Positions 1 to 54,853 of a stretch of 54,853 bases of DNA are shown here, piece by piece. Source of the stretch: a virus (taxonomy: Duplodnaviria > Caudoviricetes). The position numbers and the translations under genes are program-made. The notes beneath the pieces are model-generated. The model had not been told where the DNA came from. It was given only the letters and a program-made list of their open reading frames with translations, and searched no databases. Every line of letters begins with the position of its first letter. Position 1 is the stretch's first letter. The stretch covers positions 1 to 54,853 of IMG/VR virus record IMGVR_UViG_3300027278_000016. One strand, written 5' to 3'.

Positions 1-96
1 CTATTATTGCGGTAACACCGCCTATCATTGCGGTAACACCGCCTATCATTGCGGTAACACCGCCTATCATTGCGGTAACACCGCCTATCATTGCGG
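1..96 (+). repeat. 21-bp tandem repeat CCTATCATTGCGGTAACACCG (~4.5 copies visible, runs off the window edge)
   Basis: Direct reading: contiguous units with no spacers. Each unit contains the inverted repeat GCGGT-AAC-ACCGC. Confidence 0.97.
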
Positions 97-182
97 CAGT
101 AGATTGTTCAACAGCATCTTGCGGTAATGACCCAGGTAGGGCCTGCTGCTTCTACTTAAGAGGAGTTTGCCGTGCTTGCTAA
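1..182 (+). CDS. 3' end (5'-truncated) of a Pro-rich repeat protein with a C-terminal 6-Cys mini-domain: ...IIAVTP(PIIAVTP)3PIIAAVDCSTASCGNDPGRACCFYLRGVCRAC*
   Basis: Not in the ORF track. Frame 3 is open from the window edge to TAA at 180-182. The first repeat unit differs by att vs atc, which is synonymous (Ile) in this frame. An AT-rich gap with a promoter follows. Confidence 0.75.
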   Translation, partial: IIAVTPPIIAVTPPIIAVTPPIIAVTPPIIAAVDCSTASCGNDPGRACCFYLRGVCRAC

Positions 183-199
183 AAATAAATTAAAAGATA

Positions 200-228
200 T
201 TTACTATTTTTGTTGTATATGCTATACT
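200..228 (+). promoter_or_regulatory. sigma70-type promoter (TTTACT-17-TATACT, with TG extension) for the oxygenase operon
   Basis: TTTACT 200-205 and TGCTATACT 220-228; AAGGAG SD before ATG 253. Confidence 0.65.
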
Positions 229-252
229 AAATATTAAAGTCAAGGAGATATA

Positions 253-468
253 ATGCCTAATAGAAAAATTGCTATGATTAATAACAATAACGTTGTTAGC
301 CAAATTATAGTTTTTGATGAAACAGATATTGCCGAGCAGGGAGTAATTGCTGGGATGCTTTCTGAGCCAAAATGTTTTGAAATAAATCCTAACTCAGAAG
401 CAACAATGGGATGGACTTATATTAACGGAATAGCATATCCCCCAGAAGAAATAGTGGAGATTATATAA
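253..468 (+). CDS. Small hypothetical protein, paralogue of 469-660
   Basis: AAGGAG SD; C-terminal P-x-x-F-E-I...GWTY...YPP motif shared with the next ORF. Confidence 0.8.
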   Translation: MPNRKIAMINNNNVVSQIIVFDETDIAEQGVIAGMLSEPKCFEINPNSEATMGWTYINGIAYPPEEIVEII

Positions 469-660
469 ATGGTAAAAAAGTTTATTTTAGTTGTAGGGGA
501 AGATGTTGTTACAGAAATGACTATGCCAGATGTAAATAAATTTAGTGGACTAATTGATACTTTATCAAATAACCCCAGGTTTGTTGAAATACCAATAGAT
601 TCTGAGATAGATAAGGGCTGGACCTGGGATGGAAATAATTTTTATCCCCCACAAAATTAG
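469..660 (+). CDS. Small hypothetical protein (GWTWDG..FYPP motif)
   Basis: Abuts the previous stop; GGAG SD; similar to 253-468. Confidence 0.8.
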   Translation: MVKKFILVVGEDVVTEMTMPDVNKFSGLIDTLSNNPRFVEIPIDSEIDKGWTWDGNNFYPPQN

Positions 661-671
661 ATTGGAAATTG

Positions 672-914
672 ATGTCAGACAGCAAAAAATCTTTATGGCA
701 ACAATATAAAGAAAATCTAGGTGACACCAGGCCTTGGGATTTGATTAATCCAAATTCTGAATGGGCATCTGAAGAAAAAGCAGACAACAGATTTTCTATT
801 TGCAAAGCATGCCCAGAGCTTATTCAAGCAACAAAGCAATGCAAAAAATGTGGGTGCTTTATGGCAGCAAAAACTAAATTAGAGAAAGCCTTGTGCCCTC
901 TTGGGAAATGGTAA
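672..914 (+). CDS. Cys-rich metal-binding protein, DUF6171-like
   Basis: R..ICxxC...QCxxCGCFMxxKTKL...CPLGKW pattern. Confidence 0.7.
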   Translation: MSDSKKSLWQQYKENLGDTRPWDLINPNSEWASEEKADNRFSICKACPELIQATKQCKKCGCFMAAKTKLEKALCPLGKW

Positions 915-915
915 T

Positions 916-1476
916 ATGTTTAAAGCAAATATAATTCAAGATTTTATTTCAAAAGAAAATTGTGAATATTTAATTAATACTGCAATTGCTTCAGATTTAT
1001 GGGAAAGCGGCGGTTCCACATTTTGGGATAACCGTGTTATTAATTATCATAAAATTGGCGAATACGATAAAAAGTCTGCATCCATAATGTTAGACGCAAA
1101 TGTTCGTTGCGGAGAAAGAATTAAAAACTTGTTTAGCGTAGAAGAAATATACTCTGACACATTACAAATAATTAGATGGTTTCCAGGAATGGAACAGCCA
1201 CCACATGCAGACGACATGAGCAACACCGATATGATAGGATTCGAGCACAGGTCCTTTGGGTCTATTATTTATTTAAACGATAACTATACAGGCGGACACA
1301 CTTATTATCCAAATTTTGATTTTGAAATTATTCCTAAGTCTGGCGCTTTAGCAATTCATCCAGGGGATCCAGAACACCTTCATGGAGTAACAAAAATTGA
1401 AAATGGAATGAGATATACAATTGCTTCGTTTTGGACACAAGAAAAAGAGAAAAGTCATGGCTGGCCAGTATATTAA
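916..1476 (+). CDS. 2OG-Fe(II) oxygenase, prolyl-4-hydroxylase alpha-like
   Basis: HAD (HxD), IIYLNDNYTGG, distal HGV and RYT 2OG-binding Arg; ATG 916 follows the previous stop. Confidence 0.9.
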   Translation: MFKANIIQDFISKENCEYLINTAIASDLWESGGSTFWDNRVINYHKIGEYDKKSASIMLDANVRCGERIKNLFSVEEIYSDTLQIIRWFPGMEQPPHADDMSNTDMIGFEHRSFGSIIYLNDNYTGGHTYYPNFDFEIIPKSGALAIHPGDPEHLHGVTKIENGMRYTIASFWTQEKEKSHGWPVY

Positions 1477-2212
1477 TGATAAGGGTAACGAAGTCCCTGA
1501 AAATACAATTGTAGTAATTCCACACGCACTAGACTCGGATGGTTCATACAAAGAAGTTTTGCTTGACTTAAAGGGCAACCCTAAAAGAGAATGGTTTAAT
1601 TCTCATTTTTACTATTGCTTGCCATTAACTATAGGAAATCAGTATGGCTATGTAATTAAATCTCTTAGAGACTTTACTGCTATTTGGGACGGAACTAATA
1701 ACAATGCACAAATTAATTTTATTAATAATGACAACGAAGATTTGCAAGTAATTAAAGATGGATTTGGTCAAGGAATTATAACAATACAAAACAAATTTGG
1801 ATTTAAAACTCCACCAGGAATAAATCTTATGACAATACAGCCACCAAATTGGTTTATACCAGGAACCGCTGCGATGACGGGTGTTATTGAGACGGATCAG
1901 ATTAGGCGTGATTTTACATTTAATTTAAAAATAACAGTTCCCAATATAGAAATATCTGTAAAAAAAGGTGACCCCCTGGGTGCATTTATTCCAATACCAA
2001 GATACTTTGTTGATAGGTTTAGCATAAAGCTTGTGTCAGATATTTTTGATAAAGACTCACACTCCTTAGAATTAAACGAGCTGATGTCTTTAGGCAAAGA
2101 AAGAACTACAATAGATTTGGCAAAACCTCACCAGTCTGGCCGCAGATATTTTAACGGTTTGCATACTAATGAAACTGAATACCCCGATCATCAGAAAAGA
2201 GTACCAAAATGA
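1457..2212 (+). CDS. DUF6065-like protein
   Basis: YYCLPLTIGNQYG, FKTPPGINL...PPN, TGVIETD...FTFN, KKGDP...IPIPR motifs resemble DUF6065. Likely start is ATG 1457. Confidence 0.65.
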   Translation: MAGQYINDKGNEVPENTIVVIPHALDSDGSYKEVLLDLKGNPKREWFNSHFYYCLPLTIGNQYGYVIKSLRDFTAIWDGTNNNAQINFINNDNEDLQVIKDGFGQGIITIQNKFGFKTPPGINLMTIQPPNWFIPGTAAMTGVIETDQIRRDFTFNLKITVPNIEISVKKGDPLGAFIPIPRYFVDRFSIKLVSDIFDKDSHSLELNELMSLGKERTTIDLAKPHQSGRRYFNGLHTNETEYPDHQKRVPK

Positions 2213-2757
2213 AAAATCCAATAGTTATAAACAATTTGTTGTCACAAGAAGAGTTTAAAGAATTGCAAGATTATGTTAAAAATTTAGATAAATCAACATT
2301 AGGACATTCTGCTGAATTTAGTAGATACGAATTTGGGGGATCTGAAATATTAGATTCTTTACACAAAAAGCTAATGCCCCTTGCTATGGATTTTTTTGAA
2401 AGCCAAACCCTAGTTCCATCATTTAATTTTGGCTCTTGGTACTATGGGCAAGCATCCCTAGAAAAGCATAGAGATGTTGCCCCATGTACTTACAGTATAG
2501 ATTTATGCGTGTATCAAAATACGCCGTGGGATTTATATGTTGAAGGGGTTCCTTACACACTGCAAGAAAATGAAGCCCTTTTATATTATGGCGAGGGTCA
2601 GAAGCACTGGAGAGAAGAGTTTCCAGATTCAGGAAATAATGTTGTTTGTAATGTTTTTTTCTTTTATGTTGAGCCAGACCATTGGTCAATTATTGAGCCT
2701 GAAGAAAAACACGATATAATTAGAAGACAGAATGCTATTGAAAGGAATTTATCATGA
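2209..2757 (+). CDS. Phage 2OG-Fe(II) oxygenase-like (DSBH) protein
   Basis: LEKHRD (HxD), C-x-YS, WDLYVEG, distal HWRE; ATGA overlap with the upstream gene. Confidence 0.75.
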   Translation: MKNPIVINNLLSQEEFKELQDYVKNLDKSTLGHSAEFSRYEFGGSEILDSLHKKLMPLAMDFFESQTLVPSFNFGSWYYGQASLEKHRDVAPCTYSIDLCVYQNTPWDLYVEGVPYTLQENEALLYYGEGQKHWREEFPDSGNNVVCNVFFFYVEPDHWSIIEPEEKHDIIRRQNAIERNLS

Positions 2758-3536
2758 AAATTGAAAAACACTGCGATGGAAATGTAATAATAGTTGAAGA
2801 TTTTTTGAGTCAAGAAGAAATTACGCAGCTAGACTCTTTTATGAGAAATTTTGACTATAACAATTTGCAAGAGCACGAATTTAAATATTGGGGAAAACGT
2901 TTAATTAATGATTATCAAATGAAATTAAACCCAGGGTATGAAAATGTTATGGATGGCGTTTTACCTACTTTAAATTCTATAATACAAAGAACAACAAACT
3001 TTTTAAATGAGCAAGACTATCAAGCCGAGTGGATCCCTTCTCCACATAATTTAATTAAAATGTTTAATGGCTCAAGTAACATGGAGTTTGATGGAGACAA
3101 AGAATTAGAAATGTTTATCCACATAGACAATCAAGGACACATGGAAAGCCCAATTATGTGGGGTAGCGTACTTTATCTTAATGATGATTATGAGGGCGGA
3201 GAGATTTATTATCCAGATTATGATTACCTGTATAAGCCCAAGGCTGGCTCAATGGCATTGCATAGAGGCAACACCCGTCACGGAGTCAAAAAAGTAATTT
3301 CTGGTGAACGTTTTTGTGCAGCCTCTTTAGTTACAATAAAAGGAAATTGGAATAATAATCCTTTGCCAACTAGAACTGATAACGCAGACAACCCTTACCA
3401 TTATCCAATAGGGTACTGGGGAAAAAGATACAGGCTTGATCCTATTCAAGGAGAAATTAAAAACCTTAGAAGCGACGGATCTACAGCAGAATATAACCCA
3501 GATCCTGAATTAGGAAGGGCGGATGGAAATGGTTGA
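2754..3536 (+). CDS. 2OG-Fe(II) oxygenase, prolyl-4-hydroxylase alpha-like, with C-terminal extension
   Basis: HID, VLYLNDDYEGGEIYYP, KPKAGS, HGVKKVISGER. Confidence 0.9.
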   Translation: MKIEKHCDGNVIIVEDFLSQEEITQLDSFMRNFDYNNLQEHEFKYWGKRLINDYQMKLNPGYENVMDGVLPTLNSIIQRTTNFLNEQDYQAEWIPSPHNLIKMFNGSSNMEFDGDKELEMFIHIDNQGHMESPIMWGSVLYLNDDYEGGEIYYPDYDYLYKPKAGSMALHRGNTRHGVKKVISGERFCAASLVTIKGNWNNNPLPTRTDNADNPYHYPIGYWGKRYRLDPIQGEIKNLRSDGSTAEYNPDPELGRADGNG

Positions 3537-4098
3537 TCAATTACTTATAGAAGAAGCAATAAGAGATAGAAAGATACATGTATTTAGAAATGCGTTTCCA
3601 GATACCCCTAAATGGGAAACCATGTTAGCAATTATTGCAAAGTATGTATCTAGAGATCTAGAAGAGTTTCCAGACAAGAGTCATTTAAGCACTTCAAATC
3701 TAGGAGAAGCGTATCTTAGCTTTCAATTACGATGCAGATTTTGGTCTAGACTCACTTATCAATTATTTGATCCAAAAGATCCACTTGAGTCGGATGTAAA
3801 AGAGCTAATCCCCATACTAGACTGGGCTAATGATACTTACGGTAGCCGCCTTGCAAATACATTTTCTCTTGTAAGTTTAATGGCTAATAGAGGACAAGTG
3901 GGATTAAAACACAGCGATGATGTTGATCAATTTCAATGGAATTGTAGAGGCACTTCACTGTGGAGGACTGGAGAAGATCTAGAGGTTGAAACTCACATCG
4001 AACCTGGAGATTTTATTTTTATTCCAAAGGGCATAAACCATGAAATTGAAACATTGACCCCTAGGTTTGTAATAAATTTGGTATTGAATAATGAATAA
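3523..4098 (+). CDS. JmjC/cupin-type oxygenase
   Basis: KHSD...FQWNCRGTSLW...EPGDFIFIPKGINHEI. Confidence 0.8.
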   Translation: MEMVDQLLIEEAIRDRKIHVFRNAFPDTPKWETMLAIIAKYVSRDLEEFPDKSHLSTSNLGEAYLSFQLRCRFWSRLTYQLFDPKDPLESDVKELIPILDWANDTYGSRLANTFSLVSLMANRGQVGLKHSDDVDQFQWNCRGTSLWRTGEDLEVETHIEPGDFIFIPKGINHEIETLTPRFVINLVLNNE

Positions 4099-4669
4099 TA
4101 TTATATATATAGATAAAAATCATGTCAGCCAACAGGACATTTTAAATGCTAAGCAAAATGTTGACTTGCTTTACATTGCAAATTTAATTCCCTCAACCAC
4201 GGGTTGGTCAGAATTTATTGATCATTGTGATTACACCGTTAAGCATCCAGAAGTTACTTTACCAAGCCCAGTAAAAGTTATAGGCGCATTACAAATATGG
4301 GATGATCTTTTTATGGCAGGATACAATGTTAGCAGTGGCAATTGCTTTAGCCAACTTGAAGAGGTCTTTGCAAAAACAACAGAGCTTTTTGGCAGAAGAC
4401 CAAACAACGGCTGTACCCTGATAAACTTTGTTGGGCAGCAAAAAACAATACCAGTTCATACAGACATAAGAGATTCATTTTTGTGGCAAGCAATAGGATC
4501 GGTTGAATGGAGAATTTGTGAAACACAAAGCGAAGACTCTGTGTATCAAATTTTAACGGTAAATCCAGGAGATGTTTTGTTTGTCCCCTCTGGACTTATT
4601 CACACAGTCTTTTGCAAAGACCCTAGAGCTGGAATATCTATATTCTATGACAAAGAGACCCACCAGTAA
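4091..4669 (+). CDS. JmjC/cupin-type oxygenase (paralogue of 3523-4098)
   Basis: VHTD...FLWQAIGSVEW...NPGDVLFVPSGLIHTV. Confidence 0.8.
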   Translation: MNNIIYIDKNHVSQQDILNAKQNVDLLYIANLIPSTTGWSEFIDHCDYTVKHPEVTLPSPVKVIGALQIWDDLFMAGYNVSSGNCFSQLEEVFAKTTELFGRRPNNGCTLINFVGQQKTIPVHTDIRDSFLWQAIGSVEWRICETQSEDSVYQILTVNPGDVLFVPSGLIHTVFCKDPRAGISIFYDKETHQ

Positions 4670-4730
4670 GTAAATTAGATTCAGTTAATCTTTAGCAAGG
4701 TATAATATAGAATAGCCGTAAAGGGTTTGG

Positions 4731-4746
4731 GGGTATAATATAATAT
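4731..4746 (+). promoter_or_regulatory. -10 element TATAAT 7 nt upstream of an SD-less ATG (probable leaderless transcript)
   Basis: TATAAT 4734-4739, ATG 4747; another TATAAT lies at ~4701. Confidence 0.55.
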
Positions 4747-7431
4747 ATGGCAACAGCATTCCCTACCTCCAAAGATGACTTTGTAAATCCTCAATCGACG
4801 GATTCTGTACAAACGGTATCTCATGCTGCCCAACACGCAGACGCAAATGATGCTATTGAGGCTCTTGAAACAAAGGTTGGTGTTAATAATTCTACCGACC
4901 CAGCCTCTATTGATTATAAAGTAAAACAACTTGAGCTTAACTTCCTAGACACTGAAGAAGTTCAAGATATTGCCGCAGCTCTTTTAGACCATGCTGATCA
5001 TTCTAACGTAAGCGTTACCTTCAATGATATTTCTAACAAATTAATTTTATCTGTTTCAAATGCCCCGTCAGCCAACTATACTTCTGTTGTTAAGCATGAG
5101 GTAAGAGCAGGAGAAGGCCTAGTAGCTGGAATACCCGTCTACGTAAGTTCCTCTAATGGAACAAACATGATTGTTTCAAAGGCTAGCAATGCTGGAGATG
5201 CAACTTCTAAAACTCTAGGGCTGCTTGCTCAAAATTTAAACGTAAATACAAACGGATTTGTTATTACGGAAGGTCTACTTGCTGGTTTAAATACTGGCAC
5301 TGCGGTGGCGGGAGATCCAGTATGGCTAGGGCCTACAGGAACATTAATATATGGATTAGCAAATAAACCAAAGGCGCCAGCTCAATTAGTATTTATTGGT
5401 ATAGTAACAAAAGCAAATGCAAGCAGCGGTGAAATTTTTGTTAGAATTCAAAATGGCTTTGAACTTGAAGAACTTCATAATGTTAACATAACCGCACCAG
5501 TAACAGGCGAAGTATTAATATATAACGCAACTACAGGCCTATGGACTAACACAAATACAATGGCTTCAAAGTCATATGTAGATACAGCAGTATCAGGTCT
5601 TTCAAATACAGTTGGAACAACATATATTCCCCTCGCTTTACTTGGAAACGCAGACGGTGTTGCAGAACTTGACGAAGCTGGATTTGTACCCGCATCTCAA
5701 TTAAACATCGATGAAAAGATTCAAGACGTAGCAGCAAAGCTAATTACAGACGGAACCCACTATAACATTACCGTCTCATATAATGATACTAATGCAACAT
5801 TAAGCTTAAGCGCAAACTATGACGACGAAGAAGTAATGGACGCAATTGCCACATCTTTAACGGCGGGCAATGGAATAACAAAGACTTATGACGATGTTGC
5901 TAATACAATAACCCTAGCGGTAAACACATCTGTAATTGCTGATCAGGCATATGTAAATCAAAAGATTGCCGACTTAGTTGCTTCCGCTCCTGCTGTACTA
6001 GATACATTAAAAGAGATTGCAGACGCTTTAGGAAATGATGCTAGTTTTGCAACAACAATAACTACCGCCCTATCTTCCAAACTAAATATAACTACTGCCG
6101 CAAGCACCTATCTAGCACTTGCCGACACAGATGAAAGAGTTCAAGATGTTGTTGGCGGTATGGTTTCTGGAAATACAGAATCAACAGGAGTTGCCGTAAC
6201 ATACGATGACCCAACAGGCAAACTAAATTTTGAAATAACAACAGCAAACCTTCCAGGATTTACTGAGGCAGCACAGGATTCCGTAGCAGGCCTATTTACA
6301 CACGCTGGCCATACAAATGTAACAGCTACATATGATGACGTAGAAAATAAAATTAATTTATCTGTAATAGCCCAGCTAACACAAGAGCAAGCTCAAGATT
6401 ATATTGCTCCATTATTTACACACGGTCTAAACCCTAATATAACAGCAACTTATGATGACACCGCTAATAAGCTTATTCTTGAAACAATTATTCCTCCGTC
6501 AAAAGCTATTATGTCTGCTTTTGCTCCAACGTCACCAGCAGATGGAACATTCTGGTTTGATACAGATGAATATAGAAGCGGTAACACATGGGCACTAAAA
6601 GTTTGGCAAGCATCAACATCATCCTGGCAGTACGTATCTTCAGATCTTTCATTATCAACAACAAACACATGGACATCTAAAAACACATACACTAATGGTG
6701 TAATTATTGGATTAGATGCAGCACCAGCATCTCCAGTTCACGGACAAATTTATTACAACAAGCCATTAAATAAGTTAAAGGTTTGGGACGGCCTACTGTG
6801 GCAAGATATTCAAGGAGCAGGAGGCGGTGGAGGATTAACATTAATTCCAACAGATGCATCTGCCCCACCAAGTACATTTTTTGTAGGTTTAATTTCACCC
6901 CCATCAGGAGCAACAGCAGAAGGAGATCTATGGATTGATGTTGATGACATTGATACTCCATTTAATCAATTCTATACAGGTGGAGTCTCACCAGATCCCG
7001 CACAATATGAATTTTGGGTTGACAATGTTGAGCCAATTCAAGAATTAATTTACAGCGCAAATGAACCAGCTACGCCATCATACCCAGGAGAACTTTGGAT
7101 TGATACAGATGAGTATGATGGAGCAATTGTAGAATTTGGAGCAACCGCCCCAAATCCAGATAATGTTCAGCTATGGGTAGACATAAATGAAAATGAATCT
7201 CCAAGTTATTATAAAGATTTAACATTTACCAACTATGCAACCGTTGCAGATTTTCCAGTCTCTGCTCCAAATGGCTATGTTGCTTCAGATGCATCAAGCG
7301 GAATGGCTTATGTAAGAAGCCAAGGACAGTGGTTGGCAATAGTAACTTCGTCAAATATAAATACTATTATTTCTTCAAACTCAACAGTATTTGAAGATTT
7401 AAAAGCTTTAGCCTGGATGGGATTTGAATAA
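4747..7431 (+). CDS. Large mosaic virion fibre/decoration protein
   Basis: Six ~37-aa E-x-x-QD...YDD...KL repeats, the phage fibre motif APAVLDTLKEIADALGNDASFATTIT, and C-terminal acidic P..P..G-x-x-W-x-D repeats. Confidence 0.75.
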   Translation: MATAFPTSKDDFVNPQSTDSVQTVSHAAQHADANDAIEALETKVGVNNSTDPASIDYKVKQLELNFLDTEEVQDIAAALLDHADHSNVSVTFNDISNKLILSVSNAPSANYTSVVKHEVRAGEGLVAGIPVYVSSSNGTNMIVSKASNAGDATSKTLGLLAQNLNVNTNGFVITEGLLAGLNTGTAVAGDPVWLGPTGTLIYGLANKPKAPAQLVFIGIVTKANASSGEIFVRIQNGFELEELHNVNITAPVTGEVLIYNATTGLWTNTNTMASKSYVDTAVSGLSNTVGTTYIPLALLGNADGVAELDEAGFVPASQLNIDEKIQDVAAKLITDGTHYNITVSYNDTNATLSLSANYDDEEVMDAIATSLTAGNGITKTYDDVANTITLAVNTSVIADQAYVNQKIADLVASAPAVLDTLKEIADALGNDASFATTITTALSSKLNITTAASTYLALADTDERVQDVVGGMVSGNTESTGVAVTYDDPTGKLNFEITTANLPGFTEAAQDSVAGLFTHAGHTNVTATYDDVENKINLSVIAQLTQEQAQDYIAPLFTHGLNPNITATYDDTANKLILETIIPPSKAIMSAFAPTSPADGTFWFDTDEYRSGNTWALKVWQASTSSWQYVSSDLSLSTTNTWTSKNTYTNGVIIGLDAAPASPVHGQIYYNKPLNKLKVWDGLLWQDIQGAGGGGGLTLIPTDASAPPSTFFVGLISPPSGATAEGDLWIDVDDIDTPFNQFYTGGVSPDPAQYEFWVDNVEPIQELIYSANEPATPSYPGELWIDTDEYDGAIVEFGATAPNPDNVQLWVDINENESPSYYKDLTFTNYATVADFPVSAPNGYVASDASSGMAYVRSQGQWLAIVTSSNINTIISSNSTVFEDLKALAWMGFE

Positions 7432-7437
7432 GCATTC

Positions 7438-7446
7438 TGGTATACT
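7438..7446 (+). promoter_or_regulatory. Extended -10 promoter TGGTATACT
   Basis: Intergenic; AGGAGG SD and ATG 7468 follow. Confidence 0.55.
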
Positions 7447-7467
7447 TTAGGATAGGAGGGTCATAAT

Positions 7468-8088
7468 ATGTCACTAAAAAGATGGAACGGTACCTCATGG
7501 GTTACCGTCGCTGGTTCAAGACCAGGACCCCAAGGTGCTACAGGACCTACAGGTTCTGCAGCAACTATTTCTGTAGGAACAGTAACAACTGTTTCAGCAG
7601 GAACATCAGCAGCAATTTCAAATGGTGGTTCGTCATCAGCTGCAATATTTAATTTTCAAATTCCAGCAGGACCAACAGGATCTGCAGGATCAGCGGGAGC
7701 ACAAGGTGTGGCGGGACAAAGAGGTTCTTATACTTTTACAGGAATCAATAACCCTACAGGATCAAATCCAGCAAGCAAGCTAGGACTAGACACATATTTA
7801 AACACAACAACTGGAGATTACTTCCAATACAATTCTTCAAACACTACATGGGTACTTCAAGGAAATTTAAAGGGCCCAGTCGGAACAGCAGGAACACAAG
7901 GTATAGTTGGTCCAACAGGAGCAACGGGCCCAGCAGGAGAAACAGCAGTAAATAATGTTATAGCAGAATTAAATAGTTGGAAGGCAGACCAGATACTTAA
8001 TCTTGGTGTATACTATCCAAAGTATGAATTCTTAACAAATATGTCACAAAACAATGCAACACTTTTAGCAACAAGCATGATATTCTAG
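7468..8088 (+). CDS. Short collagen-like fibre protein
   Basis: G-X-Y stretches interrupted by an ATISVGTVTT...FNFQIP domain also present in 18424-20802. Confidence 0.8.
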   Translation: MSLKRWNGTSWVTVAGSRPGPQGATGPTGSAATISVGTVTTVSAGTSAAISNGGSSSAAIFNFQIPAGPTGSAGSAGAQGVAGQRGSYTFTGINNPTGSNPASKLGLDTYLNTTTGDYFQYNSSNTTWVLQGNLKGPVGTAGTQGIVGPTGATGPAGETAVNNVIAELNSWKADQILNLGVYYPKYEFLTNMSQNNATLLATSMIF

Positions 8089-8099
8089 GAGAAAAAAAC

Positions 8100-11000
8100 A
8101 TGGCCAGAAAAATTTTAACCCCAACAGGAATTGAGTTTGCACCACTAACAGGAACTCTAAAGCTTCCAATACTTATTCGCAGAGAAAAGCTTTTGTTAAT
8201 TACTAACGTGACAGTAAACAAGATTGTTTACAATTTTGCAGACCCATCCCTTGGCCTATACGACCACATCCTAGATACTACTACAGATCAAGCAAGAGGA
8301 TCTACAACACTTGTTTTGCAATACAATACAGCAAACATGCTTTCAACAGATAGATTCCAGATTGTATATGATGATAAGTCTGAAAGCTTTGAGCCAGCAG
8401 ATTACATGATTGATGCGGTAGGAAAGCTTCGTACAGCTAATCCAAAGTCTCTTATTGATACTGACTTTGAATACGGTATTCAGAACTCTAAGTGGGAAAC
8501 ACTTACAATGATTCAAAATTATCCAGGTTTTTATGGAAGATCAACTGGAGGAAACGCTATTGATCTTCAGCTTCTTTCAGGAGATGGAACAGCAACATCA
8601 TCTAGATTTTCAAAGATTTCAGGAGTATGTAACTCTCCACACGGACTTAGCGCAGGAGATGTTATTTCTGTTCAGGAAACAACAACAGACAATGCAGACG
8701 GAACATTTTTAGTTACACCAACAGGATCAACTACATTTGAATACACAGCAAAAGGTATTGTAAGCGGAAGCATCCTTGATGGAACACTAACATCAATTTA
8801 TGGTGGAGGTATTTTTGATAATGCTCACATAATGGGTGGAATTGTTGGAAACCTAGGAGCATTTTCTGCAGTATCAGATCAAGCTACTCCATCAAGAATT
8901 ACTATTGTTTCTCCAAAACCTCACGGTCTTCTTCCAGGAACACCAATTCTTGTTACACAAAAAGAGGGCAGCACTTTTTACGGAAGCTTCTTTATTGATG
9001 GGGTGGATACACCAAATTCAATGACATTTTTAGCAGCAGGACAAATAAACAATCCAATTAATACAACATCCCAAGGTGTTTATGCAAAACCAGAAGGTTA
9101 TGTAAACCACAGACCACACGACGGCGGAGTTATTCTTTCAACAGGAAATAACGTTTGTGGAACACAAACAATGCGTCAGACACGTAGATATTTTAGATAT
9201 CAGTCTGGTAAGTCAATTCAATTCTCAACAGGAACAAAGTTTACACCAACATTCCAGGCAGAATATATTGCTTCAACTGGCCTAGTACCAGGGTCACAAA
9301 ATATTACAGTAACAACAAATGCTTCTCACAACTTACAACCAGGCGCTTATGTAAAAATTGATGGCGTTGAAGTTTCAGGTACATATAATCCATTTAATGG
9401 TATCCACCTTGTTACAGCAATTATTGATGCTACAACATTTAGATATAACGTTAACTTTACAAGCACACTATCAGCAATTGATCAGATCCCAGGCGGCGTA
9501 AATGTATTCGTTACAGCTTACCGATGGAAAGGTGCATCAACAAGAGCAGGTCTTTATTCAGAACAAGATGGATTCTTCTTTGAATATGACGGATCTGGAA
9601 TTTTTGCTTGCCGTCAATGGGCAACAAATACCTTAAGAGGAAATGTTGGAGTTACACAATATAGCTCAACAGTTACAGGAGATGCAACAATATTTAGAAA
9701 GCAGTTGGTTTCAGGAGATAAAATTGTAATACGTGGTCAAACCTACAGAGTGATTCAGATTGCATCAGATTCAGCTATGACAATTGCACCAGCATACCGA
9801 GGAGCTTCTCAACCAAGCGTTAAGGTCCGTAAAGTACAAATTATTAAAGTTCCACAATCAGAATGGAACCTAGATAAGTTTGACGGTACAGGCGCTTCAT
9901 CACACAAGTTTGACCCTTCAAAAATGCAGATGACATATATTGATTATTCTTGGTATGGTGCTGGAACAATTAGATATGGATTTAGAGGACAATCAGGTAA
10001 GATCACCTGGTGCCATGAAATTTCAAATAACAATAATAATTATGCAGCATATCAAAGATCAGGTAACCTCCCTGGAAGATATGAAGCTATTAATGAGCCA
10101 ACAAAGTTTTCAAAGTTGGTTGCTGGTGGAACTTCAGTAAGAGGATCTAATCTTTTGCCAAATGATACTGTTATGTACATTGACAATGTTGATTATTGGC
10201 CAGCAGATGGATATATTAGAATACAAGATGAAAACTATGTTGAAATTGCACGTTATACATCTATAGGTGCGTATAACCAAACAGCAAAGGGCTATGCTAT
10301 GAATCTTATTCGTAGACAGCCATATGTGACATACTATGCTGGACAGGCCTATAGCTTAAACGGAACTTATGTTTCAGCAACATTTAGACCAGATGCAACT
10401 ATTCCTGGAGGATCAGGATCTGCACAAGTTTCAGTCCAAGTTATTTCTCAAGAATGTGCTCCTGTTATGAGCCACTGGGGATCTTCAGTAATTATGGACG
10501 GAGGCTTTGATGATGATGCTTCCTTTATCTTTACAGCTGGTATGCAGCGCTACTTGCAGGTCGGTGGTTCTGGATCTGTTTCAGCAACTATCGTTTCTAG
10601 AGTAAGAGCATCGGGAGTTGCAACAGTTACAACTTCAGCACCTCACTCATTGCTTGCAGGATACAATGCAACAATTTCAGGCATAGATGATATATCTGTA
10701 ATTACTTATAAACAGCTTACATCAAATACAGCAAGCTTAACAACATCTGTTGCTCACAAACATAGAACAGGACAGACTGTCACCATCTCTGGTGTAGATT
10801 CAGTATTTAATGGCACATACACAATTACAGGTACAACATCTACAACAATTCTTTATACTAGAGCATCAACAAATATTCCATTCCAAGCAGCAGTGGGTTC
10901 AGCCCTTACGTCAAGTTTTTACAATGGAACATTCCTAATAAGCAACGTAGGAACAAATACAATTATGTATGCAGTTGCACAGGTTGACGAAACCTCACAA

Positions 11001-11588
11001 TCTGTTAGCCCAAATGGTGCCGCTGTTCAAACATTCGGTGCTACACAGCAAGCACGTCCTCTAATTTCTCTTAGAGTGGCTCCTTCTGTAGATAACGGTA
11101 CTGGACGTAACTTCGGTCTTCGTGAATTATCAAATAACATGCAGCTAAAATTGTTTAATATTAACATTCTTTCACAAGGTCAGTTCTTGATTGAAGGAAT
11201 TTTAAATGCACAGTCACTTAACGGTGTTGCAGTTCCTACAGCTTGGGCAACCTCAAGAGTGGGTTCTGGATCACTAGCACAAATTATTTACCATGATGGT
11301 ACAGGAACTACTGGTTCACCAGTTCTATCTCCTACAAATACCCTTTCTGGAGGTGACCGTGTGTTTGCATTCTACACAGATAATGCTGGTGGTACTAACT
11401 ACTCAGTTACTCGTGTAGATCTTACAAAGGCTCGTGATCTAGGAAACTCAATTCTTAATGGAGATGGAAGCGTGGCTTGTCCAGGTTTCCCAAACGCTCC
11501 AGACATTCTAACAATCTTAGCAACCAACCTCGGTTCATCAGCAGCTAATATTTCAGCTACGCTGTCATGGACGGAAGCACAGGCTTAA
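8100..11588 (+). CDS. Large putative virion structural protein with repeated H-x-L-x-x-G beta modules
   Basis: 1162 aa. Repeats PHGLSAGDVISV / PHGLLPGTPILV / SHNLQPGAYVKI / PHSLLAGYNATI / AHKHRTGQTVTI; also SLIDTDFEYG and RQTRRYFRYQSGK motifs. Confidence 0.7.
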   Translation: MARKILTPTGIEFAPLTGTLKLPILIRREKLLLITNVTVNKIVYNFADPSLGLYDHILDTTTDQARGSTTLVLQYNTANMLSTDRFQIVYDDKSESFEPADYMIDAVGKLRTANPKSLIDTDFEYGIQNSKWETLTMIQNYPGFYGRSTGGNAIDLQLLSGDGTATSSRFSKISGVCNSPHGLSAGDVISVQETTTDNADGTFLVTPTGSTTFEYTAKGIVSGSILDGTLTSIYGGGIFDNAHIMGGIVGNLGAFSAVSDQATPSRITIVSPKPHGLLPGTPILVTQKEGSTFYGSFFIDGVDTPNSMTFLAAGQINNPINTTSQGVYAKPEGYVNHRPHDGGVILSTGNNVCGTQTMRQTRRYFRYQSGKSIQFSTGTKFTPTFQAEYIASTGLVPGSQNITVTTNASHNLQPGAYVKIDGVEVSGTYNPFNGIHLVTAIIDATTFRYNVNFTSTLSAIDQIPGGVNVFVTAYRWKGASTRAGLYSEQDGFFFEYDGSGIFACRQWATNTLRGNVGVTQYSSTVTGDATIFRKQLVSGDKIVIRGQTYRVIQIASDSAMTIAPAYRGASQPSVKVRKVQIIKVPQSEWNLDKFDGTGASSHKFDPSKMQMTYIDYSWYGAGTIRYGFRGQSGKITWCHEISNNNNNYAAYQRSGNLPGRYEAINEPTKFSKLVAGGTSVRGSNLLPNDTVMYIDNVDYWPADGYIRIQDENYVEIARYTSIGAYNQTAKGYAMNLIRRQPYVTYYAGQAYSLNGTYVSATFRPDATIPGGSGSAQVSVQVISQECAPVMSHWGSSVIMDGGFDDDASFIFTAGMQRYLQVGGSGSVSATIVSRVRASGVATVTTSAPHSLLAGYNATISGIDDISVITYKQLTSNTASLTTSVAHKHRTGQTVTISGVDSVFNGTYTITGTTSTTILYTRASTNIPFQAAVGSALTSSFYNGTFLISNVGTNTIMYAVAQVDETSQSVSPNGAAVQTFGATQQARPLISLRVAPSVDNGTGRNFGLRELSNNMQLKLFNINILSQGQFLIEGILNAQSLNGVAVPTAWATSRVGSGSLAQIIYHDGTGTTGSPVLSPTNTLSGGDRVFAFYTDNAGGTNYSVTRVDLTKARDLGNSILNGDGSVACPGFPNAPDILTILATNLGSSAANISATLSWTEAQA

Positions 11589-11591
11589 AAA

Positions 11592-12260
11592 ATGCCAGAC
11601 TACTCATCCTTAACTACTCAGATAACTCAATTTAAAACAGCAGCAACTGCTTTAATGACTGATCCTGCTAACCCACTAGATGCAAATGAGCTACAACTTG
11701 TTGGAGCAGCATTAAATCAAATGGGTAATACTTTAGGAGTTGCTGATATTAATAACTCAGTTGTTGATGGCGTTGCAACAATAAATTATTATAAAGATAA
11801 TGCAATAACCGCATTTAATACAGGCACAAATGGAACAAGATTAACTTCAGCAGAATCAAATATTACAAACTTGCAGGGCAGAGTTACAAATGCTGAAGGA
11901 TTTATTTCTACAAATGGAGCTCAATACACAACACTTCAATCTACTGTATCTGCCCTTCAAACATCTTTATCAACAGTACCATCATCTTGGCAAATTACAA
12001 CAACAAGCATGACTGCATTAAATAATGCTAGAATCTTTGTTAACTTCGGCGGAGTTGTGGTCACTCTTCCACTAAACCCAACATTAGGATACCAAGTACA
12101 GCTTATTGACATGACTGGCACTGCAGCAACAACCAACTGGACGGTTGGAAGAAACGGACAAAGAATCCAGGGCCTTGCAGAAGACCTAGTGGTTAATATT
12201 AACGGAGCTAGAATGACATTAGTTTATTCAGATGCCGTGAGAGGATGGACACTAACATAA
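11592..12260 (+). CDS. Putative fibre protein (coiled-coil N-terminus, beta C-terminal domain)
   Basis: N-terminus is paralogous to 13640-13972; C-terminal VTLPLNPTLG...IDMTG...RNGQRIQG...LVYSD...GW module. Confidence 0.65.
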   Translation: MPDYSSLTTQITQFKTAATALMTDPANPLDANELQLVGAALNQMGNTLGVADINNSVVDGVATINYYKDNAITAFNTGTNGTRLTSAESNITNLQGRVTNAEGFISTNGAQYTTLQSTVSALQTSLSTVPSSWQITTTSMTALNNARIFVNFGGVVVTLPLNPTLGYQVQLIDMTGTAATTNWTVGRNGQRIQGLAEDLVVNINGARMTLVYSDAVRGWTLT

Positions 12261-13195
12261 TGGCAAATTTTTCATCAGTATATATTCCAACTACGGGAGT
12301 AACTCAAACATCATTAGGAATTACAGCGGCATCACTAAACATTCAAAGTGGTCTTAGCTCAGTCCTTCCAGAAGTAACTGACGGTTCAAGAAGACCATAT
12401 TCTATTCCTTCTATTTATTCAGTAAATCACAGAGGTAATGCTTTCATGAATAACTATTCATGGGATAACTCAGATGACTGGACAAACTTTTATACATATC
12501 TAACAGGTACACAGCCATGGGATGCTGAGAGAGCATTTTGGTACGCACTTGGCGGATATAGAAATATGAACGAAAATAGAAAGTCTTTTTGGTCAGCAGC
12601 ATATAAGCGCCTAGACTTTGCTACAAACAACATGTGTGGTACCTCAAACTCACGTATGCACACACACCCAAGAACAACATGCTACGGACCATTTGGATCT
12701 CGTGTAATGTTTATTCGTAATTTTGGATCAACCGCCTCAACCGTATCGGTTTGGGGATTAATTTCAACATACTGGTGCAGTGGATATGACGGGGCGGGGC
12801 TTCAAGTAGGAAGACCAACTTATTCATCAGGTACAAAATATGCTCAAGCAAACGGAATGTCATGGACTAACCTTGCAACATATACAGGCGGTAGCCCAAC
12901 AAATGCTGGTATATCAGGATCTTTCGTATTGCAGCCAAATGAATCCTGTGTAGTTTTACTATGTAATACATTCTATTACTGGACAGATACAGGAAACCAG
13001 TATCACTGGAATGAGAATAATTCATTTTATAACCTACAAGGAACATTTACTGGATCAAATAACTTTATTCAGCCAGATATGAGATTGACACAAGCAGCAC
13101 TTATATTTAATGAAGTAAATAATGCTAACTATACATCAACAATAGATTCCTATAAAATTTGGAATTTTGCAGCTACAGCGTTTGGAGATAGATAA
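12260..13195 (+). CDS. Putative fibre tip/receptor-binding protein
   Basis: TAATG-coupled start; aromatic/Asn-rich; followed by a fibre chaperone gene. Confidence 0.55.
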   Translation: MANFSSVYIPTTGVTQTSLGITAASLNIQSGLSSVLPEVTDGSRRPYSIPSIYSVNHRGNAFMNNYSWDNSDDWTNFYTYLTGTQPWDAERAFWYALGGYRNMNENRKSFWSAAYKRLDFATNNMCGTSNSRMHTHPRTTCYGPFGSRVMFIRNFGSTASTVSVWGLISTYWCSGYDGAGLQVGRPTYSSGTKYAQANGMSWTNLATYTGGSPTNAGISGSFVLQPNESCVVLLCNTFYYWTDTGNQYHWNENNSFYNLQGTFTGSNNFIQPDMRLTQAALIFNEVNNANYTSTIDSYKIWNFAATAFGDR

Positions 13196-13602
13196 TGACA
13201 GAATTTAAAAAGTATGCTAGATTTAGCGCAGATCATAACATTCAGATTGAAACTAGAACATGGCACGAATTTCCAACAGACAACACAGAAGATGGATCAG
13301 AGTGGTTTGAGGTTGATGAATTATTTCCAGATAGAAGACATTTAATCTATAACGATGGAAATCCACGAGCAATGAATGACGAAGAGCATGAGGGGTGGGA
13401 AGCAGGTATCCTTTTGAGCGGAGCATTAAATGTTGCAAGAGCTAAAAGAGGTACCCTATTAAAATTATCAGATTGGGTAGAGTCATCTACTTTATCTGAT
13501 GAGAAGAAAGAAGAGTGGAGAGTCTACAGACAAGCCCTCAGAGATCTTCCAGAAAGCGTAACCGATCATAATATTGTATATCCTACGGAGCCTACTTTAT
13601 AA
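13195..13602 (+). CDS. Tail fibre assembly chaperone-like protein
   Basis: RxKRxxLLxxSDW...WRVYRQALRDLP...YPTEP motif. Confidence 0.85.
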   Translation: MTEFKKYARFSADHNIQIETRTWHEFPTDNTEDGSEWFEVDELFPDRRHLIYNDGNPRAMNDEEHEGWEAGILLSGALNVARAKRGTLLKLSDWVESSTLSDEKKEEWRVYRQALRDLPESVTDHNIVYPTEPTL

Positions 13603-13610
13603 TGTCATTA

Positions 13611-13619
13611 TGCTATACT
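13611..13619 (+). promoter_or_regulatory. Extended -10 promoter TGCTATACT
   Basis: Identical to the element at 220-228; GAGGTG SD before ATG 13640. Confidence 0.6.
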
Positions 13620-13639
13620 ATACAAAGAGGTGATCAATA

Positions 13640-13972
13640 ATGCCAGATTATGCAAGCTTAACGGCTCAAGTAGATCTATTTAAAACTAAGGTAACTAGCC
13701 TTAGCGGATCAACGCTGGGCGCACAAGAATTGGTTTATTTAGCAAAAGCTATTGAATCAATGGGAAATCTTTTGGGAGTCAACGACGTTTTGGCAGCTAC
13801 AAACACAAAGCTTAACGACATCTCAACTGCAGTGACTGGCGCTGTAACAACAGTCGCTACTGCGGGAAGCACACAAGTAGCAGCAGTAGGTGCGGCAGGT
13901 GCGACACAAGTAGCAGCCGTTGCAAACGAATTAAATAATTTTACAATTTATCAGAACATGGGAGTAATATAA
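13640..13972 (+). CDS. Hypothetical virion protein, paralogue of the 11592 N-terminus
   Basis: MPDYASLTAQV...ELV...MGNLLGVND versus MPDYSSLTTQI...ELQ...MGNTLGVAD. Confidence 0.75.
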   Translation: MPDYASLTAQVDLFKTKVTSLSGSTLGAQELVYLAKAIESMGNLLGVNDVLAATNTKLNDISTAVTGAVTTVATAGSTQVAAVGAAGATQVAAVANELNNFTIYQNMGVI

Positions 13973-13973
13973 A

Positions 13974-14294
13974 ATGCCAACAACAGTCAGTTTACCAGCA
14001 CGTTTTTATGCAGGAACGCTTACAAACGCAGAAGTAGGAGTTTGGACAGTTCCAGCAGCGGAAACAGATGTGATTACATCAATCACAGCAATGAATATCA
14101 CACAAGTAGCACAAACATTTGATGTTAAGATGGCAGGAACATTCTTGGCTTACCAGCTAAGCCTTCCACCACAAACATTTATGACACTAGATATTAAGCA
14201 AGTTCTTAACACAGCAGAGAGCATTCTTGTAAAAGCCTCAAATGGCTCAGCAGTTACAATGTTCATTTCTGGCGTAAAAATAACATCATCTTAA
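13974..14294 (+). CDS. Small beta-sandwich virion protein resembling the N-terminal domain of 18424-20802
   Basis: P.RF...[WY]T...I..IT..N...L...L...ESI......ISGV pattern shared between the two. Confidence 0.6.
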   Translation: MPTTVSLPARFYAGTLTNAEVGVWTVPAAETDVITSITAMNITQVAQTFDVKMAGTFLAYQLSLPPQTFMTLDIKQVLNTAESILVKASNGSAVTMFISGVKITSS

Positions 14295-14311
14295 TTTAAA
14301 GGAGTAACAAA

Positions 14312-15304
14312 ATGCCACAATCCAACACCACGTCGTCTATATATTTACCAGGACTTACAACAACAATTAACACCGCTATCACTAATGGCTTGAATGCTGG
14401 CATTACAGCACAAGCAATTGCAGCAGGTGGAGTTAGCTCTATGTACTTGCCATTAGAGTCAAGACTATACAGCTCTGGTTCTTGGACACGTCCAGCAAAC
14501 TCAGGACCAGTAATTAAACTTGTTCTTGTTGGAGGAGGCGGTTCAGGTGGGTGCGGTGTTTCATGGAGCCATAATGGCGCAGGTGGCGGAGGAGCAGGAC
14601 AGCTTGTTGAGAGATGGCTAGATATTTCATCAGTTGCAATTGGTGGAACAATTCCAGTTACAATTGGAAATTTTGGTGCTGCTGTAGGTGGAAACTCAAA
14701 CGGTAATAATGGAGGAAACTCTTCATTTGGTTCTAACGGAAACGCTTACTATGTAATTGCATACGGTGGTGGCGGAGGAGGATACCCATACGGCACAGGA
14801 AATAACGGTAACTCAGGTTCAATGGGTCAGGGAGCAGGAAATATTAACGGTGGAGGCTCAGGCGGAGGCGGAGGAGCAGGCGGAGATTGGCAGTACGGAG
14901 CAGCAGGCGGCGGCGGCGGAGCAGGCGGTGCTGGACAAAACGGAATGAATACAACAGTTCAGAATGGAACTGGAAGCCCAGGATATCCTGGAGGAATAGG
15001 TTTTGGTCACGGATCTTCAGGCGGAGGAACAGGATCTAACCACAGCTGGACTTCATGGATTGGTACTGGAGGAGCAGGCGGAAATGGTCTTTATGGAATT
15101 GCAGGCGGAGGCGGTGGCGGAGGCGGAGCAGGCGGAGGAGGATCATGTGGCGGTGGCGCAGGAGGTTCTCAAACAATAGATAACACAGGTGGAACAGGCA
15201 TGGACGGAACTGGTTCAGGCGGCGGAGGAAATAATCATTCAGGTGGAAATGGTCAAAGAGGAGGTACTGGCGTAGCTATTATTACATACTACGTTAAGGC
15301 ATAA
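14312..15304 (+). CDS. Glycine-rich virion protein (fibre tip-like)
   Basis: SGSWTRP...LVGGGGSGG, many Gly runs, C-terminal GVAIITYYVKA. Confidence 0.8.
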   Translation: MPQSNTTSSIYLPGLTTTINTAITNGLNAGITAQAIAAGGVSSMYLPLESRLYSSGSWTRPANSGPVIKLVLVGGGGSGGCGVSWSHNGAGGGGAGQLVERWLDISSVAIGGTIPVTIGNFGAAVGGNSNGNNGGNSSFGSNGNAYYVIAYGGGGGGYPYGTGNNGNSGSMGQGAGNINGGGSGGGGGAGGDWQYGAAGGGGGAGGAGQNGMNTTVQNGTGSPGYPGGIGFGHGSSGGGTGSNHSWTSWIGTGGAGGNGLYGIAGGGGGGGGAGGGGSCGGGAGGSQTIDNTGGTGMDGTGSGGGGNNHSGGNGQRGGTGVAIITYYVKA

Positions 15305-15306
15305 CT

Positions 15307-15585
15307 ATGAGAGATTACGTATTTATTAATGAAGATGGTACAGTACACAACATACTAAACCTAGTTGGACCAGAAGCAATCGAAGCAAACGATGATCTTA
15401 AAGATCTTTTGCACTTTGACTACACAGACTGGGCAATAGAAGATAAACCAGCACCAAGCTGGACATACAATAAGGAAACAGAAGTCTGGACAAAAATTCT
15501 TCCGTTTATTTCACCAGTTGTTGTAACAAACCTTGTACCACTTGAGGAACCAGCAGTAGATGAACTTACAGGGGGTAACAACTAA
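15307..15585 (+). CDS. Small accessory protein associated with the Gly-rich protein
   Basis: Coupled in the operon; P-x-P-SWTY motif. Confidence 0.7.
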   Translation: MRDYVFINEDGTVHNILNLVGPEAIEANDDLKDLLHFDYTDWAIEDKPAPSWTYNKETEVWTKILPFISPVVVTNLVPLEEPAVDELTGGNN

Positions 15586-15830
15586 TGTCAAGAACATGGG
15601 CACTCTTAGTAGATAATATTATTGGTAATGTTATTGTTGCAGATCAAGAATTTATTGAATCTCATCCAGATTTTTCTCAATTAGAAAAAATTGATATAAC
15701 AGATTATAATCCACAACCAGGAGTTATGTGGAAAATAGAAGATAATAAGTTTATAGCACCAGATCATGTTAAGCCAAAAGCAGAACATGTTTTGGATGAC
15801 GGACTTCTTGAAATCGAGGTAAAAGCATAA
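15585..15830 (+). CDS. Small accessory protein associated with the Gly-rich protein
   Basis: WALLVDNIIGNVIVAD...PQPGVMW...FIAP; TAATG coupling on both sides. Confidence 0.7.
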   Translation: MSRTWALLVDNIIGNVIVADQEFIESHPDFSQLEKIDITDYNPQPGVMWKIEDNKFIAPDHVKPKAEHVLDDGLLEIEVKA

Positions 15831-16765
15831 TGGCAACATACGGAACGATTAATCAAATTTATGTACCAGGATTAGATACTGCAATTCAATCAGCAACAAC
15901 AACACTTTCAACATCTGTTGCTGTTCCTCTTATTGCTGCTAACCTTGCAGGATTTTATAATGCATATGAAGTTTCAATTTTAAGCGGTGGAACTTGGGTA
16001 AGACCAACTAACAGCGCAGGTATAGCAGAAGTAACCCTTGTCGGCGGAGGCGGAGGCGGAGGTTGCTCTAACGGCTCAACTAACCACGGCGGAGGCGGAG
16101 CAGGCCAATTACTAAAAAGACTTCTTGATATATCATCAGTAGCAGTAGGTCAAGGAATTTCAATTGGTATTGCATCAGGTGGAACATGTAACGCACAAGG
16201 TGGAAACTCAACATTTGGAACTTCAGGACAGCCATTCTACATGGTTGCATACGGCGGAGGATCAACACAAGGTAACGGACAATCTGGTTCAAATGGAGCG
16301 GGAGCTCAAAATAGAACAGGAATTGGCTCAGGAGGAGGCGGCCAAGGTAACTGGCAGAACTCATGGGGCGGCGGAGGCGGCGGAGGCGGAGCTGGAGGCG
16401 CTGGAGAGTACCCTAATATATTCTTCTATAACTCTGGAGGATACTCTGGATACTATGGAGGATCAAGAAGCTCATCAGAAGGTTCATCAGGTGGTGGACC
16501 AGGTGCAGCTAACTCAAATGACTCTGGAAGAAGATCTGCTGGAGGACGTGGAGGTCCAGGCCTTTATGGAATTGCAGGCGGCGGAGGCGGATCTGCTAGA
16601 GGTGTTGGCGGACCAGGAGCAAACGGTGGAGGACAAGGCTTCGGAGATTATATCGGAACCCCTGGTGCAGATGGAAGAGCAAATACTGGTTCAGGCGGTG
16701 GTGGCGGCGGAGGAAACACTGCTGGCTCAGGAATCTGCAAAATTACCTATTGGGTAAAAGCTTAA
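15830..16765 (+). CDS. Glycine-rich virion protein (paralogue of 14312-15304)
   Basis: GTWVRP, LVGGGGGGG, GAGQL..R.LDISSVA.G, GLYGIAGGGG and ITYWVKA are shared with the paralogue. Confidence 0.8.
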   Translation: MATYGTINQIYVPGLDTAIQSATTTLSTSVAVPLIAANLAGFYNAYEVSILSGGTWVRPTNSAGIAEVTLVGGGGGGGCSNGSTNHGGGGAGQLLKRLLDISSVAVGQGISIGIASGGTCNAQGGNSTFGTSGQPFYMVAYGGGSTQGNGQSGSNGAGAQNRTGIGSGGGGQGNWQNSWGGGGGGGGAGGAGEYPNIFFYNSGGYSGYYGGSRSSSEGSSGGGPGAANSNDSGRRSAGGRGGPGLYGIAGGGGGSARGVGGPGANGGGQGFGDYIGTPGADGRANTGSGGGGGGGNTAGSGICKITYWVKA

Positions 16766-16792
16766 TAATTAAAGAAATAAAAGGAGAATAAA

Positions 16793-17230
16793 ATGCCAGT
16801 ATCAATGACCCCACAAGCTGTTACACCATCTTTGTGGACATACACATACCTTCAGGCCCCAATTAATGGCCAAGGGTTTACATACTTTAACATCCCTGTT
16901 GAGTTTTCTGATAAAGGAACAATCAACGCTGGAGGATCTGCAGCATGCGATCTAGCAGCAGCTGGTGTATTTAAGATGATTGCAAACGGTAATATGACAG
17001 TGTCATTTACAAACTATCCATCAACAGCAAAAGCTGCATTTTGGCAAGTTGAAATTAAGGCTGGCGGATCATATACAATTACATGGCCAGGAGTTATTAA
17101 GTGGGACGGTGGAGGAGCTGCAAACGTAGCACCACTCTTATCAACAAACACAACACTCTTGAACTTCTACACAAAAGACGGTGGAACAACTGTCTACGGC
17201 GGATACGCATTCGCTGATTTATACGTATAA
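16793..17230 (+). CDS. Hypothetical virion protein (fibre C-terminal-type domain)
   Basis: AAAGGAG SD; TITWPGVIKWDGG..P...FYTKDGGTT.YG motif typical of phage fibre ends. Confidence 0.65.
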   Translation: MPVSMTPQAVTPSLWTYTYLQAPINGQGFTYFNIPVEFSDKGTINAGGSAACDLAAAGVFKMIANGNMTVSFTNYPSTAKAAFWQVEIKAGGSYTITWPGVIKWDGGGAANVAPLLSTNTTLLNFYTKDGGTTVYGGYAFADLYV

Positions 17231-17248
17231 TAATTAAAAGGAGAATCC

Positions 17249-17692
17249 ATGTACGCAATAGTTAAGAATAATGAAGTTACAAATATTGGTGAAATAACAG
17301 TATTGTTTCCTAATACTTCATTCCCTTCTAACGGAGAATATGGAGACTTTATAAAAGAAAATGATTTACATCCAGTTATTACTGATTTAGAGTATGATTC
17401 AAATACTGAAAGATTAGTTCCATGTGCACCATACATTAAAAGCAAAAAAGTTTATAATGTTGAAGTACAACCAATTTCTGCCGATGATCAAAAAGATATC
17501 TTGCTGGCGCATATCGATTTTGAATTAATATCTACAGAGGGACTTGAGACTAAATCAGATTTAGCTGCAAAAGATAAGCAGGCTTGGGTAAAGTATAGAG
17601 AAAAGCTTGTATTGCTAAAAGAATATTCAAATGTATCAGAGATTACATGGCCAGAAAAGCCTGTAGTCTATGGTGGAACAGAGGAAAACTAA
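17249..17692 (+). CDS. Tail fibre assembly chaperone-like protein
   Basis: LFPNTSFP N-terminal motif and degenerate AWVKYREKL...ITWPEKP C-terminal motif. Confidence 0.65.
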   Translation: MYAIVKNNEVTNIGEITVLFPNTSFPSNGEYGDFIKENDLHPVITDLEYDSNTERLVPCAPYIKSKKVYNVEVQPISADDQKDILLAHIDFELISTEGLETKSDLAAKDKQAWVKYREKLVLLKEYSNVSEITWPEKPVVYGGTEEN

Positions 17693-18409
17693 TTGTTACC
17701 TAATCAGCGTTCAAATTTTCGTAGAGCTAGATTTACAACACTTGGACTAAGACTTCACCTAGATGGAGCCCTTCCTGCCACAGTGGTTAGAGACGGATCA
17801 AACTTTGTTTCACAATGGAATGATAAGTCAGGCGCACAACGAAACATGGTTCAGGCAACACAAGCAAACAAGCCTTTGTTTTTAGCAACTGGTTTAGGTG
17901 GACTAGGAGCCCTTCAATTTGACGGTACAGATGACTTCATGACATTTTCTGATCAAACACTTGCATATATAGCATCTCGTTCATTTACTGTTTTTTACGT
18001 TGCATCAAAGCCTGCAAACGCTAACACATGGATATTTGGCGGTACCGCTACAGGAACAAGAACAAATTTTTATGCAGGAAATTTAACCGCAAACACACAT
18101 AGAACTGGATTCTATAACGATGATCAAGGTTCTATTGTCACAGCTGCAGCAGCAGGAACAACTGAAATTTATACAATTGTTTACGATTCATCAAATAACC
18201 AAAGAACTATAAGAAGAAATAGAGTTGAAGTTTCACGTGCCGTAACAAGTGGATCGGTAGCCTCTATGACTGGCCAAGCAATTGGCAGATACATCTCTTC
18301 TTATGGAAACTTTAAAATTGGAGAATTCTTAATTTACGATAGAGCTTTGCAGTTTGCAGAACAAGAAACTGTTGAAAAAGATCTAATGTCAAAATGGTCT
18401 ATAATCTAA
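17693..18409 (+). CDS. LamG/concanavalin A-like domain virion protein
   Basis: LHLDG...VSQWNDKSG...QATQANKP...FDGTDDFM...IGEFLIYDRAL...L..KW. Confidence 0.75.
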   Translation: MLPNQRSNFRRARFTTLGLRLHLDGALPATVVRDGSNFVSQWNDKSGAQRNMVQATQANKPLFLATGLGGLGALQFDGTDDFMTFSDQTLAYIASRSFTVFYVASKPANANTWIFGGTATGTRTNFYAGNLTANTHRTGFYNDDQGSIVTAAAAGTTEIYTIVYDSSNNQRTIRRNRVEVSRAVTSGSVASMTGQAIGRYISSYGNFKIGEFLIYDRALQFAEQETVEKDLMSKWSII

Positions 18410-18423
18410 GGGGGATTTAAAGT

Positions 18424-20802
18424 ATGTCATATGCTCCAATTAGATTTGCAGGACCTTCATTAATTCCAGTATCTCCAGCCAAAATATACACGGCTGTATC
18501 TTCAATAATTATTAAAGAGTTTACTGTAACAAATTTCAGTAGCTCAACTTTGCCATTTAGTTTGTATTTGCTTGGAGAAAATGGCGATGCAGTTATAAAT
18601 CTCTACGGAGTAAATAGATCAAGTTTAGATCCATACACACTTTACGGAAATGTAGATGTACCAAATAATACAACTCTTAAGTTAGAGCACTCATTAATTT
18701 TAAATGCTGGAGAATCGATTGCAGCAGTTACGACAACACCAAATTGTTATTCATTAACTATATCTGGCGTAGACCTTTCAGGAACCCTTTCAGGTGGCGG
18801 ATCAACGGGTGGAACAACGGGAGCTTCAGGAGCAGGATACTCAGACATAACATCATTAACAACAAATGCAGTAACTACAGGATCAAAAGTATTTTATGTA
18901 AATAACAGCGGTGCATACGTTGCGGGTCAACGTGTACGTGCAATTAATCCACTTGCACTAACAACGTATGTTGAAGGAATTATTTCACAAGTTGTAAAAA
19001 ATGTAAGCATAACAGTAGCAGTTGATGCAAAAAATGGAACAGGAACATACTCTGATTGGGTATTTGCTGTAACTGGAAATCCAGGAACAAATGGAACTGT
19101 AGGAGTTAACGGAGCAGCGGGGCCTACAGGGCCAACAGGTGCAACAGGTCCTACGGGATCAAACGGATTAACAGGCGCAACAGGGCAAGGCTTAAGTCTT
19201 CAAAACGTAGTTGCAGATGTTGCTAGTTTGCCAGCATCTGCGGCCCTTGGCGCAGCATACATTATTTCTGCAACACAAGAAATTTACATTTATAACGGAA
19301 CGGCATGGCAAAATGGTGGAACTTATAAAGGTCCAACAGGATCTACGGGAGCAACAGGCGGAACTGGTCCAACAGGCGGAACTGGTCCAACAGGATCTAA
19401 TGGAAGATCTATTAACATTAAAGGAACAAAAGCAAATGTTGCAGCACTTCCATCTACAGGAAACACATCAGGAGATTCTTGGATTGTACTAACAGATTTA
19501 CACCTCTACGTTTGGGACGGAACGGCTTGGCTAGACGCAGGTCAATTCCAAGGACCCACGGGTGCAACAGGACCAGCTACAATTTCAGTGGGAACAACTT
19601 CTTCAACAGGTCCAACAGGAGTACCGTCTGTAACAAATTCTGGAACAGGAACGGCTGGAGTTTTTGATTTCGTATTACAGCAAGGTCCAATAGGAATCAC
19701 TGGACCAACAGGAAGCGCCGCTACAGTTGCAGTTGGAACAGTTACTTCAACAGGCCCTACAGGCAGCCCACAGGTAACAAATGCTGGAACGGTTAATGAT
19801 GCTTTACTTAACTTTATATTAAAACAAGGACCAACAGGCCCAACGGGCGCACCTGGCCCAACATCCATAGCATTGGGAACAGTTACAGCAACAGGCCCAA
19901 CGGGAGTTATGCAGATAACAAACTCTGGAACAGCAACAGATCTTGTTTTAAACTTTACTTTATTGCAAGGCTCCGCAGGCGCAGTTGGTGCAACAGGACC
20001 AACAGGTGCAAACAGCACGGTTGTCGGACCAACAGGGCCTACAGGTGCAACAGGCCCAACGGGCAATAACGGAGTAGCAGGTGCAGATGGAACTGGAGTT
20101 TCAATACTTGGATCTTACGCTAGTCTTGCAGCATTGCAAGCAGCACATCCATCTGGTCAAACAGGAGATGCGTATTTAGTTAACGGAGAGCTTTATGTCT
20201 GGACAGGCTCGTCCTGGACTAATGTAGGAAGCATTCAGGGCCCTACAGGCGGAACAGGCCCAACGGGTGCAACTGGCGGAACAGGCCCAACAGGAGGAAC
20301 AGGACCAACAGGTGCAAATGGATCCAGCATTCAGGGGCCTACAGGCCCAACTGGCGGAACAGGCCCTACAGGCGGAACAGGTGCAACAGGTGCAACAGGC
20401 ATTGGTGCACAAGGACCAACAGGCCCAACAGGCGCAGACGGACCTTCTGGGGGTCCAACAGGCCCAACGGGTGCAACTGGTCCATCTATCACCGCTAATT
20501 ATATTGTTACAAGCCCAGCAGGTGGCAGTTACACAATAGACGGTACTTCTAACAATCCAGGGTTAATATTACTAAGAGGACACACATACGTGTTTACAGT
20601 AAATGCAACGGGACACCCGTTCTGGTTTCAAACAACAGTTGGTGGCTATAATGCTACATATACTTACGCAACTGGTGTAACAAACGGTGGAGACGATGTA
20701 GGAGGAATTACATTTACTGTTCCCGCGGGAGCACCAAATACTTTGTATTACATTTGTCAATACCATTCAGGAATGAACGGTATCATTACCATAATCGGTT
20801 AA
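18424..20802 (+). CDS. Collagen-like (GPT/GAT/GGT) fibre protein with C-terminal cupredoxin-like domain
   Basis: Multiple G-X-T runs; 3x ...YVW.G..W...G..QGPTG domains; 3x ..VGT..TGPTG...TN.GT...F.L.QG domains; C-terminal GHPF...YYICQYHSGM. Confidence 0.85.
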   Translation: MSYAPIRFAGPSLIPVSPAKIYTAVSSIIIKEFTVTNFSSSTLPFSLYLLGENGDAVINLYGVNRSSLDPYTLYGNVDVPNNTTLKLEHSLILNAGESIAAVTTTPNCYSLTISGVDLSGTLSGGGSTGGTTGASGAGYSDITSLTTNAVTTGSKVFYVNNSGAYVAGQRVRAINPLALTTYVEGIISQVVKNVSITVAVDAKNGTGTYSDWVFAVTGNPGTNGTVGVNGAAGPTGPTGATGPTGSNGLTGATGQGLSLQNVVADVASLPASAALGAAYIISATQEIYIYNGTAWQNGGTYKGPTGSTGATGGTGPTGGTGPTGSNGRSINIKGTKANVAALPSTGNTSGDSWIVLTDLHLYVWDGTAWLDAGQFQGPTGATGPATISVGTTSSTGPTGVPSVTNSGTGTAGVFDFVLQQGPIGITGPTGSAATVAVGTVTSTGPTGSPQVTNAGTVNDALLNFILKQGPTGPTGAPGPTSIALGTVTATGPTGVMQITNSGTATDLVLNFTLLQGSAGAVGATGPTGANSTVVGPTGPTGATGPTGNNGVAGADGTGVSILGSYASLAALQAAHPSGQTGDAYLVNGELYVWTGSSWTNVGSIQGPTGGTGPTGATGGTGPTGGTGPTGANGSSIQGPTGPTGGTGPTGGTGATGATGIGAQGPTGPTGADGPSGGPTGPTGATGPSITANYIVTSPAGGSYTIDGTSNNPGLILLRGHTYVFTVNATGHPFWFQTTVGGYNATYTYATGVTNGGDDVGGITFTVPAGAPNTLYYICQYHSGMNGIITIIG

Positions 20803-20829
20803 TGGCTATATCCTAGAATAAAGGAATAA

Positions 20830-21891
20830 ATGAAAATAGCAGTATATACAGTTGCTTTGAATGAAGAGCAATTTGTTAAGCGTTGGTACGAATCTGCAAA
20901 AGATGCAGACTATTTGCTAATTGCAGATACAGGATCAACTGACAAAACAAAAGAAATAGCATCAGAGTTGGGTATAGAAGTTCATTCTATATCTGTGGCC
21001 CCCTGGCGATTTGATGATGCTAGAAATTCAGCTCTTTCATTAATCCCCTCTGATATAGATTATTGTATATCGCTAGACATGGATGAAGTGTTGTCAGAAG
21101 GTTGGAGGGAAGAATTAGAAAAACTTCCTTCTTCAGTAACAAGACCTATACATAGACTAGTTACTTCATTTGATAAAGATGGAAATCCAGGTGTTGAATT
21201 TGATGCATTAAGAATTCATTCAAGACACGGACACAGGTGGAAATATCCAATACATGAATCTGTTGCGTTTTATGGCATAGAAGAAGTTAGACAAGATGTA
21301 AACATCAAGATCTTCCATTATCCCGATAACAATAAATCAAGAGGGCAATACTTACCTTTGCTAGAAATGGCTGCACAAGAAGATCCTACAAGTGATAGGT
21401 GTGCACATTACTATGCAAGAGAGTTATTCTATTACGCTAGATATAAAGAAGCAGCAGTTGAATTTAAAAGGCATCTAGAGCTTCCTTCAGCTTTTTGGAA
21501 ACCAGAAAGATGCGAGTCTATGAGGTATATAGCAAAGTGTGAGCCAGACGATAAAGAGTACTGGCTAAGACAGGCAATTGCAGAATGCCCAGAAAGAAGA
21601 GAACCCCTTGTAGATCTTGCTCAATATTTTTATGAGCTTCAAGAATGGGACAGAGTAAAAGAGTATTCAGAGCTTGCGTTAAATATAAAAGAAAAGTTCT
21701 TAGGTTATTTCTGTGAATCAGACGCCTGGGGGTGGAAGCCACATGACCTTTTAGCTCTGGCTAACTACAACTTAGGTCTAGACAAAGAGGCACTACTTCA
21801 TGGTAAAATTGCATTGGATCTTAATAATGATGACAGGCTAAAAAAGAATGTACAGTTCTATGAGTCAGCTTTGTCAAACAGTGGAGAATAA
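20830..21891 (+). CDS. Family 2 glycosyltransferase with TPR-like C-terminus
   Basis: KIAVY..ALNEE, DTGSTD, WRFDDARN, DMDE (DxD), WKYPIHE; helical TPR-like C-terminal half. Confidence 0.9.
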   Translation: MKIAVYTVALNEEQFVKRWYESAKDADYLLIADTGSTDKTKEIASELGIEVHSISVAPWRFDDARNSALSLIPSDIDYCISLDMDEVLSEGWREELEKLPSSVTRPIHRLVTSFDKDGNPGVEFDALRIHSRHGHRWKYPIHESVAFYGIEEVRQDVNIKIFHYPDNNKSRGQYLPLLEMAAQEDPTSDRCAHYYARELFYYARYKEAAVEFKRHLELPSAFWKPERCESMRYIAKCEPDDKEYWLRQAIAECPERREPLVDLAQYFYELQEWDRVKEYSELALNIKEKFLGYFCESDAWGWKPHDLLALANYNLGLDKEALLHGKIALDLNNDDRLKKNVQFYESALSNSGE

Positions 21892-23651
21892 TGTCATACA
21901 GATTAAAAGTAATAAAAGATAGTCCAATCGGATTTTGGATGCTTGATGAATCTTCAAGCAGTTCTGTTGCCATGGATTATTCGGGCTGCAATAACAACGG
22001 ATCATATACAGGCTCTCCCGCTACAAATATTTTGCCACTTGTTCCAGGCGGAGGATCGGGTACAAAAATTACAAATGCCGCATACATTACTTTTCCAATA
22101 ACAAATAACTATTACACAAGCACCTCTACGCCAGGGATGGCAACAAAATATTCTTCAGATAACGATTTTAGTATAGAGTGCTGGGTACATCAATCAATTG
22201 AGTCTACTTCAAAAACCACATTGTTTGCAGATAACACTAACAAGGTAGGTCTCTATTGGGACAGGGGAGACATTGTATTTAATGTATCTCAAAATGATGA
22301 AGTTCGATACCCAGTAACTTACTCAAAAAGATCAATGCACATTGTTGGAGTATATTCAATTTCTTCAATTTCTTTATATGTGGATGCAAGACTAGTGGCA
22401 ACAAAATCTTTGTCATCTGAATTTAAATTTACAAATACAGCAATTGCATTTACGGCAGGGCCAACATCAAACGTATCAGATTCTTTTATAGTCGATGCCC
22501 CAGCAATATACAGGTACTCTCTTTCTCCACAATCGGTATTAAGTCATTTTAATGCAGGAAGCGTTTCGTCCTCTGCAATACAAATTGTTGCCCCAGATCA
22601 AGGTATATTGTTTTCAGGCACAGACGCATCTATCAGGGCTCAGTTTCAATATTCATATCCTATAAATAGAAGGTGGACGGAATTCCTAGATGAAAATACA
22701 TACTATGATGAAGCGGCAGGATATATTTCATTTTACAATACTTATACCTCTGTAGCTAAAACATTTATTATGGAAGATTTCTTTATGGTCCCAAGCGGGA
22801 TCCCGTATGTAACTTCAAAGGTTGAGTGGAGAAATGATTTAAATATATCTGTTGAGTCAAGCGTAGACGGGCTGGCATGGGAAAACTGTACAAATGGAAT
22901 GCCATTGCCTCAATATACAAAAGATTCATTTAGCTTAACAGGATTAGTTTATTTAAAGATAACTATGACAACCTCAGATGCCAGCAAGTATCTTCCAAGA
23001 CTTGCATATTTTGCAGTAAGCTTTTATACAAACAAAGATGTCTATGCAGACAACTTTGGATATAAGATATCATCTCCAACTGAATACTATATTGGATCAT
23101 TAAATTACCCAGTTCTTTCAAGACATTATGATAATGGAATAAGAACAAAACCAGGCTCTGGATTTAATTTGTCCGCCTCCTCTTCTGTGAACTCTACAGA
23201 GATGCTCTTTACACCCTCTACAACCGCCGCTAACACCCTTATGTATTTACCTGCAGGCTCAGGCATACCAGAAACAAAGTATGCCTGGAACGGCTCAGGA
23301 ACGGTCTCAAAGGCAAACATCTTATCAATATTTGTAAACGGAATTGATAGAACATCGGCAACTAATATAAGTTCATTTTTAATAGAAGAAGAGCCACACC
23401 ACATAGTGATTAATTTTACTGTACCGATTTTAGGAAACATTCAATTTAATTATTTAGTATCTGGGGGTCCTACATGCCTGTATAACAATATAGCTGTATA
23501 CCCAGATTACCTAACACAGCAAATAGTAAACACCCACTATGGTTTATATATAGGGAAAGCTTTAGTATCTATTTCAGATCCGTCCATTTCTGTGACAGAA
23601 AAACCGTTTAGGGCATACAATAATGACTGGATTGTGTTACAAAGTATATAA
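21891..23651 (+). CDS. LamG-like domain virion structural protein
   Basis: SPIGFWMLDE...DYSGCNNNG...FSIECW...HIVGVY...LYVD...DAPAIYRYSL. Confidence 0.7.
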   Translation: MSYRLKVIKDSPIGFWMLDESSSSSVAMDYSGCNNNGSYTGSPATNILPLVPGGGSGTKITNAAYITFPITNNYYTSTSTPGMATKYSSDNDFSIECWVHQSIESTSKTTLFADNTNKVGLYWDRGDIVFNVSQNDEVRYPVTYSKRSMHIVGVYSISSISLYVDARLVATKSLSSEFKFTNTAIAFTAGPTSNVSDSFIVDAPAIYRYSLSPQSVLSHFNAGSVSSSAIQIVAPDQGILFSGTDASIRAQFQYSYPINRRWTEFLDENTYYDEAAGYISFYNTYTSVAKTFIMEDFFMVPSGIPYVTSKVEWRNDLNISVESSVDGLAWENCTNGMPLPQYTKDSFSLTGLVYLKITMTTSDASKYLPRLAYFAVSFYTNKDVYADNFGYKISSPTEYYIGSLNYPVLSRHYDNGIRTKPGSGFNLSASSSVNSTEMLFTPSTTAANTLMYLPAGSGIPETKYAWNGSGTVSKANILSIFVNGIDRTSATNISSFLIEEEPHHIVINFTVPILGNIQFNYLVSGGPTCLYNNIAVYPDYLTQQIVNTHYGLYIGKALVSISDPSISVTEKPFRAYNNDWIVLQSI

Positions 23652-23697
23652 TTCTGTCACCTCGGTTGACAAAAAGCTGGACTTGAGTAGACAATAA

Positions 23698-23714
23698 TGG
23701 TAAAATAAAGTCCT
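23698..23714 (+). promoter_or_regulatory. Extended -10 TGGTAAAAT 8 nt upstream of an SD-less ATG (leaderless)
   Basis: TAAAAT 23701-23706; TGGACT lies 17 bp upstream; ATG 23715. Confidence 0.55.
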
Positions 23715-24056
23715 ATGGATATCAACAATACTAAATATAAGGTTCTTGATGAAGAAAGCACACTAGGCATATACGTCTGGGAAATGCCCGACGGCAGATG
23801 GATTGGGGATGATGATGGCAATTTTCTTTCAGTCACGTCAAAAAAGAACAACAGGTCTCTCATGGACGCTTTGGCTAGAGAAGTTCGCTCATTTGGTATT
23901 CACGAGGGCAAACCTAAATTCCTTTCTGCCCGAAGAAAAATTGACGACGAAGAATTTGAATACCAGCAACAAAGATTAAAATGGGGATTAATACCAGACC
24001 CGATGGATATTGGTAATTACAAAGATGAAATGAAAAAGATGGGTGGAGCAAAATGA
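23715..24056 (+). CDS. Hypothetical protein preceding the portal
   Basis: 113-aa ORF, ATGA-coupled to the portal. Confidence 0.8.
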   Translation: MDINNTKYKVLDEESTLGIYVWEMPDGRWIGDDDGNFLSVTSKKNNRSLMDALAREVRSFGIHEGKPKFLSARRKIDDEEFEYQQQRLKWGLIPDPMDIGNYKDEMKKMGGAK

Positions 24057-25627
24057 TTCAAGAGCAAGAAGAAGACGGAAGCACTATTGATATATCTAAC
24101 ACATCCGACTGGTTTTCTTTTAAAAAAGAACAGCCAACAGATGACCCATTTGCCATAAGCGGAGACGACCTAAGAAAAATAAGAGGGCTAGGATCAGCAT
24201 TTAAAAGAAAGATTAACAGAGAATTTTCAAAGTCTTTTTCAGGAATTGAAGGAGTTGGCACACAACAAAATCTTCTTGCACAAGCTATTAGCGGCTATGC
24301 AATGTTTGATCTTATTGAGCCGCCATACAACCAAGAGTACCTATCTAAAATTTATGAAGTTTCAACATATAACTATGCAGCAATTAATGCAAAGGTTGCA
24401 AACATTGTCGGGCTCGGCTACGACTTTATTGAAACAAAAAAGACAAATGATGCATTTGATTCAATAACAGATGAGAAGCAATTAGAAAGAGCACGTAAGA
24501 AACTAAACAAATTGCGTCAAGATCTACACGCATGGCTTGACACAACAAATGTGGAAGACACATTTACTCAAACATTAATTAAGGTATACACAGACTTAGA
24601 AGCAACAGGAAACGGCTACATTGAAATTGGTAGAACTACAGGCGGAAACATTGGGTACATAGGTCACATTCCAGCGAAGACAATGCGTGTACGTAGACTC
24701 AGGGATGGCTTTATTCAATTGCTTTACGGCAAGGCTGTTTACTTTAATAATTTTGGAGACTCTGAAACAGAGAACCCAATTGCAGGACAAGAAGATAGAC
24801 CAAATGAAATTATTCATTTAAAGAAGTATACTCCAATGAACAACTACTATGGCATCCCAGATATTGTGGCAGCCCAAGTAGCTTTGGTGGGTAACGAATT
24901 TTCTGGTAAATATAACCTTGACTACTTTGAGAACAAGGCGGTACCTAGATATATTATTACAGTAAAGGGAGCAAAACTTTCACCAGAATCAGAAAGAAAA
25001 TTGCTTGAATTTTTCCAAGTAGGATTAAAGGGGAAGAACCACAGGTCCTTATATGTCCCTCTGCCATCAGATACTCCAGACTCAAAAGTTGAATTTAAAA
25101 TGGAGCCTATCGAAGCTGGCAATCAAGAAGGCTCATTTGAGAAGTATCGCAAATCAAATAGAGACGAAATTCTTCTTGCCCACCGTGTGCCAATTAATAA
25201 AATAGGAACGCCAGAAGGAGTTAACCTAGCAGTTGCTCGTGACGCAGACAAAACATTTAAAGAGCAGGTTTGCCGACCAGCCCAGATGATTCTGGAAAAG
25301 AAAATTAATAATATATTTGACGAAAAGACAGATGCCCTACTCCTAAAGTTTAATGAGTTAACATTAACAGACGAAGACACCCAGTCTAAAATTGATGAAA
25401 GATATTTAAGAATGCAGGTTATAACACCTAATGAAGTTAGAATTAGAAAGGGCATGATTCCAATTGATGGCGGGGACGTAGTAATTGAACTCAAAGGCCC
25501 AGCCGCATCCGAGCAAGCATCCGTAGCTGGAAATACCAGACAAAGATCTCAAGATCGCCAAGCAACCTCCCCAGATGTTTCTGGAGAAGGCAGAAATGCC
25601 AAAGGCGACGGCAGACAAGTTGACTAA
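24053..25627 (+). CDS. Portal protein
   Basis: GNGYIEI.R, HIPAKTMR, NEIIHLK...YYGIP, YFENKAVP, ILLAHRVP, ITPNEVR...G..PIDGGD. Confidence 0.93.
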   Translation: MIQEQEEDGSTIDISNTSDWFSFKKEQPTDDPFAISGDDLRKIRGLGSAFKRKINREFSKSFSGIEGVGTQQNLLAQAISGYAMFDLIEPPYNQEYLSKIYEVSTYNYAAINAKVANIVGLGYDFIETKKTNDAFDSITDEKQLERARKKLNKLRQDLHAWLDTTNVEDTFTQTLIKVYTDLEATGNGYIEIGRTTGGNIGYIGHIPAKTMRVRRLRDGFIQLLYGKAVYFNNFGDSETENPIAGQEDRPNEIIHLKKYTPMNNYYGIPDIVAAQVALVGNEFSGKYNLDYFENKAVPRYIITVKGAKLSPESERKLLEFFQVGLKGKNHRSLYVPLPSDTPDSKVEFKMEPIEAGNQEGSFEKYRKSNRDEILLAHRVPINKIGTPEGVNLAVARDADKTFKEQVCRPAQMILEKKINNIFDEKTDALLLKFNELTLTDEDTQSKIDERYLRMQVITPNEVRIRKGMIPIDGGDVVIELKGPAASEQASVAGNTRQRSQDRQATSPDVSGEGRNAKGDGRQVD

Positions 25628-25643
25628 CCCCACTCAACTGTTA

Positions 25644-25675
25644 TTTGCCTTTTTATCTATAAGTCGCTAAAATTA
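25644..25675 (+). promoter_or_regulatory. Promoter TTGCCT-17-TAAAAT, leaderless, for the head operon
   Basis: TTTGCCTTTT-N13-CTAAAATTA recurs at 31282-31313; ATG 7 nt after the -10; no SD. Confidence 0.65.
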
Positions 25676-25680
25676 AGCAT

Positions 25681-27015
25681 ATGAATATTGAAAAGTCTTT
25701 GTGGTCCAGTCATGGCGACAACATCAGTCTATCGGTTCCCTTTACAAAGGTTAACCGTGAAAAGAGAACGGTGTCGGGATTCGCTACATTAGATAATGTT
25801 GATCAAACAGGCGACGTTGTCACAGCAGAAGCAAGCCTAAAAGCCTTTGAAGGCTTTAGAGGAAATCTTCGTGAGATGCACAACTCAACAGCAGTTGGCA
25901 AGGTTGTTTCATTTAAGCCAGAAACATTTTATGATGCAGCAACAAAAGAATTTTATAACGGCGTATATGTAGATGCATACATTTCAAAAGGCGCACAAGA
26001 TACATGGGAAAAGGTTTTAGACGGAACTCTTTCTGGATTTTCAATTGGCGGAAAGATTAATGAATCAGACAATGAAGTTAACAAGGCAAACGGCAAGACA
26101 GTAAGATTTATTAAAGACTACGATTTGATTGAATTATCAATTGTAGACTCTCCAGCAAATGAACTTTGCAATGTTCTATCTATTCAAAAAGTAAATGGTC
26201 AATTGGTATTTAAAGGAATTGCAGCAGAAGTTGTAACAGAAAACATTTTTTATTGTGAAGAAAGCAATTCTGTTTTTATCTCAACAGAAAAAACATATGA
26301 CTCTCCAGTATCTGGTAAGCCAGCACAACTAATTGGTTGGGTTGAAAGTTCAGATGTTAACAAGTCAAAAGAGATTGATAAGATTCTTGATGCATATAAG
26401 CACTCAAGATTTACGTTGCCTGATACACAAATAGCAAAACAGGCAAACGCAGAAGGAGGTAATAAAATGTCAGAAAACACAGAAAACGTAGTTGCTGAAG
26501 TTGTTGCAGAAGATGCAGTAGTTGAAGTAGCCGTTGAAGAGACAGCAGTTGTTGCAGAAGATGCACCAGCGGCTGAGGCTCCTGCAGAAGATGCAGTAGC
26601 AGAAGACAATACTGCCGAGACTCTGGAAAAAGTAGCCGACGTATCAGAAGATAAGGTTGAAGAACCTGATTTTGCAAAGATGTTAGGCGACCTAAAGGGC
26701 TTTTTCTCAGAGACTCTAAATAAGGCATCAGAAGTTAATGCGGCACAAGTAACAACAATCCAAGAGACTGTTGAGGCTTTCAGCAAGAGCGTAGATGCTA
26801 GAATTTCAGAGTTGGCAGAACAACACACAGTGCTATCAAGCGCTGTAAAAGATATCAAGAGCACGATTGATGGTGTACAAAAGCGTGTCGATGCAGTAGA
26901 GTCCGAGACTGCAATTAAGAAGTCTTCTGATCTTGGCCGATCAGAGGAAGTAACAATCAAGAAATCTAAATGGAACGGTTCTTTCCTCGGTTCCGTAAAC
27001 GAAATATTTAACTAA
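25681..27015 (+). CDS. HK97-type prohead protease fused to a scaffold-like acidic/coiled-coil region
   Basis: VSGFAT..NVDQTGD, REMH (His), LSGFSIGG (Ser), ELSIVDSPAN. Confidence 0.9.
   Translation: MNIEKSLWSSHGDNISLSVPFTKVNREKRTVSGFATLDNVDQTGDVVTAEASLKAFEGFRGNLREMHNSTAVGKVVSFKPETFYDAATKEFYNGVYVDAYISKGAQDTWEKVLDGTLSGFSIGGKINESDNEVNKANGKTVRFIKDYDLIELSIVDSPANELCNVLSIQKVNGQLVFKGIAAEVVTENIFYCEESNSVFISTEKTYDSPVSGKPAQLIGWVESSDVNKSKEIDKILDAYKHSRFTLPDTQIAKQANAEGGNKMSENTENVVAEVVAEDAVVEVAVEETAVVAEDAPAAEAPAEDAVAEDNTAETLEKVADVSEDKVEEPDFAKMLGDLKGFFSETLNKASEVNAAQVTTIQETVEAFSKSVDARISELAEQHTVLSSAVKDIKSTIDGVQKRVDAVESETAIKKSSDLGRSEEVTIKKSKWNGSFLGSVNEIFN
26467..27015 (+). CDS. Nested in-frame scaffolding protein (internal start in the protease gene)
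   Basis: AGGAGGT SD at 26454-26460, 6 nt before an in-frame ATG; Glu/Ala/Val-rich then coiled-coil. Confidence 0.65.
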   Translation: MSENTENVVAEVVAEDAVVEVAVEETAVVAEDAPAAEAPAEDAVAEDNTAETLEKVADVSEDKVEEPDFAKMLGDLKGFFSETLNKASEVNAAQVTTIQETVEAFSKSVDARISELAEQHTVLSSAVKDIKSTIDGVQKRVDAVESETAIKKSSDLGRSEEVTIKKSKWNGSFLGSVNEIFN

Positions 27016-27028
27016 GGTAGGTATAAAA

Positions 27029-28078
27029 ATGAGCAATGAACTATTAGAAAAGGCCGTAGAATCTGGTACAACAGTATCAACAGGTTTCGGCTCAACAACT
27101 GGGGGAACAGGAATCCACCGTCAGTCAGAAAATGGCAACGGCGGACTACTTAACCCAGAACAATCTGCTCGCTTCTTAGACTATATGTTCGACGCAACCG
27201 TAATCGGTAAGGTCGCACGTACAGTTCGTATGAAGTCAGACACAGCAGAAATTGATCGCATGTCAGTAGGCGAAAAGCTTATGAAGCTTGCAACAGAGGC
27301 AGACAACACTGGTGTTAACGCAGCAGTAACTTTCTCAAAAATCTCTTTGACAACAAAGAAGCTACGCATGGACTGGGAGCTTTCAACAGAGTCTCTAGAA
27401 GACAACATTGAAGGTGCAGACCTCGAAGATCACATTGCCCGCTTGATGGCAACACAAGCAGGAAATGACATTGAAGATGTTCTACTTAACGGTGACACAT
27501 CTCTAACAGGAGACGCTCTTTACAAGTCATTCAATGGCGTTGTAAAGAAGGCAAAGACATCAGGTCGCGTCGTAGACGCAGCTGGAGCCGCAGTATCTCG
27601 TGAAGTATTCAACAAGGCACTTAAGGCTATGCCACGTAAGTACAAGCAGCGTCGCGGAGACCTTCGCTTCCTTGCTGGATCAAACTTGATTCAGGACTTC
27701 CTATATGCTAACAGCATTGGAACAAATCAGACAATTCCACAGGATATCGCTTCAAGCGTAATCCGTGGAGGAGTTGCACCACTAGGTGGACCTGCAGGAT
27801 ATGTGGCACCATTCGCATTTGGTATTCCAATTGTTGAAGTTCCACTACTTCCAGAGACACAGACTGGTGATTATTCAGCAGCAACTGGATCACACGGAGA
27901 CGTCCACTTGACATTCCCAAATAACGTAGTTATTGGTATCAAGCGTGATGTAACTGTTTACCGTTTCTTCTGGCCACGTAAGGACTCAATCGAGTACACA
28001 ATGTATACTCGCGTTGGCGTCCAGATCGAACAAGCTGATGCTTGGGTAGTCGTAAAGAACGTTAAGGTTGCTTCTTAA
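27029..28078 (+). CDS. Major capsid protein (HK97 fold)
   Basis: Follows the protease; GGLLNPEQSARF, ELSTESLEDNIEG, EDVLLNGD, FGIPIVEVP; terminator downstream. Confidence 0.93.
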   Translation: MSNELLEKAVESGTTVSTGFGSTTGGTGIHRQSENGNGGLLNPEQSARFLDYMFDATVIGKVARTVRMKSDTAEIDRMSVGEKLMKLATEADNTGVNAAVTFSKISLTTKKLRMDWELSTESLEDNIEGADLEDHIARLMATQAGNDIEDVLLNGDTSLTGDALYKSFNGVVKKAKTSGRVVDAAGAAVSREVFNKALKAMPRKYKQRRGDLRFLAGSNLIQDFLYANSIGTNQTIPQDIASSVIRGGVAPLGGPAGYVAPFAFGIPIVEVPLLPETQTGDYSAATGSHGDVHLTFPNNVVIGIKRDVTVYRFFWPRKDSIEYTMYTRVGVQIEQADAWVVVKNVKVAS

Positions 28079-28093
28079 TTAGAATTAACCCTA

Positions 28094-28130
28094 GAAAAGC
28101 CCCCAATTAATTTTGGGGGCTTTTCATTTT
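28094..28130 (+). terminator. Intrinsic terminator after the capsid gene
   Basis: GAAAAGCCCCCAA-ttaatt-TTGGGGGCTTTTC followed by ATTTT. Confidence 0.85.
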
Positions 28131-28149
28131 AATTTAACAATGCTATAAT
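28121..28149 (+). promoter_or_regulatory. Extended -10 promoter TGCTATAAT directly after the terminator
   Basis: TGCTATAAT 28141-28149; AAAGGAG SD before ATG 28175. Confidence 0.65.
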
Positions 28150-28174
28150 TAAAGAACCTAACAAAGGAGAAAAC

Positions 28175-28582
28175 ATGTCATTTGAGACATTAAAAGTTGC
28201 AGAACTCAGAAAGATTGCAGAAGACTTTGCAGTTGATACTGATGGAATTAAAAACAAGGCAGATATTATTGCCACTCTTGCCGAAGAGGGCGTAACCTGG
28301 TCTGTATACCAAAAGACAATTAAAGATGTTAAAGAAGCAGCTGAAGAGTTTGCTGATACAGAAGAGATCCTTCCTAGATTTGATCCAAAGTCAGACAACC
28401 CAGAAGACACAGTCCTGGTAAGAATGACAAGAGAAAATCACAGATACGATATAGTCGGATTTACATTTACAAAAGAGCACCCTTTTATCGCAATGACAGA
28501 AGAAGATGCTCAGAAAATTTTTGACAAGGAGGAAGGTTTCCGCATAGCAACCCCTAAAGAAGTACAGGAGTACTACGCTTAA
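28175..28582 (+). CDS. Protein with an N-terminal Rho-N/HeH-like helical motif
   Basis: FETLKVAELRKIAEDFAV...KADIIATL. Confidence 0.65.
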   Translation: MSFETLKVAELRKIAEDFAVDTDGIKNKADIIATLAEEGVTWSVYQKTIKDVKEAAEEFADTEEILPRFDPKSDNPEDTVLVRMTRENHRYDIVGFTFTKEHPFIAMTEEDAQKIFDKEEGFRIATPKEVQEYYA

Positions 28583-28592
28583 CCTTTATTAA

Positions 28593-29573
28593 ATGGAGAT
28601 ATTAGTAGGTACAAACTCGCCAGTAAAGCACAAGGTTTATTGGAAAGGATCCCCAAGGGATGCCGATGCTCTTCCTGTTGTTAGAGTTTATGACATAACA
28701 GAAGACCCAGCAATAACTCCTGCTATTAATCCAGGCACACTTATTACAACACTGACTCCAACAAAAATGGAAACAGACATTGGTGTTTACGAAGTGTATC
28801 CTCCACACTCATTAACAAATAGAAATAAACAGCTTAATCTTGTATGGCAATATACAGTTGAAGGAACTACGATTACAAAAGAGCATAAGCTTTTTGTAGT
28901 TACTCCGTATGTTGATATCACGCAGGCTGGAGATGTTTTAAGACTAGGCTCTGACCCATCTGATCCAAACTACAAGTCTTATTTTGAAATTGCTGAAGCT
29001 GAAAGATATGCCAGAAAGATAATTGAAAATTATACAGGGCAGGTCTTTACACTTTACGATGATCTTCATACTGTGTACGGAGCGGGAGCAGATGTTCTAC
29101 CGTTGCCATTTAAGCTAGCGGATCTACATGAATTGTACGAGAATGACATACTGCTTCTAGATAACATTAACAATGTGAATAACTGGAACTATGACACTAT
29201 CATATCTGAAAGCGGATTTGGAATAAGGGTTAACAAGGCCACTATGCTAGATAACACTGTTTATGTAGCAAACGGAATGGTTCCCCCATCAATTAATTAC
29301 TCTACAGGCGGAGCATTTGGAAAAGACTCAGTATATAAAGTTGCAGGGAGATATGGATGGGAACGTGTTCCCGATGAAGTTGAGCTTGCAGCAATTGAAC
29401 TTATGAAAGATTACTTCTCAAAGGATAAAGTTTGGAGAGACAAGTACATAAAGAATATATCAACATTTGACTGGAAGTTTGAATACAATGCCGAGACATA
29501 TAGAGGCACAGGAAATGTTTATGTTGACCAAATTCTATTGCCATATATAATTAATCAAATGGTAGTAGTCTAA
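28593..29573 (+). CDS. Head-tail adaptor/connector protein
   Basis: Position; A..IIENYTGQ.F and G.YGW..VPDEVELAAIELM motifs. Confidence 0.7.
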   Translation: MEILVGTNSPVKHKVYWKGSPRDADALPVVRVYDITEDPAITPAINPGTLITTLTPTKMETDIGVYEVYPPHSLTNRNKQLNLVWQYTVEGTTITKEHKLFVVTPYVDITQAGDVLRLGSDPSDPNYKSYFEIAEAERYARKIIENYTGQVFTLYDDLHTVYGAGADVLPLPFKLADLHELYENDILLLDNINNVNNWNYDTIISESGFGIRVNKATMLDNTVYVANGMVPPSINYSTGGAFGKDSVYKVAGRYGWERVPDEVELAAIELMKDYFSKDKVWRDKYIKNISTFDWKFEYNAETYRGTGNVYVDQILLPYIINQMVVV

Positions 29574-30001
29574 TGTTTAATATTATAGATTCAGTTTTAA
29601 CTATGAGCATGGATGTATACAAACAAGTTGATTACCAAGACCCCAACACGGGTGCCCTAAAAAAAGAATGGCAGTATGACAGAACAATGCCCTGCCATGC
29701 AAAAGGCTCTATATCTAATACCTCATCCACCACAACAGGAGGCAATCAATCCTTTGGAAGCAAATATGTAAACAGTGAAATCTTACAATTAAGAACAACC
29801 AGTAGAATTACATTGCGTGAAAAGATTACAAACATATCTGATTCATCAGGTAATACAATATGGGTAGAGGCTAATTTTCCAACAGACACTGCAACCGTTT
29901 TTGAAGTAATGGGATCAACACCGATGACTGATCCATTTGGCACAGTCATAGGATACAACACATCTGTAAAGAGGTCGGAGAACCAAACAATTGGATACTA
30001 G
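29573..30001 (+). CDS. Putative head closure (stopper) protein
   Basis: Position and size; beta-rich. Confidence 0.55.
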   Translation: MFNIIDSVLTMSMDVYKQVDYQDPNTGALKKEWQYDRTMPCHAKGSISNTSSTTTGGNQSFGSKYVNSEILQLRTTSRITLREKITNISDSSGNTIWVEANFPTDTATVFEVMGSTPMTDPFGTVIGYNTSVKRSENQTIGY

Positions 30002-30785
30002 CGCCGTATTAGTTAAAGCAGCCAGCGGTTTGCAAAAAACTATGGGCGGCACGAAGGGTGCAGTTTTACAGGATAGTACAGTAGCTCAAATATCAGCAGC
30101 CATATACTATCAGGCATCAGTTATTTCAAAAGTTACTACCAATAAACAATTTCAATCAAAATTTCAAAGTATCTTGTTTAATCAAATAAAAAAAGACTTT
30201 GGAAATTATATAGACTCTCAATCTAGAACAAATCCTAAAACATTACACCATGTTTATGAATGGAAAAAAGTTGGCACACCTTCAGCAAGATTATTTGATT
30301 TAAAGGTAGCAGGAACAGATGGTCTTTCTTTTAAAATCTCTTCTGAATTTAAACCTTCTAAATCAATGGTCCCAACAAATTTTGGCAAGGCAAGACACGT
30401 ATTTACAAACAAGGCTTCCGTTATGGAAGCGGGAATGCCACTGGCCATAAAGCCTAAGAATGCAGAAAGGCTTGTATTTGAAATGGACGGCGTTGTTATT
30501 AGAATGCCTAAAGGTATGCCCGTAACAGTTAAAAAACCAGGAGGCGGAAAAGCCACTGGTAGGTACAAGATAGCCTATGCTCAATTTTTTACTGGCAACC
30601 TAGTAAACCTATCAATTAAGAATTCAAAATTTCAACAAATATTTAATTCATCTATTACCAAAGCAATGAAATTGCCAGTTGATATTAAAAAAGTTAAATA
30701 TTCTTTTTCGCCAAACACAGTAAACATGCAGGCTGGCGCAGCACTGTCAGCAGCCTTTGGAGGTTCAGATGCCAACGGATTATAA
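29991..30785 (+). CDS. Putative neck/tail-completion protein
   Basis: Basic protein between stopper and tail terminator; LHHVYEW motif. Confidence 0.5.
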   Translation: MDTSAVLVKAASGLQKTMGGTKGAVLQDSTVAQISAAIYYQASVISKVTTNKQFQSKFQSILFNQIKKDFGNYIDSQSRTNPKTLHHVYEWKKVGTPSARLFDLKVAGTDGLSFKISSEFKPSKSMVPTNFGKARHVFTNKASVMEAGMPLAIKPKNAERLVFEMDGVVIRMPKGMPVTVKKPGGGKATGRYKIAYAQFFTGNLVNLSIKNSKFQQIFNSSITKAMKLPVDIKKVKYSFSPNTVNMQAGAALSAAFGGSDANGL

Positions 30786-31281
30786 TTATGATGTCATGCT
30801 TGATCTACGCAAGCACCTATGGAGTCAATTAAAGTCTAATAGTTTATTTCAGGCTTCAGATTATTACAGCGATAATTTAGGAGAAGAATTAATTCCAATT
30901 ATCCCAGTACAGCAACAGGCAGAAATGAATCAATTCTTGAGCGGGAAGAAGCATATAGTTTACGATAAGATAGGAATGTCTTATGAGGACAACTGGGTAA
31001 TATGCTGTGAGCAAATTCTATTTACAATATATTCAACAGACATATCTGAGATTAATCAAATAAGAAATTTAATGACGGATCTGTATAGAAGAATGGACGA
31101 GTCAGCAAGGGATACAAACCTATATACGGGCATATCTCAGAAGTTTAAGTTCTACAGTATATTTGTTGCAGACATATCCCCTACATCCCCCTCAGAGGAG
31201 CTAGCAGGGTTCCTATCAACCGATGTAGTACTTGAGGTAAAATACGCAAGGCACGTGGGCACAGACGGCAGATTTCTCTAG
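30769..31281 (+). CDS. Putative tail terminator protein
   Basis: Immediately upstream of the tail tube; GGAGGT SD before ATG 30769. Confidence 0.55.
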   Translation: MPTDYNYDVMLDLRKHLWSQLKSNSLFQASDYYSDNLGEELIPIIPVQQQAEMNQFLSGKKHIVYDKIGMSYEDNWVICCEQILFTIYSTDISEINQIRNLMTDLYRRMDESARDTNLYTGISQKFKFYSIFVADISPTSPSEELAGFLSTDVVLEVKYARHVGTDGRFL

Positions 31282-31313
31282 TTTGCCTTTTAGGGCATTA
31301 TACACTAAAATTA
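31282..31313 (+). promoter_or_regulatory. Promoter TTGCCT-17-TAAAAT for the major tail gene
   Basis: Same TTTGCCTTTT-N13-CTAAAATTA as 25644-25675. Confidence 0.65.
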
Positions 31314-31396
31314 GATTTAGAGGAAAGGCCTAGCCAGCCAAGATTTCAAACAGTTTAACAATATATATATATTTTTAAAACAGGAGGTAAGACACA

Positions 31397-32080
31397 ATGG
31401 CATTTAACTCAGCCAAAAATATTCTTGTGGGAGCTTCACCGCTTTACATCTCGAATTCAGATTCAACTGTATCAGGTTACGTAGAAAATACAGAGCCAGG
31501 AGTTGCAAGAGCAGGCACATCAGCAAAAGATGGCGTCCCAGTATTCTCAGCTTCAGGTTCATATCGTACTACTCTTGATGCAGCACAAGCAACAGCAAAC
31601 AACGCTTACCGTAACGTAGGGTTTACAAACAATGGTCTTCAGATCACTTACAACCCAACTTACGATTCAGTAACTGTTGACCAGTTGCTTGATACAGCAA
31701 AGCTTTTCAAGTCTGCGATGGAAGTTATGATCGCAACAGAAATGGCAGAAGGAACACTAGAGAACGTTCTAGTTGTTTTCGGACAGGGACAATCAACTCT
31801 TACAAATTCAGGATCAACTCTTGGACTTGAGGCAGGAGCTCTTGGTATTGCACCAACAGAGCGCCAGCTAGTTGCAATTGGACAGGCTCCAACAACTACT
31901 TCAGCTAACTCAGAGCGTATTTACTATGCACGTCGCGTATTGTCTGTACAACAGTCACAATTCTCACTTGCACGTAATACTGCTACATCATTCCCAGTAA
32001 CATTTCGTTTGCTTCCAGACGCAGGTTACACAGGTTCAGAATACGGAAAGATTATTGACCGTACTTGGACACCAGCCTAA
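31397..32080 (+). CDS. Major tail tube protein
   Basis: NILVGA..LY, VGFTNNGLQITYNP...VDQLLD, E.TLEN, FPVTFRLLPD; strong SD; terminator, chaperone and TMP follow. Confidence 0.88.
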   Translation: MAFNSAKNILVGASPLYISNSDSTVSGYVENTEPGVARAGTSAKDGVPVFSASGSYRTTLDAAQATANNAYRNVGFTNNGLQITYNPTYDSVTVDQLLDTAKLFKSAMEVMIATEMAEGTLENVLVVFGQGQSTLTNSGSTLGLEAGALGIAPTERQLVAIGQAPTTTSANSERIYYARRVLSVQQSQFSLARNTATSFPVTFRLLPDAGYTGSEYGKIIDRTWTPA

Positions 32081-32094
32081 TTAATTTTAGCTAG

Positions 32095-32126
32095 ATAAAG
32101 CCCCCAGAAATGGGGGCTTTATTGTT
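32095..32126 (+). terminator. Intrinsic terminator after the tail tube gene
   Basis: ATAAAGCCCCCA-GAAA-TGGGGGCTTTAT followed by TGTT. Confidence 0.85.
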
Positions 32127-32153
32127 GTGCTTGTAAATGCTTTATGTTATAAT
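32125..32153 (+). promoter_or_regulatory. Promoter TTGTGC-17-TATAAT with TG extension
   Basis: Directly after the terminator; AGGAGG SD before TTG 32181. Confidence 0.6.
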
Positions 32154-32180
32154 AATTAAGACGATCCTAGGAGGATTAAA

Positions 32181-32513
32181 TTGGCAAATACAGTATATAG
32201 TGTAGAAGAAATTACACTGCAAGATGGCTCAACAGTTAAGCTAAAGCCACTAAGCATTAAAGAGCTTAGAGAATTTATGGCAGCACTACAGGGTGCGGCA
32301 GATTCAACATCAGAAACAGAAACGCTAAATGTATTAATTGATGCAGTAGCAGTTGCGCTGAAAAAGCAACTTCCAGCCCTAGTAGCAGATAGAGACGCAC
32401 TAGAAGACGCACTTGATGTTCCCACAATAAATCGCATCCTTGAAGTATGCGGTGGGATTAAGATGGATGACCCAAACCTACTAGCGGCAGCGGTTCTGGC
32501 TGGTCAGAACTAG
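32181..32513 (+). CDS. Tail assembly chaperone (short form, lambda G-like)
   Basis: Lies between tail tube and TMP; carries a slippery heptamer near its 3' end. Confidence 0.8.
   Translation: MANTVYSVEEITLQDGSTVKLKPLSIKELREFMAALQGAADSTSETETLNVLIDAVAVALKKQLPALVADRDALEDALDVPTINRILEVCGGIKMDDPNLLAAAVLAGQN
32471..32477 (+). other. Programmed -1 frameshift site C CCA AAC
   Basis: X XXY YYZ in the chaperone frame. The -1 frame is closed by TGA 32468-32470, opens exactly here and runs to 32851. Confidence 0.85.
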
Positions 32514-32851
32514 ATTTAGCCGCTTTAGAGGGTGAAGTATTTCTTTTGGGAAACTGGAAGAATTATGAAGAACTAGAAGAAAGTCTTTCAATGCCAGAGC
32601 TAATCCAAACATTGAAATCCTTTAAGAAGCAAAAGTCGGAAGACAGAAAATTTGCAGCAGGACTTAAAGGTATAGAAATAAATATTGATGAAGACGAAGA
32701 AGAAGTTCAAGAAGGAAAAACCTTTGAAGATATTCAAAGAAAAGCGTTAGGTATTAATGCATCAGGTGATGATATACTTTCATTACAAGGTTCGTTAGCA
32801 GCAAATGCAGGATTTGGAATCGGAGCTGGTTTAGGTTATTCAAAGGAGTAA
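32477..32851 (+). CDS. -1 frame extension of the tail assembly chaperone (GT-like fusion, 223 aa total from 32181)
   Basis: Reads PTSGSGSGWSELDLAALEGEVFLLGNWKNYEELEE...; the ORF track's TTG 32546 is internal to it. Confidence 0.8.
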   Translation, partial: PTSGSGSGWSELDLAALEGEVFLLGNWKNYEELEESLSMPELIQTLKSFKKQKSEDRKFAAGLKGIEINIDEDEEEVQEGKTFEDIQRKALGINASGDDILSLQGSLAANAGFGIGAGLGYSKE

Positions 32852-32862
32852 TGTATAGATAA

Positions 32863-35800
32863 ATGGCTGATGAAAATATTGTAACTAATATAGTTGCCAA
32901 TGCTGATTTCTCAGGTCTTATTGCAGATGTCAATAAGGTTACAGCCTCACTATCTAAACTACAAGCTCAGTTAATTGCTTCAGACGCAAAGCTTGCAAAT
33001 CAAGTTGCGGTAATGAACAGGTCTTTCTCAGAAAATTTGAGAAGAACTGGGCAGTTTTCTACACACTTTGTTACACTAACTTCAGATACTGAAAAGTTTG
33101 GTAAGAGTCTTGATGGTGGAAAACTTAAGCTAAAAGACTACTTTAGAACTTTTCAAGAGCACACAAAAACTTCAGGTGGAATTGTTAGAGATCTTGCTAA
33201 ACAGCAAGTAGCACTACAAAATGCCATCATCCAACCCCTGGGTAAAAACGCTCAGGGGCTTATGCAGTTCAACGTACAGGTACCACAAGGCCTAGATAAT
33301 ATAAAAAACAAAACGGCTATAGCAAGACAAGAACTTCAGATATTAAATAAGGTTGTTCAAGATGGCGGAGTCCAGCTTATTAACTGGGGTAAGAATACTC
33401 AGTGGGCAGGACGCCAGCTAACAGTCGGACTAACAGTACCGCTAGCAGCATTTGGTAAAGCAGCAGCAGATGCATTTAGAATGGCCGATGCAGAACTTAC
33501 AAGATTAACAAAGGTTTATGGCGGAGTAGCAGCAACATCATCAGCTGAGCTTTCTAAGATAAGAGCAGAAGTTTCTGCAACAGCAGCAGAGATATCAAAA
33601 GGCTACGGAATTTCTTTTAAGGATACAATTGCTCTTGCTGCAGACATAGCAGCAACAGGAAAAACTGGTAATGAATTGCTTTCTTCCGTAAAAGAAACAA
33701 GCAGACTTGCAGTACTTGGTGAAGTAGATAGACAGGATGCCATGAAGGCAACCCTTGCAATTCAAACAACTTTTAAACAAAATACAGAACAGCTTTCAGA
33801 ATCAATTAACTTTTTAAACTCCGTTGAAAACCAAACATCAACAAGCCTTGCAGATTTAGTTGAAGCAATTCCAAAGGCTGGACCAGTTATGATGGGCCTA
33901 GGCGGAAACGTTAAAGATCTTGCGTTATATTTAACTGCAATGAAAGAAGGAGGAATCAATGCATCAGAAGGAGCAAACGCCTTAAAGTCTGCTCTTGCGT
34001 CTTTGATTAACCCAACTAAGGTTGCTACAGAAAAATTTAAAGGAATGGGAATTGATTTAGGCGGTATAGTTACACAAAATGCTGGAAATCTAACAGGAAC
34101 AATAACTGCTTTACAGGAAGCTTTAGATAGTCTTGATCCGTTGCAAAAGCAACAGGCAATTGAACAGCTATTTGGAAAGTTTCAATTTGCAAGAATGAAT
34201 GCTTTGTTTTCAAACCTTGGAAAGCAAGGAAGCCAAACGCTACAGGTAATGGATCTAATGAAGGCAAGCTCACAAGATCTTGCAAATGTAGCCAGCCGAG
34301 AATTAAGCATGGTAACAGAGTCAGCTTCAGGAAAGTATAATCGAGCAATACAAGGATTAAAGGCAGACCTAGCGGGCATAGGAGAAGAATTCCTTAAGGT
34401 ACAAACATTCTTTATTAATGTTGTTGATGGAATTATTAATTTTACAACTAACTTACCAGGACCTATCAAGCAAATTTTAACATTCGCTGGAGGGCTGACT
34501 GCAGTAATTGGACCAGTCATTATGTTAACTGGTGTGCTTGCCAACTTCTTTGGCTACGTTATAAAAGGAGTTTCTCACTTTAAAGCTTTGTTTAAAGGTG
34601 GAGAAGGCTGGAAGATGCTTACTCCAGAAATTCTTGCTGCACAAAAAGCAGGAAGTCTTGTTGAGAAAACATTCTACAGTGATGCACAAGCAGCAACAGT
34701 ATTAAAAACAGCAATTGAAGGACTAGTAGCAGAGTTTACTGTATTGCAATCTAAGGCACAATCAGGAGCTATATCAGTTGCTCCAGCATTAAATAATTTT
34801 GTAAACGGTGTTGCTGGAAGAGTAGTTAATCCAAACCACCCAATGCTAAGCCCGACAGATACAAGATCAATGTCTCACATGAACCCAGTCGGCGGAATGA
34901 CAGCAGATCAAAAGACTGGACAATCAATATTTGGAGTTGTACCTGGAGCACCAAGAGTTAATCAGACAATAGGTAACAACCCACAGATTTATGCAAATTC
35001 AGATTTGCCAGATGTTCCAGGACTTACAAGAATTGGCAAGGCCTCAACTGGAGTAGTTGCAACAGAAGCTGCTAAATGGCATTCAATGACAGGCGCACTT
35101 GCAATGCAATCAGAAGCAGAAATAAAAGCATTAAAGATGGAAGTAGGTAGAACGGGATTAATTACACACGAACTTTCTGCTTCATATCAAGCACTACTTC
35201 CAGAAATGACAAGACTTACACAGCAAGCAGCAGCAGAATCAGCAGCAATTGTTGCCGAGTTGCAAGCAAGCAAAATAACAATAGATCAAGCTAGAGCAAA
35301 AATTATTTCATTAAATGCACAAATTGAAGCATCAATGGGAATAGCTGCTACAAATATTGCAGGACAACAAGGTAGATCTATTGCCTTAAACTCAGTGCCA
35401 CTATTAAATCAACCAGTGGTGGACAGGTCTGGCAAGTCAAACATGAAAGAGCTTGCTCGCCCAGGAAGAACAAGGGGCCTACTTAATAAAATTGCAGGCG
35501 GACTAGGGGTTAAAACATTTGGCGCACCATATAGTATTGAAACAACAATGCCAAAGAAATTTTCAGAAGGCACAGTAGGATACCGTGGAGGATACGCAAG
35601 CCCAATGGCCAAGTTGGCAGCAGCAGCGATGTTAGCAAAATTTGCACAAAGATCAAAGTTAATAGGCGGATTAAAAACAACAAAAAGAAGATCTGCAAGG
35701 GCGGGTGCACAAGAGGGTGCAGGGATAAGTTACGGAACATTGTCTAAAAGAAAATCAAAGGTCTATGATGATCCAGAAATGCAAGCATATGGAATTACTC

Positions 35801-38800
35801 CAACAAAAAAGGGTGTAGGCCAAGATGATGAATATATAGTTCATGGCTACGGCCCAGGAATTGAAAAAGCAACCAGGGGCCTAGACAGACAAGGCTCAAG
35901 TCCAGTTTTAAGAAAAGATCAATATGATGAGTATGGAATACAAATGTCAGCGTCCACCAGAAAGCATGACGCTCTTCAAGTTGTTCCAACTACATTTATC
36001 AAAAACAGAAAAGGTTTTAACGAAGGACTAAGAGACGGAACAGCAACTGCAGCAGATTTTAGACAAGTTACAGGATCTGACATGATGAGCTTGTTGCTAT
36101 TTTTAAAAGATCAAAAAGTTAAACCAGCAGTAGCAAAGCAGATTGCAGAACGTGCAGCTATAGTATTAAATGAGCAAGTTCGTAATCACAGAGGCCCAAT
36201 GAACGAAGCCTCCTTTGGGAAAATGTTAAATCGTGCTTCAGTACGTGCAATAGATAGCTCATACAAGCCCTCTATGGTTCGTGTTACAAATAGCTTAGGG
36301 TCTGATGCTTTTGCAAGAAATCAAGGTCTTGTTCAAAGACCATTTAAAGATGGTGTTATAAAGCTCGACGGGTACGGTGGCGGAGATAGTGTTCCAGCTC
36401 TGCTAGAGCCAGGGGAGTCTGTTGTTACAAAATCTGGAACAAGAAAAAATGAAGGTGCACTGCACTTAATGAACGCGGGCTATAGCGTTGACGACATGAT
36501 GGGATTTGAACAAGGGGTTGTCGGCTTCAGGGCGGGAATGAAATCTCAAACTCAAAAAGGTTATCTTGGAAAAGGAATGATGAGTAGGCCAGAGGGCGGC
36601 GGCATGGGCATGGGAGCCCAAATGGGTATTATGATGGGCGGAAGCATGTTAGGCCAGCAAGTTGGTGGAACAGCGGGAACAGGAATAATGGCGGCAGCAA
36701 ACATTCTGCCATGGCTACCATTTCAAAAAATATTACCACTACTTAAAGCTGCAAATTCAGGCGCAGGTGCATTTAAAACTGCACTGACACTAGCTGGAAA
36801 AGCAGCAGGACTTTTAACAAGATTGATGCCAGGTGCTGCAGTAATCGGCACATTATATCTTCTATACAAGGGATATCAAAAATGGCAAAAGGGAATTGAG
36901 GATACACGCAGAGAGCATATTATGCTTAATGGCATTACTGAAAAGGGTGCTAAAGAGGCGGGTATTTCATATAAGAATATTGGCAACTCAATAAAGGATG
37001 TTAGAGAACAATTAAAGCTTCAAAAAGAAGCTGGAATGTCTGCATATGAATCCATGACACCTTCAGGTGTTGGTGGTTTAACATTAACTATTGCACAACT
37101 AAAAGAATTAAAAAAGACTGCAAAAGAAACAATGCCAGAACTTCTAGGAACATTTAATAGTATCGATTCGTCAAGCGTCAATGATCTTGCTGCAAACTTA
37201 AAGGCTCAATTTGTTGCTGCTGGAATGAGTGCTCAAGATGCAACAAATAAAATTTATGCAATTATTGAGGCTTCAAATAAAGCTGGCCAAGGCCTGGGCG
37301 CTATAACATCATCTGGATTTACTGCAATAACAGATAAGGGATCAGCCGCCACAGCAATAGTAAAAACACTATTAGAAAGTCTTAAAGAAATTGATACCGT
37401 TGATTCAAAAGCTTTTGCTTCTAATATTGACACAGTAATATCTAGCTTAGACTCTGCAACGGCAGCCCTAGTTGGAACAAAAGATGCTCAAGGTAAAACA
37501 ATTAATGCGTCTCAAGCAATGACAATGCAATATGAAAAGCTTGTAAAGCTAGGAGCAACAACTACCCAGCTCGGAGAAAAAGCTCTTGAGAATCTAAAAA
37601 AAGAAAGACCAGAGCTTGCTGCTATATTAAAAAGCACAGATACAGTTGCTGGAATGTATGCCAAGTGGAGAGTGTTATTGGCTGGCGTTAATATTGATTT
37701 AAAAAGTATTACATCAGAACAGGCAATGGGAATTGCAGCTTATGAACAAGCATTAGCTTTAGCTGCAGATTCATCTAAAGCAAATACCAACACCACTGGA
37801 TCTCTTGCAACTGCTAATGCTGCTACAAATAAGTTAACAACTGATATTAAAAAGGGTGAGGCTGCAGTAAAGAAATATTCAAACACAGAAGCTGGATTAT
37901 CTAAGGCAAGAATTAAGGCTATTCAGGATGAAATTAAAGCAATTCGTGATCGTGCAGATGAAAAGAAAAAAGCTCTTCGTGCTAATGTAGAAAGCGAAAA
38001 TACTGAGCTTGAGCTACAGAAGTTAAAGCTAGAGGCTCAGTCAGCCCTAGCCCGTGGAGATAGAGATGCATATGAATCTGCCAATATTGCAATTGCTCAA
38101 CTAACAAAAGAAACCCAACTCAAAAAAGCTGAGGATAAAATTGATGCAAATGCTAAGAAAGAAGAAGCTATACAGCAAGCTATTCTTGATAAAGATCAAG
38201 CAGAAAAGGATAGAATTGCTGCACTTATAAATGCAACAGGAAATAGTGCTCAGTCAAAAACAGAACAGCTTGCACAAATAAATGGCATAAAAGATTTGCT
38301 AGCACAATTAGCAATAGATAAAATTGAAAACAATGCCCTAAAGGATCCAACTAAAAAAGCAGATGGCGAAAAGGTTTTAGCGGGAAAGTTTCAAACTATT
38401 CTTGAGACATTAGAGAAGTCTTCTAATGCTGTTCAAAAAGCATTTCCAGAGTATGTTAATTCAAAAACAAATAAAGCAATACCAACAAGCACAAAAATTT
38501 ACGGTCTTCCAGGCGGGCCTGGGACTAGTATGTCAACTGGTGCTGGAGGAGCATTTGATAAGCTTGTTTCTGAAATAGCAGTCGGGGCAAAAGCAAACTT
38601 TGAAAAACTTGGAAAAGATATTACTGGCGGAGCAAATCTTAAAATGGTTGTTGAAGCAATGGGTGGAAAGATTGATAAGAGCCTTAAGCTAAAAACAGAA
38701 GATGTAACTGCTCTAATAAAAGCCAATCAAAGTGCCTACAGTGGAGATTTAAAGAACATGCTGAAGGAAGATGGAAGCCTTAAGGAATCAGTAAGAAATT

Positions 38801-39258
38801 CCATTATTGTTGAAAAGAAACTAAATCGTGGAGATAAGTTTACCTACAATGATAAGGTATACAACGTATCAGACGGATGGAATTCAAACGTCGGGCCTAG
38901 AGCAGTTTTAGGAAAAGCATTGGGAGGTCCAGTAGTTGCTGGACAAACATACCGAATAAATGATAGAATTAATGCATTGGGTGCACAGCAAGAAGGCTTT
39001 ATGCCATTTACACCAAAGGTAAGCGGAGTTGTTTATCCAAATGCGGATACAATGCCTAAATACAATATTGCAAGCGGTGATGTAACAGGAATGCGTGGCG
39101 GAGTTAATAGCTCTTATAATAATAATTCATACGCAATTAACATTGCGCTTAATGGAACTAACGTAACTGCAGATGATGTAATGAGAAGATTTAAAACAGA
39201 GATGGCCTTAGTTCATGCAAAAGAAGGAAGATCCAGATCAGTGGGGGGACAAGTTTAA
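32863..39258 (+). CDS. Tape measure protein
   Basis: 2131 aa, Ala-rich and helical; TP901-like core region (GRQLTVGLTVPL, ASEGANALKS, IEQLFGK); follows the chaperones. Confidence 0.93.
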   Translation: MADENIVTNIVANADFSGLIADVNKVTASLSKLQAQLIASDAKLANQVAVMNRSFSENLRRTGQFSTHFVTLTSDTEKFGKSLDGGKLKLKDYFRTFQEHTKTSGGIVRDLAKQQVALQNAIIQPLGKNAQGLMQFNVQVPQGLDNIKNKTAIARQELQILNKVVQDGGVQLINWGKNTQWAGRQLTVGLTVPLAAFGKAAADAFRMADAELTRLTKVYGGVAATSSAELSKIRAEVSATAAEISKGYGISFKDTIALAADIAATGKTGNELLSSVKETSRLAVLGEVDRQDAMKATLAIQTTFKQNTEQLSESINFLNSVENQTSTSLADLVEAIPKAGPVMMGLGGNVKDLALYLTAMKEGGINASEGANALKSALASLINPTKVATEKFKGMGIDLGGIVTQNAGNLTGTITALQEALDSLDPLQKQQAIEQLFGKFQFARMNALFSNLGKQGSQTLQVMDLMKASSQDLANVASRELSMVTESASGKYNRAIQGLKADLAGIGEEFLKVQTFFINVVDGIINFTTNLPGPIKQILTFAGGLTAVIGPVIMLTGVLANFFGYVIKGVSHFKALFKGGEGWKMLTPEILAAQKAGSLVEKTFYSDAQAATVLKTAIEGLVAEFTVLQSKAQSGAISVAPALNNFVNGVAGRVVNPNHPMLSPTDTRSMSHMNPVGGMTADQKTGQSIFGVVPGAPRVNQTIGNNPQIYANSDLPDVPGLTRIGKASTGVVATEAAKWHSMTGALAMQSEAEIKALKMEVGRTGLITHELSASYQALLPEMTRLTQQAAAESAAIVAELQASKITIDQARAKIISLNAQIEASMGIAATNIAGQQGRSIALNSVPLLNQPVVDRSGKSNMKELARPGRTRGLLNKIAGGLGVKTFGAPYSIETTMPKKFSEGTVGYRGGYASPMAKLAAAAMLAKFAQRSKLIGGLKTTKRRSARAGAQEGAGISYGTLSKRKSKVYDDPEMQAYGITPTKKGVGQDDEYIVHGYGPGIEKATRGLDRQGSSPVLRKDQYDEYGIQMSASTRKHDALQVVPTTFIKNRKGFNEGLRDGTATAADFRQVTGSDMMSLLLFLKDQKVKPAVAKQIAERAAIVLNEQVRNHRGPMNEASFGKMLNRASVRAIDSSYKPSMVRVTNSLGSDAFARNQGLVQRPFKDGVIKLDGYGGGDSVPALLEPGESVVTKSGTRKNEGALHLMNAGYSVDDMMGFEQGVVGFRAGMKSQTQKGYLGKGMMSRPEGGGMGMGAQMGIMMGGSMLGQQVGGTAGTGIMAAANILPWLPFQKILPLLKAANSGAGAFKTALTLAGKAAGLLTRLMPGAAVIGTLYLLYKGYQKWQKGIEDTRREHIMLNGITEKGAKEAGISYKNIGNSIKDVREQLKLQKEAGMSAYESMTPSGVGGLTLTIAQLKELKKTAKETMPELLGTFNSIDSSSVNDLAANLKAQFVAAGMSAQDATNKIYAIIEASNKAGQGLGAITSSGFTAITDKGSAATAIVKTLLESLKEIDTVDSKAFASNIDTVISSLDSATAALVGTKDAQGKTINASQAMTMQYEKLVKLGATTTQLGEKALENLKKERPELAAILKSTDTVAGMYAKWRVLLAGVNIDLKSITSEQAMGIAAYEQALALAADSSKANTNTTGSLATANAATNKLTTDIKKGEAAVKKYSNTEAGLSKARIKAIQDEIKAIRDRADEKKKALRANVESENTELELQKLKLEAQSALARGDRDAYESANIAIAQLTKETQLKKAEDKIDANAKKEEAIQQAILDKDQAEKDRIAALINATGNSAQSKTEQLAQINGIKDLLAQLAIDKIENNALKDPTKKADGEKVLAGKFQTILETLEKSSNAVQKAFPEYVNSKTNKAIPTSTKIYGLPGGPGTSMSTGAGGAFDKLVSEIAVGAKANFEKLGKDITGGANLKMVVEAMGGKIDKSLKLKTEDVTALIKANQSAYSGDLKNMLKEDGSLKESVRNSIIVEKKLNRGDKFTYNDKVYNVSDGWNSNVGPRAVLGKALGGPVVAGQTYRINDRINALGAQQEGFMPFTPKVSGVVYPNADTMPKYNIASGDVTGMRGGVNSSYNNNSYAINIALNGTNVTADDVMRRFKTEMALVHAKEGRSRSVGGQV

Positions 39259-39728
39259 TGGCACTAACATTACCAAGAGGATCAATTTTTAGCATTGAAG
39301 CTAAGGATCTTTTAGCAACCCCCGCAGGAACTGTTGATAAATGGAACAAGGTTACAGAGCATAATAGAAGCGCTTTTGATATTAATGTTGAAAGAATTGA
39401 AAAAGTAATTAGAACTTCAAATGGCACCTTAAGAAAGAATTTTATTAAAGACAAGCGTAAGTTTTCAACATCATGGGAAATGCTTCCATCGTATAGAACT
39501 CTAACCGTGGACGGTGCATGGGGAGCAGAAGACTTAAGATCATTCTACCTAGGAGAACAGGGACAAGGTAGTTTTAAAATTAGATTAAACATAGCAAAAA
39601 ATGGAGTCTCTCAAGAGTCTGCTGGATACGAAGAGTATGCAGTTGTTATTACAGACTGCAGCTTTGCAATTGCCAAAAGAGGCTTACAGCCTCATTGGAA
39701 CGTATCCCTGAGCATGGATGAAGTCTAA
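39258..39728 (+). CDS. Putative distal tail protein
   Basis: Directly after the TMP; RTSNGTLRK..I.DKRKF..SW.MLP motif. Confidence 0.6.
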   Translation: MALTLPRGSIFSIEAKDLLATPAGTVDKWNKVTEHNRSAFDINVERIEKVIRTSNGTLRKNFIKDKRKFSTSWEMLPSYRTLTVDGAWGAEDLRSFYLGEQGQGSFKIRLNIAKNGVSQESAGYEEYAVVITDCSFAIAKRGLQPHWNVSLSMDEV

Positions 39729-41602
39729 TGCCAGTATATGCAAGCCCCGCAGCAAAAACAAAGCTTGAGCAAAGCACAAACTTAAACTTAAATGTAGGAT
39801 GTACCATTGAGTACAACATGAATAGACTTGTAGATAACATTGTTGTCACTGGCGCAGATATTGTTAAGCCAGATGGAAGCAAGCCTTTTAAAAAGCTATT
39901 TCCCGTAGATTCAATCATCAAGGCTAACCGACCAATTGGGGCGGGAGTTAAATATGGAATCACAGGAGATGTTGGGTCGGGAACATATAGAGACCCAAGA
40001 TCTAGTACATATCCATTATACTATAGAACATACTACCCAGGCGCAGATACATATTACAAATACTGGCTAAGCGCACTGGGCACAGGAACAGATTTAACTA
40101 TTACTTATGCAGGTAAGACAGTTCTAACCAATAAAGTTGTTGCACGATTTGAAATATCTCATTCAACCCCAGGAACCTGGAACATATTTTTAAATGGATC
40201 TTCTGTTGCAAGCGGAACAAGTGCACAAATAAAAGCATTTGGTGCTAGCACATATGATGCTGGAACTTTAACTATTTATTATAATGGAACAGCATGGGTA
40301 ACCACAGAGCCAGCAGTGCTAGGTGTCCCAGTAAGCATAACCTCATTAAAGTTGACTACAGGAGGAGTTTCAGGAAAATACATTGGTGTTATTGAGCTTT
40401 GTGCAAAATGGGTAGTTGATATATCAGATGCTATTACAGATATGTCTATCTCAAAAGAATCTTCTACCAGTTCAGAAGACATTCTTCCAATCGGAAAGGT
40501 TTCAGCAAACTCCTTATCTTTGGGTCTTGTATCATATGAGACTACACGCAAAATAATTTCCTTTGATAAAACATTTACACTTGATGCCTCTAAGGTTTAT
40601 CTATATAAGCAGGTTGAGGTAAACCCATACTATAAACTATACAATGCCGATCAGACTTATGAAAAGATTAATCAAGGCGTATTCTATTTAGATAACTGGT
40701 CGTCTTCAGAGTACGGAGACATATCTTTAACTGCTCTTGATGGAGCAAAGATTTTGCAAGAAGTAATTGCCCCAAGTATTATTTGCGAAGGGTATTCAAC
40801 TACTGCAATATTAAGAAGACTACTTGATACAGTAGGATTTGTAAACTATAAATTTAATATGTCTGCAACAGACACTTCAATATTTACACCAAAGTTTTGG
40901 TGGACAGATGATAGCAAGCCAGTATGGAGTGCAATACAAGAGCTTTGCAGAGATTCTCAAATGACAGCTATATTTGATGAGAACAACGTGCTTCAATTTT
41001 ACACAAGAGATTATATGTTTTCTTCAGCAAAAGACGTAGACTGGGCATTTAGATATAACGCAAATGGATCTAATCTGCCAAACATAATTTCTTTTTCTAA
41101 GAATGAACTAGCAAGTGCAAATCAAGTTAAGGTGCTATGGAATAGCGTAACTACTTCAGAGTTTACTGGCAATTCCCAGCCACTATGGAAATCTGGCAAT
41201 ACTTCAATGGGTGCTCTTTCACTTGATCAGGACCTGCCAGTATCTGTAGGAGAAGGCGGATACCTAAATCTTTCTCCAATCACAGTCAACAGCTATGAAA
41301 GCAAAAGAGTTCTATACGAGTATAACGGATACCTTGTAATTGATTCAGAAATTATTGAGTATGATGCAATTCAATATGAGTATACTTCGGGAGTAAATAA
41401 GACACAGGTTTGGATAACAACAGAGTCAGATGTATTAAAATATCTAGGGCTTTCAAATGTTGGTTCTGCAAACTACCAACCAACAGGGAAATATAGGATT
41501 AAAACAAGAGGTGCATTTAATACAACACCTGCAGATCATTTTGCTGCGGCATCAACTATACTAAATTCATGGAGCGGATATGAAGTTAGGTGGTCAATGT
41601 AA
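39728..41602 (+). CDS. Minor tail/tail-tip hub protein
   Basis: Position; GVFYLDNW, L.ALDGAK.L, WSAIQELCRD.Q...FDEN..LQF motifs. Confidence 0.65.
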   Translation: MPVYASPAAKTKLEQSTNLNLNVGCTIEYNMNRLVDNIVVTGADIVKPDGSKPFKKLFPVDSIIKANRPIGAGVKYGITGDVGSGTYRDPRSSTYPLYYRTYYPGADTYYKYWLSALGTGTDLTITYAGKTVLTNKVVARFEISHSTPGTWNIFLNGSSVASGTSAQIKAFGASTYDAGTLTIYYNGTAWVTTEPAVLGVPVSITSLKLTTGGVSGKYIGVIELCAKWVVDISDAITDMSISKESSTSSEDILPIGKVSANSLSLGLVSYETTRKIISFDKTFTLDASKVYLYKQVEVNPYYKLYNADQTYEKINQGVFYLDNWSSSEYGDISLTALDGAKILQEVIAPSIICEGYSTTAILRRLLDTVGFVNYKFNMSATDTSIFTPKFWWTDDSKPVWSAIQELCRDSQMTAIFDENNVLQFYTRDYMFSSAKDVDWAFRYNANGSNLPNIISFSKNELASANQVKVLWNSVTTSEFTGNSQPLWKSGNTSMGALSLDQDLPVSVGEGGYLNLSPITVNSYESKRVLYEYNGYLVIDSEIIEYDAIQYEYTSGVNKTQVWITTESDVLKYLGLSNVGSANYQPTGKYRIKTRGAFNTTPADHFAAASTILNSWSGYEVRWSM

Positions 41603-43401
41603 TGGTACAGTTATTTAATTTAGTAGACGGAGGTGGCGGAATTGGTACCGCTTCAGTACCAGCAGACTACACAATCCCATGGATAAGTATAGAGACCACA
41701 TCGTTGACATCAATAAAAATTATTATTAAACATCCAACTGCAACTCCAGGAAGCTTTGGTGGATCGGGGACAACTATGACTTTTACTGACCCAGATTTTG
41801 TTTTCCCAACATTAGCAGATACAGTTGCTGTATCTGCAGACAGAACCACTATAACAAAAAGCGGGTTAGTTCCAGGAACTAGATATAACATTAGAGTAAG
41901 AGCACATAGTGCAGCAGCACAGTCTGGGGTATATGGTCCGTATATTACAGATACATTTACTATGCCAGCATACAATCCAATTACGGGAGTTGTTTCTACT
42001 GCAACAAAAGTTTTAATACCCCCAGGATCAACTGGAACAGACGCTTCTGGAAACGGAGTTAAGGTAGACAATACAGCAAATGCAGACACTGGCTCAGATG
42101 AAACAGCAGTGCCAGTTCAATATGTTACTGGGTCTTCATCGGCGGTTAGTGGAAACAGACAAGTTGAAAAGTCTTTGTTTAGAGTTACAAACAATTCAAA
42201 AGACCCTGCTGCATTTTCAATAGCAGCAAAGAATTTTGAAATTTCAACATCCTATTCACACTACACTTTTGGCACTGGAATGTTTTTTCAAAGTAGCATT
42301 TCTGATGTTAATGCATCAGGCGGTATGGGATTTTTTACAGACTTGCTGGGAATGTCAGGGTACTATGTTCTTATGCAAACAACATCTAATATGGATAAAA
42401 CCGATGATCAAGAAGTAAAAATAATAAAAGTAGTCAATGGAAGAGTTAAAAAGCTTAATGATACTCAAAAGGGTATTTCAAAAACACTGACTGGAATTCT
42501 AGGCGCAACTTCATACAAAGTGGATATAAAGGTAAAATGTCAGACTGGAGTAAGAGTAATTGATGTTTATATTAATAACTTTAAAATAACAGCAACAGAT
42601 GTTACTTCTACTACAAGCACAGATCCACTAGACGTAGTTCTTCCCATAACACCAAATGTGTCTATGTGTGCCACCACGGGCTCGGCATATTATGATTATG
42701 TTTACGCAATGCCTCTTGAGGAATCTCAATATCTATCAGGGGTTTTGCAAAATGTATACAACGGGCAATTTAACAATACAATGTTAAGTTTCCTATATGG
42801 AGAAAAAGTTTTAAGCAATTTTAATAAAACAAGCCTTACAAACGGAAAGCTAGAAGAGTTTGGCACGGTTGCCAGAGAGCTTAGAAAAGTTAGCATTAAG
42901 TATGAATCAAGACCAGGTTATCCGCTCTACCCAAGCCTTGGGATAAACAAATTTATAAATGTGCTAGGATCTAGGCTCACATCTTTTGGGGCTGAAGTGT
43001 ATTTAATAAATAATGCAGGAACATGGGTGCCGCTAGACGATTCATCTATGCATTCATTTAGCGTTATCGGTAACTATGTAGTTACATCAGGTCAGCATGA
43101 GTATACAGACAAAACTATAAATGAGTACTCAAATCCAGAACCAGTAATCTTCCAGTCCTCTTGGATACAAAAAGAAGATGATGCTAAGGCCGTGTCTAAT
43201 TGGATTAAAGATTTGTGGTCAAAACAACAGTCTGTTATAAACATGCAAGTGTTTGGAAACCCCCTAGTATCAGTTGGAGATATAATAACAATTAATTATC
43301 CTTCAAACAGCTTAGACGGGACACAAAAATTTGTTGTTATGAATGTAAGTAATTCATTTAATGAGGGATTGGAGACATCAATTACAGCTAGGACATTGTA
43401 G
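41602..43401 (+). CDS. Minor tail protein with an FN3-like insert
   Basis: TAATG-coupled start; GLVPGTRYNIRVRA (FN3); C-terminal GNPLVSVGDIITI OB-like end. Confidence 0.65.
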   Translation: MVQLFNLVDGGGGIGTASVPADYTIPWISIETTSLTSIKIIIKHPTATPGSFGGSGTTMTFTDPDFVFPTLADTVAVSADRTTITKSGLVPGTRYNIRVRAHSAAAQSGVYGPYITDTFTMPAYNPITGVVSTATKVLIPPGSTGTDASGNGVKVDNTANADTGSDETAVPVQYVTGSSSAVSGNRQVEKSLFRVTNNSKDPAAFSIAAKNFEISTSYSHYTFGTGMFFQSSISDVNASGGMGFFTDLLGMSGYYVLMQTTSNMDKTDDQEVKIIKVVNGRVKKLNDTQKGISKTLTGILGATSYKVDIKVKCQTGVRVIDVYINNFKITATDVTSTTSTDPLDVVLPITPNVSMCATTGSAYYDYVYAMPLEESQYLSGVLQNVYNGQFNNTMLSFLYGEKVLSNFNKTSLTNGKLEEFGTVARELRKVSIKYESRPGYPLYPSLGINKFINVLGSRLTSFGAEVYLINNAGTWVPLDDSSMHSFSVIGNYVVTSGQHEYTDKTINEYSNPEPVIFQSSWIQKEDDAKAVSNWIKDLWSKQQSVINMQVFGNPLVSVGDIITINYPSNSLDGTQKFVVMNVSNSFNEGLETSITARTL

Positions 43402-43409
43402 TCTGTAAA

Positions 43410-43424
43410 TGGTATAATAAAAAT
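43410..43424 (+). promoter_or_regulatory. Extended -10 TGGTATAAT 6 nt upstream of an SD-less ATG (leaderless)
   Basis: TATAAT 43413-43418; ATG 43425. Confidence 0.6.
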
Positions 43425-43823
43425 ATGGCAAAAGATAGAGTATCTACAACCAGCGTTACGGCAGACGCACCTATTGCCTTGTACTCAAACTCTCCAGAAA
43501 ATAATGACCTAGGCCCTAACTATAAAAAAGTAATACCTGGAAACACAGTTGGAGCAATGTACCTGTCTTCAGGAGATATTGGGTATAGCGAAATAGATGG
43601 CACCATAGTCGTTGTAGAAGAAGCAGCAGCCGCAGCGGCGGCGGCAGCTGAAGCAAAACCTTCAGAGGTTGCAGCAGCACCATCCCTTTCAGATATACAG
43701 GTCTTATCAAAGGATGTTGTATATGATGCGGCAGGCAATCCATCTGTTCAAGTTATATTTAAAATTAAAAATTCAAGTGGTAAAAAACTAAAAGGTATAA
43801 ACGCAAGAGTGGAGCTATTATGA
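43425..43823 (+). CDS. Hypothetical tail-associated protein with a poly-Ala tract
   Basis: 132-aa ORF, ATGA-coupled to the next gene. Confidence 0.7.
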   Translation: MAKDRVSTTSVTADAPIALYSNSPENNDLGPNYKKVIPGNTVGAMYLSSGDIGYSEIDGTIVVVEEAAAAAAAAAEAKPSEVAAAPSLSDIQVLSKDVVYDAAGNPSVQVIFKIKNSSGKKLKGINARVELL

Positions 43824-44905
43824 TAACAAAGTTTGGCAAAAGATTTTTAACAAGTCATCTAGCAGGCTTAGTTGATTTTACAACCAAAGATCTAGCTCTT
43901 GGGATAGGAAGCAATGCTGTAAATCAGTTAGGCAATGACACAAGACTACAGTTTGAATTTTATAGATTGCCCGCAACATTAAGCAGCATAGACATTAGAT
44001 CTGCAGACATAACAGGATTGTCAGCTTCTGGATCAGCAGTAACATATACTGCACAAAATAATTTTAGTCCAGGTCAGACAATTAAAATAACAGGAGTAGT
44101 GCCAACACAGTATAATGTTTCATCGGCATTGGTTACATCTGCATCAAATTCTCAATTTACAATTGCATCTTCTTCAACAGGAACATACACCTCGGGAGGA
44201 TATGCTTCTTCGTACTCAGCAATATTTTCTGCAACTATCCCACAAGATATCTCTGGAGTAATATCTGAGATCGGCTTGTACCCAGGTGCAAGAAAATCTA
44301 CTAACAGTTTTGATAGCCAATTTATAACATCGTTTGATAACAATTTAAATTGGACAGATGGATCATTTAACCCACAAATAACGTATAACTCAGGTTCATT
44401 TCAATCTAAAATTGGAGAGAACATGATTGGCATTACGGCAACTGCCAGTACATCAAAAGAGTATAATAATTCACAAACTTTTTACGACCTTTCTGGCTAT
44501 AGCGTAAATGACAGCATAGCAATTGCATACAAAAAGATGGACACAAACTTATCAAGAATTAGAGTAAAATTTTATAGCTCAGACTTATCTTACTGCTGGG
44601 TTGATTTTACTCCAGAGTCGGGGACTGGAGATAAGATAACATCATTGACTTTAAATAATTTATTTGCCAATACAACAGCAACACCGCCAGACATTGCATC
44701 TATTGTTAAGGTTGGCGTGGAAGCCACAGCGGGAGCTGGAGGAAGCACAACTGTATACCTTGACAGTATTAGAATTAATGACGAAGATACATTTGATCCT
44801 TACTATGGTTTAATTAGCAGGTCAGTTTTAACTGGAACAGACATCCTGACAAAAGTTTCTGGAAGACAAGTAGACATAGAATACAAGCTAGCGCTGGAGT
44901 TTTAA
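43820..44905 (+). CDS. Minor tail protein (fibre-attachment-like)
   Basis: MITKFGKRFL...LALGIG...LQFEFYR...ISEIGLY pattern. Confidence 0.6.
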   Translation: MITKFGKRFLTSHLAGLVDFTTKDLALGIGSNAVNQLGNDTRLQFEFYRLPATLSSIDIRSADITGLSASGSAVTYTAQNNFSPGQTIKITGVVPTQYNVSSALVTSASNSQFTIASSSTGTYTSGGYASSYSAIFSATIPQDISGVISEIGLYPGARKSTNSFDSQFITSFDNNLNWTDGSFNPQITYNSGSFQSKIGENMIGITATASTSKEYNNSQTFYDLSGYSVNDSIAIAYKKMDTNLSRIRVKFYSSDLSYCWVDFTPESGTGDKITSLTLNNLFANTTATPPDIASIVKVGVEATAGAGGSTTVYLDSIRINDEDTFDPYYGLISRSVLTGTDILTKVSGRQVDIEYKLALEF

Positions 44906-47875
44906 ATGTCAGATGCATTAAAAGACCTAGCCATTGTTCCAGTAACTAGTAGTGATACTAATTACTTTCTTCGTAAAGTAACTGGATTAAAAATTGACAG
45001 AACATATTCATTTAAGTTTCAATGGGTTTTAGAAGATGACACACTTAGTGATTGGTCTCCAGGTTATCAGATAAGCACACCAACAGAAGACGTTCCCAGC
45101 GCCCCTTCAGTGGTTATACCTGCAACAGCAATAGGAAACATTCCAGTAACACTTTCTACTTTTCCAGCAAATACAAAACGGGTAGACATCTATATTATAG
45201 GCGGAGTATACGGCACTGGCAAAGTAGCAGATAGTTTCTTTAGCGCTGGAACAAAAAACATTTCAGTTGTAGCAGGGGTTTATCAAGTAAGTCTAATAGC
45301 AGTTACACCCTCTGGTATTAATGGAGATCCAACAAATACATTTACAATTACAATTACAAATCTTGTAACAGAAGACACTGTTGCTCCAAATGCAATATCA
45401 TCTGGGGTTGTAAGTGGCGGAGTTCACCCGCAAGACTCTAGTGGTCAGTTAGGCTACTTAAATGTAGCAGTAACAAACTCAACAATCCCTACAGATTTTG
45501 CAGGATATATAGTTAAGATTGTTGGAGGCACAAATACATGGACTCAAACATTTAATAGCACAACAGCTCTTTCCAACTTATATATAACTGGAGGGCTTTT
45601 TGTTGGTCAAGCATACACATTATCAGTTGCAACAACAGATGGAAAAAATGTATCTAGTTATATTAATTGTTCTCCAGCACCATTTACAATTACTGATACC
45701 AGATCTAATACAAGCACAGTTACTGGATCACTTTCTTTTTCAGCCACAGACTCTATACTTAATGTATCTTGGGCGGCGTCTGCAGACACTTATGTTGACT
45801 CTTATAGAGTACAAATAACACTTGGTGCCGATACAACATTTGCCAACGTGCTTCAAACAGTAGAAAGCAAAGGAACCACGGTATCCTTTGGAGGGCTAAC
45901 ATCAAGCACGGCTTATCGTGTAAGAGTAACTACAAGATATAGCGGATCAAATGCACTAAGTACACAGCACACTATTGGAACAGTAACGCTAAATGCATCA
46001 GGAGCAATAAGCGATGGAAATGTTCCAACTAAAAATCCAAACACTGGCGCAGAGCCACCAATTGTTGTTAAATCTTTATTTAAGGCATTTGCTTTAAACT
46101 GGTCAGATATTGATAATCCAGATCAGGTAACCTATGAAGTTTATGTTAAAACAGTAAACAGTACAAGCATTGTTGATCCAGCAAATTTAGTAATGGAAAT
46201 AAACGGAACATTTGCGGTAATTAATTCATTAAAAGATGGAACTGCAATAGCTTATCCAGCAGAGACAAGCCCCACAACTGCAACAGATTATTATTTTGCC
46301 GTAAGAGCAAAAGATGCAGATGGAGTTTCAAGTGCAGCAGTTACACCCATAGGCCCATTTACTGCATCTCGAACTGGGCAGTTCGATATTGCAAGCAATG
46401 CTATATATGCTAATCACATAACAGCTGGTGAAATCACCGCAGATAAAATGACAACAGATTTATTGTTTGTTAATAAAACAATAAGCGTTGGTGAATCTGG
46501 TTCATTAAATAGAATTAGACTGGCTTCAAGTATTCTTACACCCGTTATAATGACAGACCAACAACTTGCATCACCTTCAACATATTCTGTAAAATCAAGA
46601 ATATTTATAGGTGCGGGAAATTATTACAGCGTTGGCACACCATTCTATGCAGACAATACTGGAAGATTTTCGCTTGCAAACAAACTAAGATTTAATGGAA
46701 CTGATTTACTAATAAACGGTTCTGGTACATTTAGTGGAACAGTTACCGCTGGAACTGGACCGACAGTATCTATTGGAACTGAAGTAGAGAGTACAAATGA
46801 TGGAATTTACATCTCTGGTACTGGAGACTATATATATGCAGACGGAAGAGTAAGATTAGGTAATGGCGGAATAACCTATGCAAGTGGTGTATTGACAGTA
46901 AGAGGAAACATTGAGGCTACTAGCATAAACGCTACAACAAGCCTATCTGGATTAAGTATAACTGGAACAAGTGGAACTATTGGTGGAATTACATTAAACT
47001 CATCAGGTTTATCTGCAACTAACTTTAGCATATCTTCTACTGGACTAATAACCGCAAATGGTGGAACAATTGGCAGCTGGACAATTAATTCTACACAGTT
47101 AAGAAGTGATTACGTAGTTACATCTGGAACCCTTAATTCTGGAGTTGGCAACTACATGACCCTAAATCCAGGAACTCCAAGAATAACTTTAACTAAAGGT
47201 GCAACCTTAACAAACGGAACTCCCAGTGGAGGGAACTCAATAACAATTGATCCAATAGAAGGTATTGTTGGTCCTAACGTAACAATTGCTGGAAATACTG
47301 GTCCTGGATTTTCATTTAGCCCAAATGGCACTGCTGTTATAAGAGGAACAATTTATGCGAATAATGGTGTATTTACTGGAGAAGTAAATGCTGGCTCTGG
47401 TTCCATAACGGGAAACTTATCTGTAACAGGAAATATTAATTTAACATCAGGAGCACTATATACTCAAAATGTAGGTGCGCTATTTGGCGGTATTAGAATA
47501 AATGGAGGCAATGCCGCATATGAGTTTTTAGATGGAGACAACAACACATCTGGACAAATGTATTCATTTAATAGCGGAAGTGAAATTATTATTCAATCTG
47601 GAAGCACTAGAGAAGGCACCGTAGGCTATCCAGCAAGCACATGGTACCAAAGCATTGGTCCGTCTGGTATAACCCTTGGCTTAAGTAATGCAGCTGGAAG
47701 CCCAACAACTTATTTAAATATGCAAAGTGGAAGCGTTTATATAGCAGCTGGGTTAAGCCTTCTATACAATCAGCCAATTACAATTGCATCTGCCAGAAAT
47801 ATCAGTGCTGGAACAGCAGTAAAATCTACTAGCGATGCTAGCGGATACGTAGGCGACATATATATACAATATTAG
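44906..47875 (+). CDS. Tail fibre/spike protein with FN3-like domains and beta-repeat C-terminus
   Basis: VSWAAS...YRVQ...GLTSSTAYRVRV and YYFAVRAKD (FN3); HITAGEITADKM and G.IG.W.I repeats. Confidence 0.75.
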   Translation: MSDALKDLAIVPVTSSDTNYFLRKVTGLKIDRTYSFKFQWVLEDDTLSDWSPGYQISTPTEDVPSAPSVVIPATAIGNIPVTLSTFPANTKRVDIYIIGGVYGTGKVADSFFSAGTKNISVVAGVYQVSLIAVTPSGINGDPTNTFTITITNLVTEDTVAPNAISSGVVSGGVHPQDSSGQLGYLNVAVTNSTIPTDFAGYIVKIVGGTNTWTQTFNSTTALSNLYITGGLFVGQAYTLSVATTDGKNVSSYINCSPAPFTITDTRSNTSTVTGSLSFSATDSILNVSWAASADTYVDSYRVQITLGADTTFANVLQTVESKGTTVSFGGLTSSTAYRVRVTTRYSGSNALSTQHTIGTVTLNASGAISDGNVPTKNPNTGAEPPIVVKSLFKAFALNWSDIDNPDQVTYEVYVKTVNSTSIVDPANLVMEINGTFAVINSLKDGTAIAYPAETSPTTATDYYFAVRAKDADGVSSAAVTPIGPFTASRTGQFDIASNAIYANHITAGEITADKMTTDLLFVNKTISVGESGSLNRIRLASSILTPVIMTDQQLASPSTYSVKSRIFIGAGNYYSVGTPFYADNTGRFSLANKLRFNGTDLLINGSGTFSGTVTAGTGPTVSIGTEVESTNDGIYISGTGDYIYADGRVRLGNGGITYASGVLTVRGNIEATSINATTSLSGLSITGTSGTIGGITLNSSGLSATNFSISSTGLITANGGTIGSWTINSTQLRSDYVVTSGTLNSGVGNYMTLNPGTPRITLTKGATLTNGTPSGGNSITIDPIEGIVGPNVTIAGNTGPGFSFSPNGTAVIRGTIYANNGVFTGEVNAGSGSITGNLSVTGNINLTSGALYTQNVGALFGGIRINGGNAAYEFLDGDNNTSGQMYSFNSGSEIIIQSGSTREGTVGYPASTWYQSIGPSGITLGLSNAAGSPTTYLNMQSGSVYIAAGLSLLYNQPITIASARNISAGTAVKSTSDASGYVGDIYIQY

Positions 47876-47882
47876 TAGGAAA

Positions 47883-47896
47883 TGGTAAAATAAAAT
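47883..47896 (+). promoter_or_regulatory. Extended -10 TGGTAAAAT 5 nt upstream of ATG (probable leaderless)
   Basis: Same 9-mer as 23698; ATG 47897. Confidence 0.5.
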
Positions 47897-50407
47897 ATGT
47901 CTGATATATGGATTAAAGCGAGCACAACTGGAACCACCAGATGGAAAAAAGCTATAGCAATACATATTAAAAGATTAAGCGCTACTTGGTCTGCCGCCAA
48001 AGTTATATGGATTAAAAATACAAGCGTCGGCTGGCTAAGAGTATGGCCAACATCTGGAGTATTTGCCATAACAGATCCATATATAACTACAACTGCAAGT
48101 GGATCTACACCAATATATTATGACGGTGTACCAATTAGAATAGGTACAACATATTATGGAAGAAATGGTACCTGGGATGCTAATGGGTTTACCATATCTT
48201 CTTTTACCTATACTTGGCCATATTATTCTGACCCAGCAAATCAACCAGGAGACTACGATTTGCTTGGAAATTTAGGAACTGGAGTATACTCTTCTCCTTC
48301 TAGAGCCTTAACAATAAGTACTTTTTCAGATGCCTCTGCCGTAGATGGCAAGTATATTTCTTTTAAAATAACTGCAAATGCTTCAAATGCTCTTTATAGC
48401 AATACGGCGGACTCAAAAGATACTTATGGAAAAATCAGAGTAATAAGAAGAACTCCTATAAATACAACATTTGTAATAAATGGAACTGCTAGCGTGGGTT
48501 CTACTTTATCTATAGGCTCTGCTTGGAATACAACTGAAGCCTATAAGCCAGATGCTGCTAGAAATACAGTTTATTGGTATAAATCTAGCAGCAATACATC
48601 TATATATAATGGGCAGGGAAGAACTCAAATTACTTCCGCTAATGGATCATACTCTTATGTTGTGCAGCAAGCAGATCTTGGAAGTTATATAATTGCAGAA
48701 GAAACCGCATTTAATACAGGATCAGATTACGATATAGGCGTAGGCTTATTTACTAATGGATTAAATCAGGTAACAGCAGTATCTGCAATTGTGGCAGATA
48801 CCACGCCTCAAGCATTTAATACAATATCATATGTTAAGAATTTTCCATCTAGTAGTGCTGGAGGAGTTGTAAGAACTACGTCCTTGTCCTGGAATGCTTC
48901 AACGAATGCTACTCGATACGAAATTGAATACGAAGGAAGTTATAATAATAGCACTTGGACCACCGTTCAATCATTTGCAGCATCTTCATACACATCTTCA
49001 ACATCTCAGTCTGTTAGTTGGGGTAGCCCAATACCATCAGGAGGATTTGATTATTATACTTACATGAGAGCTCGAGTTAGAGCATCCAATACATCTACCG
49101 CCACAAACGTAATCGGAGATGGTGGATCATACATATATGCAGCAGGCGTTGCCCCAGGGCAGCCGTCATTCGGTACTATTACTTACAATGCTGCTGGAAC
49201 AACAGCGTCAATACCTGTAACAGTTGGATCTGCTGGTAGCAATTATTTATATTCTCCTCCTATTGAATATCAGTATAGAGCATCTAGCGGATCTTATTCT
49301 GGTACGTGGACTTCAAGTGCTACTCCAATATCTTTAACTGGGTTATCTCCCAGCACAACATATTATATTAAAATTAGAACTAGAAACTATGATGAATTAG
49401 TAAGTCCTGAAAACGACACATCCTTTGCTACCCCAGCAGCACCACAATATACTGTAACATGGAACGTAAATTTAAGTGGAGCAACAGTATCACCAGCTTC
49501 AGATACAGTAAATAGTGGAACTACGGTGACGTCCCCAACACCAACTAGAAGTGGATATACTTTTTTATACTGGAGAGATGGAACAACTGTATTTAATTAC
49601 GCAAATCAAATAAATCCAGGTGGTTCGTGGACGGTTACTTACACTACAACTTTTTATGCATGGTGGTCCCTTAATCCAGTAATACCTTCAGGCGGAACAG
49701 TTTCAATAGCTACAAACACTGGAAACTACAACGTTGGAAGCGTCATAACTTACTCAACGTCAGGTTGGGCTGATACACCGACGAGCTACAGTTTAAGACT
49801 CTACAATGGAACTAGCCCTGTGTTAACTAGTGATCCTCTTAGGGCTTCAACGTCTAGCGCCTCTGGCACATACACTATTGTATCAGGCGACGTTCCAAAT
49901 TACTTTAAGGCATTTGCTACCGCGAGCAACTCTGCAGGAACTTCTACCGAGGCAAGCTCTACGCAGGTTGGTCCCGCTGTCGCCACATTTGTAACACCAT
50001 CTTCTGGGCCACCACAAATTAGCAATAATCAACTAGGATTTGTAAGAAGCGGTACCAGCATTACTTGGTACTCTGACTACCCAAGTGTTTCTGGAGATGT
50101 TTCCTATATTATAGGAATGGAATGGCAAATTAGAACTACAAATAGCACAACCACTACGCCATTAAACACTGGAACATATGCTGGAGGAGGCTCTGGCGAC
50201 GGCTTGCAGGGAAATACAACAAAATACATGACCTATCCAGTAAATACACCATACCCTTATTCAGCAGCAGGAACAGTATGGGCATTTAGAATAAGATCAA
50301 CAGAAAATACAGCAGCTACAAGCTCTGCCAGATATGCCAGGGCAAGAGTAATCATGATGGGAACAAATGGCACCGTCTACTTTGGAACTTGGAGCACAAA
50401 CATATAA
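47897..50407 (+). CDS. Multi-domain Ig/FN3 virion adhesin-like protein with a Listeria-Bacteroides-like repeat
   Basis: LSWNASTNATRYEIE and LTGLSPSTTYYIKIR (FN3); YTVTWN...PTPTRSGYTFLYW...TFYAWW. Confidence 0.75.
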   Translation: MSDIWIKASTTGTTRWKKAIAIHIKRLSATWSAAKVIWIKNTSVGWLRVWPTSGVFAITDPYITTTASGSTPIYYDGVPIRIGTTYYGRNGTWDANGFTISSFTYTWPYYSDPANQPGDYDLLGNLGTGVYSSPSRALTISTFSDASAVDGKYISFKITANASNALYSNTADSKDTYGKIRVIRRTPINTTFVINGTASVGSTLSIGSAWNTTEAYKPDAARNTVYWYKSSSNTSIYNGQGRTQITSANGSYSYVVQQADLGSYIIAEETAFNTGSDYDIGVGLFTNGLNQVTAVSAIVADTTPQAFNTISYVKNFPSSSAGGVVRTTSLSWNASTNATRYEIEYEGSYNNSTWTTVQSFAASSYTSSTSQSVSWGSPIPSGGFDYYTYMRARVRASNTSTATNVIGDGGSYIYAAGVAPGQPSFGTITYNAAGTTASIPVTVGSAGSNYLYSPPIEYQYRASSGSYSGTWTSSATPISLTGLSPSTTYYIKIRTRNYDELVSPENDTSFATPAAPQYTVTWNVNLSGATVSPASDTVNSGTTVTSPTPTRSGYTFLYWRDGTTVFNYANQINPGGSWTVTYTTTFYAWWSLNPVIPSGGTVSIATNTGNYNVGSVITYSTSGWADTPTSYSLRLYNGTSPVLTSDPLRASTSSASGTYTIVSGDVPNYFKAFATASNSAGTSTEASSTQVGPAVATFVTPSSGPPQISNNQLGFVRSGTSITWYSDYPSVSGDVSYIIGMEWQIRTTNSTTTTPLNTGTYAGGGSGDGLQGNTTKYMTYPVNTPYPYSAAGTVWAFRIRSTENTAATSSARYARARVIMMGTNGTVYFGTWSTNI

Positions 50408-50568
50408 TGAATAATGAAGAGATTGAGTATAAGAGATATATGGTATCCTCTAGGATAAAGTATTTAAATGGTCTTAGGAATCTAATTTTAGCGGGGGAAT
50501 CAGAGTATAGCCTAGAAGATGTTAACTCTAAGATAAAAGCCTTGACTAATATGCTTGAAATGCTATAA
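50407..50568 (+). CDS. Small hypothetical protein, 53 aa (MNNEEIEYKRY...)
   Basis: Below the ORF-track cutoff; TAATG-coupled start; fills the gap. Confidence 0.55.
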   Translation: MNNEEIEYKRYMVSSRIKYLNGLRNLILAGESEYSLEDVNSKIKALTNMLEML

Positions 50569-50569
50569 T
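50542..50569 (+). promoter_or_regulatory. Promoter TTGACT-16-TATAAT with TG extension
   Basis: Near-consensus; AAGGAGG SD before ATG 50587. Confidence 0.65.
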
Positions 50570-50586
50570 ATGAAAGGAGGAACAAA

Positions 50587-50814
50587 ATGACAACATCACT
50601 AACAAATGCAGAAAAAGCAACAATAGTAAACTCAAGGTTAAAAAATTTAAACTACAATAAGTTTAGTCTTGAAATAGATAAGGTTGTTGAAAATGCTAAA
50701 GCTGATCCAGATGAAGAAGTTCTAGCAAAATATACAGAATTTCTTGCAGATAACGCAATTCAAATTGCGGCTCTAACAACAGAGCTTGCTAAATACCCCG
50801 TAGAAGAGGCATAA
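50587..50814 (+). CDS. Small helical hypothetical protein
   Basis: Strong SD; 75 aa. Confidence 0.75.
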   Translation: MTTSLTNAEKATIVNSRLKNLNYNKFSLEIDKVVENAKADPDEEVLAKYTEFLADNAIQIAALTTELAKYPVEEA

Positions 50815-50815
50815 A

Positions 50816-50989
50816 TTGGCAGACAAAGCAGAATTAATTATAACTGCGTTACAACAGCGCATTGGTGAAATTGTCTCAAACTATGAGACACAGATTGCTA
50901 TATTACGTGCTGAAATAACTCAGCAAATGCAAGAAAAAGAAGACAAAGAAAAAGCAATAAAAGATTACGAAGATTCTTTACCTGCATAA
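50816..50989 (+). CDS. Small coiled-coil protein, 57 aa (MADKAELIITALQQRIGEIVSNYETQIAILRAEIT...)
   Basis: Below the ORF-track cutoff; TTG start after GAGG; fills the gap. Confidence 0.7.
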   Translation: MADKAELIITALQQRIGEIVSNYETQIAILRAEITQQMQEKEDKEKAIKDYEDSLPA

Positions 50990-51001
50990 GGAGAAAATAT
51001 A

Positions 51002-51421
51002 ATGGCATTTAATGATGGAGAACCAATTGACGCAGCCAAACTTGGTGCGCTAGAAACATCTCTTGCGGAAATAAAAGCAAAGGTTCCTCAGTTTGGTTCC
51101 TCTAGTACAACAATTAAAGTTGACAATACAAGCACTTCAAATATTGTTATTCCACAAATTTACGGTGGCATAAGCGATCCAGTAGATATAAAGCCAGGTA
51201 AGACTGCTACATTTACAATCAACTACGCGGGTGCCGATTTAACATCAAGCCCTAAGTCTATTTTATTAACTCCAGTTCGTGAACCAGGAATATCTCATAA
51301 CGAAGCGCATGTTGTAAAAAGCTCAGTTGGCCCAAAATCTGCACAATGTAAGGTGTTTCAGCCAACGGGGTACACCGCAGGGTCTACTAGATTTTATTTC
51401 TTAGTAATTCAGCACTCATAA
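51002..51421 (+). CDS. Hypothetical protein (possibly virion-associated)
   Basis: AAGGAG SD; MAFNDGEPIDAAKL N-terminus. Confidence 0.7.
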   Translation: MAFNDGEPIDAAKLGALETSLAEIKAKVPQFGSSSTTIKVDNTSTSNIVIPQIYGGISDPVDIKPGKTATFTINYAGADLTSSPKSILLTPVREPGISHNEAHVVKSSVGPKSAQCKVFQPTGYTAGSTRFYFLVIQHS

Positions 51422-51423
51422 TA

Positions 51424-51462
51424 TTGACAATATAGTCCTATATGTTACAATTATTGTAACAT
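51424..51462 (+). promoter_or_regulatory. Promoter TTGACA-16-TACAAT overlapped by the perfect palindrome ATGTTACAAT-T-ATTGTAACAT
   Basis: TTGACA 51424-51429, TGTTACAAT 51443-51451, inverted repeat 51442-51462. Confidence 0.7.
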
Positions 51463-51463
51463 C

Positions 51464-51488
51464 AAAGTCACGTACCCGTGACTTTTTT
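51464..51488 (+). terminator. Terminator-like hairpin AAAGTCACG-TACC-CGTGACTTT + T run
   Basis: 9-bp perfect stem ending in a T6 run, at the structural/replication boundary. Confidence 0.7.
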
Positions 51489-51505
51489 ACATATTAAGGT
51501 AGAAA

Positions 51506-52306
51506 ATGAGCAACGATTTAAAGTGGATGTTATCATCCGATCAGCAGTTTCCGTATCAAGATGACAAGATGATTGCACTATGGTTTAAAGTAATGAAATG
51601 GTTTAAGCCAGATGTTGTGGACTACCTTGGAGATACAGACGATCAAGCCTGCTACAGTAAGTACACAGAAGGAAGATCAGCAGAGTTTTTAAATTACCAT
51701 AAGACTGAAAGTGGAGATCTTATTGTTCCAATGATGCGCCATGAGGCAAAAGGTGCAAGAGATTTTTATGCAAAGACAAGAGAGATGCTTCCAGACGCTC
51801 AGCTATTTTCTGCATTAGGTAACCATGACATTAGAGTGTTTAACTATGTAGATGCTAAGCTTCCAGAGTATATTAATGAAGTTACGCCAGAGTCCTTGTG
51901 GAGCCTAGACTCATTAGGATATGAGTATATTTACTATGACTCTTTACCAAAACGTCGCTTCGGTGATGTGCACGTACACCATGGAATTTCTATATCGGCA
52001 ACTGGGTCAGTCAGAAAAGATATGGAAGACTTACAAGTATCTTTAATTAGAGGACACTCACATAGAATTGCTTCACATATGGTAACATATGAATTAAGAA
52101 ACAATGGTGAAGGAGAAACCCTTCGTGGATATGAGATTGGTCACATGTGTGACGAAAAGGGGCCAGGTATGAAGTATACTCAGCACCACGACTGGCAAAA
52201 AGGTTTTGCTATTGCACATATTGTAAATGATTATCCTCACATTCAAATGATTCATGTGTCCACAGACTACTCTTGCGTTGTGGACGGAAAGGTATTTACT
52301 TTATAA
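51506..52306 (+). CDS. Calcineurin-like metallophosphoesterase
   Basis: SD-Q-Q (motif I variant), LGD, GNHD, HHG, GHSH. Confidence 0.85.
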   Translation: MSNDLKWMLSSDQQFPYQDDKMIALWFKVMKWFKPDVVDYLGDTDDQACYSKYTEGRSAEFLNYHKTESGDLIVPMMRHEAKGARDFYAKTREMLPDAQLFSALGNHDIRVFNYVDAKLPEYINEVTPESLWSLDSLGYEYIYYDSLPKRRFGDVHVHHGISISATGSVRKDMEDLQVSLIRGHSHRIASHMVTYELRNNGEGETLRGYEIGHMCDEKGPGMKYTQHHDWQKGFAIAHIVNDYPHIQMIHVSTDYSCVVDGKVFTL

Positions 52307-52491
52307 TGTGGTGTGGCAAATGCGGAGGTAGAGTTTTCGTAGATAGAGTTTTTTCTCAGAAGCTACACATAGAACTATTTTGTATCATGTGCGGTAAAAG
52401 AAATATGGTTAACAAAGAAATGAGTGCTTTTGGAAAATGGTTAGACGCAAAAGAAACGGCAACCTTAAAGAACTACGGTATTTCTTCTTAA
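52306..52491 (+). CDS. Zn-ribbon protein
   Basis: TAATG-coupled ATG 52306; CGKC...CIMCG. Confidence 0.75.
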   Translation: MWCGKCGGRVFVDRVFSQKLHIELFCIMCGKRNMVNKEMSAFGKWLDAKETATLKNYGISS

Positions 52492-52922
52492 ACGATAAGG
52501 TGCATAAGGTAATAAGATCATCCAGATCAAAGGACGAACTTATTGCTTGGTGCTATCCAGATCATAAGAGAGTGCTATACTCTTACTCTCAGGTATATAA
52601 ACATTTAGGTAAAGCCTACAGCATAAAGCAAGTAGGATTACTTTTAAATAAACATAGCGTAACTATCCACGACTATATACTTGAGGGTAAAATAAAAACA
52701 CCATCTAAAATTTATCCAATTAGTAATCCTACAAATGAAAATTGGTCTAAGTATTTATTTAGCGAATCGGACATTCTAGACATTCACCAGTTTATCTTAG
52801 ATGCGGGACACTCAAATAATATGCCATCTCGTGCTGAATTATTGGGGCTTCTCAAACACAACATTATATTGTATACTAAGAGCTCAGAGGGTAAGTTTAT
52901 TCCTGTATGGAAGGCGGAGTAG
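52437..52922 (+). CDS. HTH DNA-binding protein (MerR/excisionase-like HTH)
   Basis: YSIKQVGLLLNKHSVTIHDYILEGKI. Confidence 0.65.
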   Translation: MVRRKRNGNLKELRYFFLNDKVHKVIRSSRSKDELIAWCYPDHKRVLYSYSQVYKHLGKAYSIKQVGLLLNKHSVTIHDYILEGKIKTPSKIYPISNPTNENWSKYLFSESDILDIHQFILDAGHSNNMPSRAELLGLLKHNIILYTKSSEGKFIPVWKAE

Positions 52923-53032
52923 TGGCAAGTACCAGAATTGTAATATGTCCTGATTGCAATAAAGAGCTTGAAGTTCGATCTGACTTTGCACACATAACAT
53001 TATCTAACCATATTAAGAAGGAGCACAAATGA
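52922..53032 (+). CDS. 36-aa C2H2-like zinc-finger peptide (MASTRIVICPDCNKELEVRSDFAHITLSNHIKKEHK)
   Basis: Not in the ORF track. GTG overlaps the upstream TAG and TGA overlaps the downstream ATG; CxxC...HxxxxH. Confidence 0.65.
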   Translation: MASTRIVICPDCNKELEVRSDFAHITLSNHIKKEHK

Positions 53033-53232
53033 CAACGAGAGTTAAAGTAGACCTGTCCTTTACTAGGAACCTAGGTAACTACGAAAGCATTAAGATTGGC
53101 GTAGGAGTTGAAGATGATATTCGTGACGGAGAAAATGTAGACACCGCTACAGAAAGAGTATATAAGTTTGTTGAAGACAAGCTTATTGAGAAGACTCGTG
53201 AGGTAGAAGAAGAGTTAAAGCGTGGCAAATGA
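53029..53232 (+). CDS. Hypothetical phage protein
   Basis: AAGGAG SD; TRNLGNYESIKI motif. Confidence 0.75.
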   Translation: MTTRVKVDLSFTRNLGNYESIKIGVGVEDDIRDGENVDTATERVYKFVEDKLIEKTREVEEELKRGK

Positions 53233-53539
53233 AAAAGAGCCATACGTCCTAATTGGACTATACCTGTCCTTGTATAAAGAGAAATATAATAAAGACCTTA
53301 CTGTTAACAAGTTTAGAGAGAAGTGGGCTATGAATGATGTCATTGAGAGTGTTGGCTTTCAACGTGCTAAAGAGCTTTTAATATATTATTTCTCTACCAA
53401 CAAGACTGGCCACCCATTAAATTTCTTCTACAACAACTTTGACAGAATTGATGCATTGAATAAAGAAATTAAGAAGGATAAGTTTAACCGTAGCATTCTG
53501 CTGAATGAGACTAAGAAGATGGTGGAGGGCGAAGAGTGA
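53222..53539 (+). CDS. Hypothetical protein upstream of the helicase
   Basis: Overlap-coupled 105-aa ORF. Confidence 0.7.
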   Translation: MANEKEPYVLIGLYLSLYKEKYNKDLTVNKFREKWAMNDVIESVGFQRAKELLIYYFSTNKTGHPLNFFYNNFDRIDALNKEIKKDKFNRSILLNETKKMVEGEE

Positions 53540-54804
53540 ATACAGAGGCAACATTAATCTCTGCTGTATGTAAGAATAAAGATATTAGCACATTGCTTGC
53601 GGACAACGTTGATGATTTATTTACATCGCATAGAGATATCTGGGAAAGCCTAAAGTCATACTACTATAAGTTTAAAGCCGTTCCAGAAGCAGGCGTACTC
53701 ATGGAACGACACAAAGACTTTGAGCCAGTTGAGGCTAAAGCAGAGACTGGATATTACCTAGACATTCTAAAGAATGAATTTATCTCAAACAAACTTAAAA
53801 CAATTATTATGCGTGGTGGATCTGCACTTAAAGAAGATGCAGCATCTAGAGTTCTTGCACAAATGCAAAGTGACCTTGCTGGCTTAAGCCGTTACACAAA
53901 CAACGTAAGAGATTTAGATATTGTTGATGTTGAAAATGCAGCACGACATTATCAGTCAGTTAAAGACCGCTCATCTGTAATGGGTGGAGCACCAGGAATC
54001 CTAACTGGGTTTGATGCAATTGATAAGGCTTACCCAACTGGAATGGCACCAGGACATTTAATTGTTGCTATTGGTTGGCCAGGAAAAGGAAAGACTTGGT
54101 TTACTGCTTACCTTGCATGCAAAGCATGGGAGCAAGGGTTTAAGCCAATGATTGTATCCCTTGAAATGTCTCCAGAGAATATGCGTGACCGTATCTTTAC
54201 TATGCTTGGCTCAGGTATATTCCGTGCAAGCGATTTGTCAAAGGGTGATATTAACATTGATGATTTTCGTAACTGGGGAAACAAGAAGTTTGAGGGAAAG
54301 AATAGCTTTGTTCTTATTTCAAATGAAGGTGCATCAGAGGTTACTCCTGCAACCATTCAAGGTAAGATAGATCAGCACAAGCCAGACTTGGTTATCTTAG
54401 ATTACCACCAGCTATTCAATGACAACAAGCGTTCTAACTCTGAAGTAGAAAGAAATAGAAACGTTTCTCGTGAGTTTAAGATGCTTGCAGTATCTAACAA
54501 CATTCCTATTATTGATATTACCGCTGCTACAGCAGACGATATCTCTGATCAAGATAATCCGCCAATGATGAGTCAAGTGGCTTGGTCAAAAGCAATTGAG
54601 TATGATGCTGATATGGCTTTAGCCGTTCACAGATACCCACAAACTAATATGATTGAGATTGTCTCTCGCAAGAATAGACACGGTCATGATTTTAATTTCT
54701 ATCTAGACTGGGATATCAACCGTGGTATCGTCAAGGAAATTTACGAGAATCCATTCCAAAAAGATGAACCACAAACAGATAAAAAGATTTCAAGTAAGGG
54801 TTGA
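53536..54804 (+). CDS. dnaB: DnaB-like (SF4) replicative helicase
   Basis: Walker A GWPGKGKT, SLEM, Walker B ILDY, IEYDAD, KNRHG. Confidence 0.93.
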   Translation: MNTEATLISAVCKNKDISTLLADNVDDLFTSHRDIWESLKSYYYKFKAVPEAGVLMERHKDFEPVEAKAETGYYLDILKNEFISNKLKTIIMRGGSALKEDAASRVLAQMQSDLAGLSRYTNNVRDLDIVDVENAARHYQSVKDRSSVMGGAPGILTGFDAIDKAYPTGMAPGHLIVAIGWPGKGKTWFTAYLACKAWEQGFKPMIVSLEMSPENMRDRIFTMLGSGIFRASDLSKGDINIDDFRNWGNKKFEGKNSFVLISNEGASEVTPATIQGKIDQHKPDLVILDYHQLFNDNKRSNSEVERNRNVSREFKMLAVSNNIPIIDITAATADDISDQDNPPMMSQVAWSKAIEYDADMALAVHRYPQTNMIEIVSRKNRHGHDFNFYLDWDINRGIVKEIYENPFQKDEPQTDKKISSKG

Positions 54805-54853
54805 GTTTGCTGACGACTCTGGTATACCTAGATTAAAATACCAGTACGAAAGC
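54764..54853 (+). CDS. 5' part of a hypothetical protein (MNHKQIKRFQVRVEFADDSGIPRLKYQYES...), 3'-truncated
   Basis: ATG 54764 overlaps the helicase end; open to the window edge. Confidence 0.55.
   Translation, partial: MNHKQIKRFQVRVEFADDSGIPRLKYQYES

Follow-up and report, generated by a model that had tools for sequence, protein, structure and literature searches.

The window analysed here is a 54,853-nt stretch of DNA from a tailed phage (Caudoviricetes; IMG/VR record IMGVR_UViG_3300027278_000016, positions 1 to 54,853). It opens inside a gene, R, whose 3' end (3 to 182, plus strand; stop codon 180 to 182) encodes (PPIIAVT)n followed by a 6-Cys C-terminal module. Tandem Repeats Finder detected the repeat at 1 to 96 on the same strand as 4.6 copies of a 21-bp unit with 98% matches, and this unit, CCGCCTATCATTGCGGTAACA, translates to PPIIAVT. 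Frame 3 of the window reads IIAVTPP repeats and then ends in VDCSTASCGNDPGRACCFYLRGVCRAC, with six Cys; frame 2 is likewise open, as far as 127. Since the first base of the contig already lies within the repeat, the 5' part of R is off the window. It was recovered from a related locus, L002, which is identical to the window at 2760/2763 overlapping bases. Frame 3 is the true frame, because in L002 it runs on as an ORF of 306 aa that includes a PASTA match in frame.

Full-length R (306 aa; L002:7842-8762) comprises, in order, a basic N terminus, a PASTA-like domain, 5 repeat units, a beta-rich domain (~110 aa, containing 4 Cys), a further 10 repeat units and finally the 6-Cys tail. The PASTA match of R itself (E 2.4e-4, 21.5 bits) lies under the Pfam cut-off of 23.2; a homologue (L006:7621-8739) scores 67.3 bits. 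R is the final gene in an upstream run of tail-fibre-like genes, and in several relatives the R-like gene overlaps the fibre gene before it. Relatives of R reach lengths of 400 to 1000 aa, with fn3 domains present. The Pro-rich tandem repeat is the constant element of R-like proteins while the flanking domains change: the N-terminal domains are PASTA or fn3, and the C-terminal modules are Cys-rich or Hint/intein-like. An earlier note on this DNA, made from the letters of the window, had also proposed the Cys-rich cap as a target of modification, which is not borne out given its replacement by Hint/intein-like modules. Repeat units across relatives include PPIIAVT, PPPIIAT, PPVT, PPVV, PPPTT, PTPT, polyP, PFFPPFF, YTPPYVPPP and PPDFTPA. 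Moreover, the peptide unit is kept despite synonymous DNA change. Relatives of R hold many synonymous DNA variants for one peptide unit, and in one of them (L022), which has 14 PPPIIAT units, the six units examined were six different DNA words, each occurring once.

Nine plus-strand ORFs, here named A to I, follow R from 253 to 4669, with neighbouring genes at most 8 nt apart or overlapping by up to 20 nt, and the only sizeable non-coding gaps in the region are 183-252 and 4670-4746. The earlier note had described a repeat and 6-Cys gene end followed by a tight operon with five Fe(II)/2OG-type oxygenases, just ahead of a virion fibre block. All of this held, with HxD...H found in 5/5 of the oxygenases (D, F, G, H and I). 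It had also given the operon one promoter. The AT-rich spacer (183..252, plus strand) does contain a promoter-like site at 200-228 (TTTACT, 17 nt, TATACT, with a TG motif; 9/12 matches), ahead of AAGGAG at 242-247 and the ATG at 253. However, such sites are no commoner in 5 kb than in shuffled sequence (20 observed versus 19.7 expected), and the site is a plausible candidate only.

The first two products, A (253..468; 71 aa; phrog_14370) and B (469..660; 63 aa), are paralogues (E 7e-8), and fused tandem forms of this type occur in relatives (e.g., L005:963-1397). C (672..914), 80 aa long when counted from the ATG at 672 with a TTG present at 669, passes the DUF6171 cut-off of 27 with 27.6 bits and has six conserved Cys in the pattern CxxC...CxxCxC...C. 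In related loci, DUF6171 typically leads the array directly after the repeat gene. It is fused to GT60 in L113:4234-5418 and to an F-like oxygenase in L003:2340-3167, and PF11397 is present in 3/5 longer DUF6171 homologues. We regard C as a putative docking or recruitment module.

D (916..1476; 186 aa if the ATG at 916 is taken as the start, with a TTG present at 901) is a P4H-type Fe(II)/2OG oxygenase, passing the Pfam model 2OG-FeII_Oxy_3 (PF13640) at 29.2 bits (cut-off 27). It carries H97-x-D99, H156 and R166 together with the motif YLN..GG..YP, and the HxD...H...R residues are conserved in alignment A2, which also holds the related protein G. The top solved relative of D is the Bacillus anthracis P4H (8e-5); further ones are P3H1, C-P4H alpha-2 and the P4Hs of PBCV-1 and Chlamydomonas. 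The next gene, E (1457..2212), encodes a DUF6065 protein (Pfam E 1e-35). With the ATG at 1457 as start it is 251 aa long, in agreement with homologue length, and it has 1268 homologues at E<=1e-5. Its predicted fold (AF2 pLDDT 80) is a dUTPase-like beta barrel with C-terminal helices: Foldseek matched the model to dUTPases (E 3e-4), and in VIA (Z 9.0) all of the top 23 rows were dUTPase/dCTP deaminase. Judged from gene order and fusions, E is a conserved partner of D. A D-like ORF stands immediately upstream of E in 53/66 and 30/31 E-holding phage loci and in 28/58 bacterial loci, and L205, L231 and P0121 hold fusions of DUF6065 with 2OG-FeII_Oxy_3, either domain coming first.

Although F (2209..2757; 182 aa) gave no match in Pfam, it is predicted to be a compact protein of the 2OG-oxygenase fold. 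Its AF2 model (pLDDT 90.5) matched 2OG oxygenases in Foldseek at E ~1e-7 to 1e-6, with a PKHD-type hydroxylase, ALKBH, HygX, PHD2, a Pseudomonas putida P4H and the PBCV-1 vCPH among the top matches. H87-x-D89, H133 and R135 are invariant across 9 homologues (alignment A4), and hhalign of F against the D/G profile gave a probability of 69% (E 4e-5). G (2754..3536; 260 aa) was recognized by phrog_61, '2OG-Fe(II) oxygenase' (E 2.9e-11), and by the generic 2OG model of PADLOC (E 1.7e-10). It carries H123-x-D125, H176 and R186, its C-terminal tail is rich in Pro and Tyr, and its matches to solved structures (PKHD hydroxylase and P3H1) are weak. The cupin/JmjC-like protein H (3523..4098; 191 aa; H130-x-D132, H173) reaches 20.8 bits against JmjC_2, under the cut-off of 22, and is paralogous (BLASTP E 2e-10) to I (4091..4669; 192 aa; H123-x-D125, H171). 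The latter is a JmjC_2-type oxygenase (PF08007, 34.4 bits, cut-off 22) with weak matches to the solved structures of NO66 and KDM8.

Downstream of the operon, the fibre block opens with an 894-aa gene (4747..7431, plus strand) whose product matches tail-fibre PHROGs (phrog_5838, 1e-211). It is followed by a collagen-like protein of 206 aa (7468-8088) and a virion structural protein of 1162 aa (8100-11588), and identity to cyanomyovirus virion structural proteins in this block is 37%. Fibre genes thus flank the operon on both sides, among them further collagen-like ones at 18424-20802 of the window and at L002:5239-6654.

We then examined whether arrays of oxygenases follow low-complexity repeat genes in relatives, an association anticipated in the earlier note. 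Among 91 viral loci reached via E or D, 78 were assessable, and a repeat gene was defined as an ORF on the strand of the array that packs 11 or more Pro into 30 aa and ends at most 1.5 kb upstream of the array. Such a gene was present in 48/78 loci, or in 55/78 with seven loci added by eye. In ~400 kb of other sequence from these loci there were only 6 ORFs this rich in Pro, 5 of which lay at most 2.3 kb upstream of an array or overlapped its start. No repeat gene was in view for 23/78 arrays, some of which have little upstream sequence. In a second set, anchored on 61 dereplicated fibre-gene instances, we counted 20 with both a repeat gene and oxygenases, 7 with the repeat only, 11 with oxygenases only (11/31 arrays) and 23 with neither. 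The odds ratio is 6.0 (Fisher p 0.0019), in a statistic that, like the others given here, ignores shared ancestry, while many loci are relatives and their co-variation could be inherited. The pairing of R-like genes with arrays is general in many uncultured aquatic phages, though not exclusive. Moreover, the module is present on several phage backbones: the portal of the window was matched in only 4/10 records with the module and had no match in two module-bearing genomes rated 100% complete (216 kb and 104 kb).

The enzyme repertoire also tracks the repeat class, as had been proposed. Ile-type repeats co-occur with F in 6/6 cases and with G in 4/6, these being all the arrays not ended by a contig edge. 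PPVT repeats accompany the gene order C-D-H-D, polyP repeats accompany C-D(-E), and arrays with aromatic repeats contain 5 to 10 oxygenases. PF11397 GlcNAc transferases were found in 6/7 Thr-class loci versus 5/86 others (p 4e-6); these Skp1-type enzymes belong to the family of protein Hyp/Thr GlcNAc transferases.

We lean, by a little more than even chances, towards a cassette that hydroxylates the Pro-rich stalk of R and is attached to the fibre block of the phage. The dedicated tailoring line of the earlier note is partly supported: both comparative tests favor it, but the tie is not exclusive, given the arrays without a repeat gene and the D-E pairs that stand alone in bacteria. Gene content, folds and motifs, conserved gene order, co-variation and domain fusions are observed; we infer that R is the substrate and is carried by the virion, and likewise which residues are modified and what C and E do. 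The stalk, (PPIIAVT)5 and (PPIIAVT)10, would have a binding-type domain on its N-terminal side and a small module on its C-terminal side, and the operon would modify it in the host cell during infection, drawing on O2, Fe(II) and 2-oxoglutarate. At the core, D working with E would hydroxylate prolines of the PP dipeptides, while C, small and rich in Cys, would serve for docking. Hydroxyls on other prolines or on Ile, Val or Thr side chains would come from F, G, H and I. The residue type for these four cannot be assigned, and the structural neighbors of F are both AlkB-family nucleic-acid oxygenases and prolyl hydroxylases. Glycosylation of Thr or Hyp by a Skp1-type GlcNAc transferase would then follow in related phages. 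Several hints favor peptidyl-proline chemistry over generic auxiliary metabolism: the best solved relatives of D are prolyl hydroxylases, DUF6065 is fused to P4H-type domains, cyclophilin and TPR repeats, and Skp1-type GlcNAc transferases are present in arrays.

Proteins other than R might be the substrates, either virion proteins of the fibre block (collagen-like or Mtd-type) or host proteins, with R simply closing the fibre module and the array inserted at a favored point behind it. We consider this unlikely. Fibre genes, collagen-like ones included, do occur on either flank; however, collagen-like genes were found anywhere in only 13/78 loci and adjoining the array in 5/78, a linkage much less consistent than that of Pro-rich repeat genes, and their Gly-X-Y runs contain 0 to 29% Pro. 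Some arrays lack a repeat gene, and in L029, L035 and similar loci the D-E pair is immediately ahead of fibre genes, yet the enzyme set and GT60 follow the repeat class of R-like genes and the module is found again on differing backbones. The closest solved relative of D is bacterial, and bacterial D-E pairs often stand alone in unrelated housekeeping contexts, with no neighboring substrate gene in six loci inspected; there they may act on the product of a gene at another place, or on something other than protein.

Cyanophage 2OG oxygenases are customarily labelled auxiliary metabolic, DNA-modification or repair genes, and the cassette could be such a set, acting on nucleic acids, nucleotides or small metabolites and close to R by chance. 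This seems improbable to us. Taken alone, the dUTPase/dCTP-deaminase-like fold of E would point to nucleotides, but its profile retrieved no dUTPase among solved-structure sequences at E up to 10, and DUF6065 is fused to TPR repeats and, in L217, to a cyclophilin peptidyl-prolyl isomerase (2e-27), partners that both handle proteins. Similarly, ALKBH6, ALKBH8, AlkB and NMAD-1 are near F in structure and PHROG labels on relatives of D and G read 'DNA endonuclease' and 'auxiliary metabolic gene', whereas D fails Tet_JBP (13.4 bits, cut-off 34.9) and passes the P4H-type model. Cyanomyoviruses have D-like genes, and the one locus inspected, from a cultured cyanomyovirus, had no Pro-rich ORF nearby; against this stand the significant linkage of arrays to repeat genes and the glycosyltransferase of related arrays, which is of the protein Hyp/Thr GlcNAc transferase family. 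Finally, a RiPP-like precursor, whose repeat or Cys tail is modified, excised and set free as a small bioactive peptide, was rejected as very improbable: a repetitive gene with a small Cys-rich tail does adjoin several modifying enzymes, and Hint-like self-cleaving C-termini in relatives could free a product, but R is a 306-aa protein with folded domains and no leader seen, it closes the fibre block, and searching the operon proteins against Pfam, NCBIfam and PADLOC gave no protease, exporter, cyclase or recognition-element family.

If the stalk of R is hydroxylated as we favor, the product would be a polyproline-II rod, stiff, hydrophilic and resistant to proteases, keeping the terminal module at a distance from the particle. 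We liken this expected rod to plant extensins or mucins, and the recurrence of the pairing in many uncultured aquatic phages suggests a virion appendage tailored as plants tailor extensins. We found no paper in the literature describing such an arrangement of a repeat gene and an oxygenase cassette. Bacteria offer an echo of the pairing: the E-D fusion in L205 lies ~470 nt downstream of a gene whose product, longer than 1818 aa, has stretches of 20-33 Pro linking its domains.

R, the proline-rich repeat gene in which the window begins, leaves only its 3' end (3-182, plus strand) on this complete IMG/VR virus record of 54,853 bp, which has a completeness rating of 51%. A 21-bp tandem repeat (1-96, plus strand; 4.6 copies, 98% matches) is read in frame 3 as (PPIIAVT)n and is followed by ...VDCSTASCGNDPGRACCFYLRGVCRAC, with six cysteines, and by a stop codon at 180-182. 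Reading frame 2, in which the repeat would give YHCGNTA, was ruled out, as were the frames of the minus strand; frame 3 is taken as real since it alone continues into a full open reading frame (ORF) and is conserved as a peptide. The upstream part of the gene, which the earlier note had left to be recovered as either leader or structural domains, was supplied by a second viral contig, L002, identical to the window at 2760 of 2763 bases across the overlap. The complete R (L002:7842-8762) has 306 aa and runs from a basic N terminus and a PASTA-like domain through a block of 5 repeat units, a beta-rich domain of approximately 110 aa and a block of 10 units to the 6-Cys tail. The PASTA match (PF03793) scored 21.5 bits in R, below the cut-off of 23.2, and exceeded the cut-off in homologues of R at two viral loci (31.0 bits in L003; 67.3 bits with three copies in L006). 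No hydrophobic signal-like segment was seen on inspection of the N terminus by eye. R-like proteins belong to hardly any PHROG family, and a PADLOC model of a PASTA-bearing kinase matched R weakly. The repeat holds no Gly and thus no X-Pro-Gly triplets, the substrate of collagen-type prolyl 4-hydroxylases (P4Hs). The repeat units are nearly identical as DNA in window 1-96, where the contig breaks within them, and in L002:8080-8700 (11 of 12 in L002), as opposed to the diverged units of L022 and similar relatives. This suggests recent expansion or contraction, so that stalk length may vary within populations.

R closes a run of fibre-like genes, among whose products are a collagen-like protein and one of 390 aa that bears an Mtd_N tail-fibre domain. 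Since 894-aa and 1162-aa fibre or virion proteins lie 3' of the operon that follows R, fibre genes flank this operon at either end. Upstream of the fibre block, a 644-aa ribonucleotide-reductase-like gene was noted by eye and from BLAST labels (L002:409-2343).

The stop codon of R is followed by an AT-rich spacer of 70 nt with a promoter-like site (200-228) and AAGGAG (242-247); the promoter and terminator scan gave counts equal to those in shuffled sequence (promoter-like sites, 20 versus 19.7 expected). Nine genes, A to I, then occupy 253-4669 of the plus strand, adjacent genes overlapping by up to 20 nt or lying at most 8 nt apart, and homologues place the probable true starts of C, D and E at 672, 916 and 1457. 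A and B are small paralogues (E = 7e-8), both assigned to phrog_14370. D is a P4H-type 2-oxoglutarate (2OG) oxygenase (PF13640, 29.2 bits versus a cut-off of 27; PF03171, 23.4 versus 23), in which the iron triad and the basic 2OG-binding residue (H97-A-D99, H156, R166) are conserved in alignment A2. Its best solved relatives are prolyl hydroxylases, with the Bacillus anthracis P4H (8e-5) followed by P3H1, C-P4H alpha-2 and the PBCV-1 and Chlamydomonas P4Hs. F had no Pfam match, and its profile found nothing meaningful by sequence among solved structures. Its AF2 model (pLDDT 90.5) retrieved 2OG oxygenases throughout the top of the Foldseek list (E about 1e-7 to 1e-6, TM about 0.6), and H87, D89, H133 and R135 are invariant among nine homologues. 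G matched phrog_61 (2.9e-11) and a PADLOC 2OG model (1.7e-10), carries H123-x-D125 and H176, and aligns with D. We therefore assign F, by its predicted fold, and G, by sequence, to the Fe(II)/2OG oxygenase superfamily. I contains a JmjC_2 domain (PF08007, 34.4 bits versus a cut-off of 22), and its paralogue H (E = 2e-10) scored 20.8 bits, under the same cut-off. The HxD...H motif is present in all five oxygenases, H and I included; every item in the gene list of the earlier note was thus found to be right.

The PHROG labels "DNA endonuclease" and "ferrochelatase" on relatives of D, F and G were judged to be mislabels, since Pfam, fold and motifs agree on a 2OG oxygenase. Megablast of window 1-4700 against cultured phages gave no match. 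In PADLOC, no system-specific model of known anti-phage defence or counter-defence was matched, D and G matching generic 2OG-domain models only. Two metatranscriptome runs of one freshwater study yielded six contigs of 51-238 nt with no differing letters, on 25-75, 529-766, 2386-2579, 2785-2935, 4160-4310 and 4509-4660, and a third run yielded none. These contigs were not counted as expression, since RNA libraries can hold DNA and the contigs show neither level nor transcript structure; stretches without a contig are uninformative.

In most of the related phage contigs assessed, oxygenase arrays follow repeat genes, a point that the earlier note had put forward for testing. An enzyme-anchored survey combined 11 viral loci reached via E with the best 80 of at least 582 stretches matching the D-family alignment (91 loci), and 78 of these, with more than 300 bp ahead of the array, were assessable. 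A repeat gene was scored when an ORF on the same strand reached 11 or more Pro in a 30-residue stretch and ended at most 1.5 kb 5' of the array; this threshold is conservative, since the R fragment of the window itself scores below it. Repeat genes preceded the array in 48 of the 78 loci, or in 55 with seven added by eye, and 23 of the 78 arrays had none in view by our own count. Only six such Pro-rich ORFs occurred in the remaining approximately 400 kb, five of them at most 2.3 kb upstream of an array or overlapping its start. In one relative without a repeat gene (L012:11954-17717), D-E-F is followed by sugar-nucleotide and carbamoyltransferase-type genes, as judged by eye only.

A second survey was anchored on the Mtd_N-type fibre gene (80 loci of at least 594 matching stretches), so that neither repeat genes nor oxygenases were selected for. 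Fibre-gene instances followed by 6 kb or more of sequence numbered 73 and formed 61 groups at 90% identity. Oxygenases or DUF6065 were present in 20 groups and absent from 7 when a repeat gene came next, and were present in 11 and absent from 23 when there was none (odds ratio 6.0, Fisher's p = 0.0019, relatedness uncorrected). Without dereplication, the counts were 25, 10, 13 and 25 (p = 0.0022, relatedness uncorrected).

Plain inheritance is argued against by a patchy match of the window portal and by the change of all but the Pro-rich repeat. The portal was matched in only 4 of 10 module-carrying records (78, 53, 52 and 21% identity) and was unmatched in two module-carrying genomes rated complete (216 kb and 104 kb). 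Repeat units include PPIIAVT, PPPIIAT, PPVT, PPVV, PPPTT, PTPT, polyP, PFFPPFF, YTPPYVPPP and PPDFTPA, and the ends of the repeat proteins vary as well, with PASTA or fn3 domains at the N terminus and Cys-rich or Hint/intein-like domains at the C terminus. In L022, a locus with 14 PPPIIAT units, the six units printed are all distinct DNA words, each occurring once, indicating selection at the peptide level.

Many relatives carry, in place of the Cys-rich tail, a Hint/intein-like domain of approximately 160 aa that begins at a Cys or Ser directly after the repeat (L009:3804-4886, L003:1-1191, L066:201-1505, L082:3-641, L067:2140-3630, L083:3157-4476, L072:2639-3976 and 11007-11981, and L078:2665-3933 and 10017-11186). 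The Hint or Intein_splicing Pfam matches (E = 6e-3 to 6e-6) lie under the cut-offs and lend weak support; the domain may be a C-terminal module with self-cleaving activity, by which the stalk would be released or ligated. In L072, L078, L064 and L122, two repeat-protein genes flank the oxygenase array, one of the fn3 type and one of the PASTA type, with different units.

C belongs to DUF6171 (PF19668, 27.6 bits versus a cut-off of 27; phrog_13558, 2.9e-15), which is usually encoded by the first gene of an array. DUF6171 is fused to PF11397 transferases in L113 and in 3 of 5 longer homologues, and visual inspection suggests a fusion with an F-like oxygenase in L003. Since fusions to different enzymes fit a docking role, we infer that DUF6171 is a docking module. 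PF11397, the family of the Skp1 hydroxyproline GlcNAc transferase, matched in related phage loci with Pfam E-values of 1e-35 to 4e-52. The window had no PF11397-like sequence by tblastn at E up to 1, and hence no Skp1-type pair of P4H and GlcNAc transferase.

The enzyme repertoire also co-varies with the repeat sequence, the second comparison suggested in the earlier note. Distinct repeat genes were classed by the non-Pro residues of the repeat, and enzymes were labeled by best BLAST hits to window proteins, a crude measure for distant loci. With Ile-type repeats, F was present in 6 of 6 arrays and G in the 4 arrays not ended by a contig end. PPVT repeats came with the order C-D-H-D, and polyP repeats with C-D, C-D-E or D-E. 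Aromatic repeats (PFFPPFF and similar) were accompanied by 5 to 10 D/G-like oxygenases and E. A PF11397 glycosyltransferase shared the locus in 6 of 7 Thr-class cases versus 5 of 86 others (p = 4e-6, relatedness uncorrected); three of these six Thr-class cases are close relatives, and the other three share only 24 to 29% identity. Any residue specificity assigned to F to I from this co-variation is a guess.

E belongs to DUF6065 (PF19541, 123.7 bits versus a cut-off of 26.6, E = 1e-35), a family plentiful in metagenomes (1268 proteins at E ≤ 1e-5), and had no tblastn match among 50,697 cultured phage records. Its model (pLDDT 80) forms a dUTPase/dCTP deaminase-like beta barrel by two methods, Foldseek (E = 3e-4; TM 0.55 to 0.66, normalised by target length) and VIA (Z 9.0, rmsd 2.8, 112 residues aligned). 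The top 23 VIA rows all belong to the dUTPase/dCTP deaminase superfamily, after which Z drops below 3. In a sequence search of solved structures with the E profile, no dUTPase appeared at E up to 10. E holds a G-V-I-E-T-D stretch, in which E145 and D147 are invariant and which may resemble dUTPase motif III. Fusions join DUF6065 to P4H-type domains, with either domain first (L205, L231 and the protein P0121), to a cyclophilin-type peptidyl-prolyl isomerase in a cyanobacterial genome contig (L217:5932-8727, E = 2e-27), and to TPR domains (L220, L225, L226). The E fold would by itself favour a nucleotide role, but this fusion record points elsewhere. A further fusion, P0122, joins DUF6065 to a VIT1-family domain, for which we offer no explanation.

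A D-like gene lies directly 5' of E in 53 of 66 and in 30 of 31 E-holding phage loci, and in 28 of 58 bacterial loci. The neighbours in six bacterial D-E loci inspected were unrelated housekeeping genes; thus, D and E form a self-contained two-gene unit that also occurs outside phages. Co-folding of D with E (alignments A2 and A1) yielded no verdict (score 0.00, no controls) and is neutral as to binding. In a Hyphomicrobiaceae contig, L205, a protein of more than 1818 aa (2-5458), in which stretches of 20 to 33 Pro link repeated SdrD-B-like domains, ends approximately 470 nt 5' of the fusion of DUF6065 and a P4H domain (5932-7725). This arrangement, the clearest case of a Pro-rich protein near DUF6065 in bacteria, appears to be a bacterial parallel to the phage layout. 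Small polyP-polyT proteins (L198, L199) and TadE-like proteins with Pro-rich tails (L215, L223, L230) are also found near DUF6065 in bacteria.

A role of the oxygenases in nucleic-acid or metabolite chemistry would fit the dUTPase-like fold of E and some structural neighbours of F, its only support; the DUF6065 fusions, the PF11397 transferase family and the synteny with repeat genes all oppose it. Collagen-like fibres were rejected as the leading candidate substrate on synteny, since only 13 of 78 loci contain a collagen-like ORF at all and just 5 have one next to the array; they stay part of a less probable alternative in which the oxygenases tailor proteins other than R. Gly-rich/collagen-like (Gly-X-Y) proteins are encoded in the window itself at 7468-8088, 14312-15304, 15830-16765 and 18424-20802, and their antisense frames give spurious Pro-rich ORFs. 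The RiPP-like product considered in the earlier note was rejected: the layout resembles RiPP clusters in placing a repetitive substrate gene beside tailoring enzymes, and DUF6171 fusions recall a recognition element, but R is large (306 aa, with folded domains and no leader) and lies in a virion fibre block, and Pfam, NCBIfam and PADLOC revealed no protease, exporter or recognition element among the operon proteins.

We favour tailoring of a virion appendage and give the mechanism, modification of the proline-rich repeat by the operon enzymes, roughly even odds. In a bolder reading, the repeat protein would form an extensin- or mucin-like rod, rich in proline, that carries hydroxyl groups and, in some lineages, O-linked GlcNAc. 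The core would be a two-part prolyl hydroxylase not described before, made of the P4H-type oxygenase and DUF6065, the latter a putative dUTPase-fold protein recruited to peptidyl-proline work; the pair also exists alone in many bacteria. Extra oxygenases would add a side-chain hydroxylation pattern fitting the repeat unit (Ile, Val, Phe or Tyr), and the putative docking domain DUF6171 would bring different enzymes to the substrate. Taken whole, the proposal that many uncultured aquatic tailed phages tailor a Pro-rich appendage with a portable cassette of a D-DUF6065 core, patterned oxygenases and DUF6171 docking is tentative, and we hold it to be somewhat short of an even chance.

That a virus might hydroxylate Pro-rich repeats which it encodes itself is an idea dating from the chlorella virus P4H. 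PBCV-1 resembles the present case in encoding both a P4H-type oxygenase (vCPH) and Pro-rich repeat ORFs, likely its substrates, and vCPH (5c5t) was among the sequence hits of D and the fold hits of F. The 1999 report on chlorella virus P4H and peptide substrates is cited in a 2022 survey, according to which the viral use of P4H "remains cryptic" (PMC9301287). PBCV-1 is, however, a eukaryotic giant virus with a single enzyme, whereas here a tailed phage combines five oxygenases with DUF6065 and DUF6171, in the order fibre gene-repeat gene-array and with repeats of other kinds. We know of no fixed gene neighbourhood for vCPH.

In plant extensins and arabinogalactan proteins, Pro-rich repeats (Ser-Pro4, Pro-Thr, Tyr-containing) are hydroxylated and then O-glycosylated, giving extended rods. 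The phage units PPPTT, PTPT and YTPPYVPPP resemble the repeats of these plant hydroxyproline-rich glycoproteins. In contrast to plants, the phages carry a different glycosyltransferase family (PF11397), and, since the phage system has no secretory pathway, modification would happen in the bacterial cytoplasm. Skp1 in Dictyostelium and Toxoplasma is modified by the prolyl hydroxylase PhyA and then by the GlcNAc transferase Gnt1 (PF11397). This pathway likewise pairs a cytoplasmic P4H-type enzyme with PF11397, both of which occur in the arrays of L004, L016, L017, L113, L144, L022 and L006, and Dictyostelium PHD (6t8m) was among the fold hits of F. It acts, however, on one proline of one protein. 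Some phage transferases are fused to DUF6171, and the window has no PF11397.

Among solved structures, the B. anthracis P4H (3itq, 5hv0, 5iax), a bacterial protein comparable to D in size, is nearest to D in sequence, but identity is low and only 91 residues of D align. To our knowledge, its natural substrate is unsettled, and we know of no DUF6065 partner. The 2OG-Fe(II) oxygenase arrays of marine cyanomyoviruses are usually listed as auxiliary metabolic genes. Among cultured phages, 95 records contain a relative of D with 25 to 30% identity, and every one bears the name Synechococcus, Prochlorococcus, Cyanophage or Marine; in ACG-2014b the D-like gene sits just 5' of tail-fibre genes. In the one cyanomyovirus locus inspected, no Pro-rich ORF was found near the D-like gene, and these arrays differ further in that E is unmatched in cultured phages.

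Literature searches turned up no paper that links oxygenase arrays to Pro-rich repeat proteins of phages, and none about DUF6065 or DUF6171. New here are the occurrence in phages, the placing of the array in a fixed order behind a fibre gene and a repeat gene, sets of several oxygenases that vary with the repeat unit, the pairing of D with DUF6065, and the fusions of DUF6171; already known are the idea of viral hydroxylation of Pro-rich repeats and the hydroxylation-then-glycosylation model in plants and for Skp1. In aquatic viromes, genes for 2OG oxygenases and P4Hs rank with the commonest "auxiliary" genes that lack an explanation. If the proposal is correct, a large share of them would encode not metabolic enzymes but enzymes that tailor structural proteins, with the substrate encoded next door. 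Hydroxylation and glycosylation of a virion appendage would be added to tailed-phage biology, with DUF6065 as a prolyl hydroxylase partner and DUF6171 as a docking domain. The matched repeat and oxygenase sets would provide a natural library for enzymes hydroxylating peptide Pro, Ile, Val, Phe or Tyr, and the question can be addressed directly by coexpression and mass spectrometry.

The particle genes look mosaic: the portal (24053-25627) is 57% identical to the portals of approximately 127-kb Streptomyces phages such as BillNye and Circinus, and the 1162-aa virion protein (8100-11588) shares 37% identity with cyanomyovirus structural proteins. The Streptomyces-phage-like portal and the PASTA domain suggest a Gram-positive host, which may perhaps be a low-GC aquatic actinobacterium.
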